NCBI GenBank assembly: GCA_040954595.2
Contig: CM082597.2
Coordinates: forward strand, 2,776,265 to 2,840,264
DNA from: Balanoglossus misakiensis
Lineage: Eukaryota > Animalia > Hemichordata
DNA length: 64,000 nucleotides
Reading direction: 5' to 3'
The notes below the pieces were generated by a model. It was given only the letters and a program-made list of their open reading frames with translations. It was not told where the DNA came from and ran no database searches. Numbering within the stretch: the stretch's first letter is position 1; each line of letters begins with the position of its first letter. The translations under genes and the position numbers were made by a program. Below, piece after piece: positions 1 through 64,000 of the stretch.

Positions 1-3000
1 TAGACACAGATGTTATACAGGCCCACACAGCAACACTGAGCTGTTCAGTGCAAAACAAAGCGGGCACGGTACAATGGACGAAAGATGGCTTTGCTCTGGG
101 AGCCGCCCGCAGTCTGCCTGGATATGACAGATACCAGATGACTGGTGACGAGGGGAATGGGGAATATTCTCTGGAAATTACGGATGTCCAGTTGGAAGAT
201 GATGCTATGTATGTGTGTCAGGTCAGCGCACGGCTAGGAAGTCCTGCTATTGCTACAGCCCCAGCTCATCTGAATGTGCTTAGTAAGTATACATCCAAAT
301 GTTCATTCATTCATTCATTCATTCATTCATTCATTCATTCATTCATTCATTCACTTATTCACTCACTCACTCATTCATTCATTCATTCAATCTAATGTTA
401 GCAAAAGATATTTTCCAAATATTGTCCAAACTTGACTTTTGACCATCAAAATTTACAATACACTAAACAATCATCCAGTTAAGTCTTTTTAATGGAAACG
501 TTCAATGATAATCAGTCCTGAATAATCACAAGTACTGGAATTTTGAGTGAGTTTGAGGGCGTGAACCTCGGGTTCAGTTGTCCATTGTATTATTTACCGT
601 GGTAACCTCTTGTATACTGTTGCCATGGTGCTGATTTAATGGAGAACACAGTCAGTCTATCGCTGATAACACAAATAAGTGCTTATTTATAGATAGACAA
701 TCAGTAAAGGCTTTTCTAAATATTTATCAAAGTACTACATAAGCATATTGGTGTTCAGTGACTGGACAGTGTATATGTTAAATTTCAGAGGCCCTTTGGC
801 AGCTCAAGGGAATTATATACAGGGGTTTTGTTTGAGCCCTAAATGACACAAACTTTATACATTTTCTTTTTATTTCCAATTTCCATAGTGGCACCAGATC
901 CTCCCGCGATCAGTAACCACGACAACGGCACGGCGGTCACCACCCGCCCGCCGGCCACCGTCGTTCTGACGTGCCGCTGCGAAAACGGCAAACCGGCGCC
1001 GACGCTGACCTGGCTGCAGAACGACCAGGCCTTACACTACGAGCAGCCGACGTACGTCGTCGAGGCGGCTGGCGACGGGAAACGAGAACACGCGGTGAGC
1101 ACGCTGACACTTCACCCAGAGGAAGAAGACAATGGGAAGGAGTACAAATGTGTGGCGGAACACACAGCTTTGATGGGTGCTAAGTTGTTCACTTTGGTGA
1201 AACTCAGTGTACAGTGTAAGTTTTTAGGTCCCATTTGGCATATGTGTATATACCATTGGGACCTTATAATGGGATTGGTTGCATTTCTGTATGTCTGTCT
1301 GTCGATATGTATGTATGTATGTATGTATGTATGCATGTATGTATGTATGTATGTATGTATGTATGTATGTATGTATGTATGTATGTATGTATGTATGTAT
1401 GTATGTATGTATGTATGTATGTATATACGTCTGTCTGTCCACATCAAACACTTGAAAATCCCTGTGCATATCACCTTCTTGTAAATCTTATGCTGGGTAG
1501 TTTAGACTTATTCTGGACTATTATGTCTCATGCACAGTACTGCAGGCTGAGTTCTATGGAAATCTTTTGAAGATGTCACATGATATAATGTGCAATTATG
1601 TTTTATCATTGTGTAGTTGCTCCCAGTGCGCCTGCCATCACAGGTTACAACGAGGGCAGTACAATCCGATCTGGTGAAGATCTTATGCTGAGATGCACAG
1701 CAAAGGGTGGAAATCCACTTGCTCAGGTAAGCAAGCAGTACACATTGAAATATTGGGCATTTTAACAAGATACTGCTGTAATATTGTGGTTGTACATGAG
1801 TCTGACTCTGACACACATGACTTCATTTCAGGTGACTTGGTGGAGGAATGATGAACTCATCGACTTCTCCTACTCCACGGACGGCACTCAAGCCATCAAT
1901 GACCTGAGCATCAAAGTTGGCTACAACGACAACAATGCCAGGTTCATCTGTCGCGCTGAAAATGTTGTCACTCCCCAACCCATGGAAGCCTCCACTACTC
2001 TCACTGTTTACTGTAAGTCTATATTTTAAAGCTCCATTAGCTGTATATCTTTTCGCTTTGTTTTAAGCATTTTGTTTTATGTATCTACAGCAGTTTCTTG
2101 GGACATGATGAAATGTCCAGCATTGTAAAGCGCATATAGATTTATCATGTAATGCGCTATATAAGAAATAACAATTACTATTATTATTAAGCTAAATCAA
2201 CATGACATATATGTGCATAGTCAGCATTGTTATTGTGCCAAATTTGAATTCAAGTCCGGACTAGAATTCATTTGTCACCAATAACAATGGCCAGTATACA
2301 TATACAGCTAGGTTTAGGAGTACTGGGTTAGCATAAAATGCTATAGAACTCAAGAACATTTTTTGATCTTTTTCTTCTCATTCCGCAGTTACTCCTGAAA
2401 AGGTGAACATCACTGGATACGACCACGCGGTCAACGCGGGCGAACAAGTCACCCTGAAGTGCACCACAGCACAGAGTAACCCAGCAGCCTTCATCACCTG
2501 GTGGTCAGCGGGACGGCAGATCAAGACGCACGACGACATCGTGAATGCCGCGCCCAAGGGCGGCTTCATCACATCCCAGGAGTTGACCGTGAACTTGACT
2601 GCTCAGACGGACGAGGTGATTTACACCTGCCAAGCGACCAATGATGAGCTGCTGCTGACTGTCAGCGATTCTGTTACTGTCAGCGTTCAGTGTAAGTATA
2701 CATGTGTTTCATCTATAGACAGGGCCTAGGGATTCACCCCCTGTTAAGATGTTGGCACCCCCAGCAATTTGTCTTGAGGGGGGATTGACCAGTGCCCCTT
2801 AAAATGATGTCACTCACATATTGGAGATATTACATTCCACCTTTCCAGAGTGGAACCACCCCCCCCCCCCCCTCCAAAAAAAACAACTATCCTGTCAAAA
2901 GAGGATAAATTATCCTCCCTGTTGATAGTCCTGGGAAATGAGCTTTGATTGTGTGAACTCTTAATTGTGAACAACATACACTATATGATAGCAATGTTAA

Positions 3001-6000
3001 TGTGTTACTTTTCCCAGACCCTCCAAACCCACCACAGATCTCCAGCTCGGGTTACCGCCCCGGCGAGTTCGCCAAAGCCCGGGACCTCCTCCGAATGGTC
3101 TGCGCGTCGTCAGGCGGAAACCCCCTGGCAACGCTTCAGTGGACCAAAAATGGGGAACTTCGAGACGATGCCATTTACGACACCAGCGGCAACCTGGCCA
3201 CCAGCGAGCTGAGCATCATCACAGATCAGACGGACAACGGAGCGGTGTATACCTGCAGTGCCAGTAATCCAGCCACCACAACACCATTAACCACGAATGT
3301 AACTCTGTCTGTACATTGTAAGTATTAAGTACAGTCAAAACTGTCTATAGTGGCCAGTCATGCGACTTTCCGAAACTGGCCGTTATAGACAGGTGGTCTT
3401 TATAGACAGGTCAATTAATACATGTGTAAGTTACACAGGGACTGTAACATAGTGGCCACTATATAGAGGTGGTCACTAACACAGGTTTGACTGTATTATT
3501 GAATCTATTGCCCTAGTAATTTTAAGTATATCCTTATTTATTATATTGCATTAAACCATAATTTCTCATATTTTCTCTACAGTGAGTTGTTCTGTTCTCA
3601 AAATCGTATTAAAAATGCTAGCTGAGCTTAATTAATCTTCTTTCCATTACAGTTGTACCAACACATGTGCAGTTGGCCATTATACCCGAAACCTCCAGAG
3701 AAGACGACAAAGTCACCATAGAGTGCAAAACATCCAGCAGTAATCCAGCGTCTGTGATCTCGTGGTTCAGAGGAGGTGTTTTGCTTGATGGTTATGGTAA
3801 GCAGTGTAAAATTCATGTGCATTTAACGCTTTCACTCCCAGTTCCCTATTTAGAAGTCCAGCTTCACCATAGAAAACAGTGGGTTTGGACTGAACCATGG
3901 CGGTGAAAGGGTGAAGGCATTATCTTTTGAAATGCATTTGTGCATGAGCATTATATTACAGTGTCCTGGTTTTAAATTTAAATCACTAGATGTAATTTTT
4001 AATCTTCCCAATTAGTGAGAGCAAAGTACCCTTTATTCAATGATACTGTTGATAAAACACCAATTTCTTTTTGGTATTGCTTGTCAGGTGTTACGAACAC
4101 CTCAATCATAGACGCTGAAAATGGTGGATTCTCTACAATTGGTCATCTGAGTCTGGACCATGTTTCTGCGGCGGATGATGGGGAGACTTTTCTGTGCAGG
4201 GCCACCAATGAAGAACTCTCTGAGAGTACTAATGATGCTGTCACTCTGAGTGTTCAGTGTAAGTCTATTGGAAGAATGTCACTATACTATTGATTGATTG
4301 GTTGATTGATTGATTGATTGATTGATTGATTCGTTGATTGATTGATTGGTTGGTTGGTTGGTTGGTTGATTGATTGGTTGGTTGGGTGGTTGATTGATTG
4401 ACTGATTGATTGATTGATTGATTGATTGAGTGAGTGAGTGAGTGAGTGAGTGAGTGAGTGAGTGAGTGAGAAGAATGAGTCTGAGAGTACTAATGATGCT
4501 GTCACTCTGAGTGTTCAGTGTAAGTCTATTGGAAGAATGTCACTATACTATTGATTGATTGGTTGATTGATTGATTGATTGATTGATTCGTTGATTGATT
4601 CGTTGATTGATTGATTGGTTGGTTGGTTGGTTGGTTGATTGATTGGTTGGTTGGTTGGGTGGTTGATTGATTGACTGATTGATTGATTGATTGAGTGAGT
4701 GAGTGAGTGAGTGAGTGAGTGAGTGAGTGAGTGAGTGAGTGAGAAGAATGAGTCTGAGAGTACTAATGATGCTGTCACTCTGAGTGTTCAGTGTAAGTCT
4801 ATTGGAAGAATGTCACTATACTATTGATTGATTGGTTGATTGATTGATTGATTGATTGATTCGTTGATTGATTCGTTGATTGATTGATTGGTTGGTTGGT
4901 TGGTTGGTTGATTGATTGGTTGGTTGGGTGGTTGATTGATTGACTGATTGATTGATTGATTGATTGATTGAGTGAGTGAGTGAGTGAGTGAGTGAGTGAG
5001 TGAGTGAGAAGAATGAGTCTGAGAGTACTAATGATGCTGTCACTCTGAGTGTTCAGTGTAAGTCTATTGGAAGAATGTCACTATACTATTGATTGATTGG
5101 TTGATTGATTGATTGATTGATTGATTCGTTGATTGATTCGTTGATTGATTGATTGGTTGGTTGGTTGGTTGGTTGATTGATTGGTTGGTTGGGTGGTTGA
5201 TTGATTGACTGATTGATTGATTGATTGATTGAGTGAGTGAGTGAGTGAGTGAGTGAGTGAGTGAGTGAGTGAGTGAGTGAGTGAGTGAGTTGGGCTAGCT
5301 ATGATTGATTGGTTGATTGATTTATTGACTCATTGATTGATTGGTGAGTGAGTGAGTGAGTGGATGTATTGTATAAAATATAATCCATGGTTGAATCATA
5401 TTTATCTGGCAGATCCCCCTGTATTCCTGACCACGGACAACCAAACGCTGGACTCCCACGAGAAAATCGGCGACTTCCTCATCGACATCAAGCTGCGTGC
5501 CAATCCCAGCGATGTGACCTACGTGTGGCACAAAGATGGCAAACCCATCGACATTGCTCTCCACGACAAGTTCAGCGTCCCAGAAAACGGGTCGTTGATT
5601 ATTCACAACGTGACGAAGAACGAGGCCGGCAAGTACAGGTGCGAAGCCAGCAATGCTGAGGGGAAACGGACCTTGTTCACGGACTTGAATGTCTGGTGTA
5701 AGTTGCTGTTACTCAGTTTATCACAATTCCTGCATTACATACCGTACATGTAGTACACACATAGTTTTCGATGGTTTTCTACTGAATTGCTCATTGTTCA
5801 TATAACTACACTGTGGAAATATGAAATTACCAATGTACAACTTAATTCTGACAAAATGGATCGATTTAGTTTTGTCATGACTGGTTGAACTACCTTTGAA
5901 ATGTATCGAGTTATCGCATTGCATATTACTCACTGTCTCGCATACTGTACAAATACTGAAGTATAAGGTTATGTGATAGAATGCCATATAGTTATGCCAA

Positions 6001-9000
6001 TAGGTGGACAATAATAATCTCTCCTGTCTTTTTATATTCATATTTTTCTCATCATTAGTTGCCCCAGCAATCCAGATCGAAGACCAACAGATAGTCAGCA
6101 TGGGGAAGACAAGCCCTCTGGTCTGCTCTGCTGCGGCCAACCCCATGCCGGACAATTTCATTCACTGGACCCGCGAGGGCTACAACATCAGCATGTACCA
6201 GCAACACTACAGCCAGGGCAGTAGTACGCTGGTGTTGACAAACATCACCAAAGCACACGCTGGCCCGTACATCTGTCATGCTGATAATGGCATTGAACCA
6301 AAAGCCACCAAAGTGGTACAGGTTATTGCACAGTGTAAGTACACCACTACAAAATCCACAGCTTTCTGATAAAAAAAAATGCATCGTATTCTTGCTTATA
6401 ATGCCTCTGTTCTTCTCAGGATATTCTGATACATAAAACTAAGTAATAGTTATTTTAATTATTCAGTTATTTGTTTAAAACTTTCCTGTGTATTGACAAT
6501 AAATTATGACATCATTTGAACGTGCTTTATATTCTGTTGTAGACTTTTGTGAACATAGGGTTTTGATTGGATTGAAAGATCAGCATTTAATTATGTATGT
6601 CTATTTTCCCAGATGCTCCCAAGATTGACAAATCACCATCCAGAGGCAAAGTAGCCTCCAGTGCTGGGAAGAGAGCCGATTTGGTTTGTGCGGCAGAGGG
6701 CGCCCCAAGTGTCAACTTCAAGTGGTTCCGATACGGCAAAGAATTCAACTCAACCAAAGAGAGATATAACATAGAATTGTTCCACAAGACGTACTCTGTG
6801 TTCTACGAGAGTCGTCTGACAATTCATAATGTCGATGAGAAGGACGACTTTGGTTTGTTCGAGTGTAGGGCGTACAATGATCTGGGATCGGACACCTGGA
6901 ATATTAATCTAGAAAGCACAAGTAAGTTAACATACCAGTAGTCCTTGGCCAATTGTGTTGATCAGACCATGTATGATGGGAATTCCAAGCATATGAGAAG
7001 TCTAGATTTCAAGCCATTTAATCTGGCCATACCACAAACACTATGATCATAGTTCATACCTTTAAGAACATAATACTGCATGTACATGTACATGTACCAG
7101 TATATGAACTATGTTCATGCTTGGTGAAAGTTTCTCTTTCACCAAGTGATGTGATGTGATGTATTGTCGACTTGGAGAGCACACAGCACTAGCTTCATAT
7201 AGATACAATTTCTGGCTATACACAAAAAACCAAGTTTCCATGTCTCTTCCAGACGTTCCAGATGCAATCTCCGACCTGAGAGAAATCACCAAGACATACA
7301 CCTCAGTGACTCTGACCTGGACGCCCGGATTTAACGGCGGTCTGCCACAATCCTTCCACGTCCGATACAACATCCGCGGCTCCACCAACTACCTCTCGTC
7401 CGACGTCGTCCCCAACAACGCCACCAAGTTTGTCGTGGTAGGGCTGAGACCGAATACGAAATATGAATTCGACATCAGGGCCTCGAACGAGCTGGGATTT
7501 GGACCGTATGGAACAAGCCTGCTGTCAGTTACAACAGAGAGTAGGTGTTCAACCAGTCATACATTTGATTTGGGGTTATAAAGACTTCTGTTTATGACTT
7601 AAAATACAACGAACATAATTAGATTATTCTGTTAGCCGCTCATGTCTCCCATATTCCTCTGAACAATTATTTACACCAGAAATATATATTCTACACTTTT
7701 CTGACAGAAATTAATTTACATTGTCCATGAGTAAAAGTCACCAATAGTAACTACGGTATATTATCTCTCTTTTCATTGCAGGGGGGCCTATTGCTCCACC
7801 ACCGGAAGCCAAAAGTAAGTCCACCCTGGATTTCAACCCCTTTCACCCCTGGTTCTCTCTGTAGAGGTCTAACTTTACCATTGATAGAAAATTGTTACTG
7901 AGATTAACTAGTAGATATTGGCACATTATTGACCAACACTGGGGCAGTTTTAAGATGAGATTTGCATTCTGTAATTATGTGACGCTGACTAAACAAGCAC
8001 AACTTGTATCATCTGTACAATTACAATAGTATAAGTCATACCAGTGTTCAACAAATTTCTGATTATTTTTTTTCTCTCTGTCAGTATTACGTGTGGGTGA
8101 GATTCCATTCTATGTGATCATCATCGTGGTGTTTGTTGGTGCCCTGTGCTTACTGCTGAATTTGTGCCTGGTCTTTTGTTTGATTAGACGTCACAAAAGA
8201 AAGAAAGCAGGTAAGGTTGATTATTTCCCAGATTTTCATCTTGTCATCAGATGGGTTTGGACTGAGCCATAGTGGTAAAAGGGTTAAATGCATCGTTACA
8301 AATGAATCCATCATTTATTAATTTATTCTGTCAATTTTATCACAGCAACTAAGGCTGAAGAGGATAGACATAACATAGAGTTATACAAACCGTAAGTAGC
8401 TTTCATATCTACCATTTATTTCCTAGCTAAATTCGCTGTTAAATCTAATGTAGTCTAACAGAGTTTGGAGGAATGAAGCTGACAAGTTCATTGTGCAACT
8501 GCCCTAATAAAATATGCATCTGTCATATTCTTCACCCCACAACCAGGGCATCATCAAACACCTACGCCACCCAGCCAGGAATCGGTAACTATGACGACAT
8601 CGACTCCTACGAAAGTGAGTACGACAGGAGTGTGCTCGATTACCCACCACGAGGCCCTCCCCCCAGAGGAATGGGATTCTACAACGACGGATACCGCGTC
8701 GGACAGCCTGGACCGGGGTCCTACGACAGTTACGATGACCGCGTTGATGATCGGGATATGTATCGTGGAACCCCAGATTATGATTATTCAGGTAAATAAC
8801 TGTGTGTGCATTTTGACAATTTTAAATTCAGTAAAAAGGAGACAGTCACATTGTCCAGTAACCAATAACTGACTGTCGTTGTTGTTGTTGTTGTGGTGGT
8901 GATAAACCAAGACATTTAGTGTCAACAAATTTATTCTCTGTAGGAGAAGGCCCAGTACCTTTGCCACCCGTGCCTGAAGACAGATATGAAGGGGAGAGTC

Positions 9001-9360
9001 CACCAATGAGTGAAGAGGAAGAATATGCTGAGGAACTGAGACGAAGACAAGCTGACATGGTAAGTGATCGCTGCCATACAGATCTGTGTACACGTCGTTT
9101 ATCTTTTTCACAGTCTCTGTTCTCTGTCTTATTCTGTTTCTCACTGTCTGTCTGTTCCTCTCGCTCACAGTCGGTTTATCTCTCTTTCTCTATCTCTGTC
9201 TCTGTCTCTCTCTCTCTGCATTGGATTTTTTAAATCTCTTTCTCAACATTTCTTGTTTCACTTTCTTTCACAGCCCCTCACTCCAACCCCACCTAGCAGT
9301 ATGTATGCCTCACTGCCCAGAGAATCTATAGGCAACCCTATGGAAGGACAATTCGTTTAG
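1..9360 (+). CDS. NPHS1: Nephrin-like (NPHS1/Sns/Hibris/SYG-2 family) type I Ig-superfamily membrane protein, 5'-partial (signal peptide exon outside window)
   Basis: Spliced by eye with GT-AG sites and consistent phases: <1-282, 889-1215, 1617-1726, 1832-2012, 2389-2691, 3018-3317, 3653-3796, 4088-4258, 5413-5697, 6059-6334, 6613-6921, 7253-7540 (FN3), 7782-7814, 8085-8210 (TM, IIIVVFVGALCLLLNLCLVFCLI then RRHKRKK), 8346-8391, 8547-8791, 8944-9059, 9274-9360. Ig1 has GTVQWTKDGFALG; GGNPLA motifs in Ig3 and Ig5; Ig7 lacks the first Cys (LRANP); FN3 has WTPGFNGGLPQSF; tail has IELY and YDDI and ends EGQFV* (nephrin/Sns end GHLV). Confidence 0.9.
302..388. repeat. (TTCA)n microsatellite in nephrin intron
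   Basis: Direct reading of sequence. Confidence 0.95.
1306..1424. repeat. (TATG)n microsatellite in nephrin intron
   Basis: Direct reading; source of the spurious MYVC/HTYI ORFs. Confidence 0.95.
2120..2189 (+). mobile_element. Probable 3' tail of an L2/CR1-type LINE or SINE
   Basis: TGTAAAGCGCAT...ATGCGCTATATAA stem followed by a (TTA)n tail; a similar reversed tail lies near 54745-54780. Confidence 0.4.
3330..3495. mobile_element. Tc1/mariner-type MITE (TA-flanked)
   Basis: TA-CAGTCAAAACTGT...ACAGGTTTGACTG-TA terminal inverted repeats; second diverged copy at about 54826-55002. Confidence 0.75.
3823..3915 (+). mobile_element. ~95-bp piggyBac-type MITE (TTAA-CCC...GGG-TTAA family)
   Basis: Same family as 10346-10446, 28701-28793 and 56274-56339, with half copies at 7832-7893 and 8251-8287; consensus TIR TTAACCCTTTCACC / GGTGAAAGGGTTAA. 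Confidence 0.7.
4219..5290 (+). repeat. Four-copy tandem repeat (units 261/273/265 bp) of the last ~40 nt of a nephrin exon, its 5' splice site and GATT/GGTT/GAGT microsatellites
   Basis: TCTGAGAGTACTAATGATGCTGTCACTCTGAGTGTTCAGT|GTAAGTCTATTGGAAGAATGTCACTATACTA recurs at 4219, 4480, 4753 and 5018. Confidence 0.95.
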
Positions 9361-10345
9361 GACCCATTCCAGGAAAGATAACCAGGAAAGACCAGATATG
9401 ATTGAATTAAGGTAGCTTGTCGCGTTCACATGTGTATTTCCTTCGAAATACTCCCCACAAAATTGTTTTCAGATTCTGAGGCTCAGTTGATCTCCAGTTT
9501 ATGTGGGGCAACAGATATACTATTTAAACCAAAGTTTCCTAACTTCATAAAGTGGGGAACTAACCATCAAAATTAATTTGAATTCAAGGGGGAAAAAAGT
9601 AACTTGTGGGGGACAGTGTACACAAATATGAACGATCTGATAGTATATAGATATTGTACTAACCATAAAGTACTCATTCTTGTGTCTTGACTTGAGATTT
9701 AGATGAATTCCATTTGGTTTCATTGGTGGGGTCATATCTGTGTGCATTGAAATAGAATTCATTTAAAAGGGATAAAATGAATAAAGAATTGTTGGTCACT
9801 GTACAGCAATGTCGACTTGCACCATAATGTTAAAAACTGTCGACATTTTGTCAATTTGTAATTTGACAACAGATCAACACTAAGAAATCTTAAACATGCA
9901 TGTTTACTTTCTTGAAACCAATGTAATTATTCATTACTATATATATTATACCATGTATTTTAGCAACTTTTTTATGAATATTTTTTACAATTTCAATTTT
10001 TTTAGGAACTTTGATTAATGTAAATAAATTAACTTTAGGTAGAAGAAGTATATACAAATTTGATAACTTTGGAGACTTTTTAAAAATGTTCGTATCTTTT
10101 CATGTTCATGATTACTTTTATTTATACTACTGTAGTTTGTATTTTAGTCTAATTTTTGTAAGATGTTGGTACTTGTTGACAGATATTACAACCATTTTTA
10201 GCAGAGATACTTGCTTAGATTATACTTTCACTTATTTTGCAGCGCACATGTATTTTCAAAATGGAAGACGAAATTGTCCACTATTTTTGCTTTTGTGGTT
10301 ATTCCTCCAAGGCATCAAATCATCCATGATTTGGACTTGTATTTT

Positions 10346-10446
10346 TTAATCCTTTCACCACCAATAACCCATGGTTCAGTCCAAACCCATTGTTGTCTAT
10401 GGTAAGATTGGACTTCAACACTGGGAACTGGGGGTGAAAGGGTTAA
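10346..10446 (-). mobile_element. piggyBac-type MITE, TTAA at both ends
   Basis: TTAATCCTTTCACC...GGTGAAAGGGTTAA; reverse orientation of the 3823 and 28701 copies. Confidence 0.75.
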
Positions 10447-11205
10447 GATTCAAACTCTGACCTACCATTCTAATTCACATGCACTCTCCCTCTTCTGTCT
10501 TGAGCTAATCCTTGAAACATCCATGCACGTCGGGTAAACAGCCAACGCCCAAACCGTGCTCTGTACGCACAAGTGATAATCTGCAATATATTTGTTGCCA
10601 CCATTTTATTATTGACGATTGCAAGAGGTAGCACCACTTTGGAAAGTTTTATAAATATCTGTAAGTTCTGCTTATCAAGTATTGACTTCATTTTTTCTAC
10701 TGGTTATAGAAATTGCTTATATAGAAATATCTTAAAATATGTTCTAAAAAGTAAAATTGAAAATAAAAAAAAAAAAAAAACGTAATGTAATTTGGTATAC
10801 TTGTCTTTTTATTGTTAATGTTTAATAGTAAAATTACAATGATCTGGTATAAACGAAAACATTTTACACTAGAAATTAAAGAATTTTTAAATCAAACTGT
10901 TCAAAGAAAATTCAGCATGCCATCTTCTTACCATTGTACAAAGAAAAAAAATAATAAACCAAATAAAAATTAATTGTAGGTTTTTAAAGCTTTTCTAGAA
11001 ATAAAAGTTCATTTTTTTTCTATATGTTTGATTTCTTCTTAGCATGTGTGTGTACATTGCATGTGTGTGTTAAAGTTGAGAGACTGGTTGGCCAGCTTAC
11101 ATCATATGTCTAATTCACTCCCAGTGGCTCATGAAGCCAAAAAGTTTGTGTCATAGCTATGTGTCCATAGTCCATATCAAATAGTGATAAACACAGCAGT
11201 ACTAT

Positions 11206-13814
11206 CTATCTCAAATACACACCTAGCCTATCCCTCAGCGCTTGTCTGAACTGTATCTGGAGCTCTGTTGCCATGGTTTTCGACAAGGCTCTGTCAGGCG
11301 ACACATACACCATGCGATAACACCGACTTCTGCTTCCAGTTTTGGGGTGAAGGTACTGGTCCTTCAGGAAGACGTCCACCACCTGGTGATGGCAGATTTC
11401 TCGGAGCACAGAAAAGAAGTCGGATTCCTGCAGACGCGGTAAGTCCGGGCTCTCCCACAGGCTAATATCATGTGTGTACATAGGTGGGTACATACTGAAA
11501 GATTCTAGAGTTATCTCACAGTTTTTCAAGAAGGAAAAATCTGGCAAGACCTCACTGACTTCACTCTTGAACTTGTTCCAGCCTCTGTCATCACAGCTCC
11601 AAAGTAAACGTATGTCCGTGAAGTTGAAAGTTAACATGGCCAATGCATCTAAATAAAAATTTGCGAAAATAATTCCTCTATCTGCGAAGTTCAAGTTTCC
11701 AAAATTCCCAACACATCTCGTTTCACTGTTCTTGGTGATTTTTATACTGGTCCCTGAAGGTTTATCATCGACTAACTGCCACGGCTCATAGTTGCTGGTT
11801 ACATCTTCTGTGAAATCATCAAATTCAATTTCTATACCACTGCCTAGTAAGCTATGCAGTGACTGGATGATGCCAGCCTTGACAATGCTTTGTTCTGAAT
11901 TCTTTGCGATTAACAAGAGATGGTGCTTTATTGGGAAGTTGGCTGGTTTGATTGTGCAGTGCGAAAACACTTGGCCCCAGGTGACACAGAATGGCGAGTC
12001 TTTCATTTTCACTGCAGCTGGGGCATGTACTAACAGGTCAGTTCTCAGACTATACACTTGTGTAGAATCACTCTTGTCACAAGTGTGGAAGGAACCGCTG
12101 TCTGTTGCTTGATCTGGTACAGTGTCACTGGTGTTAATGCTGGAATCATTGTAGACATCCGTACACAACTTCTCGAAAGTGTCAACGATAGAATCTCCCC
12201 TTGCATCACAAGCCCTATGTGTACCCTTGGTGGACACACTTCCTGTGTTTGTCTCAATATCTGTCTCATTACAATCCACCCCTCCATCCCTTCCACTGAT
12301 CTGACCATCTAGGCGATATGCATTGACGTTACCACAGTCTTCAACTACCAAACTAAATCTATCAGGCGCCAACACACTCACACTGCTATATGTTGAAGTC
12401 AGCTCTTTCATCAATCCATCTTTCATAATCTGTACTGGGTGTAACTCTTCAGTAAAGAGATCCCTGCAAGAGATGAAAAAAATAAACATGAATTTAACAG
12501 TATTTCTTCGGTATATCATGCACCCAAAGCTAGGATGAACACTCATATTCCTTGCCATCCAACGTACTACAGCATAAATTTAGATTATCACCATGTTTAG
12601 TAGTAAGCAAGAATTGATATGATTATGAGTCGTTACCTATCAATGAACTCTGCAAGACTAGGTGGGCACTGAAACACCATGTTCTCCCCTTTGATGACAG
12701 CATTCATGTCTTTGATATCAGCAGGCTTCATTGGTATTTGAAGACTTCTCACAAACACATGAATGATTCCACCTTTTGTGAAAAATGGCTTGTCTTGACT
12801 CCTATAAGATGGCAGAAAACATCTGGTTAGCAGTGTCTTTTACATGACCAGTACATTGGTAAATATAACGTGGTCATTTCCAGTTGAGGGGGGGGGGGTT
12901 ACAAATACTGACCTAAACCCGGTACAGGTGTACTCTGGGTAATTTGCTGGGTCAAAGGTGACAGTCTGGGATAGGATGAGATCTGCATGCGCCGCCATAG
13001 CAACCACTTGCCAACTGTTTCCCCATTCTCTCTGCGGTTTATCGGCTGGGGTTCCACCTTGACCTCCGCACAGTGTAATGTGAATTTCACCGTCTGTGTC
13101 AAGGAACGCTGAACAGCTGTGATTGAAAGAGAATTCAAATGGTCATGTCTTCTGCCAAGGCATGTTATTTTTATCTACTTATAAACAAAATAGGTTGCAA
13201 AATACATCTACAAAAGTATGTGTAAGGTACATGTAGCATAGGGTTCAAATGACCATGAAAAATGCATCATAAAACAAAGCGTCAGGCCGTTGTCCTTGGC
13301 AACCAAACTGCACACTTTCAACAAAGACAGTACTTACCTCTGAAAAAGAGCTTTCAACAGTTTTCTGTTCTGTCCAACACTTGCCTTCCCACCCACATGA
13401 GGGAAATTGAAAATGATGTATGCAAATTGGTGACCTGTCAACCCTGCACTGTCAGCCAATCGGGTTGCGTCAACGCTGTACAAGACAGTAACACCTGGAA
13501 AATAACGTCCAATAGATGTTGTTAAAATACAGGGGAAGAGTTGAGGCTGGTTTGGATATATACATGAATAGAATAATCAAGAGGTTGATTGAAATTTCAC
13601 CATTATAATTACCTTTACTTTGTAGGTCAGCGACATTGTCAGAGGCGTTTCCATGTTTCCGCAGAGTTTCTTGGGACTCGAAAGTGGTTGCTATGACAGC
13701 AGAGGGATTATTTACATATCGGAGAAGCGACCTTGTGAATGAAAAGTCACCTTCACCCAACATCAAAATTTTACCAAATTTTGAATAATAAATCGGTTCA
13801 TTGAGAGCAGTCAT
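11206..13814 (-). CDS. FDXACB1: Ferredoxin-fold anticodon-binding domain-containing protein 1 (N-terminal BMT5/DUF2431 methyltransferase-like domain, PheRS-like region, C-terminal FDX-ACB)
   Basis: Exons (minus): 13814-13613, 13494-13338, 13116-12913, 12801-12637, 12463-11206. Motifs ILMLGEGDFSF, VDATRL, IFNFPHVGGK, LCGGQGGTPADKPQREWGNSWQVVAMAA, TGFRSQDKPF, SMYPPMYTHDISLW, HPKTGSRSRCYRMVY, LRDRLGVYLR*. Confidence 0.92.
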
Positions 13815-13877
13815 GTCTGCAATAAATGTTCGTATTCTCGTTTCAGGATAAAATAACAGAGTCAAATGGCGACAGAG

Positions 13878-13883
13878 TTTATT
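13878..13883 (-). terminator. AATAAA polyadenylation signal, probably for ANAPC13
   Basis: TTTATT on + strand, 40 nt past the ANAPC13 stop and about 65 nt before the FDXACB1 ATG. Confidence 0.6.
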
Positions 13884-13922
13884 GTTGGACCTGGTCACTT
13901 CCGGGTTGAACTCGAAAACGGA

Positions 13923-14147
13923 TCAGGCCTGCGCTGAGGGATGGTTTTCCTGCAATGTTTGAAGAGCCAGATCCACCCACTTTTCTTCCTGTTCTCTGAC
14001 CGACTCGGTGTTGCTCTCGTTGTCTTGGTCGATTTCTGGCAATTCCAGCTGCGGAACGGCAATGTCGTCGTTCGGCAACTTGTCCTGTCGCCACTTGTCG
14101 TCTATCAAATCCAACAGTCGCCCGTCTCTGGTGATTTCAGAATCCAT
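13923..14147 (-). CDS. ANAPC13: Anaphase-promoting complex subunit 13 (single coding exon, 74 aa)
   Basis: MDSEITRDGRLLDLIDDKWRQDKLPNDDIAVPQLELPE...EQEEKWVDLALQTL matches the conserved Apc13 sequence and length. Confidence 0.95.
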   Translation of the reverse strand: MDSEITRDGRLLDLIDDKWRQDKLPNDDIAVPQLELPEIDQDNESNTESVREQEEKWVDLALQTLQENHPSAQA

Positions 14148-14529
14148 TTTCCCTGCGCTGGGATGCCAGTGTTAATTGTTTTATGCAAAATTATCACCGA
14201 AGATATAATTACCGTTGTTCTCCCACAGTAGTACGACGTTATATCTGTAAATAATCAGCAATTTGGGGTATTTTTCAAGTTCCTCACGTGAGCATGTGCG
14301 TTCCAGCTGGTGTTGAGCAGAGTGTAAAGGTCAAGACAGTGCCCTCTAACTTGATAAATTTTAACATTTATTACTAAAAATACTAAATACTGACGTACTA
14401 TGCTATAAATTGGCAACTTTTGAACACAAACTGGATAATTGATATTATGATAACACAGTCGACCTCTTATATTGTGATATTATGCCAGAAAACAGCAATA
14501 AACGAAGGAATTGTTTCAATTGTAGACCA

Positions 14530-14640
14530 CTTAGCTCACCTACCACTTATAGTCGCGCGAGAACTTACGTGAATATGTCCCCAAAAGTTAGCCGATGAAA
14601 CCCGGAAAGCGGTCTCTTTAGCCTTGTAGACCACAGTAAG
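14530..14640. promoter_or_regulatory. Compact bidirectional promoter for RPS19 (+) and ANAPC13/FDXACB1 (-)
   Basis: TCT/TOP-like initiator GTCTCTTTAGCC at about 14612-14623, followed by a short non-coding exon with donor CA|GTAAGT at 14636; ETS-like CCGGAA at about 14602; minus-strand donors GTAAGT (14568) and GTGAGC (14539); YY1-like AAGATGGC at about 14840 in RPS19 intron 1. Confidence 0.6.
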
Positions 14641-15082
14641 TGCTGTATTGTGACAGAGTCTCTCTCAGATTTATCAAATATTGCCCACTTTTCGGATGAG
14701 GGCAGGGGAAAATCAAGAATTTCCTTGATTTAGACATCTCTTTATTTCACCTGAATAAAACTCACGGTCATCAAAGTCGTTTTGAGCGTTGAAAACACAA
14801 TGTTTTGGCGGCCGTGTCACATTTCCCAGTCGTACTTTCAAGATGGCAGCCCCCATGTGTCATTCAGAACCTTGTTGCTGTACAAACTTTATGGCACAAT
14901 TCATACGAATCTACATCATGAGCAGACTTAACTTTAATGGGCCACTGCGAATATACAGTTGTAGATAATGTACAGCCATTAAAATGGAAGATCAACTGTT
15001 ATTCATGGCAGAGATTCAAGTAATAAATACATTATCACCACATACATTGATACATATTTATCTGGCTTTTGTGTTTACATAG

Positions 15083-16316
15083 ATGCCAGGTGTAACGGTA
15101 AAAGACGTGAACCAGGCCGAATTTGTGAAGGCATTTGCTGCCTTTCTCAAAAAGTAAGTATGGATAGGGATGATTGAGAGAAAGAGACATGACTAACCTA
15201 ATATGGCTTTCCTGAAAGATGGCTGCAGATCATTGCAAACACAACTTATAAGTTTAACCACAAGCCAATGTTCTTGACACATTGTGTGCATCTATTTGGT
15301 TTCAGGTCAGGTAAACTTAAAGTTCCAGAATGGGTTGACATCATTAAACTTGGCAAACACAAGGAATTAGCTCCATATGATCCCGACTGGTATTACGTCA
15401 GAGCAGGTAAGGGGTAGAACAAAATGGGCACATTGGGGTGAATGTGTAGAGGGGGGTACCACCGTTAATTAGGAATATATTACCCACGTCGGACAGAAAT
15501 GACCAGAAGATAACCTGGGAGTTCACTGGGAAAATCACCCTATTTTTCCTGTAGCGAAATATAACGTATTCCTATTTTTCATTTCACAGCATCACTTTGT
15601 AGACATCTCTACTTCAGAGGCGGAGTAGGCGTCGGAGCAGTTACCGTCATCTACGGTGGGCGCAAACGAAACGGCACCTGCCCGAGCCACTTCTGCAGAG
15701 GCTCGTCGTCGGTGGCGAGGAAAGTCTTGCAGTCGCTGGAAGGAATGAAACTGGTGGAGAAGGAATCCAATGGTGGCAGGCGACTCACCAGTCAGGGTCA
15801 GCGAGATTTGGATCGCATTGCAGGACAGGTGAGTCTGTGTGTGTGTCAAGATGGTCTGAGGGCGGTACTATGTGAGTGCCAACACAATTTACCAGTAAAT
15901 ACTTCATGTTGTAAATCTCGCGAAATATCCTTGTTAGACAATTTTTTGTCTGAAGAAATCTACACCTGATCCAGCAGCCAGCTTAGCTTGTCAGTAAAAA
16001 TCACCATAGTTGCATCAGCACCGGCGCTGCATTAGGGCGTACACGAGTTAAGCCACACACCTCAGTAGAATATTCAACTTTACCGGACACGCGGAGAGCC
16101 AGGCAAACTTCGACATAAAATGTGAAAATTCATTAGAAGAGGGTTAGTAAAGGTAGGGAAAATTGGTGATTTGTGAAAATTATTGAAAATCTAGACATGA
16201 AATTTGAGAGTGGACCATGCACAAAATTTGAATATGCATTTTGCCCTCAGTTATTGGAATTTAACAAAGTTTTCATCTTTTTACAGGTATACATGAAACT
16301 TCACCCAAGAACATAA
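15083..16316 (+). CDS. RPS19: 40S ribosomal protein S19 (eS19)
   Basis: Exons 15083-15153, 15306-15406, 15590-15828, 16287-16316: [92 protein letters not shown]...[27 protein letters not shown]; AATAAA at 16429. Confidence 0.97.
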
Positions 16317-18093
16317 CAGACAACAAAGTGAAGACGTCTTTGAATTTATCAAGAGGAGAGAAATAACAACAACCTGACCATCTGAGTTGTTTATGTATGA
16401 TGGAATTTAATGACTGTTGTCATTAGACAATAAAAAAATATTGCTTGTCATGGCTTTGGTGTGAAATGTTTTGTATTCTTTGTCCCTGCTTTGCAATAGT
16501 GTGCTGCATATGTGAAGAATTTTCTGACCAATTAGAATAATGAGTTTTGTAAAGTTGATCATGTGGTGGCGCCGTATAGGATCTAAAATCAGCACACATT
16601 CCAAACGTTCCGGTTCGTGTACGTATGTGTTGGGTGGGGTCGAGAATTTGAAACATAAAGCAGAGCTACCGAATGACGAAGAGCATGGAGAGAGAGAGAG
16701 CAAAAAGTGGCACGTTATCTACCATGCATGCCATGTTATTAGGGGAAGGGGGTGCGTTTGGGAATACGTGCGCATGAGGATCCCCACTTTTCCCTGAGTG
16801 CCAGCCCTGTAATTCTGTCTGCCAATATGGAGCCCATACCAACCTTTCCCGAATGTAGGTCACATATGGTTGCCATAAAGTGAAAGCATGCATATCCACA
16901 CAGTGGCAAATTCTACATCCGTTGAATCTAAGTCCTACGCAAAAGTTAAAAATGACAATATAATAGTCTGATGTCTGGCTGAAACGTTTTAGGGCATTCC
17001 TTGCAATATGTATGACAGACTTGCATTGTTCTGTCGTATTAAATTGTTTACAGCTTTGTTTCAAGGATTATCCGAGCGCTGGAAACGCATTATCCCTGAT
17101 CACAACATGGCGGGAATGAACTTGATTTTCCTCCAGCTATGCAGTAGGGATATCGCCCAGTAAGATTTCCAATAATGCCAAAATAGCCAACCGGTTCACA
17201 AACAAACCGGTCGTGTTACCGACTTCCCCCTTCGCTATTTGGTGACTTTTGACACGCGTTCCTTAGGTCCTTGGCGGGGTAATTGCGTGGCCGTATCGAA
17301 TTGCCGGATTCCAAAATGACGCCCGCCGACACACCTAAACACTTCCAATATGCCGGGATTCTTTCCTGTATTTTCCACAAATGAGTCATGTACACCGACG
17401 TATACACCGACAACAATCACAAAGTTCTGACAAATAGTGGTGGCCTGGCTAAAACCAACTAAAAGTGTTGTTCTGGTGAAGTGTACATCATCAATAGCTA
17501 GTTTGGATGGAAGACATTTTCGTATTCCTTTGCTAAACTTCACAAATAAGCCTTCAGATATGAAATACTCCAATAACCAAATATTTACAGACAGACAGCC
17601 AAACGGGAAACGAAATATTACGAAAATAAAATTGTATAGCCATACATTTATAAATAGTTTATTACATCAACATGTGACTTTCGCGTTAGTTTAAAAAAAT
17701 AACGCAAATTCGTTAACTGTGCGTATTTCATCAATAGCATTTCTTGTTTGGTGTTTACACGAGCCCTCTCTCTACTCGAGAACAAGTATAACCATCATAG
17801 GCCGAATAATTGCGAATCTGTGTCAAGATACGAAGTTTTTGTGCGAAGTTATCCATTCACAACACGCAGGCGCAGTACATTGTGCGACAATTCGCGGAAA
17901 CGTTTAGTCGAACTTTGCCTGAAAAGAATGTGCGGTAAGAATTTATTGTCTTGTGCTAAATTGCTAATGGCCGAATGTTCGACATTGCAATCGGAGTATC
18001 CTTGGAAATGCGACATAACTGGGAATCTAAACGTGACCGGAAGCTCACTAAATGCTCACTAAATTATTCGGCTGAGGCGTTGGTTACAAAAAC

Positions 18094-18187
18094 CTCCTCC
18101 TCCCTTCCTCCTCCTCCTCATCATCATCTATCATCACCACTCTCCCCCCACACACCATCATCCGTGATCACCACCACCACCGTCGTC

Positions 18188-18221
<34 letters not shown>

Positions 18222-18231
18222 TCATCATCAT
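18094..18231. repeat. (CCT)/(CAC)/(CAT)n trinucleotide microsatellite
   Basis: Direct reading. Confidence 0.85.
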
Positions 18232-18539
18232 GAAAAACAATAAACTGACAGATGTGGCGATTTTCCCACAAACCTCATAGACTATCAGATGATCTCCTCT
18301 CAATGACAGTCGTTACAGTTCGGCGGTTGGTTACGACTGTGATCTGTAAATCACAATGATGTTTTACATGTATGTCGAAGCGGGGATGAAAATGTAGATT
18401 CAGTGTTCAAGTCTGAACTTCTGACTCGGCACGTTTTCGTTTTTCGTGACCAGACGGGGTTGGAGTTTTTGATGGTAGAAATAAAGTTTCGTGATTTTCG
18501 ACAAAAGTGTTGACCAAAACTACACATGTAACGTGAAAG

Positions 18540-18547
18540 TATAAAAG
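18540..18547 (+). promoter_or_regulatory. Candidate TATA box for the Ig/FN3 gene
   Basis: TATAAAAG 360 nt upstream of the ATG at 18900, in a CpG-rich region. Confidence 0.3.
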
Positions 18548-18899
18548 CAACAATCTTTGGCGGAAGGGGACAACATATATTAGTACACTGCCTTTACACG
18601 TACATTGTATTTGGTAACATTATGTTGAGAAATTCATGTACACGTGCAGTGCGGTGCGCCTGGAAATTTATTACGAGTGGAAAACTTTCTCAAGATATCG
18701 CAGTGTCGCTCGAGATCATGCGAGATTTGGAGCACGCCCGTCGAGCAGGCAATGACTCACGCTTGAAATTGCAAAGGCTGGTTCTAGCGGACGTACGGGA
18801 ACTGTGGAATAGAAGCCTGCCTATCCATCTTAGCTTATTTGGGACCGAAGAGGGACAGTTCGGCACGATTTGCAGAGTTCCAGTTTGGAAGAAAACATC

Positions 18900-21800
18900 A
18901 TGAAGTTTTTAGTTGCATTAATTGTTCTCCTACAGGGCGTCATTTTCGGTAAGTATTACGTCATGTGTGGTTTTGTTGCATGCAGAAGACGAAATCTGAC
19001 GAAAGTCATATAATGTAAATTTTGTTGAAAGTTACGGCTTATATACTGAATATGGTGATGAACATCATTACGTCGAAAATCGTATTAATCAACTAACTCA
19101 TCTGATTATCATTATTTGCCGTTATAATAACGGTCAATACTGGTACATTTTTTCCCAGTTCAGCATGTGAACGAATGCAAGGTTCAGCGGTTCAACGTCC
19201 CTGACTAGCCAACTCAAATTTCAAATTAAAGTTTTCGAAAGGGCCCCCAAGCCACAAAGTGGTTCTAATTATTACGCAATTAAAACGCACTATTTGGAAG
19301 AAATATGCGACTGGCCACGCTCAAAAGTTCGATTACTTTCAAGCTTAAAAGTTTTCACAGTGCAAGTTTGACAAAGTTGTCGAACGGACGAACCAAAAAC
19401 TGTCGGAGGTTGATTAGCCTTGGTGTAGTGCACAACCAACGATATATTTTACTCGGAGAAGCGAGAGTTTGAGCTTGCATACCGTTTTCTGCACCGCAGA
19501 TGTAGTCGTTCATTTATCGAACGCTCCATATTGACGGCACATTCGCAGGGAACTTAGGGGGGGGGGAGAACCGCGCCCATGTGCAGAATTCCCATTTCTT
19601 TATAGCTATGCCCGAAGTTCACCATCACATTGCAGACTCAGCTGGAAGCTAAGCGCAATGTGGAGAGAGGCCTCCATCGAGGGTTTACGTGGACCCGACC
19701 TACTATTAAATTCTATATGTCACCACTACCAGAAGTCATCTTTGTTTAAATTTACCCGAGATGACGACCGGAGTATATTACAGCAAACAAACAAGGCTAT
19801 CAAACTACATGTGCATAGTTTTTAGTCTCTGCTGAAATAAAAGCGACCCTATTCTAGTTAATTTTTGTCGAGTAAAGTTTATTATCAAAGTTGCACTTGA
19901 TTACAAATCTACCAAACACGCCACGGAGATGTTGTACACGCAAGGCGTGGGTAGTGCGTGATAAAAGGCGATAGTTTCCAGTACTGGTTCTGTGGTAGCA
20001 CAGGTCATCGCCAATTCCCATCTGGATTGTCTGGCCACCATGGGAAGCCTGTTTGACCGTATAACATAAACAGCCCTATCCCACTTCTGTGCACTCAGGA
20101 TACACGCAGACAAAATAACTACCAAAGTGCGCTCTACATATAAAATTGTGAACGGGATAAGGGTTACACCGTTCGAAGGAGGGGGGGGGGGTTCCATGTG
20201 GCTGGCGTGTGTTGGAGGGGGGTCTGCAAAGCATTTGGTCAAAGAACAAAAACTAGTGAATGAAATGGATTAAGAGGCCAGTTTTCTCAGTGTTAAAGTA
20301 GCTTTTCTTTTTCTTTTCAACAACAGACATTATTATGTGTGCCTGGCAATCTTTTTGTGAAAGACGATTCTGTATGAAAATTGAGCCAATGACTCAACTT
20401 GTCAACTATTTTGTGGGAGTCAATAGTACAGACTTCCGTGCTTCTGATTGAGTGTTTTATTTGCAGTTGATAAATTCAGTAGCAAATTCCCAGGCCCTGA
20501 TTGTTATGTAAATAAGATAAGACACTCGTGTATCAACCCCATGTCTACCAATGTTACGATAAGAGGTCCCACAGTCAGTGAAAACACACACTTGTCCGTT
20601 TTATCAGATGTCAAATTACTAAGGTTGTAGTGCACAATTAAATTTTATTGTATATATTCCCCACCCACTGTCGTGCAACCTTCCACTTTAGTCTGAGGGT
20701 CAGCCGTACAGCTGCCTCTGTCCCAGACCTGGCCGAGAGACTGTCCCTCACTAAGGGAAGAACCATTTCATTTCTGGGAGGGGTAGGGGATTTCTAGCCA
20801 CTGTTAGAGTTTTTTTTTTCGATTGCCAGTCCACCTTTTTTCTTGAGGCATTGCAGAAGCAATTTTTTCCATCTGCACCATCTGCCAAAAGATTCTTTTC
20901 CCAAAAATCCTCCATCCACCCCCAGAAATCAAATGGTTATCCCCTAAAATGGCAGAAGGCAGTAAGGGGGTGTGGGAGAGTCTAAAGATCCCAACTCAGT
21001 TATTATTGGGGCAGGGCTTGTCTGTCCAGCCATGTACTCTAATGACAGGAAGGTGCGTCGATAAAGAGATCTGCTCATGACACTGAAACATGTTCAAAAT
21101 GATATGGGTGCAGCTTTTGGAAATTTGAACATGTTGCTATCATTAAAATTACAGTACACTAAAATAGTCATAAGGTACAGGAACATGTCTAGTACATGTA
21201 GTTTTATTATCTTGACTTAAATGATATATTTTCCTGTTTGCTTTTTTGTAATTGGGTTGTATTTTTTCAGTGTTTTATCAGTCATACTGTTTGGGTTCAA
21301 TTACAAAGTTGCTATGATGAGTCAGAACAAAATAAATAAACTGTGATGAACAATTAATGTACTCGCATATCTATGTGTTGATGCATGTCTATTCACTTGT
21401 GAGCATTTAGTCATACCCAGTATGCAATAAATAGGGATGGATCCCAGACCCCTGTGTCAACCAAGTTGTAAACAGTTTTGAAATATTCCAAACCCCTCAA
21501 GCAAATATGGTAGTGTACTAGTATTACATGGCTCCTGGTAAATTTATTTGCTGGTGTTAAAAAGTCATTTAATGCCAAGCCAAGGTCGCGTTATTTTGAG
21601 AAAAAAACAAAGACTCGTCTGCATAGGTTAGACACAGAGAGACGTGAGCACAGAGTAGGTATTAAAGTTCACAAATGCTTCATGACACATGACAAAGATG
21701 GAGCCAATTATTCCATGGTTGCATGCACATCCATACAATGTTCCTGAAGTAACAAACTACTAGAAGGGAAGTTTTCAGGGCCAATACTATTTGCGCCAAA

Positions 21801-24800
21801 CATGGTCCATCTTGTTTATATGCCTTACAATAAGAAATGAATAAAGAAATGAAAAATATTCCGAATTTTACACTTTTACAATTGCAAGCTATACTACATA
21901 TCAGACATTCTGAATTCCACAACTCAAATACCATTTGAATTCTGATGCCCTGGACAACCAATGAAACACTAAGCACCTGTATACACAGCTCTCTCTGTGG
22001 AGTATTAAAACTCTTATCAGCACCAGACAGAGATGGGGATGGAAAATGTCTGCACAATTGACCTGTGACAGCAAAGTCACATGGGGTTACTAGTACAACC
22101 CAATTTAACTAAGTGTATTGCATGGTGGGAACAGTTATATGTATGCTGAGAAATTGAATGGTTTCTGTAGCTCAAGTGCCTAACACTATAACATTTAATC
22201 AAGTCCCACATATATAGTAAGTCAAAGTTGGTGCAAGTTCATGTAACTACTACATTGTACATCACTGCAAACAATGTGGTTGTTACTTTGTATTACACTG
22301 TAGTGTAACTGCTAGATGTACATCATTGCAAACATTGTGGTTGTTACTTTGTATTACACTGTACTGTAACTGCTACAATGTACATCATTGCAAACAATGT
22401 GGTTGTTACTTTGTGTTACACTGTTGTGTAACTGCTACAATGTACATCATTGCAAACAATGTGTTTGCTACTTTGTATTACACTGTACTTCACAGAAAAC
22501 AACACATTGTTACTTTTTATCACATTTCCAGTTTACTGCGATATAACATGTATCGGTTTGCAGGGTCTCCCAGAACAGTAGGAACAAAGCCTATGGTGTG
22601 TTTATATACAGAAAAGTCGCACATGTGCAGTTCAGACAACTCTCCCCCTTTAAAGTTTATTTCAAGAATATGAGAGTAATGAGTAACTAGATTGAAGAGA
22701 ACAAGCTTATTTTGATACCATTTAGGTCATGGTATCAATAATGGAGAGCTAGTTGGGTGTGTTGTTTTTAAAACATCTGTCCTGTCAACTTGCCAGCCAG
22801 ATATAAATTAGTATGAGTCTCAAGTGACAGTAAAAAGGTCACAAATTCTGAAATTCCTTCTGCATGCCTAATATTATTCCACTAATGGGAATATAAATGA
22901 TGTGAAATTATGTTCTGTGTACGCTAATCAGCTAATAAAGACTGTAGCATGGGTTCAACAGAGATGGTGGCTTGTTCAAGCTTGACCATAGATTGAGATA
23001 TAACTATAGCCATGCATGGTTAACCTTTGACTGACCACACAGAAATCCACAGAAATTCATGAAAATTCTATGAACTTCAATAGAAGTTGTGTATGCTATA
23101 ATTTCCATAGACGTCTATAGAATAATTTTTGCATTAAAGATTAGATGTCTTTGGTGTTTATCCGCTGTTGATTCAAGTGTTCATGACCTGATTCAGACCA
23201 GGCAGCGTTCATTATACACTCTTGGAAAAGTCCTGTGATCTTAACCCTCCCCTTGTTTCCCACTGAACAACTTCATATAAGTGTGATCGTACTGCCAGCT
23301 GTTTTATAGCATTTCATTCTTGGGTGGCTCTTTTTTGATGGAGATAGGATTTGTGGTCCAGGAAATGAGAGCTGGTACGCCGGCCAGCCTGTCCTTATCA
23401 TGGAATATATGTTGCGTTTAATGATATAACACAGTTTCAGGAGATTGCTTAATTGGCTGTTGTTCAAAGAATGCTGTCTAATGTAAAGGTGATACTTCTA
23501 CACTTCTATACACATGTTCTGTAATAAGGCAAACTTGATTTATCAATACTGGTTATACCAACCAATCTGTGGTCTTCTAGTTCTCCAAATGCATTTATTA
23601 TTTTGTAGTGAAAGTTTACAGAATGCATTAGACAATTGGATTCTGTCGTCAAAAATGATCAATCAGGAAGTAGCGTTGATTTTCTGATAGTGCTACATGG
23701 GTGTCCTTATTTAATTCCTATCAGATGAGACAGGACAACGACCCAGCTGTACCTCCACGGTTAGATCTGTGTTTTTGAATAGTTGCCAGAGACAGGATGT
23801 ACTCTTATAGATAACTTCAGTGAAGTTTCCCAGTAGCACAATAGAGGTCCTGTCAGATTATCAAAGAGTGATATAAATTTATCTTTTTTCTATGATTGTT
23901 TATCAAAAAACTAAAATAAAAGATTCTTATGGAATTGGCTTCATTAAATGAAAACAGACAGTTGACAGTGTGCATCTATGTTTACTTTGGCATAGAGACT
24001 TAAAACAAATACATGTACTGTACCAGTGTGTGACTGGATCTTTAGCTAAAATTCCACTTTTGAGTTCCCCTGCAAAGAAATAATGCACCAGATAATTCAA
24101 AGTGTTCCATGTAAACAAAAAAGACATTCTAGCCTCCCACAATCCTTTTTGGTCATGAATCTGCCATCTTGCCATAGTTACATGTACCGGGTATACACGA
24201 AAAGTAGAGCGTGCATACATACATGTAGTTGTTGTGAGTCTGTTTAATGTGCATTTAAAATTATCACTCGGTTTAGATTACATCATTGGATACCCTGGGT
24301 CTGAGATCAGAATGAATCAGGCCGCCCAATAACAACAACCAACAGACAGGGTATCTGGCATGACATATAGCAGAATTTCAGTTCTTACTGGAATTGGAAA
24401 GTTACATTTCATGTATTGTTAATGCCTCTACATGTATTACCGCCATACTCAATTTTTTCCATCATGAGTTTGGTGACGTTTTACCTTAAGAGCACAACCT
24501 GAGTTTAACTTTTCCAGAAACATACACAACCCTCATTATTAAACACCAAGGTTAATTTACAAGAGTGAAACAGGAACATATTACAAACACCCCACAGGCA
24601 AGGATATTCGTTTGGCAGAATAGGTCAGTGTAAGGTCACCCCACAACATGGTTCCTGCTATGTGCGAAATTTAATTGTCTGTATTTGAACAACCTTAATG
24701 AACTTTGCTGTGAGGGTTATATTGAACTTCAGTAGCTAAATTTAGATGACATATTCCACTTGAAACACTTTAGGTTTGTGTTTGTTAAAGTGCTAGAATT

Positions 24801-27800
24801 TGTCAGAGAGCAAGTACATATTAATCATGGCAAGTATTCTGTGTTGCACTCAATAAGTATTAAAGGGGCACTTTTAACATTAATTCTATTTTAGATTTAG
24901 TTATTTTGGAGTCTTATCAGACTTGAAGCTTTCCTTATCATCTCTGCAGCTTTCCTTATCAGAGCAATAGCTTTCTATTTTAGTGGCCATGCAGAAAGAC
25001 ATTTTGTTAAGAGTCATTTCAGATTCTACAATAACCTATTTGTGCATACTTTAAACATGTCTATTAGACTGCCTAGTTGAAGAACAGTAATTTATTTAAG
25101 TCCATGGCATTTCAAGAATTGCAATTTCCCAGTCTCAACATCATGGTTAGTGTTCAGCAGTGAAGTATTGACTTTTTATGAAGTGTGAAATACCAACAGG
25201 AGATGTCTAAGTTCCTGCCTGGTTTATGTCCAACTTGTCATGATAACAAGTCTAAATCTGTTTTATTTAGACTTCACTGTGTCCTGTGGTATGAGTTCAG
25301 TTTTAACAGGGAATGATCATGACCATACGTCAACAATTAACATACAAAAATCATCCATGACCTATCTGACCATAACCTCGGATGAATTTCTCCAGCAAAT
25401 ATTTGCAGTAGCCACAAACACATTGCATACTTCCTTAATAACATCTTCGACATTCAGCTAATGGTAGTTGTGAGTGTGAATGATGAAAGAAAGGTCAAGT
25501 TCAAAGCATATTGCTTTTTCATTTCGCCTTTGGGAATTCATCAAGGCCATCTAATATGTACAGAATATCAAAAGAGCAAATGGTAATTTTGTCTCTCAGA
25601 TTGGCAGGGTTTACATTGTAGTGGCACTACAACAGTTGAATATCAGGTCTGGTCTGGTCTGGTATAAGTACAGCTTCAACTTCAGTACTGAAAATCTATC
25701 ACTGAAGAGTTTTCAGTATGTCTTAATTCACTTAAAGTTTCAGCATATGTTTTCATATTATGTGAACATTATTTATGTATACCACCAATGTCCAACAAGA
25801 AATTTCTCCAGCAAATCACTTGCACAACAGACAGGGTTTACTTATTTCATTCATAAGGAATACATCAAGACCATCAAACACTAACTTTGTTGTCACCAAT
25901 ACCCAATACAGCTGGTAAGGTTGTCACCCAGAAAATGAAGGCAAAATTCACACACATAGTGGGAGCTACATTGTCAACATCAATACTGATGGCCATCACT
26001 CAGATGATTCTAGTGTTTTGTGTCTTACTTCATGCAGACAATCATTCGTGTTCTGTTTCTACTTCAACTCTTTAATTGCCAGCAATTGCGCGTCAAGAGG
26101 AACAGTGAGATAAACTGAGGAATCCAGACACCATCTAGTAGTCTGTCCTGTCACTTAATCAGAAACATTTGTCTGTGTCTACTGTAGAACCAAAGTTGGT
26201 GTTGTTAAACTATCTTGACAGTGCTAAGTAGTGTTGTACTTTTCAGTCCAATGTAATCATGCTTGTTTTACCTAATTGCGAAAATAAACACACTCAAAAC
26301 AATAATGCCCAGTTGCACTTAAAGTTAAGTTGGACTTGATCTTAAACTAGCTGAAGCGAAAAAACATATTGGCTTTTTAAAATCACATCATAAATTCAAA
26401 GTGGAAAATATTCAAACACGAATGATTACATTATCATGCTGAAATGAAAGTGGCAAGGAAAATATTTAAAAATTGGATTGAATATCAATTAGTTTTCCTG
26501 GCTGATTCAATCCAATTTCCACAATTTTGGTCCAATATTATTAATATTCATTTTTAAATGCAATAGTCTTACATTTTAGGTTTTTGAAGCAAAATTAAAA
26601 CTGTTAATTTTAAACAGGAAGTTGCCGCAAAACATGGTGGTCAGACATACACTGCAAGGACACTATAACATGAATGATGTCTTTTCACAACTGAAAATCT
26701 TTAGGGTGTGAAAAAATGTCCAGAGGCAGTTGAAACCACAGAACACATGGTTTTAATGTTTAACAGGAGTGTACTTTCACACATGGGTGCCTCTGACCTC
26801 TGACCTCTCAACTTGGATCCCACACAATAAAACTACCGAATATCTTCCTTGTGAAGGAAAATTAGGACACAGAGTTTCAATGGTTGTGGCAAATAAATAC
26901 AACTTTTACAGTGAAACTTTTCGTACATGTTTTTTGCTACATGTTTCTGCAAGTTAATAATTAATTTTCATAAATAATTTTACTGTAATATAGCCAGTAC
27001 AATGTATTATTTACAAATTCGATTTTTGTTACTGAATAGACTGGTGTTACTGTTGATGTACACACTGGTCTCTGTTTCAACATCACTATTTCAGTAACAT
27101 GTGTAGTGTCGTAAAACAACTGACATTGTTGCATAATTTATGGTAAAGTCACTGTGCATAGGATGTCTTTGACAGCATACATTGATGTGAATTTCAGCAA
27201 ATGGCTTAGTATTAATGTGGTAAACTTATAGTCAAACGTGATGGCATTTGCTGTCTTCTACTAGGCAGCATGGTATGCAAGGCCACATACCATTTATTTG
27301 TTGAGTGCTGAATTTTCACTTCTTCCAGAGTAACAAAATGAAATGTGGCGTATAGATGTCAATGTCATACCAGAAAATTGACTTGAACCAAAATTTGTTG
27401 ACAAATCGACCATATTAGACATCTATAGAAGTCTATAGTAGCCCATAGAATTTCTACTGAATCTTGTAGAATTTCTATGGACATGAATTTCATAGGAACA
27501 TCAACACCAATAGAATGCTGCAGAATTGACGATTTGCAAAGGGGAATTTTTCGCAAGTGAGACTTTAACTTCGGACAGACTAGTTGCTGTTGTTTTATGT
27601 AGCCACTGCAGCAATCTGCAATCACCACCCATAAATAGTTGGGTGTGTATATGCATGCTGATCCCTGAATAGCATGTTGGCAGTGTACATGATTCACAGA
27701 TGTTAGCTGTCACTGACTGTGAAGGTTACTTTGTGGCCTTACAGATCTGACTCATGTGGGATACATCCAAGCTTGTAGTCGATTGTGTCTTTTAGCTCAG

Positions 27801-30800
27801 ACATACAGAAAACTTAGCAGATGCTAAATTACCATTTTGCAATATAACAAGAAACTTAGAGTCTAATACAAATACTGCAAATCAACCTCCAGGCACAGGG
27901 TGCCAGTTTGACCTCAAACACACCATGAGAACTTGTGCGAAGTCATGGAATGTTGAGTGGTTGGGAACATGCAAACCCTAAAGCCAGTGCATACTACAAT
28001 CCTTTCTGATCCAAATGTTTGAAGTGATGGAAAGAATATAATAAACATGCCTTGCTAAGTGGAATTAAGGCATTTGACAAATACATGTACATCCACTTTC
28101 ATATCTGTGTTAGTGATGGGCGTAGGGAACTTTGTGAAAACATATCACATCTGACCATTGACCCCATAGCTTTCTCACCTGTGGTGCGTTGGCAGCTGTG
28201 AAAGCAACGAGGTAACACTAAGACTGTGAAATGTATGAATCAATCTGTGGAAATCATGGTGAAATATGTCAAATCTCCAGCCCGGATGATTTGATATACT
28301 TCGGCTGATCTCACTCTAATCAGTATGGCGTATTCATTACATGTACACTAATCATACTACAGTCGTTCATTTTATCAAACTTAGTCATTTATTTTGACAA
28401 AGTGGTTGATGAGAAATGTAATTTCAGAATCTTGACCAGTCATCAATTTTATATCTTAGTCTTACATAGGAAGGTCACTTAAACTTTCCTGAATTTTCCT
28501 GAAGCATAACTAATATCCAGTTATTTGCCTAAATGCCAAAAGCCATGCCCTTGTTTATAGGCTGGGTATGTGAAAATACCCAAGTGATATACAATTAATT
28601 TCTGGTCATTTAACATGTCGTTTTAGTCAGATTATCTGCGTTACAAATATCATTAACACATACAGCCTGTGGGGCAAAATGCTAATCCTGCTAATCCCCA
28701 TTAGCCCTTTCACCCCTCGTTCCCACTATAGGGGTCCAACTTTACCATAGAAAACAATGGATTTGGACCAAACCATGGTGGTGAATAGGTTAAACACATA
28801 TAAACAGGTTGACCTCAATCATCAGTTCCAATTGCCAAGTTGCGGCCTTTGATAATTTTGCACATCATATGATCTGGGACATTTTAGACAGTCATTGTTA
28901 TTGGAATTTAAATTAGTTTCCGTCTTACATTTCAGAGAACAGTTGTATTTGCATTGACATGAAACCTGCCTGGTTGCAGCTGTTGACCTTATGATCATAT
29001 TCAAAATATTTAACCTATTTAAAATAACTTCTAGAGTGTTTAAAATGAGATCGGAAGTCCTCCTTATATTGATTTCTACTTTGCATCAAAGATACATTTT
29101 TATGAGTACAATATATGTGAAAATTACTGTGTTAGAGTTCTCCTCAATAAGTTACAATGGGGCGTTTCCAGTGGAAATTCTTATAAGCATTCATCGACTG
29201 TCACTCATTATAAATGAATAACAAAATTGGTTCTTCATCACAAGAGGGCGCTCATACTTTACCGACAACATCAATGCAACATATATCATATATCACACCA
29301 TGTCAAATAATTAGGTTGCATATCACTAGTGTAAAAATATATCACATCAATGCACAACAGAATAAGAGATTAAACTTTACTGCCATTTTTTTCAGTTAAA
29401 TGCCAACCGACTATTATTGGTGGCACAGAATCAGTGACTGAATTGGTAGGAACAAATGCACGCCTGCAATGTAATGTTGAGAATCTTGGGATCTACACGG
29501 TATCATGGGTTAGACTCAATCCAGTTGTACGTAAGTATAGCTTGTATAGCCATTTGCTGTAACTTCACCTCGCTACATCGAAAACTGGTTTTTTTCCTTT
29601 TGCCAACGCTTACAGAAGAGCGGTAACCCGGTTATCCGCAGCTGTGTACAGACTGACTGTTACTTTTTATCTACATTCTGGGGGCATTGCAGGGTTGTTA
29701 AGTTTTTGGGTTTTTTTTTTCTTTTGTGTCTTTCTTTTATGGAGTTGTTTCTGGGTTTTTTTGTATGTTTTTTTTTACAGTATGGGCATACGGCCTGAAT
29801 TAAAGAATAAATAAATAAATAAAAATTATCTATTTTCTGATATTTTTGTTCTATGTATATAGTCCTACTTTATTTTTGCTTTTATACAGAAAATCACTAT
29901 ATCAGCCCTAAAAAGAAATAATTCTGGCATTAGTGAAGAACATTGTCCTGAAAGATTTGTATATTCTTCCATTAAAGGGACAAAGTCTCTCTCCAGCTAC
30001 CCTTATTCCATTAATTATGTTTGATACAAGACACCATTTATGTTAATGTAAATGTGGATATATAGTGAATCAATGATCAACCACACAAAACTTCCATCCC
30101 ACTTGTATGATATGAGAGTAAAAACTCGCCCAAAATGAATAAATGGTAAAGAACGATTATTCATTTTGGCGAGTTTTTTCACTCTCCTGTCTATAAGAGG
30201 GATGGAAGTTGTGTGTGGTTGAACGTTGATTCACTATATATCCACATGTAGAATAACAAACGGTGTCTTGTATCAAATATAATTAATGGAAAAAAGGCAG
30301 CGAGAGAGAGACTTTGTCCCTTTAATATGATATATTGTTTCCATTTTTCCACAGTTATAAGTATAGGCCCAAATCCTTTCTCACCTGGTGACACCAGATA
30401 TAGAATAGTTGACACCGATAATTGGGTGTTAGAGATTTCAAATGTCACAGTGCAAGATGCCGGCAATTATCAGTGTCAAATTAACACATCACCAGCGGAA
30501 ACGTTTCAAGCAACATTAGAAGTTGCAGGTTAGTATAAAACCTACTTAAATATTCATTAGCTGTAACTATTGGATATTGGTTCAGATTTTTCACCATGTT
30601 CATTTGGGATGATCAATGGCTCAATACGCTGTTGTTTATAGCTTTACTAATACTAGAGAGATACATGTATGTATATTACAGTAAAGGAACATAGTGTAAA
30701 AAGATTAAATTTTCTCTGGAATCTAATTTCAGTGTTTTGACATATAGGGTACATGCACTAGGTTTCAATCTGACTTCACGGATTTGGCCATAAAACAATG

Positions 30801-33683
30801 AGTTCTACGTAATTGTATATTTTCAAATTTTGAATTTCAACTTTGTTGTAGTCCCTGCAAAAATCGACATCATTGAACCTTTAGAGGTAATACACCTGGA
30901 CACGGAAGACGAATGGAAGAGGATATTCAACGAAAGCGACAGCGCTGTACTCTTTTGCGCCACCAGTGGCATTCCCACCCCCACTGTCACGTGGACCAGA
31001 AGTGGTGGACCACTGCCAGGTGGTGGGTCAAGCCTGGTGTCCGATACACTGGTGTTTGACAAGATCGGACGAGACAGTGCCGGCCGATACGAGTGCAAGG
31101 CTACCAACGGTTACGGAGATGTGGCTGAGGTCGTTGAAGAGATTGAAATAGTTGTCCAGTGTAAGTGTTTGACTCAGGGAAAGAAGAATTGAACATTGTT
31201 TGTTAGAATTACTCCTAGTCATAGTATGTATGACCCCTTTATCCTACTAAATCAATTGAAACTGGTGGTTTAGGTGGTCTCATGTCTGGCTCCAAAGCCT
31301 GTTAACTGTCTGCATTACTCATGTTACTGGAACTTTGTGCTACATATCGCCCTCATCGGTGAAAATGTAACAAGCTCTTGATTTTTAATATACAACTTTT
31401 TCATGGTTTAACAGACAAACCAAGAATCACTGTAACAGACAGCGACTTCCGGGTAGGTTCAGGAAGCCAAGCACAGCTGAGATGTATAGCACATGCTAGT
31501 CCAGAAGCTACATTTGCTTGGTACAAGGGAAATGTCTCCATAACTGAATTCAGCCAGAGTGGGTCCCTCAGCATGTAAGTATAATTCAGTGTTTTAAAAT
31601 GATTTGCTAAATTTTGACGTTTACTTCATTTCCACCTAGACTAGAGGCACAATTTGGTCTTACAAAGAAATTGTGAAAAAAACAAAATAAAACCAAACCA
31701 AATTATGTTTTTCACCAGTTACTGGTTCTTATTATCATAGTAACTTTTGATTTCCTAGGTATAGTATACAAAGGGTTGATCCCACCAGAGACTTTGGAGA
31801 ATACAGATGTGTTGCTACCAACTTACTTGGAAGTAGTCAAGGAATTATGACAATATCTGGTAAGTCAAGTTTCTCATTTCATAGTATGTCTCAGTTGACA
31901 CACACACAAAAGAGAAAATCGAAAAGTTACAGCATTATTTATTTTCTTTTGTAGTATCACAATAATTTGTAGATTAGAAATTTTGTTGTCATATCCCTAC
32001 TGAATGATTTTAACAATTGAAATAATTAATGTAATTAGAGAATTGTTACTTTGTGTTTTAGGAAATCCTAAAAACCCAATTATTACAAGTCATCCGAAGA
32101 GTAACAGACGTAATGAATACATGCTGACATGGTCTGCTGCTCAGCAAGGTGGAGGACCAATTTTGCAATATAGAATGAAATATAGGAGATTCTGGGATTC
32201 GGTAAGTCAGTGCCAATTCATGAATATGGAAAAATACTTCCTGAGTGCTAGCAGACTGGCTTGATAGACAGATAGATAGATGTTTGGTGTGTCCCATTTT
32301 CTGTGTATAAAAGGCAGTGGTATTTTTATCGTAAGATTATTTGATTTTTTACGATCAGGGTACAGCGAATGGGACTATGTATGGGGATTGGGTTGAAATG
32401 AACTACACACCTTCATTCAGTGCAGCACAGTACGAGATGGCGTTAGACGACTTAGTCGCTGGCAGTTCCTACAAATTGAGACTTTGGGCGGTCAATGAGT
32501 ATGGTGATGGAGACGTGGCAAGACATGAGTTTGAAACAGCAACAGGTAAGACTGTGTGATACAAGATTTTGCTGCAGACATGTACACAATAAAGAGTAAA
32601 ATGCCTTTCTTCCAAATAGCATCAATACCAGGTACTATGGGTATATGGTCTTAAATCATCCTTTCATTAATTAAAATGGTTCAATTGGTCCAATGCAGTC
32701 CTAAAAACATGGGGATGAAATGCTTGAAACCTATACCAGTTGTATGAAATAGTTGCAGATTTTTTACATTTCATGATTTTACTTCAAAACTAACGGACGT
32801 ACATGTTCACAGACATATTAGCAGCTTCTGATTGTCTCTGTATATTAGAAGCTAAATAGCAAAAGTGTAAATGAAAGCTTTGATTAAAAATAAGTTATAA
32901 ATTTATGAAATTGTATTCGCCACTACTCAATTTCAGTTGACAGAGTCGTGCAACCATCCAGCATATCTCTTACAAGCACAACTAAACCCACAAAGCTTGT
33001 AACAAAGAAGGATGGAAAGACAGCAACCACCAAAAGCAGTCACATAGGTAACATACTTTTGTTGTATTACTACATGTATTCATTTGAAATGGTTGGGAGT
33101 TTTTAAACTCACAGGTATTTGAGATGCAATTTAAAAAAAAAAAAACTAATTACACTAAAGTCCATGCTTTAAAGTACAACAATTCTTGTGCAGATATTGT
33201 GAAGTGGTTATAATGAAAATGGTTTCAGCTGCACAGAAGGAATGCATTGACCATCAGATTTTTTCATCAGTCCAGTTGAAAAAGAAACAAAGTGATTGTA
33301 TACATTGTAGTCTGTCTCAGTTGATATGAGACAGTTATTGTATACATTGTTGCAAATCACACCAGACACATGTTGACACTAGGGAAATGATTGGGTTTTG
33401 TTTTGGTTTGTTTTGCCTTGAATGGGAAAAACAGACACATTGTTTCTTTTTGACTGTGTTTATAAAAAAAATCAGTAGTCAGTATACAGTCCTTCTGGGC
33501 GGCTCAAACTGTTTTCATTGTAATTTTCTTGGGCATGGTTTCTATTTTATTCACTCACAGACTGATGATCTCTTGTCTGCTTGAATTACAGTGACCGGCC
33601 CAGTCAAGGATGACTCACCCCCTCGGACGTCTCTATCAATCATTGCTATGGCAACTGTACTTCTCCTTCAGATATTTCTGTAG
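18900..33683 (+). CDS. Lachesin/DIP/IgLON-like GPI-anchored adhesion molecule (signal peptide, 3 Ig, FN3, Ser/Thr stalk, hydrophobic C-terminus)
   Basis: Exons 18900-18948 (MKFLVALIVLLQGVIF), 29396-29530, 30355-30528, 30852-31160, 31415-31574, 31759-31859, 32062-32201, 32359-32545, 32937-33047, 33592-33683, all in phase. Ig1 has CNVENLGIYTVSWVR and DAGNYQCQINTSP (DIP/lachesin signatures); ends SLSIIAMATVLLLQIFL*. Exon 1 is assigned across a 10.4-kb intron from phase and signal-peptide character. Confidence 0.82.
20752..20947. mobile_element. PIF/Harbinger-like MITE
   Basis: TAA-GGGAAGAACCATTTCATTTCTGGG...CCCAGAAATCAAATGGTTATCCCC-TAA imperfect TIRs with TAA flanks. Confidence 0.6.
22242..22488. 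repeat. ~62-bp minisatellite, 4 copies
   Basis: TGTAACTGCTACAATGTACATCATTGCAAACAATGTGGTTGTTACTTTGTATTACACTGT repeated in tandem. Confidence 0.9.
28701..28793 (+). mobile_element. piggyBac-type MITE copy
   Basis: TTAGCCCTTTCACC...GGTCCAACTTTACCATAGAAAACAATGGATTTGGACC...GGTGAATAGGTTAA. Confidence 0.7.
29972..30325. mobile_element. Fold-back MITE with TTAA flanks and AG...CT termini (Kolobok/T2-like)
   Basis: TTAAAGGGACAAAGTCTCTCTC...GAGAGAGACTTTGTCCCTTTAA; the ~170-nt arms are imperfectly complementary almost to the centre (about 30150). Confidence 0.85.
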
Positions 33684-35644
33684 AAAAAACTAACAGCTTG
33701 CCAACTCAGAAAATGAATAGTGGTGATTTTAGTTTGTGAACACATGCTATAGTATAATTATACACTTTAAAGTGTATTGTGAAAAGGAGTTGTGAAACTG
33801 GTATCTCTTTCATATCTAGACGAAAAATGGTTTCCATGTAATCAGGGATTTGTATGAATTGCACAGTATACCGTATGTCCGTCAGTTGCGTCTTATTAGA
33901 TCGATAACATGAACCAACTGGATGTTAAAAATGATGAGTTGTTGCTAATTGTACTATAGCTGATGACGATGCTGTGTGTTTATAAACAGAAAAGTCATGT
34001 GCAGTTCAGACTACCCCCCCCCCCCACCCTAACAAAGATCGAAACTCATAGACTAGGTAGATTATGCTACAGTAGAGTTTGTCTTAGAGCTTTGAATTCT
34101 CTTTCAGTTTGACTGTTATCTTCAGAAAATGTTACTACAATTTGACCAGTCATTGAAACTAAGGTTTTTGTTTATTATTAATGAAGTGGGTTTATTCATT
34201 GATATTAAGTATTCACCATTGTCAATATTTTTGTATCTTTCAATTTTATAACTATTAGTTTCAAGTTCTTTAAAACATTCACATTTTCATTGAATTTTGT
34301 TCGCATTTGCAGTGTACATTTGTGTGCTGGTCAATTAGAAGAATTAGAGTTGTTTTAGTACCAGAGATACAACAATATTTTATGAGCAATGATAGTTTAA
34401 TTTTTTACGGTTCTGGATAATAAAATTCAAATACTGATACGAGCCATGTGACAATGCTAAAGTATGCAATATGTCTGCCATGAAGTATTTGGTAGCCATG
34501 ACTACGAACAGGTAAATAATTAATGTAATATAGTACGTGCAGCTTAATTTCTTTCCAATTAAATTTTCATTTGTAACTTAATTGCACCGTGATCTTTGCT
34601 GTGGTTTATTTCTGTTTAGTTGCAAACAATAATCGAAACAACCCTCCCCCCTCGTTTGACAAGCGTATACACTGCCCCCAAACCAAACTATAGAGACACG
34701 AGGCCATGACGTTTAAACGAAGTAGTTTCTTTCGTTGAACGCTTGCGGTGCGTTTATTGACGTGGGCAGTCCCCGGCCCTGTTTCTAGCGCATGTGTTCC
34801 CATTCAATGCTGTGAAAATGGGGCGACTGGAAAGGTCGACACTGACTCAGCAATTCCTGTATAGCTTTATGAGACCGAAGGTCACATGGTTCAAAGAGCA
34901 TCAACGGTCTTCAGCTTCTCTCACTGAAAGAAACTAGCCGTTTCGTGGGCGGGGTCTGCAATCTATTGGCCAACTCTTTAGCACATGTAAAGGAGAGGTG
35001 ATAGGTTCGCAATAGAACCTAAAAACAAGCAGATCAACGGCTGTTTGTGGTTTGTCCCGTTCATATCCCCGACAACAAGCAGGCGTTTGTACAATCTGAT
35101 TAAAATCAGATGTAGGGTACGGCGACGTCGTCTTGTACGTGCGGTCTTCTCTTGTGATGTACGCGTAAGTAAAAGAAGTCGCCGTGCCCGTAGACCATGC
35201 CGTACCCTACAATTCTGATTTTAAACAGATTGGCTTTTTTATTGATAAGTACAGACTGTCTGATTCAAGTTCAACCAGTCCTGTGATTAAACGTCCATTA
35301 TCATTTGCATTGCTACATGGCGTAGCCGGATTTTTACTAGTTATTACTTGCAGATAACTGGGTTTTGTGCGCAGCGCAGGTACTGCATAACAAAACTGAC
35401 CCGGATAGAAACACAAGTGACGCAGAGATATATGGTCATATCGACCAGGCCTATGTTAAAAAAAATCGAGGTCATATCCACGACGTCACTTGCTATTTGT
35501 TTGGTAAACCAATCACATGGAGGTATGAAGCATTTCCAGACAATCCCCACACAGACGGTTTTTTCGAGCACAGACGCCAAACACAGCAAGTCGTTAAATT
35601 CAGAAATCCGTCTTTAAACCGCACAGAACTCTAGACTGACTACC

Positions 35645-36439
35645 ATGGCCGTGTTCGGGGTTCCCACTTTCTGTCTGATCACAGGGGCTAGCCGCGGCTT
35701 GGGTCGCGGAATCGCCGTGGAAATGGTGGAACACCTCGGGGAGAAGTCTGTGGTCGTGTTGACGGCTCGCGGTGAAGCGGGGCTGAAGGAAACGAAAGCT
35801 CTCATGGAGAAAAGGCGTGGCAAAGGCGTCGATATCCGCGTGGTTCCGTGCGACCTGAGCAAAATCTCCCCCCTGAAGGAGAAAATGTGCATCATGTACG
35901 GCAGTGACGACATGAGCAAGTTCAAGCACGTGATTCTGGTCAACTGCGCCGCATCTGTCGGCGACATCACCAAGCTGATCGCCCAACACGGCAACAACCC
36001 GCCAGACATGCAAGATTACTTCGATTTCAACATCACCGCCGTCATCTGCCTCTTGGCCAAGTTCCTGGAAGTCTGCCCGAAAAGAGCGGGCCAGCGCCGC
36101 TCCGTCATCAACATCAGCTCGGGGGCCGAGCACGACCCTTTCCCGTTCATGTCGCTGTACTGTGCCTCGAAGGCCGCCAAGAACATCCTGTTCAGAGTGC
36201 TGGCCAACGAAGACCCCGACTTGAAGATCCTCAACTATTTCCCGGGCCGCATCGATACCGACATGCACACGTACCTGAGGGAATCTATCGGCGACCCCAA
36301 CATCCGAGCAGTTCTGAAGCAATGGCACGACAACAAAGAGCTGATCACGCCCTTCGAGTCTGCCAAGATGCTGATGAAGATCTTCAAGGAGGATAAATAT
36401 GAAAGCGGAGGAGCCATGAAGTATGAGGACCACTGTTGA
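35645..36439 (+). CDS. SPR: Sepiapterin reductase-like short-chain dehydrogenase/reductase, intronless CDS
   Basis: LITGASRGLGR Rossmann motif, VLTAR, NISSG, catalytic YCASK, NYFPGRIDTDM (SPR: YAPGPLDTDM), C-terminal YESG; 264 aa. Orthology to true SPR is uncertain (see findings). Confidence 0.8.
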   Translation: MAVFGVPTFCLITGASRGLGRGIAVEMVEHLGEKSVVVLTARGEAGLKETKALMEKRRGKGVDIRVVPCDLSKISPLKEKMCIMYGSDDMSKFKHVILVNCAASVGDITKLIAQHGNNPPDMQDYFDFNITAVICLLAKFLEVCPKRAGQRRSVINISSGAEHDPFPFMSLYCASKAAKNILFRVLANEDPDLKILNYFPGRIDTDMHTYLRESIGDPNIRAVLKQWHDNKELITPFESAKMLMKIFKEDKYESGGAMKYEDHC

Positions 36440-36571
36440 GGGGACACGGAGGCCTTCGCACTGAAGCTGCAACCTTGCCATATCACCCGGTCTCGTCGTT
36501 TTAATTCACATCAGAGGCCAGATTTATTGCTTCACCACTATGTATTTTGAACTCAAAAGTACCACAAGCTG

Positions 36572-36664
36572 TGCAGTTCAGTAGCTCGAGGTTTTGCCTT
36601 GATTTGTGCATGCGTTGCCGTCTAACACAGAAACCAAGGCATAACCTTGAGCTACCGAACTGCA
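36572..36664. repeat. 34-bp imperfect inverted repeat (hairpin) downstream of the SPR-like stop
   Basis: TGCAGTTCAGTAGCTCGAGGTTTTGCCTTGATTT versus AAACCAAGGCATAACCTTGAGCTACCGAACTGCA, 4 mismatches. Confidence 0.85.
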
Positions 36665-39600
36665 GCTAAAGGTACCCCTAGTCCACACCACCAATAGTTA
36701 TATTTTTGTAGATTTACCACGTGTTCACCATCGTCAATTGGATGTGTAGTTAAACGTTAGTACCCCCACGATGCAGTTTAAGTGTTTTCCAATCGAACCT
36801 ACTGCTTGATTCGAACACTGCTTGACTTTGTACACGATCGCATATACAACCGTAGTATGTATACAGCTAGCTGCAGTCCCAAACTTGTTTGGCTTGATGC
36901 TGGGGTCTGTCCGGCTGAAACCACTCCACTACCCCCAGGCAACACCTGGGCTGCGGTTCTTCAGTTAAGCCCTATTTCAAGGTCCACCAATGCACAGGAA
37001 AATTTATGATGGTTAAATTTTATGAGATATGTCTGACTCGTTGTAGTTGTGTTTGTGAAGTGAGTACATGTAATGTTTTTACAGTGGCAAATGTTACTTT
37101 CCAATGGAATAAATTTACTCTGCCTGTCAACAATAAATGCTTAGTCATGGGCTGTTGATTTCTCTCATATTAACACTAACTCTTGCCACAAAACTCTCAG
37201 TGAATCGACACTCGTGGTAACCAACGGTGTTATTTAAATGTGAAAGTGAAAATGAAATTGATAAGTGGTGCTTAGTGCACTCATATGTTAAAAAACAAAA
37301 CTGCTTTAAAAGGACATAACTGTAACTTTTACCTTTATTTCCAGTATTTTTGTTTTGTGAATCAACTGCAATTTCTTACTCTACACTAAACATCATGCTA
37401 ATACCCAGTAATCCACTTGTCAACATAGCCTGTATACTAGTATGTGTAACGACCATTGTTATTGTTCATGAATGAATTGTAGTCCGGACAATTTCGGAAT
37501 TTGGGAAAAGTGACCATGCTGTTCGTGTCCACTACTGGTTATATGCGCTTAACTGCGCTTGCGTCCGAAATGAGTGTCGCTCAGTAGCCGTGAAAATGTA
37601 ATTCGGCAACATCATTTAAAACTGGGAGGTCACACTAACAAAAACATGATAAAACTGACGAGAGAGGCGGACATTGATCGATTTTACTGCAGAAACAGCT
37701 ACAGAGCAAACATATCGTATCGTCGAAACAATACTACTGAAAACACAATAGTTTTCAAGGTTTATTATTATGCATTGTATTCCGATGCCGTTTCCTTTGG
37801 TACGTCTGGAGGTTGAACTGATAAACCGATGAAGTACACCGGATATTATGCAAATGCTGCAATACTTTTTCGCAGAAGGCGAGTGTTAAAATTGCTGGTA
37901 CAATACGACGGACCATTGCATATAAGGGCAGTCATTATGGACATGTTTTCGTACGGCATCAAAACATCACACTTTTTTCTCATATTTTCCTCAAGGCAGC
38001 TTCAGATCATTCGCTCTTAAAATTGACAATGAAATTTGAAGATAGCCGTGCAAAATTTTGAATGAGATAGCAAAATTGTGTGTCAAAATTGACATTCAAA
38101 ATGGCCGCCATCACTATTGCCATCTGTGTTAGAACCCCCACACATTTTAATGTAGCCAGAATGGAAAGATAACGTAAAGGCTTACATATGATATGATTGG
38201 ACTGCACCAGCAGCTCTGCAATTATTCGCTGTCGTTTAAACCTTTGCGCAACAATACTATACGGCCGTGCTTGAGAGGCGGTGAAATACTGGAACGACGA
38301 CAGATTAATTAAATTTACAATAAAAATGCCGAAAATGTTAATATTATGAATAATAAATGCCGAAAATATTCACATTATGAATAATATATTATTTTAATAT
38401 TGGTCTAGCATAAGTCGAGATCACCTAGATTTGGGCTCACTGAATATGTGGAAACGTTTTAAAATGGTATGTGAAAGGAAAACTTGGACTGCAAACCTCG
38501 GAAATGTGTTATTTTTGTGTGTGAAATTGAAAGTGTGGCTCGTGATGACAGCCCGACAGCTATTTCCTGACGTGCTGGCCTGTTACGTAACACTATGTAA
38601 TTTACATGGAAGCCCGTCGCATTCATTCTCTCAGGGTCACTCCATGGGAAATTTGACTTCAAAGTCGTCAAAATGACATCGCTTACTTTCTTGAATGGGA
38701 CAGGAAATAAAAACTGGGACTGCAAGAGTCCTCGGAAATGTTGTTTTTTTGTTGTGAAAATTGAAATCTCGACAGCGTACACAAGGCTGACAGCCAGTAT
38801 TATGGCCCTATACACAAACACTGTGCATGCAATAGACAGACGTATGCAATTTGCAGACAAGGTCATCGCAGTTTATTCTGTATCTTTCATCGTGGCAGAG
38901 TAAACACGGTATTCCTTTAACAAAAATCTATTGAATGTGACTCGTATATATTATTCAAGAACCGTCTCTCTGAAGAGCATATATTTCTTTTCAAATAATT
39001 CAACCGCGCTGGACTGCGAGACGCTGACATTCATACGCACTTTCAGTGTATTATGTGTTTTCTCAGACATTGTCGGATAGACGCTTTGCGCGACCTCGTT
39101 CGGTCATTGACTCTCCAGAACCCATATTCAGAGACATGCCGTATTAACCCCGTTGCCAAGGAGACGAATACAACATGTAAAACGACGGGTGGTGCTGACA
39201 CCATTCGGTGACATTTATCCGTTGAAAAATGAAAGACAAATGAAATTAGGATATGCGGCAACCACTAATGAAAATCAGTCGTTATTTATTTATGTATTAA
39301 GTGTAATTGTAATTTCTATAACTCAGATTTGGAAAATTTCAGGATTGTACTGTTTAAAATATTTTATGAAAAATACGATACTCCCCACAATCGGGCTAGC
39401 TTTCCCTATCCAAGAACGGAAATCGACCGATCCACAATCATTGCCACAAAGGACAGCACACCAGAGCACAGCACAACCAGCGTCCGACTTTGATAAAAAA
39501 TGATCGAGGGAAACGTTTATCTCTTGATCGGTCGTAGATGTCGCTCGTATGGATGGGTACCGGGTGGTTTATGAAGAGAATGAAAGTGGTATGACCAGCT

Positions 39601-40722
39601 ACAAATAAAATGTGACAGTTTCACGGTGGCTGACTCAAAAACAACCTCATTATTTATCTGGACGTCATGTTACCGCAGGCGTATCGCTGATCAGAACTAA
39701 TGACAAGATGAGAGAAAGTCCCGGGGGTTGGAAACGTGGAAGCACATGTACCGTGGTCCCCCCCCCCCGCTTCAAGTTGTTTCATATACACTTAATAAAC
39801 ATTAGTAAAACTTGAACCACGTGAACACTTATATCCATTGTTCCTAACATACGGTCATTACACATACTTTGAATTTCCTTTCTGATTAAAACAACGGTGC
39901 ATAAAATACCACGTAGTACACACACATAGCACACCCGCCAGGGACTCAGCACACGGAGGCAGATCGTTTCTGTGACAACCGGTGTGACGATAGGTTTGTC
40001 ACTGAAAACTGGCGATCAATTCTCTCAAGTTCCACCCTATCTGTCAAACCCACTAAACCATTAATCTTACGCATCACGCCATACTCAGTTGGTAAGCTGT
40101 CGCCGCTTCAATGCACCATCACGCGTACTCACCCAGTTTCACTATACATTAAAGCATTCTGTTTGACCCCGTGGGTAGGACTAATTTATGTAAATTTATG
40201 AAGGTCACGAATCTAGGTTAAATTTCCCTGGCAGAACAGGAGAACACTAGTGTCTAGAACCAAAAGCGTCTAACCATCAGTTTAACGGCATTAACAGAAA
40301 ATTGGAATGAAAAATGTTTCATAAAATGTCCCCAAAATCATGACCATATAAATTGCAAAATTAAAAAATCAAACAAACACGAAGGACCCCACTAATAATG
40401 TGATTTATCTCACCGGTAATTTGTTTACAATATCAAGTTTCATATCATGCAGAACAATATATACCAGAGATACCATTTTGAAGCAATGAAACAACTCCTG
40501 AAACAGGTGGTCGAATGTTGTTATTTTTATGGATAAATTAGGTGGGTTTGTTATGCTATTATTAAAAGTGGAATAAATATTTTTTAAACAAGTAAACATG
40601 CTCTTGATATGATGCGTAATCAGTCAATATGGGTCATTTTTAAAAATAGATCACTAGAAACTTCTAAAGCGTGGAGATCAGGGCGTGAGTATCCCGTCAT
40701 GCCACGCGCGGACGCTGGGTTC

Positions 40723-40740
40723 AGTGGTCACGTGACCACT
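40723..40740. promoter_or_regulatory. Perfect 18-bp palindrome containing a GTCACGTGAC E-box (USF/MiT-TFE type) upstream of Ig paralogue A
   Basis: AGTGGTCACGTGACCACT, followed by ATTATA, about 160 nt before the ATG at 40902. Confidence 0.5.
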
Positions 40741-40901
40741 ATTATACCTAGCTTTTGAAATCCTCGCCTCTACGGTGAATGGCGCAATTTTTCTGAGGTC
40801 AACCTCGCCCGACTCTGCCGACAACTTACGGACACATTTCTTGAGAGATTACGAATTTGCTGACGACAAATCGAAAAAAAACGACTCTGTGATTTGCGGA
40901 A

Positions 40902-43900
40902 ATGGAGAAAGCGCTTTTTGTATTAACCGTGTTGGCGGTGGCACTTACAGGTAAGGCGAAATTAAGTAGTGTGTGGAAATAAGCCAATTGTTATAACCGT
41001 TCGGTATATGTCCGATTTAACAGTTTACGTAACATTTGTTTATAATTCGCCGTAATATAAACGATGGACAGGAAAAAAATAACACTGAACAGACGGAGCA
41101 ATATATCCACATTCTTGGCTTTGCACGATTTAATAGTTCCCACGTTAAGTGACCAGCTGTTTTTCGAATTTGACCGCAGCAAACGGAACTACACATTAGT
41201 ACTCTACACATACAAATTAATCAACACAATCAACGTTTCGGAGCCAGAGCAAATGACATAATATAACAAAATATAGCTGTTTCTTTTTCAGCACTACTTT
41301 GTTTCGTTTCAATTGCTACTTTGGGCGTCTGGCACCCCTAACAGTAGAAGGAGCCTCGTTCTTAAAAGAAAGAGAGCACATAGGGACAGTGTGTGGTCAA
41401 AATGCGAAGCGTTAACACAATCGGGCCCCACTGCAACCTCAATGACCAGACCCAATTCGGGGTAATTTCGATCTGTTTGTGAGATTTTAATATATTCGCG
41501 AGAATATACACCCGCGTGTGAAGTTTACTTGTTTGCCTTCTCGCGATGAGACACTGAATCTAACCCCGATAAAAATGTCGCTTTTCCCCTTAAAAATTGA
41601 GATAACCTTGTCGCCATGATAGGCGTGTTCCAGAAACACCTACTGTTCCAGGTGACTGGATTCGAAGCTGTTGGTGTCATTTTGGCCAGGGCATTTCTCT
41701 TAAACGCAGTAACTTCAGTTTTGTAGCACTTTTGATTTTTATGGGATATGGCAGGTGAAAAGTCGTTTTATTTTTGCTAACACTAACCACCCATCGCCTC
41801 GATCAGACCTGTTAATTACGGGGCTAAAGAAAAAGGACAGCTGATTCATCAAATTTGCATACGAGCGAGTGGTGCCAGGATGGAGTTGTTTGTCGAAAAA
41901 TAATGAATAATGCATCACTTTCGCTCTTAACGGACCCGTGCATTTTAGCGCGTCCGCGGGTTGAGTGTGTCTAAGGTCAAGCGAGGGGAGATCGGCCGAA
42001 CTTAGTTTAAGCAGGGTAACTGCCAATAACGAATTGTATTTTAACATGAATGAACTGTCGGTAAATATATCATAATAATTTTAACCTGCCTTTCTGCTGC
42101 AGACGAATGTTGAGTTCCCCTCACTGCCCCCATCCCTCGCTGCTCAACCTCTTTCGATAATGTCAGTGATCATATCGTTCAATGGTTTGCAGTTTGCCTA
42201 TTGTGTCGACAACAAAGACCCCCACCCAGGACTCGATCGTACGGGTGTACACAATGTGTTTACTCAAAGTAGAACGGCTTTTGATGGTAGATATTTGCCA
42301 TGCCCATGGCAAGCGTATCCATCCAGCATTCCAGTCAAATACTTGTCCCTGACCAATTTGCATGTCTAAAACCAGTAACACAATGGCCGACAATCGGAGA
42401 GGCAAATACCGCATTGTGCTCAGGTTAGGGAGAGGACACGGGACGCGCCAAACACAACCTATCCCCTTTCTGAATAACGACCACAGTGAATAAGTAAAAA
42501 ACAATTAAACTAAGAATAAAAAAATCTTAATCTTATTTATTCGATTTACTCTGGACTGACATGTTAACCCAATCCAGTATTGTCATTTTCGTAAAACGAG
42601 TTTTCAATTCAACAGGACACCAGCAGTGTCCTATATTCGGTTAGTGAATGGAGGTTAGGCCATGATGTTCCTTGTGGAAGGACAGTCTGCTCATTATTAT
42701 CATTCATCAAGCTATGGCTGTGTCTTCTAGTGATATATGTTTACCTTTCCGCGTAAAGCACGTGTAATTATTGCTAAATTCAAATCGACAGGCTAAATGA
42801 GTAAACCAGAGTGTCCATGTATATACTAATATCGGTGCCGCTTTTAGAAAAAAATGGCGGCCGTTTGGTAGTTGGAAACAAACTTTAGGACGCTGATTTC
42901 TCAGAGGCAGCTGCTGCAACAAAAGTAAAGAGTAACTAAAAACCCCATTTACTATTCACCACGCTCTACGGACATAAGCCAAACTATTTTATACGGTTCA
43001 TTGCTGTTGTACAATATGCAAATGGTGATCGAATACCTGACCTTTGACTTATGCCATTATCTGGGAACAATACATTCACATACGTTAGACCTACCAACAC
43101 AATCAACTGCACCAAAGCTCCAGTTGTTTTTGACGTTTGCAGTCATAGATCACATAACCTTGACCTAGGATTCTTCTACTCATTATAATGATTGGGCATT
43201 CTTGTACTGGAAAATGCGATGTGATACTGAGTAATCATTAGTTTTCACCCACCCATCCACCAAAACAATTTTCATTTATAGTGAGATTAGATATAGCCAA
43301 TTGTTTTTTCATAGTAATTTGGGGTGCTGATAACGTTCGAAATCCCAGACAGAATAAATGTATTTCTGTTTCTGCTTTGCTTGCTAATGAAATAATATGA
43401 CTAAGTACAATACAATGTAGATTCACTACATAGTGGAACTTTCAATTTTGCATGGACAAAGAATTTGCTCTACGATATCCTAAGAAATCTCCCAGTTAAG
43501 AATTACAAATGAACTTCCTACAAAGAAACCTGTTTCAACAACTGCAATATATAATGGCGTCAATACACAGCCTGCCAGTAGAAAAGTGGAATTTACAAAG
43601 GAGATACCAGTAAAAGGTTACTGAGTCTTCATCAAGTTGCTTTGTTATTATTCAAATCGAATAGTGTAGGCCAGTAATCCATCATGTGTATTGTGACAAA
43701 TGTATGGCAGCGTACTTGACCCCATATCTGTGTCATCACACATGTCAGGTCAAGGAGAAATTTATATATATTGTTATAAAAAGATATTACCCGGCAGTGG
43801 CTCTGCATTTACTTTACATTTGATGTTTTAATGTTTTGTTTTCTATATATGCCACATTTGGAAGTGTTTGTCCTACAAACATTGTTACATGTATTGGCTT

Positions 43901-46900
43901 CCATTGTGGCAGGCTACCAACATTATTTATAGGTTATTCTTCACAGAAACCATTTTAGCAACAACAACAAAAAAAAACAAATTATTTTAGCATAACAATT
44001 TTTCCTCGCGCTTGCGCGTCCGAAGCAAATTCAAATTTATTTTTAGCACACTGAATAATAATGTACATGTATGAAATGTTCCAGCTCATGTTTTCATATA
44101 ACATGATTTTATCAATATTTTTGTACCACAGTAAGAGGCGAGGTGTTGAAGTTCGAACACAACGTCACGGTGGAGGAAGGAAAGAACACAGAACTGAGAT
44201 GCAGAACGAATGGAATAAGTAACTACGGGGCAACCGTCATATACTGGGTCAGATCAACAGATGCCAGAACCATAACATACAGGGATGAGTTGTCCGACAT
44301 CGGCGATGACAAAGAGGAACCGGGCGAGATAGCCAGGTACTCCCTGGATTTGAATACTCCTGATGAATACACTATCAGGATTACAGACGCCAAGGTAATG
44401 GATACTGGGAAATGGGTCTGCACCAGTGACAACTCGGAGGAGGTGTGGCTGACAGTAAGAGGTTAGTTGACTCACTGACTGACTGACTGACTAACTGACT
44501 CACTCAGAAAATCCCATTTCAACACAAATAGGCGTTTACTCTGATTATCATAAGACTTAAAATCCAAAGCTATTATTAATATAATATCTTGGTTTCTTGA
44601 TGTTTTCTATTTCAGTGCCACCTAAGATAATCTACCACACACCCGACATCATCACCCAGAGAAACAAAAGCCACTCACTCATTTGCCGGGCTGAAGGCCA
44701 CCCGCCTCCGGTAATCACCTGGAGCAGATTGGGAAACACTCTTCCCAACGGTGACATCCTGTTCCACGGCCAGGAACTGGAATTGATCAACATGACCAGC
44801 AACGACAGGGGTACATACCACTGCGTCGCCAGCAACACAGTGGGTATAGACTCGGCTGACGTTAATATCGTTATGAGATGTAAGTAGATCAGTCAGAATG
44901 TAAATTCATATTCAATTAGTGAGCTAGATTGAAGATAATTGTTTATATTTACATGGAATAATTGCTGGCAACTGCTACTTTTCTATTTACATACTGCTCC
45001 CTGGCCACCTGTTGTTGGTGAACCGGACAGTTCTTATTAAATATGTTTTACCACTTAATCTGACTGTTTATCAAGACAGAGGTTGTGTATCCTTTGTACA
45101 GATGGATAAAGCTTCCATCTCTTTCGGGACCAAGAAACGTTATCTCAGTCAAAATTTGCTCCAGACATATGATGTCCCATACACTAACCCTGGGCAGTCC
45201 CCTAACCTTTAGTGAGTAGTCAAAGGCTGGTTTTCTTATAGTCTTGATTATCACTTTGAACACAGACAAACCAGAAGTACTCGTCATGAAACCAGAAGTG
45301 AAAGCCTACGTCAACGGCAGAGCAACTCTTGTGTGCGAATATCACGCAAATCCGGAAGTCAGCGAGGTGGTTTGGTACAGAGCTGGACGCCGCATCGAGT
45401 AAGTGGTTGCGAATCAGTAAATTTAAATATATTGAGAACGCGTGTACATGGCCAGACCTGTTGGTGCATTCGTTCCCTTAAAATGATTGCAATAAACGCC
45501 CCTAGCTCAATTTACACCAGGCCCTATCCCAATCAAATGCACAGCTAATGTATCGCATTAATCTTTCAGTGAAGACAGAAAACTGGACGTCAAGATTTTC
45601 ACAAACACGGCTATATCAACCTTGGTGTTCGGCCGGGTGAGGTCAGACCAGTGGGGACAGTACGAGTGTAAAGTACGGAACCCAGAGGGAACAGTCAGCA
45701 AGCTGGTCGAGTTTTCAGGTAATACCTGCTTGCTCCATTTAGTCACATAATAAACTGCATCTCGCTTGCATGAAAGCTACGTTGCTTTCAATGCCCGGCA
45801 CACAACAATAGGCCACATTTATGACCTGTGATTGACCTTACATCTTGGTATCATGATGCTTCGTTGTGCATAGACTTGGTTCGGCCATTTTTCTCGGTTA
45901 TTTCTGCACTGGGCTCTACCTTTGGGTGGGGTATCATTTCTACCTGACACACGGTTTCGCGTGGAGGTTCACTAATCAATAGATAACTTTAAATTTAAAT
46001 GTTTCGATAAAAATGACAGAAAACTGCTACTTACAGTAGAGGATGTGCGCCGACGGGGGCTGCAAGCCAGGAGAAACGAAGCCCTCGATTTTCGCCAAGT
46101 CACTCAGTCTCTCCATAACCGATGGTTTATGTACATTTTCTTAGCGTGAGGCTACCAAAAACTTGGAAAATCCAGTCCATATCGTCACAGTCACCTCCCT
46201 TATTTTCACTTGGTTGTCGGAAATCGCTCCGGGTAATGAATAGGTCGTTGTTGTCACCACTTTCAGCCATTGTGTTTGTCCGTCAAAGATTGAGTTTCAA
46301 ATGATTGAAGTGGCACGTCACTGATCATCTGACAAACTAACTGACTGACAACTGTCCAATCGAAATGTGCCATTCACCAGGTGCATTTTGTGAGGCTTGT
46401 GATTGGTTGATGTGATTGAGAAGTTGTTTAGCATACCCAGATAGCAGATGTTGTCGTAATGCTAGTGAAAAAGTGGCTTATTACATACGGATATATCGTG
46501 CACCTCTATTGTGATGGTAAATGCATGTATCTGACACATTTCCGTGTGCGTTTCTCTTCAGAGGGAAGACCAGAAGCCACGCCCTTATCAGAAAGTAAGT
46601 CTACACATGATGGTTTACATAAACACTACAGTATGTTGTAGAAGCCATATTGATTTTGCGTATGTATTTTCAGTCAGCAAAAGGCAACCAGGTTTCCGAA
46701 TTCGATCAATTTTCATGATGAAAATAAAAGTATACAGAAGTCAATCTATATATTAAAAAACACGAGTAAAGTAACATTTTTATTTTATTTCATTTTTGGA
46801 TGACAAATAGATCCAAACAATCGTGAAGACCCCAATTTAATAGTAACAATTATGCCTCTGCTCAACTTGTGGTGAGATCCCCTAACCGACTGGTTATCTG

Positions 46901-46996
46901 CATTTATTTACAGGAGTTCGCTCAGCAGCCGCTGCTCCAACTTCTCCTCTGGTTGCCATGGTAATGGCCCTGATCGCCACCGTCTACAGACTCTAA
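40902..46996 (+). CDS. 3-Ig GPI-anchored lachesin/IgLON-like protein, paralogue A
   Basis: Exons 40902-40950 (MEKALFVLTVLAVALT), 44132-44461, 44616-44879, 45266-45398, 45570-45718, 46562-46594, 46914-46996 (ends SAAAAPTSPLVAMVMALIATVYRL*). The first six exon lengths equal those of paralogue B. Confidence 0.88.
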
Positions 46997-49708
46997 TCTG
47001 TGGTCACAGCAGCGCCAGTGAGAAACGCTACTGAAATGTGTTTTGATGTTTTGTTGAATGGCGAGTTGCGGACGACAAAGTTATAATTTGGTGGTGTGTT
47101 GTTGCTATTCTCCTCTGTCGCACTTATGGCAGTGAACATTGTAATTTGATACGATGTAAACATTTCAAATCTGTAACTCGCCATTCACCATCGCCAGTGT
47201 CAGTACTTTTAGTTATTGCAGCTTGCAGTTTCAGTACTTTTAGTTTTTGCCGTTAGCAGTTGATTTTGTTTTCAAAGATTTGGCCTTTTTAACCCTTGCA
47301 TTGTAGAAGTTCATATTTATCCAGATTTAATGGAGATTAAAATACAACATTCAGGACTAACTATTAAAAATATATATATATACCTATAATGATAGGTGAT
47401 CTATACGCAATGATTAGTTTGGACATTTTACTCATGCGACATGATCAAAACTGGCTGTTCCTTCTGTTTCATCCTTTCCCGCCCGCGCCATTTTGGATGC
47501 AGAACTGCGCTGCCATTGTAATAACTTCCTTTTGCTACTGTGTAACGGAAGTATGGCTAAACCAATGGCCAGTAGGGGGGAGGGATACAAAGAGTCGTAT
47601 TTTGTAGTTGGGCAGGAAGGGATTGAACGTCTAAATTTACTCTTTACAACGATGTGGGGAAAGTGACGAGCAAATAAATTACAATCAAAGTGCCTTCAGT
47701 TGTATATCAGCAGCTACACACGCATACAAAACACGTATACAAAAAAGTAGTGCAGATTCTTATCAGAATAAACATTATTTACCTACACTCCTATGCATGT
47801 ATGTTGATATATAAGCATCTGTCGTACCCCTGAGTCTGTTATTAGGGTCAAGTTGTGTCTTTGTCCACCCTTCACAATCATATTTTGGTCTAACTTTGGC
47901 GTTGCCAATGACGGGGTTAGTCCAAGTTCAGGGAAACGGGGGTGAAAAGCGTTCAACGTTTCATGGGTTTCTGTGTAACCAAATTTATGAACCTGTAACG
48001 CCGACTAGTAGTAGTCTTTTATGAAAAACGGCCGAATATGTGGATTCTCCATCTCATTATTTTATACACATTTTGTTGTATAACTAGCTGCATTTGTAGC
48101 GCGGGAGGAAGACATTTCTGACTTTCGAACGATTCTTATGTAGCATGTTTTGTTTTTTATTATAACGTGACTAACTTAATATATTTTATTGTCAATGGGA
48201 TGAAGGGAATAATTACATCACCGGGCCAGAATTTTCAAAAGAACGCGTGCTGCGAGAACAATTTTGTTGTGAAGCAGTACCGCTATGCTTTGATGGTCCG
48301 GTCAGATCAGTGACGAGATTTTCGTTTTCACGAGTTGACTTTTTAATCAACTAACGAGATCTTGACAGTATTGTGATTTGATAAACAGTATTGTGAGTAG
48401 TTTATGTACGTCAAGTATTGTAGTTTGTAGATTATTTTGCTAACGGAAACAAAAAAATATGTATCCATTCGAGAGGATCCCTTGTAATGTCCCTCCGAAG
48501 TGTTTGTTTAACTCATTTCTGAATATTAAAGATTTTCGTCAATTTTCGAATGGATTGTGTTGTCTGTTTACATGTATTTTGAAACGAACACCATCTAAGA
48601 GCTCGAGAGATATGCATTGCCTTCATTTAATGGAAATATCCAATGGGTTACCTTGGTGATATTGTTGCAAGGAAGTTACCTTGAAGTTTTGAAGATGAAG
48701 TTACCTTGAATGAAGTTTTGAAGATACATAGTTTGTCTTGGTCGTTTGCAAGTAGATATAACGAAGCCACAGCGACTGGTGTTTACGTAGACAGCCATTT
48801 TGATTGTGAGACCAAAGCGAGGCTCACTGGTTACGAGCAGATACAGTTTGCTTGTTGACCAGTTCCCGTTGATATGAACAAATGAATCCGCCATATCCAA
48901 CACAGAGGGTGCTCTTACTGCAGATGCACTCAAAAGCAAAATTGCGCACTGGAATGATATAAATTTCTGAAAGTGATGATATTCTTTAATATATCAAAAC
49001 AGTGAAGAATATACACTGAATTACCACACTGGCCATGTATCCCATTTAGAAGCAAAACTGTACTAGTATCTCCTGCGCATGTCTGATTGTCAAAACCATC
49101 TCAGCCGACTTCCTCAAGTGTTGATCCATCCACACATTAGCATAATAGTTCTGTTGGCATGACAGCGCGATGGTCGAACCCAAACAGCAGTAACGAATCG
49201 GTGAAAAAGGTCTAAATTAATTTTGTTGTCATATTATAAAAAAAGTTATAAAAATATCGGAAGCATTATTTGTATAAGCCAAATCAATCAATCCAAGACA
49301 AAGGCCAACCAAAGCAACTTTTTACGGAATATTTCCTTTTAAAACGCACCCATTATCAGTTAATTGATTACATCGTCATTATGTGTTTATATTAGAGCGT
49401 CTATAGTGTTAGTAAATTCCTTTACAAAAATAAGAATATAAAATAAATGCGACAAAGATGAATGTTAAAAATAATTGAAGTTGGAACAAGCTGCGACTGT
49501 CATAAAAAAACAAAGGGCAATCTGGTTTGTGGAGAGTCTCACGAATCACAAGAAATTTCATCATCTGAAATATGGCAGAGTACGCGAAACATCTACACAC
49601 TATCGGACCGGAAGTGCACGGCTGGTCTGATGGCATCTCACCACATAGAACCGGTTTAAAACTTTAACAAATATCATGATTTGACCTTATCGTTGGTGCT
49701 CCGACAAG

Positions 49709-52700
49709 TTAGAGTCTGAAGATTGCGGCAACCATGGCTGCTACCATGACAACCAGTGAAGCGGTTGGGGCCGCTGCTGAACTAATTCCTGTAAATAAAT
49801 CATAGAGTGAGAGTCAGTGAAGGAATTCCATCATAGTGTTTAGAAATACACAACTTAGGTGCACCATCTACATCTCCTGCATATTGCTACTTATGATCAG
49901 ATGTACTTACGTTCTGATAATGGAGTGGCTTCGGGTCTACCCTCTGTAAAAGATCATGCATGCAAACATACGTTAAACAATGATTCACTCCTTTCTACCT
50001 CCTTCACATTTACTATAAAAGTTGGCAGGTCTCCCTGAATAGTGTGAACAAAATTGAAGTATCTATAAACGGAAAATTCGTGCATGCGCAGTTCAGGCGA
50101 CTCTCCACTTTAAAGTAGAATTGTTCCTATAAAAAGCTCGACATACCTGTAAACTGAAGCAGTTTACTGACAGTACCCTCTAGGTTCTTTACTCGGCACT
50201 CATACTGCCCCCACTGGTCGGACCTCACTCTAGAAAACTCCAAGCTTGACATAGCCGTGTTTGTGTAAATCTTGACGCGTAGTTTGGTGCTTTCCCTGAA
50301 AGCGAAAAGTGAGCCACATAATTTTTGGAAGTAGTTAACGATTTCGGTTTATTCTTTTGAGGGATTTATGTGTGGATCGCGCGCCACCCAAGTACCAAGT
50401 GAAACCCCTGACCAGGCAAAAACTTGATCTAGTGAATTAGATTGTGAAAAACACGTGACTGAATAAGATGGACCAACTTACGTCACAGGGCGTCCAGCTC
50501 TGAGCCAGATGACTTCACTGACAGCTGGCATGGCATGATACTCGCATACAAGAGTGGCCCTTCCATTGACGTATGCTTTTACTTCGGGTTTGTAGACAAC
50601 AACTTCAGGTTTGTCTGGGGTAAGAAGGGAAAAGATAAGGGTAAATGAGCAAGTCCACCATTTTGGCATGAGGGTTAAATGATAAAGTGTCTATAGCACT
50701 ATATTAGGCCTGTCTCACTACAAAATGGTTCAATCCCTATAGTTCAATGATCCCAAACTACACACTGACGAGACCGGGGGTGCCAACCACTTACAATTCA
50801 TTACGATATCAACATCTACCGAGTCCAAACCCACTGTGTTGCTGGCGACGCAGTGGTATGTCCCCCTGTCGTTGCTGGTCATGTTAACCAATTCCAGTTC
50901 CTGGCCGTGAAACAGGATATCACCGTTGGGAAGAGTGTTTCCTAATCTGCTCCAGGTGATAACCGGAGGCGGGTTGCCTTCAGCCCGGCAAGTGAGTGTG
51001 TGGCTTTTGTTTCTCTGGGTGATGATGTCGGGTGTGTGATAACTGATTCTCGGCGGCACTGAAAATAAAAGAAATTAAAAGTTCACTTATAAGGGAAGAC
51101 TGTTAACCTCGTCATGAACTTGCCACTTCAAAAATTAGTCTTACTGTTTAACCGGCACTGTTTAATTCATGACTGATATTATTAATATTATTAGTTGTTT
51201 TCAAAGGTTCACAGCGGGTGCGGTTCCACAGTGAGTGAGTGAGTGAGTGAGTGAGGGATAGGGTGAGTGATTGAGAGCGGAGTGTGTGTGTGTGTGTGAG
51301 TGAGTGTGTGTGTGTCAGTTAGTCAGTGAGTCAACTAACCTCTTACTGTCAGCCACACCTCCTCCGAGTTGTCACTGGTGCAGACCCATTTCCCAGAATC
51401 CATTTCCTTAGCGTCCATTATCCTGATAGTGTATTCATCCGGGCTATTCAAATCCAAGGAGTACCTGGCTATCTCGCCCGGTTCCTCTTTGTCATCGCCG
51501 ATGTCGGACAACTCATCCTTGTATGATATGGTTCTGGCATCTCTTGATCTGACCCAGTATATGACAGTTGACCCGTAGTTGCTTATTCCATTCGTTCTGC
51601 ATCTCAGTTCTGTGTTCTTTCCTTGCTCCACCGTGACATTGTGATCAAATTTCAAGACCTCGCCTCGTACTGTATAAAAAGAAAACAGCATGTATATTCA
51701 GTAATTTAGACGCCAGAATGCTTTGGACAATATTAAATTTTTTCTCTAATATAGTCAAATCTAATCAACTCTGTCCAATGGGTTTTCGGTTACCCAGACT
51801 ATCTAAAATGGATCGTTTCTGACTCTTACAGTCGATAGTTTGTGGTCCTCGAACTTGAACGACAAATGCGCATGGATGTCAACAGGCTGTTTTTCGAGTG
51901 CCATGTCGTAACTGCCCCTTTCTTTCGCCGTGACCTATTTGAGTTGTATTTGCTTTTGTCCGACTAGACTGTTAGCAATGGACGAGCGAGCTTGTATAGA
52001 AATGCAAAACTGTTCACTGGAATGCGTGTTACGTATGCATGCCGCGGTGGGCACGACAGACTCCCATTGGTAAAAGCTGTAACGAGTAGCCAGTATATTG
52101 TAAACCCACGGATGGTGACCTTTGTTTCAACACAATGCACAGACCACCACACTTTCTCTCTATGATTAAAACACGGCCTCCGTTAATAGCCGTAGAGCGT
52201 GGAGTAGCAGGGCCCACAGGCTGCAGATGGTGACGTCTTTGGCGTTATAGCAAAACGATAACCTCTATACTGAAACATGCAGTTGCCATCTAAGTCTGTC
52301 CCTCAACCCGTCATAAGAATTCACAGCCGAAAGTCCAGTAGTTCAGGAAAACATAGCTGACAATAGAAGTGAAAATAACTCTACAAAGGCCCACTCTTTC
52401 ATGCAAATTAGGCCAATTAACTGGTTTTTCAGTGTAACTGTTTTTACCTTATAGTCTACGAATTCTGAAAAAGACGAAAGCTAAAAAAGACGAGATTAAA
52501 TCTACATGTCATTTTTTGTACCCAGGCTGTCGAGAAATTTGGAAGAAAGGCGTATTTACTGGAGAACCGCCAGGACGAAATGTCAGCAGCCATTTCCGCT
52601 GCCTGGAACTTGACTGGTCATAGAGGCTTGCTTTTTATCGGAACACGCCCATAACTGTCTCCACGTTATCTCTTTATGGAATGGAAGCATTTCTTCTGGA

Positions 52701-53309
52701 TACAGTCGACTGTCATTGCTACACCACAGAAACCTAAAAAGTCTAATCGAAAAAATAACCCTCAACTAAAAACTTCCATGTTAATCGAAACTAAAACTAT
52801 TTGTCAGTTGCCAACAAAGTAAAGCGTCCCCGAATAATTTATCTTAGCGAATATGCATGCTTGTTTCGACATAGACTTAACTCGACAGCTTTTCCCAGCC
52901 CAAATTAACATATAGATACAGAATATGAAAAAGCTTCCCTTTTAAATTATCATATTGGCACAGGTGGCAAAAACGTTTGCTGGGTCGGGAGATTTTGAAT
53001 TAAGTAGCATATGCATTCAATTGTGTTTGAAAGTTGCTGTCAGTTAGACAAACAACTTATCACTGAATGCGAGAACGGTTTCATTTTCGAACTAAGATCT
53101 TAGTTGACTGGTCACCCCAGAATGAAATACTCTGTCAGTGTGGCCGTGTTAATTGTCTATTAAGTGAACTGATGTACGGAATAATGGAGTTTAAAACGAT
53201 GCTTGCATTTGCGAACGGTTACTGTAATGATGCAGTACACTAAAACCTGTTCCACCTTACCTGTGAGTGCGATCGCCAACACCAGTAGCACGGATATCGT
53301 TCGTTCCAT
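49709..53309 (-). CDS. 3-Ig GPI-anchored lachesin/IgLON-like protein, paralogue B
   Basis: Exons (minus) 53309-53261 (MERTISVLLVLAIALT), 51669-51340, 51058-50795, 50614-50482, 50295-50147, 49943-49911, 49788-49709 (ends SSAAAPTASLVVMVAAMVAAIFRL*); TATATAA on the minus strand at about 53460-53466. Confidence 0.88.
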
Positions 53310-54078
53310 TCTGAATTAAAGTGTTAGACCTTCTCAGCTTTGATTTGTCGTTAGCTGATTCCTAGTTCTGTTTTAAAAGGCAGAATTCTAGCTTGATGGA
53401 CTTGGCGTGGTGCTTCTTTTACGCAGCAAATCTGTGTAATTCAATGGGTGCCGCGCTGGTTATATAATATGCAAAAAATGTAAGTGCTCTTCATGAATAT
53501 AACCTATTGATTAAGGTTGAGGGATTAGTTTTGTCCAGGCGTACATGTAGTTCTGTGGAAGTAGCTGCTGCCGTAAAGTGGTCTTCTGTGATTTACGACA
53601 GTAAAAAAAATATATGAGAACATGTTTTTAATCTTTAAAAGGTGGCTAAATTTTCCCAGCCAAAGTCATGTAAAATATATCAGTAAAAGGGATTGCATTT
53701 GTCCGTTGAAATTTAGCTGAGTGGGAATTTGATCTGCGTTCGTAAAATCTTAAAGCTCGAGAGTGGGTAAAACAAGGCCAAATGTTTATTATTCATAATC
53801 GACAGGTCTGGTCTGCCATTTCAGTCAAGGCTCGCGTGAACATCATTTTTTATGTCTATATTGAAAATATCATGGTACTCTCATAGTTTGATAATAATAT
53901 AAAATAAAACGTCCGTAAATTCAAGTGTGTTTTTCCCTGCTACATGCTAATTCAGCGTCAGTTTTAGCAGTGCTCGATTAAGTATTTTAGCATCGCTAGA
54001 TTGAGGGCGCCTCAGATCAGAATGGCGGATGGTAGCATGATATAAATTAATTGATATTTATACACTATGGACAATGCC

Positions 54079-54291
54079 TTCATTCACCCTGAAAGTACAG
54101 ATGAAACGGGTGTGCTATTTTTAAAATCAGATTTAAATGAATTCTCTCATACACCTCCTTACAAAAGTAGTATGGGCAATGCCGATATTCATACGCTGAA
54201 AGTACAGTTGAAACGGATGTGCTATTTTTAAAATAAGATATAAATGAATTCTCCCTCATACACCTCCTTACAAAAGTAGGTAGCGCCAATG
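54079..54291. repeat. ~108-bp tandem duplication (2 copies)
   Basis: CTGAAAGTACAG.TGAAACGG.TGTGCTATTTTTAAAAT...CATACACCTCCTTACAAAAGTAG occurs twice. Confidence 0.85.
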
Positions 54292-54825
54292 ATTCTTGTA
54301 ATGTTCATTATCTTACAAGCAGCTGGCCAACTTCAAGTTACTCTGGGCGTGTATCTGGTAGTATTAATCAAGATAGACAGGTCAAATGAAAATTAAAATA
54401 ACGGGATGATACAAAACTTGTTGAAACACGCAAATTGTGCGTAATTGTTCCACAAACATTACAGAGGGAAAACGCATCTTGCGAAAAATAACTTCCGCTG
54501 GTAGAATTGACCAGTAAAATTGTGGTTCAATAAATTTGATGTGATGCAACACTCGCGCATTCTGCTAATACCCGAAGCTTCAATATCAAACGCGCGCACA
54601 TCCGCATATTCACTTTAACACAAATACATTATCCTAATAACAGCAACAATAATATAAAGAATTACATAAAAATAATAATAACGTCATAAAAATAATAACG
54701 TCTGCATAAACCTCCTAAACTTGTAATAATAATAATACATGTAAGCATAATAATAACTTAATCATTTATATTGCGCCTGTGTGATCAAGTTTACATTACC
54801 AGGAAGTACGCAACAAATGTTTGCG

Positions 54826-55002
54826 TGTAGTCAAATCTTATCAGCCAGTAAAAGGACTTTCCCAAACTGGCCTTTAAACAAAGCCTTTCTAAATACAACT
54901 GTAGTTAAATTAATGCATATAAACTGCACAGGGACTGTACCAAAGACGCTACTCTAGAAAGGTTTTTATACTGAGGTGGTCACTAACACAGGCTTGACTG
55001 TA
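54826..55002. mobile_element. Tc1/mariner-type MITE, diverged copy of 3330-3495
   Basis: Shares ACAGGGACTGTA and GAGGTGGTCACTAACACAGG.TTGACTGTA. Confidence 0.65.
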
Positions 55003-55108
55003 CATAGAAAACGACTAGCTGTAAAATATTGTTATACTCATATTGTTCTATTGCACATATTTCCCCAAAATAATGCCCACGGATCGCTTTTAATTTTGAC
55101 TGTATAAA

Positions 55109-55972
55109 TCACTTATTATCCAGCTTGTTAAAAATCAACCAAGCAAAGCTGTGTTTAGTTAGTTTTACAAGACCCAGTTTACCGCCAACGGTACGTTCCG
55201 TGCTTGGAAAAATAGTATATGGATGGTGTTCATTTATTTCCATACCTTCCTCAATGATCAGTTTCGCATTCGTTAGAAGATTTAAGTTTTGTTTTCTGTA
55301 CTCCTTTCTTACAAAAGAGTAACCCACGTCGCCAATTTCTTTGTACACTGTCCATGCCACAGGCCTGTTGTACGAGTCATAAGCGACGACACTGTTGCAG
55401 TGCTGCAGTGTGTTTGTGAAGACTGGGATTGGCGTTGAGCTTGAAACACGCCAGGAGTTCCGCAGCATTGGCACGTGTTCTGTGGTCAATTTTGGTCCGA
55501 ATTTCAGACCACTTGGCAGAGCATGTAGCTTTTCTCCTTGAGCCTGTATAAATTCGTACGGGATAGCGAAGAAGTTACAATAATCCTTAAAAGACAATTG
55601 GTATCCTTCACGTAGGCAAACTTCTTCGATTGATGGGGCGAGTTTTTCTGGTACGGCTTCAAACATGAGAGCAGTCTTTTTCCAATCAATTACCCCCTCT
55701 TGAGTCAGAACATATTTTAGCTTGTCATTGTCGCCGGAGTAAATAAAGTATGTTCTATCAAAAGGAGGAGAGTAATACTTCTTGTTTACACACACCATGG
55801 TACTAATATCACCATATGCTTCACTGTCTGTGTAGACCTCCAGGCATGGCCAGACATTCTTGGTCGCGTGACTATTCTTGATCAGATAGTATGCAGGGTT
55901 ACATACCGGTTGCCATGACTTCAAGCGATTGAGTAACTCTGGCATCCTTGCTGCTTGGACAAATCTTGCCAT
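55109..55972 (-). CDS. Glycine N-acyltransferase-like (GLYAT/GLYATL family) protein, intronless CDS
   Basis: 287 aa; N-domain WPCLEVYTDS...YFIYS...GVIDW; C-terminal GNAT region PVAWTVYKEIGDVGYSFVRKEYRKQNL. Confidence 0.75.
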   Translation of the reverse strand: MARFVQAARMPELLNRLKSWQPVCNPAYYLIKNSHATKNVWPCLEVYTDSEAYGDISTMVCVNKKYYSPPFDRTYFIYSGDNDKLKYVLTQEGVIDWKKTALMFEAVPEKLAPSIEEVCLREGYQLSFKDYCNFFAIPYEFIQAQGEKLHALPSGLKFGPKLTTEHVPMLRNSWRVSSSTPIPVFTNTLQHCNSVVAYDSYNRPVAWTVYKEIGDVGYSFVRKEYRKQNLNLLTNAKLIIEEGMEINEHHPYTIFPSTERTVGGKLGLVKLTKHSFAWLIFNKLDNK

Positions 55973-56273
55973 GGTATTACGTTTGGAATAGCCTAAGGGT
56001 GCGTTCTGTCACAACTGGTGTCGATATCACATTTGTTTGCAACACTTTCAATTTTATACTAAAAAAAGAACTGACAAAAATTAACGGAGGAGAGTATTAT
56101 TTATGGGGTGTCATTATTCGCGCAAGCGTTTTGAAGCGACGCGAAAGTTTAGCAGGGGCACAATTTTGACAGACTAAACATGCGAATAAATGTATTTTAC
56201 TAAACAACAAACATTTTGACTGAGAATGTACAAATCTAAATCTATATGGCTGTAGTAGAGCATACATTTTCCT

Positions 56274-56339
56274 TTAACCCTTTAACCATCATGGTTTGAT
56301 CCAATCCTATTGTTTTATACCTAGGGAAATGGGGGTTAA
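56274..56339 (-). mobile_element. Internally deleted piggyBac-type MITE copy
   Basis: TTAACCCTTTAACCATCATGGTTTGATCCAATCC...GGGGGTTAA. Confidence 0.55.
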
Positions 56340-57649
56340 GAATTGATAGTGTTTCAGAATGCCAATTAACCTTCCTTTGTTCTGTGCTCTACAACATACT
56401 GTTTGCTGCAATATATCTTAGTCATTTTGAACTTTGTTTAATCGAATTCTAACGTTATGCTTGTGGTATTAACATCTCTTTCTGAATACGAATCGTCGCT
56501 TACACGTACATTCATTTCTTAAAATACTAGTTTATTTAGTATAACCTCTGTTATGAGCTACGAAACAATCAAACCATATTTGGAGAGCGTGGGTGTTAAC
56601 ATATTTAATAGAGTTTAACATTTCATGAAGTGGTATTTTTAACACGGTGACTACAGGCATATGTGAGCTAACATGAGTCAAGGTAACCTGTATACCAATA
56701 TTTACCCCAAGGTAAAACGTAAAATGACAACGAAGACTTTAGTTGGTTTGTGAGGGTGCTGTTAAAACTATAGTCTACGCGCTACCACCTGACGACCAGC
56801 AACTATTTTGCTTCACTAAAAATTCTTGTTTCCTTTATTCTCACACATTGATCGATTTTATCTGTCTAACTTTAACATGTTGCTGGTTTAAATATTTGAA
56901 TAAAATAACGGCACCAAGGGCATATTGCTCACCAATGATTTTGACATCAACAGAAAAGTCTAGCGCCCTCACACAGCAATCATGAATTAGAACTCGGTCA
57001 CAATCGAACTCGGCCATAGTGCAGTGACCCGAGTAGCGACCCGAGTAGCTGCCGGTGACGTCATCCCATTCTAGTTAGCATGCGCATAAGCGTAACCGGG
57101 GAGATTTCAAACGAACGATACAAGTGTATATAGTGTAGCAACCCATGTAAACAAATATGGCGACTGAGTTTGAAGATTTCTTGGTTTTGCGTAACAATAT
57201 GGAACAGGTGACCAAGCACATCAAGGGTGTTTCCGCATTAGCCGAAATTGAGTTCAAAATCCATGATGGCTGCTTGAGGGCGCAAGGCTCATGAAATGGG
57301 TGTACTCCTAAACACAACAAATTCACTAAAATGAAACGGATGTCAATGAGATTAAGAAATTAAACATCAGAGTGATGCAATACGCAGCTCAAAGGATCAG
57401 AAAATCAAGTCTACTATTAGACACTATCGCCAAATGCCAATAGAAAACAGACAAATATTTAAGAGATGTTCAATTACAAAGAAGGTAATCTGCAACGCTG
57501 CCAGTACTGTCCCTTCAATTCACAGACACATCAACTTCAAAACCCATTTTCGTTAATCAAGTCAGTACATGTACATATAGCTAAAAAATCCTACATCTAA
57601 ATGGAATTTTTTATCAACAATTCTTGTTATCAGACAATTCAAAGTGCCA

Positions 57650-59323
57650 TTACTTGCGTCCCTCAGAAAGGCCAACTATCGCAATCTTTGTCAGTTCACG
57701 TCGGTTTACTTTATTTGAAACTGTTATGGGAATTGTCTTGAAGAACATCACATAATCTGGGATGCGACGAGTATGTACGCGACCATGACAATATTTCATG
57801 ACGTCATCTTCTGTACAAGATTGATTTTCTCGTCTGATAATGCAGATGCACAGACGCTGATATACCTCCTCGTCTGGTATAGGCACCACTGCAACTTCTG
57901 CCACGTTTGGGTGTCGAGCAATAACCTCTTCTATCTCCCCTGGGTAAATATTCACAGATCCCCGAATTATCATATCATCCACCCGGCCTAATATCTTGCA
58001 CCATCCATCTTCATTCATTTCAGCGAGATCGCCACTACGATGCCAGCCGTCTGGTAGGTTTGTTTCTTCGGTTTTCTTCTTGTCGCCTAGGTAGTACAAA
58101 AACAGGAATGGGGAACGCACCCACAACTCCCCTGCTTCATTGCGAGGAACAATTCTCCCCTCCGTATCAACCACCTTAATTTCATAACCCGGCGAAGCAT
58201 ACAAACCATACGGGTACTTGCGCATCAATTCCATACTCAAGCCAGGCGCACGAGAAGACATTGCATCACTCGTTTCAGTTGAACCATAATTATTTACAAC
58301 AGTGCACTTCAGGACAGAAGACACCGCCTTCGCCAGATCTTCTCTTAGTATGCTTCCAGCTATATAGATGATCTTCAAACTTGGGAATTTGTAATCATGT
58401 ATATTGGGATGATTAATCATGTCCGCTAGGACATTTTGAAACGTTAAACTGTGTGTTATTCCCTCATCTTGGAGTACTTGCAGGTAGGTCTCAGTTGACT
58501 GTCGTGATGGTAACATAACGCTAGTCGAGCCGAAGACCATGGGTAAAGTCAGAGCTCTTAAGGCTTGTGCGTAGGCAACACAGGCAACAAATAATTCTTT
58601 TACATTTGAAGAATCTTCACAGTAGGTTGCCATTACAGAATTTAACTCAGTGTGATGTGTATGTACAGCACACTTAGGAAAACCTGTGCTGCCAGATGTA
58701 AAATATATTGACAGAACATCATCGCTACCAACTTGACGTTGTCTGGCTTCCACGTCTCCATGCGATGCCTGCCCCATGCTTAGTAGCTGCTGGAATCCAA
58801 ATGTGCCTTGTTTTGGTTCCCCATCTATCTGTACTACAGCATGCAATGCTGGAAACCTATGATGGTGAATTCTTCCAGGATGAAACCGATCGAGCTCGGG
58901 GAGGAAGTCAGCAATTTCGGAGGGTAGGTGGTCAGATGTACCATCTATAAGGATTCTACATTCTGTCCGGTAGATGAGTTTTTCCATTGCTTCTGATGTC
59001 AGACCCACATCAAAGCGAGCAACTCTTGCTCCGACTTTAGCAGCAGCATAAAACGACAGAATCCATTCCAGACGTGTTCCGGCCCAGATACCAATACAGT
59101 CGCCGATTTCAACGCCAAGATGCAGAAACGCTGAAGCCAACGTATCGACTTGTTGCCTTAATTTACTGAAGGTGATTCGCGTTCCATCTAGTGGGAAGAC
59201 GAAAGCTTCTTTGTTTGGAAAGAGAACAGCATTGCGATCTATGCAATCACCAAACGTGTCCCCCATGAACTTTTCTGTTGCTGGATTGTGGACATAGCTC
59301 CGGGTGAAAGTCTTCGACGACAT
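57650..59323 (-). CDS. ACSF2-like acyl-CoA synthetase (ANL adenylating enzyme), copy 1, intronless CDS
   Basis: Likely start MSSKTFTRSYVH after an acceptor at 59338-59339; motifs YFTSGSTGFPK, NNYGSTE, GELWVRS, WHRSGDL, GRVDDMIIRG..NIYP.EIE, SNKVNR; the N-terminus resembles ACSF2. Confidence 0.88.
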   Translation of the reverse strand: MSSKTFTRSYVHNPATEKFMGDTFGDCIDRNAVLFPNKEAFVFPLDGTRITFSKLRQQVDTLASAFLHLGVEIGDCIGIWAGTRLEWILSFYAAAKVGARVARFDVGLTSEAMEKLIYRTECRILIDGTSDHLPSEIADFLPELDRFHPGRIHHHRFPALHAVVQIDGEPKQGTFGFQQLLSMGQASHGDVEARQRQVGSDDVLSIYFTSGSTGFPKCAVHTHHTELNSVMATYCEDSSNVKELFVACVAYAQALRALTLPMVFGSTSVMLPSRQSTETYLQVLQDEGITHSLTFQNVLADMINHPNIHDYKFPSLKIIYIAGSILREDLAKAVSSVLKCTVVNNYGSTETSDAMSSRAPGLSMELMRKYPYGLYASPGYEIKVVDTEGRIVPRNEAGELWVRSPFLFLYYLGDKKKTEETNLPDGWHRSGDLAEMNEDGWCKILGRVDDMIIRGSVNIYPGEIEEVIARHPNVAEVAVVPIPDEEVYQRLCICIIRRENQSCTEDDVMKYCHGRVHTRRIPDYVMFFKTIPITVSNKVNRRELTKIAIVGLSEGRK

Positions 59324-60325
59324 CTTCAAGAACCAGTCTTTATAAATAAAAAACATACGTTGATTGTGAAGAAAGACTTTGGGTTATATTGTTTGGACTT
59401 TTGTTAGAGATAAAACAATATCACACATTTAAATCAGGAACGATAAATTTCCATCTTCTAGAAAAAGTACATTGTTTAAATTTCACCAATGCTATTTGTG
59501 TCCACAACATTACCGCATATTTATCATTTACATACTATAGCAATAAGGTAATGGCCTATTTCACCGATAAGCTTTACTTGTTAAAGAAATGCAACATGAT
59601 GGCTTTACAATTCATTCCGTTCAGTGAAGCACAGACTTCAGGCGGCTATGGAAAATTCCCCCTTCATGTCAGTAAGCTTGTGTCCTTGAAGAGTTTGACA
59701 TTAACTCGTTCAGACAATGTTTACTTTAGAATGTGAACTCTTGAACCTTCTTACTACTAAACGTTTGCCCATTTTGCTATTTCATCCGCCCCTCCAACAA
59801 ACAGACTACCCTACCCGTTAAGCCCTTTCCGCTGATTTTAGTTAACCGAGGTGGGGAAATCCTAAGCTGTCTGCCACACCTTAGAAGACCGTCAGTTATT
59901 ACAACTCTGGAACTATGAAAACCATGTAACATACCTGATATTTAGATAACTTGTAGAGTCACCGTAGATGTCAAGAAAGCAGCTGTTTTTTTAGTGGACG
60001 AGTTTGGAATGCAAACAATAAACCCTGGGTGAACTCTTTTCAAGATTACGCAAAAGTCACCAAACGTGACAAAATACCATGATGCAGCACAAACGCTGTA
60101 AGTGGGCACGTACGCATGCTCAGCATTTGACGCTTACATTGAATCAACAAAATATACAACTTCTATCCGCTATCAATTAAACCATAGCTTCAAACCCTGT
60201 CTGTTATAAATTCAGGTCTAGTCAGTATACCTTAATAACTAAGAAAATATACATCTACAATAATTTCTTTTCAAATATGAAGCTTCGCCCTCTTTAATCT
60301 TGTCAGACGAATCTCTGATGCGATA

Positions 60326-62005
60326 TTACTTGCCTTCTTCAGAAAGACTGTTTAACGCAATTTTCGTCAGTTCACGTCGGTTTACTTTATTTGTCAATGT
60401 CATTGGAAATTTCTTGAAGAACATCACCTGATCTGGAATATGACCAGCGTGGACGCGACCATGACAAAATTTCATGATGTCTTCTTCTGTACAAGGCTGG
60501 CTTTCTCGTTTGATGACGCAGACACACATACGCTGATATACTTCTTCATCTGGTATAGGCACCACTGCAACTTCTGCTATGCTTGGGTGTCGAGCAATAA
60601 CCTCCTCTATCGCCACTGGGTAAATATTCGTGGCTTTCCTAATTATCATATCATCCACCCGGCCTAAAATCTTGCACCACCCATCTTCATTCATTTCAGC
60701 AAGATCACCACTACGATGCCAGCCATCTGCCAATTTGGCTTCTTCGGTTTTCTTCTTGTCACCCAGGTAGTACAGAAACAGGAATGTGGAACGCACCCAC
60801 AATTCTCCAACCGCATTGCAAGGAACTGTTCTGCCATCCTTATCGACCACCTTGATTTCGTTCCCAGGTGCTGGATACAAACAATGCGGATATTTCCGCA
60901 TGAATTCCTCGTTGATTCCAGACATGCGAGAGAACATTCCATCCATCATTTCTGTCGAACCATAATTATTTACAACAGCGCACTTGAAGACAGAAGCTAC
61001 CGCATTTGCCAGATCTTCTCTGATAATGCTACCAGCTACATAGATCACCTTCAAATGCTTGAACATATAATTTTGAATATTTGGGTGATTAACCAGATCC
61101 GAAAGGACACTCGTGAAGAATAATGTATGCGTTATTTCTTCATCTTTGATTATCTGAAGAATGTTCTCAAGCGACTGTAGTGGTGATACCATAACACTGG
61201 TTGAGCCGAAGACCATGGGTAAAATGATGGCTCTTATAGCGTGCGAATAAGATACCCAGGCAGCAAATAATTCCCTTACCATGGAGTAATCACTCTCTTC
61301 TCCATAAGATGCCAATTCCGCGTTTAACTCGGTGTGGTGAGTATGCACAACGCATTTGGGAACACCCGTGCTGCCAGAGGTAAAGTAAAGGGACAATACA
61401 TCATCGCTGCAAACTTGACGTTGTCTGGCTTTTACATCTTCCTTCGAGGACTGCCCCATACTTATTAACTGCTGGAAGGCAAATGTGCCTTTTCTTGGTT
61501 TCCCATCTAACTGCACAATGGTACGCAGTGATGGAAAGCTAGTAACAGGAATGCTTCCACCATCAAACTGATCCAGCTCAGGGATGATGTCTTCAATTCC
61601 TGCAGATGGGTGATCAGACTGACCATCGATAAGAATCTTACATTCTGTCAGATTGAGCAGCCTTTTCATGACTTCTGATGTAAATCCCACTTCAAACCGA
61701 CCAACTCTCGCACCAACTTTGGCAGCAGCATAAAATGACAGAATCCATTCTAGACGAGTTCCAGCCCAGATACCAATACAGTCGCCGATTTCAACTCCGA
61801 GATGCAGAAATGCTGAAGCCAACGTATCGACTTGTTGCTTTAATTCACTGAAGGTGATTCGCGTTCCATCTGCAGGAAAGACAAAAGCTTCTTTGTTTGG
61901 AAATAGGTCAGCATTGCGATCTATGCAATCACCATACGTGTCCCCAGTAAATCTCGTTGTTGCTGGATTGTGGACATAGCTCCGGGTGAAAGTTGTCGAC
62001 AACAT
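60326..62005 (-). CDS. ACSF2-like acyl-CoA synthetase, copy 2, intronless CDS
   Basis: Likely start MLSTTFTRSYVH after an acceptor at 62020-62021; same motifs as copy 1 (YFTSGSTGVPK, YGSTE, WHRSGDL, TNKVNR). Confidence 0.88.
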   Translation of the reverse strand: MLSTTFTRSYVHNPATTRFTGDTYGDCIDRNADLFPNKEAFVFPADGTRITFSELKQQVDTLASAFLHLGVEIGDCIGIWAGTRLEWILSFYAAAKVGARVGRFEVGFTSEVMKRLLNLTECKILIDGQSDHPSAGIEDIIPELDQFDGGSIPVTSFPSLRTIVQLDGKPRKGTFAFQQLISMGQSSKEDVKARQRQVCSDDVLSLYFTSGSTGVPKCVVHTHHTELNAELASYGEESDYSMVRELFAAWVSYSHAIRAIILPMVFGSTSVMVSPLQSLENILQIIKDEEITHTLFFTSVLSDLVNHPNIQNYMFKHLKVIYVAGSIIREDLANAVASVFKCAVVNNYGSTEMMDGMFSRMSGINEEFMRKYPHCLYPAPGNEIKVVDKDGRTVPCNAVGELWVRSTFLFLYYLGDKKKTEEAKLADGWHRSGDLAEMNEDGWCKILGRVDDMIIRKATNIYPVAIEEVIARHPSIAEVAVVPIPDEEVYQRMCVCVIKRESQPCTEEDIMKFCHGRVHAGHIPDQVMFFKKFPMTLTNKVNRRELTKIALNSLSEEGK

Positions 62006-62835
62006 CTTCAAGAACGAACCTTTGTAAATTAAAAAACACATAAAATTGTTGATGATCAAGGTATAACAAGGTCACCTGTATACCCATATCCCCCTTCCTA
62101 CAAATATCAAATGAATTGTCCATTAAATTGTCCTACTAGTATAACAACATGCTGGAAATATAAAGACTAACCTTATGTTTAGAGTACCTGAGAGATACCG
62201 AAGATGTTGCAAAGAAAGCAGTTGGCTGATAGAAACTAGACGATAGAGTACACACTCACCCTGGGTGTATGGTTGACTACGTGTGAACTCAAAATAGTGC
62301 ATTCACACAAATGAAAATGCCTGGAGGAACGGTCATGTAAGGGTCAAAAACGTGACCAATTACCTGCTGGATACCCCTTTCAGTCTGTGTATATGCTGGG
62401 TGGGGACAGAGATTTTACTTTCTCAGCCTTTTGACGCGGCTGATTACCCACAGAAGCACCGACGATGTAAACGTCTGAAGAGTGGGGTGTAACAGTTAGA
62501 ACAGCTCACAGCACATTCACAGATAGAGTGACAGTACTCATGCACAGCATTAACACTTACATTGATCTACGTTCAGATATTCCCAAGTGAGAACTCATCA
62601 TTTGGAACTGCAAGGTCAACACTTTCTATGTGTTTTCATGCAACATAATCCCAATAGTATAACATTCAGATCAACCATATTAAATTAAGTAGTATGACAC
62701 TAAAACACATGGTGGGCAAGTGTGTGTATACTGCCAGGGCTTTGGTTTTTGGTTGTGTGAAGACCATGTCACTTATCAGCTTTTCAGGTAACTGCTGAGT
62801 AACCGTACGTGTTGTCAAGAAAGCAACTATTTTTA

Positions 62836-62886
62836 ATGGATGAACACCCAATCTCCTGAATGGGTGAACACCCAATCTCCTGAATG
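62836..62886. repeat. 24-bp direct duplication
   Basis: AATGG.TGAACACCCAATCTCCTG occurs twice, inside a duplicated 5' leader module. Confidence 0.8.
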
Positions 62887-63391
62887 CCAGCATTAAACGC
62901 TGGGTGAACTCTTGTCAAGGTCACGTAGAAGTCATGCTACCACACGTGCCTGTAAGACTAAGACATATAACATGACATTGATTGAGATACTGTGTAAAGT
63001 CTACCTTTGCATATTTGAAGTGAACAAAGGATTAAGCAAATGAAAAGTATATTATGTATTATGAAATGACTAATTGATTCTTTTACATGATCTCCTTTGG
63101 GTGCAGTTAAGTGTCAAAACCTTGACCAGATTGGTAATTTTTCTTTGTGTAGTGGTACATACGGTTATCACCTTACGATTATGCAGTATTGTTCACGTGT
63201 CATCGTTATCAGCTGAACCATAATTTTAAACTCGCAAACTATGGCCTTCTCGACATTGTTCTCTAACACACATGTATAGTCTTCACAGTTAGTACAGCTA
63301 CATAACTCAGAAAAAAAACACTACAGTTATAAGGAATGTCCTTTCAAATACGAGGCCTCTTCTTGTTGGCGGACTAATCCATGATGTGATG

Positions 63392-64000
63392 TTACTTGTG
63401 TCCCCTGTCTATCACAATTTTTGTCAGTTCGTGTCGGTTTACTTTATTTGTCAATGTCATTGGAAATTTCTTGAAGAACATCACCTGATCTGGAATATGA
63501 CCAGCGTGTACACGACCATGACAAAATTTCATGATGTCTTCTTCTGTACAAGGCTGACTTTCCCGTTTGATAACGCAGACACACAGACGCTGATTTAGTT
63601 TCTTGTCTGGTATAGGTACCACTTTCACATCTACCACACTTGGGTGTTGAGCAATAACCTGCTCTATCTCCGCTGGGTAAATATTAAAAGCTGCCCGAAT
63701 GATCATGTCATCCATTCGCCCTACAATCTTGCACCATCCATCTTCATTCATTTCAGCAAGATCACCACTCCGAAGCCAGCTGTCTGCAAGTTTTACTTCT
63801 TCGGTTTTCTTCTTGTCGCCTAGGTAGTACAGGAAATGGAACTGCGACCGAACCCAGAGCTCCCCAACTGTATTGCGGGGAACTATTCTCCCCTCCTTAT
63901 CGACCACCTTAATTTCATTCCCAGGCGAAGCATACAAACCATACGGGTACTTGCGCATTAATTCCTTGCTGAATCCAGGTGCACGAGAAAACATAGGATC
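63392..64000 (-). CDS. ACSF2-like acyl-CoA synthetase, copy 3, 5'-partial (runs off the window)
   Basis: Open frame to the window end; GELWVRS, WLRSGDL, GRMDDMIIR, TNKVNR. Confidence 0.85.
   Translation of the reverse strand, partial: DPMFSRAPGFSKELMRKYPYGLYASPGNEIKVVDKEGRIVPRNTVGELWVRSQFHFLYYLGDKKKTEEVKLADSWLRSGDLAEMNEDGWCKIVGRMDDMIIRAAFNIYPAEIEQVIAQHPSVVDVKVVPIPDKKLNQRLCVCVIKRESQPCTEEDIMKFCHGRVHAGHIPDQVMFFKKFPMTLTNKVNRHELTKIVIDRGHK

What the first reader, a model, noticed from the sequence alone, without database searches (positions are those of the whole stretch)
13810..14640. ANAPC13 appears nested in the 5' leader of FDXACB1: one promoter, two unrelated proteins
Seen on the minus strand: ANAPC13 stop (13923), then AATAAA (13883-13878), then a clean acceptor CATTTATTGCAG|ACATG 2 nt before the FDXACB1 ATG (13814). 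Only 108 nt separate the ORFs, leaving almost no room for a separate promoter and leader exon. Upstream are candidate donors at 14568 (GTAAGT) and 14539 (GTGAGC), a strong acceptor GCTGATTATTTACAG at 14245, and an internal donor CG|GTAATT at 14212. Inference: a shared non-coding exon either continues into ANAPC13 and is polyadenylated, or splices over the whole ANAPC13 ORF into FDXACB1, making a splicing-versus-polyadenylation switch. Alternatives are an operon resolved by spliced-leader trans-splicing (the polyA-signal-then-acceptor geometry resembles nematode operons), a bicistronic mRNA, or a small internal promoter at the ETS site CCGGAAGTG (about 13896-13904).
Basis: partly seen in the sequence, partly recalled or inferred. 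Interest (0 to 1): 0.8.

Follow-up and report, generated by a model that had tools for sequence, protein, structure and literature searches.

The report
APC13 parked in front of FDXACB1
In a genome that is likely an acorn worm's, the tiny cell-division gene ANAPC13 sits 108 bases in front of an unrelated enzyme gene with no other start codon between them, so the two likely share one messenger RNA as the fruit-fly APC13 gene does with its own neighbour, though no RNA data could be obtained to show it.

Summary
The anatomy is real. An intronless ANAPC13 ORF (14147-13923, minus) ends 108 nt before the FDXACB1 start (13814), a start matched in Ptychodera flava. AATAAA lies in the gap, and RPS19 starts head-to-head upstream. 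No RNA run or genome was available, so the transcript form is untested.

Three signals coexist:
(1) No ATG in any frame in the 330 nt between the two starts (5th longest of 2,735 inter-ATG gaps; shuffles P=0.001). This fits a bicistronic mRNA.
(2) An acceptor 2 nt before the FDXACB1 ATG, excellent over its last 10 nt but poor over 25.
(3) An ETS site plus a YY1-like core in the gap. This fits a small internal promoter.

I favour read-through to a bicistronic mRNA, with a short ANAPC13 mRNA ended at the AATAAA (0.5). Skip-splicing and an own promoter as main source get about 0.22 each; trans-splicing is unlikely.

The arrangement is a known kind: FlyBase lists fly APC13 (CG33981) as dicistronic with fab1 (88 nt apart); Apc11/lmgB and plant CDC26/TTM3 are similar. 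New here: a deuterostome case, and APC13 gene models abutting yet other partners (ZFAND1, UTP23).

The parts
14614..14635 (+). Predicted non-coding first exon of RPS19, starting in a TCT-type initiator (motif definition recalled), donor at 14636; head-to-head with ANAPC13
   Evidence: donor 9.4 bits; RPS19 exons Pfam Ribosomal_S19e; RPS19 ATG 15083 directly after an acceptor
14553..14607 (.). Predicted shared bidirectional core promoter: ETS-type core at 14602-14607 and a near-palindromic CGCG element at 14553-14562 (ZBTB33/BANP-like, recalled)
   Evidence: CpG o/e 1.05 at 14530-14650 against a window median of 0.65
14563..14568 (-). Candidate donor of the minus-strand first exon (alternatives 14543, 14539). 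It lies only 46 nt from the predicted RPS19 start, so the minus-strand start site is uncertain
   Evidence: 9.6 bits, above 12 of 23 true donors
14213..14244 (-). Candidate 32-nt non-coding exon, or the start of the ANAPC13 exon; acceptor 14245, donor 14212
   Evidence: acceptor above 12-17 of 23; donor above 5 of 23
14153..14212 (-). Possible 60-nt GT-AG intron ending 5 nt before the ANAPC13 ATG; shorter than all 21 introns measured in the window (minimum 104 nt)
   Evidence: acceptor 14153 above 5-11 of 23; 4 of 4 distinct animal-type APC13 loci have an acceptor shortly before the ATG
13923..14147 (-). ANAPC13 coding sequence, 74 aa, intronless, no internal Met, no out-of-frame ATG; start context has A at -3 and G at +4
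13815..13922 (-). 108-nt spacer between the ORFs: no ATG, in frame with both ORFs and free of stops
13896..13904 (-). ETS/GABP-type site, candidate internal promoter element
13878..13883 (-). AATAAA, predicted ANAPC13 polyadenylation signal, 40 nt after the stop
13864..13871 (+). YY1-like core (imperfect match to a recalled consensus)
   Evidence: 4 such 8-mers in the window
13848..13858 (-). U-rich stretch placed like the downstream element of a polyA site
   Evidence: read from the sequence; not scored
13817..13828 (-). Candidate acceptor ending 2 nt before the FDXACB1 ATG; short pyrimidine tract
11206..13814 (-). FDXACB1 coding exons 13814-13613, 13494-13338, 13116-12913, 12801-12637, 12463-11206; 661 aa; BMT5-like methyltransferase and FDX-ACB domains

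Best explanation
ANAPC13 and FDXACB1 lie 108 bases apart on one strand with no other ATG between their starts, and they likely form one transcription unit: a predicted promoter shared head-to-head with RPS19 would make an RNA that either ends at the AATAAA after ANAPC13 or reads through as a two-gene message. FDXACB1 would be translated from the long form by ribosomes that skip the ANAPC13 start or restart after its stop, and the purge of ATGs would keep that path clear. The choice at the polyA site would set how much FDXACB1 is made. A short FDXACB1-only RNA from the ETS/YY1-like element in the gap may be made as well, as at fly lemming. Shown: both ORFs, the spacing, the motifs, the ATG-free stretch. 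Inferred: promoter position, polyA use, read-through, and translation of the second ORF.
For: Zero ATG in any frame in 14144-13815. It is the 5th longest of 2,735 inter-ATG gaps on both strands, one of the longer being a microsatellite. Dinucleotide shuffles give mean 5.2, P0=0.001; the opposite strand has 5; 3 of 1,977 overlapping CpG-rich 330-mers are ATG-free. All 7 codon junctions inside the ORF that could create an out-of-frame ATG avoid it. Four distinct animal-type APC13 loci without a near FDXACB1 carry 4-9 ATGs in the ORF. FDXACB1 exon 1, at similar CpG level, has 6 ATGs in 201 nt including its start. Lack of AUGs before ORF2 is a reported mark of leaky-scanning bicistronic mRNAs (PMC11291117 passages, which also cite Wall et al. 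2005 for fly). Family precedent: CG33981/fab1 is 'all di/polycistronic', 88 nt apart (PMC4528330 supplement), and CG33981 is an Apc13p homolog (PMC6373952 supplement). lmgA (Apc11)/lmgB are 92 nt apart, with a 3' end in the gap, an internal 5' end and a dicistronic mRNA (PMC3372440 passages). Plant CDC26/TTM3 is similar (PMC7943633 passage).
Against: The ANAPC13 start has A at -3 and G at +4, a strong context, which argues against much leaky scanning (one search reports weak ORF1 contexts). With GC3-rich codon usage the chance of no out-of-frame ATG is 0.11, and shuffling the gene's own codons gives 0.34 (0.0025 only with window-wide usage). 31 of 90 homologs also lack internal Met. The second-longest ATG-free run (14734-14368) is just upstream and covers predicted intron, so local CpG retention may explain part of the signal. 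The model does not need the acceptor at 13817 or the ETS site. At lemming, the second ORF's protein was not detected. The long mRNA would have a stop far upstream of four exon junctions, a likely NMD target (inference).
Confidence: 0.5

Rival explanations
1. One reading: a shared non-coding leader (donor 14568, 14539 or 14212) is spliced over the whole ANAPC13 ORF to 13816, so ANAPC13 is an alternative terminal exon inside FDXACB1's first intron and splicing competes with polyadenylation. A sharper version: the 32-nt exon's donor (14212) is only 60 nt from the acceptor before the ANAPC13 ATG (14153), perhaps too close to join it, so including that exon would force the jump to FDXACB1.
For: The last 10 nt of the 13817 acceptor outscore 22 of 23 true acceptors, and only 7 of 2,729 ATGs have one as good within 10 nt. 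Donors 14568 and 14212 lie in the range of true donors. 60 nt is below all 21 introns measured (minimum 104). [quoted passage not shown]
Against: Over 25 nt the acceptor beats only 3 of 23, and it has fewer pyrimidines than any of the 23. 998 of 3,186 random 108-nt stretches hold an AG as good under the 14-nt model. The model does not predict the ATG-free stretch or the ETS/YY1-like pair. The matrices rest on 23 sites each.
Confidence: 0.22
2. Two independent, tightly packed genes: FDXACB1 has its own compact promoter in the gap (ETS site, then a YY1-like core near the start) and a short unspliced leader that overlaps the ANAPC13 3' end; ANAPC13 always ends at the AATAAA.
For: CCGGAAGTG in the 108 nt is expected 0.0003-0.0005 times, and a YY1-like core lies 25 nt on. 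CCGGAAGT occurs 4 times in the window against 0.75 in shuffles. Spacer CpG o/e is 1.31. An ETS core and a YY1-type site also mark RPS19. Lemming has such an internal 5' end 107 nt before ORF2.
Against: Of the other 3 CCGGAAGT sites, 2 appear to lie in coding exons, so the motif also occurs away from promoters. The motif test is post hoc. The model explains neither the ATG-free ANAPC13 ORF nor the acceptor. Binding-site roles are recalled from vertebrates.
Confidence: 0.22
3. Stop-codon read-through: the TGA is sometimes read through and the open 36-codon spacer joins APC13 to FDXACB1 in one 772-aa protein.
For: The spacer is in frame and stop-free; chance is about 1/3 x 0.12-0.19. Fly CG33981 has an annotated 32-aa read-through isoform.
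Against: The base after TGA is T, not the C of known leaky contexts (recalled). The fold around the stop is no better than shuffles (z=0.58). No Apc13p plus BMT5 protein among 21 long hits scanned from the 150 listed of 284, and none of 39 longer candidates scored.
Confidence: 0.03
4. Nematode-type operon: cleavage at the AATAAA, then a spliced leader is added in trans at 13816.
For: The polyA signal sits about 60 nt before an acceptor next to the ATG; chaetognath operons have this geometry (PMC2481426 passage).
Against: The nearest named homologs are acorn worms. Two paper searches gave no report of spliced leaders in hemichordates (the library is incomplete). Cis donors are available upstream.
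Confidence: 0.03

Closest known systems
Drosophila CG33981 (Apc13p homolog)/fab1 dicistronic locus (PMC4528330 supplementary tables; PMC6373952 supplement)
   Same: The same small APC/C subunit, paired on one strand with an unrelated large gene, 88 nt apart there and 108 nt here; a read-through extension is annotated there and the spacer is open here.
   Different: Different partner and phylum. The fly locus is annotated with no monocistronic form, whereas here an AATAAA follows the stop. The fly transcripts are curated; none was seen here.
Drosophila lemming lmgA (Apc11)/lmgB (PMC3372440)
   Same: Small APC/C subunit first, gap of about 90-110 nt, a 3' end inside the gap, a possible internal start and a two-ORF mRNA, all at one locus.
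   Different: lmg is intronless, lmgB is dispensable and its protein was not detected, and lmgA has three in-frame AUGs. Here ORF2 is a conserved five-exon enzyme gene and ORF1 has none.
Plant and green-algal CDC26/TTM3 bicistronic mRNA (as described in PMC7943633 and PMC11291117)
   Same: A small APC/C subunit as upstream ORF of an unrelated enzyme, with a likely link to NMD.
   Different: Conserved across a kingdom and shown by experiment; the pair here was not found in any other genome I could read.
Genes sharing a promoter and 5' non-coding exons (130 fly genes, e.g. Ip259/RpS27A; PMC4528330)
   Different: No junction was observed, and the acceptor's tract is short.

Membership tests
Bicistronic mRNA with a small APC/C subunit as ORF1 | ORF1 is an intact small APC/C subunit | tested here: met
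   Pfam Apc13p, 74 aa; Atlas first hit APC13 at 0.95
Bicistronic mRNA with a small APC/C subunit as ORF1 | Unrelated intact ORF2 on the same strand at a short distance (fly obligate loci -34 to 319 nt) | tested here: met
   108 nt; 661-aa FDXACB1
Bicistronic mRNA with a small APC/C subunit as ORF1 | One mature mRNA holds both ORFs | not testable with these tools
   no RNA holder listed
Leaky-scanning bicistronic mRNA | Few AUGs before ORF2 | tested here: met
   0 in 330 nt; partly confounded by CpG retention
Leaky-scanning bicistronic mRNA | Weak start context at ORF1 | tested here: not met
   A at -3, G at +4; judged by the general consensus, with no species matrix
Genes sharing 5' non-coding exons | Usable acceptor before ORF2 and donors upstream of ORF1 | tested here: inconclusive
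   acceptor above 22, 11 or 3 of 23 by window length
Genes sharing 5' non-coding exons | Observed junction skipping ORF1 | not testable with these tools
Independent tandem gene with internal promoter | Promoter motifs and unmethylated-type CpG content in the gap | tested here: inconclusive
   ETS 9-mer, YY1-like core, CpG o/e 1.31; motifs alone do not show a start site
SL trans-spliced operon | Spliced-leader RNA in the lineage and a non-genomic leader on the mRNA | not testable with these tools
   no genome, no RNA; no Rfam match in the window says little
Retrogene nested in a host intron | Loss of introns that the parent gene has, with a parent copy elsewhere | tested here: inconclusive
   ORF intronless, but so are 4 of 4 distinct animal-type loci; many other hits break after residue 33 or begin near residue 20; no genome in which to seek a parent

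The most novel reading that the evidence does not exclude
APC13 is repeatedly and independently parked as the first ORF of a transcription unit with an unrelated gene: fab1 in fly, ZFAND1 in beetles and a termite, UTP23 in a butterfly, and FDXACB1 in this acorn worm. Here one roughly 100-nt promoter would drive RPS19 one way and ANAPC13 plus FDXACB1 the other, with polyA choice, a sterically forced skip over ANAPC13 and ATG-free scanning setting the ratio. That would make small APC/C subunits (APC13, APC11, CDC26) a recurrent class of upstream cistrons that now reaches deuterostomes.
Probability: 0.3. Interest if true: 0.6.

Novelty: new member of a known kind. Interest (0 to 1): 0.4.

Why it matters
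Two-gene mRNAs and shared leaders are common in flies (350 and 130 genes), and three small APC/C subunits already sit in such units, so the kind is known. A deuterostome case with a new partner would show that the habit recurs across lineages rather than being an insect or plant oddity, and would pose a testable question: does a 74-codon gene need a longer neighbour for stable mRNA or polysome loading, as reported for CDC26/TTM3? It also warns that gene callers can hide or fuse APC13, as the insect gene models suggest.

Tried and rejected
RNA evidence: no RNA holder listed, so no reads were laid. No whole genome is held.

Conservation of the gene order could not be tested in acorn worms. None of the 44 matched FDXACB1, RPS19, ZFAND1 or UTP23. 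Only 5 of them (4 distinct) are full-length animal-type hits, with 1.1-10 kb downstream, and their taxon is not known. A scan of prokaryotic genome contigs with FDXACB1 exon 3 found nothing.

Fused APC13-FDXACB1 protein: none among 21 long hits scanned or 39 longer candidates; weak evidence.

Recent retrocopy: considered because the ORF is intronless. Not supported, since 4 of 4 distinct animal-type loci are intronless too; not excluded.

N-terminal extension of FDXACB1 through the open spacer: the P. flava and Glandiceps models start at or next to the same place.

Structured RNA in the spacer: z=0.58; no Rfam match in the window.

Literature: ANAPC13 with FDXACB1 gave one unrelated clinical paper. 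Other searches for this pair, for APC13 in operons or with fab1, and for trans-splicing in hemichordates gave nothing relevant. PMC7986045 held none of my terms, and PMC2276209 did not name CG33981. Earlier-findings look-ups by place, by the gene pair and by sequence were empty. File 1 of the PMC4528330 supplements could not be searched.
Full report
What is there. On the minus strand an intronless 74-codon ORF (14147-13923) is ANAPC13 (Pfam Apc13p; Atlas). Exactly 108 nt after its TGA, ATG 13814 opens a five-exon, 661-aa FDXACB1 with BMT5-like and FDX-ACB domains. The nearest named homologs are acorn worms: Ptychodera flava 84% and Glandiceps talaboti 78% over exon 3. The P. flava protein aligns from residue 1 at 61% identity, so the start is right and the genome is likely an enteropneust's. 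RPS19 lies head-to-head on the plus strand, with a predicted 22-nt first exon at 14614-14635 and its ATG at 15083.

What could not be had. No RNA run was listed and no genome is held. All statements on transcripts below are inference from sequence and from other species.

Splice signals. I trained simple matrices on 23 acceptors and 23 donors of the window's own genes: a nephrin-like gene, RPS19 and FDXACB1. Only the four FDXACB1 introns were checked against homologs; the rest were placed by eye from reading frames. The acceptor at 13817 is excellent over its last 10 nt (above 22 of 23 left-out true sites), average over 14-18 nt (11 and 10 of 23) and poor over 25 nt (3 of 23). It has 8 pyrimidines at -20..-4 against 9-15 in true sites. 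Random ATGs have an equal AG within 10 nt in 7, 112, 155 or 488 of 2,729 cases for the four window lengths. It is therefore more than chance by some measures but not clean. Donor 14568 is typical, 14212 lowish and 14539 weak. Donor 14568 is only 46 nt from the predicted RPS19 start, so where the minus-strand RNA begins is open. A second acceptor, 14153, lies 5 nt before the ANAPC13 ATG, as in 4 of 4 distinct animal-type APC13 loci, where an acceptor lies shortly before the ATG. It would close a 60-nt intron from 14212, shorter than all 21 introns measured (minimum 104).

Between the two start codons there is no ATG in any frame for 330 nt. This is the 5th longest of 2,735 inter-ATG gaps in the window. 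Dinucleotide shuffles give 5.2 on average and none in 0.1% of 5,000; the other strand has 5; 3 of 1,977 CpG-rich 330-mers lack ATG. The four animal-type APC13 ORFs without a near FDXACB1 hold 4-9 ATGs. Against this: GC3-rich codon usage alone gives no out-of-frame ATG 11% of the time, and the gene's own codons shuffled 34%. 31 of 90 homologs lack internal Met. The second-longest ATG-free run is just upstream and includes predicted intron, so local CpG retention may contribute. The ANAPC13 start context is strong. The spacer is also in frame and stop-free (chance about 4-6%), with no special fold.

Promoter-like motifs in the gap. CCGGAAGTG at 13904-13896 is expected 0.0003-0.0005 times per 108 nt. 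A YY1-like core follows at 13871-13864, and spacer CpG o/e is 1.31. The 8-mer occurs 4 times in the window against 0.75 in shuffles, but two of the other three sites appear to be in coding exons. The roles of ETS, YY1, TCT and ZBTB33-type motifs are recalled from vertebrate promoters and come from no call.

Other genomes. None matched FDXACB1 or RPS19, but only 4 distinct ones are full-length animal-type hits, with 1.1-10 kb downstream, so conservation in acorn worms is untested. Of the 150 listed (of 284) protein hits, 21 longer ones were scanned. Two beetle models join Apc13p to ZFAND1-type domains (Molorchus KAJ8975932.1, Lamprigera KAF5281806.1) and a butterfly RefSeq isoform joins it to UTP23 (Maniola XP_069364737.1). 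A walrus model joins it to an ERMAP-like protein, which I take as a gene-calling fusion. None joins it to BMT5. A termite model also carries Apc13p with an AN1 finger (PMC6373952 supplement rows). Such models show same-strand adjacency in an annotation, not a two-ORF mRNA.

What is known. FlyBase lists CG33981/fab1 as all di/polycistronic, unrelated, 88 nt apart, with a 32-aa read-through isoform of CG33981 (PMC4528330 supplement rows). That CG33981 is the Apc13p homolog comes from the termite tables, and a shared RNAi stock name agrees with the pairing (PMC9242647 passage). The tables do not state the order of the two genes; that CG33981 is first is inferred from the read-through overlap. Fly lemming has Apc11 as ORF1, a 92-nt gap, a 3' end 56 nt after the stop, an internal 5' end 107 nt before ORF2 and a dicistronic mRNA, though ORF2 protein was not detected (PMC3372440 passages). 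Plant CDC26/TTM3 is bicistronic (PMC7943633 passage; PMC11291117 passages; the original papers by Lorenzo-Orts 2019 and Wall 2005 were seen only as cited there). In fly, 350 genes share transcripts and 130 share promoter and 5' non-coding exons (PMC4528330 passages). Spliced leaders have a patchy distribution (PMC3342872 passage), and I found no report for hemichordates. I found no paper on the ANAPC13-FDXACB1 pair; the library lacks most subscription journals.

Weighing. Each of three models explains one signal and leaves two. The bicistronic model explains the ATG purge and has the strongest family precedent, and at lemming it coexists with a polyA site and an internal start in the gap, which would also absorb the AATAAA and the ETS/YY1-like pair. 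I put it at 0.5, with or without a minor internal start. Skip-splicing as the main source of FDXACB1 gets 0.22, an independent promoter alone 0.22, read-through fusion 0.03 and trans-splicing 0.03. These figures are judgement, not computation.

Verdict. A real, tightly packed gene pair and a likely new member of a known kind. Interest 0.4, rising to about 0.6 if the recurrent use of APC13 as an upstream cistron holds across animals.

Noticed in passing
proteins P0071, P0146, P0134: Gene models fuse Apc13p to ZFAND1-type domains in two beetles and to UTP23 in a butterfly RefSeq isoform; a termite model does the same with an AN1 finger. APC13 seems to abut different unrelated genes in different insect groups.
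   Followed up: partly
window 14553-14850: RPS19 has a vertebrate-style promoter layout: TCT-type start, 22-nt non-coding exon, ETS core just upstream and a YY1-type site at 14840 in intron 1 (motif names recalled).
   Followed up: partly
window 4220-5330: The 3' end of a nephrin-like exon, its donor and microsatellite-rich intron are repeated about four times head to tail: a tandem duplication of a splice donor, or an assembly artefact.
   Followed up: no
window 55109-62071 and 35618-36439: Long single-exon ORFs: two tandem acyl-CoA-synthetase-like genes and an acyltransferase-like gene on minus, and a sepiapterin-reductase-like gene on plus (names recognised from sequence, not scanned).
   Followed up: no
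window 44107-44466 and 51335-51697: Two near-identical immunoglobulin-domain exons, suggesting a duplicated gene or segment.
   Followed up: no
window 10990-11205: No AATAAA in the roughly 215 nt read after the FDXACB1 stop; its 3' end faces that of the nephrin-like gene.
   Followed up: no
proteins P0174, P0180, P0186 and others: Mammalian gene models fuse the FDXACB1 N-terminal domain to ALG9, so FDXACB1 is tied to a different neighbour in mammals.
   Followed up: no
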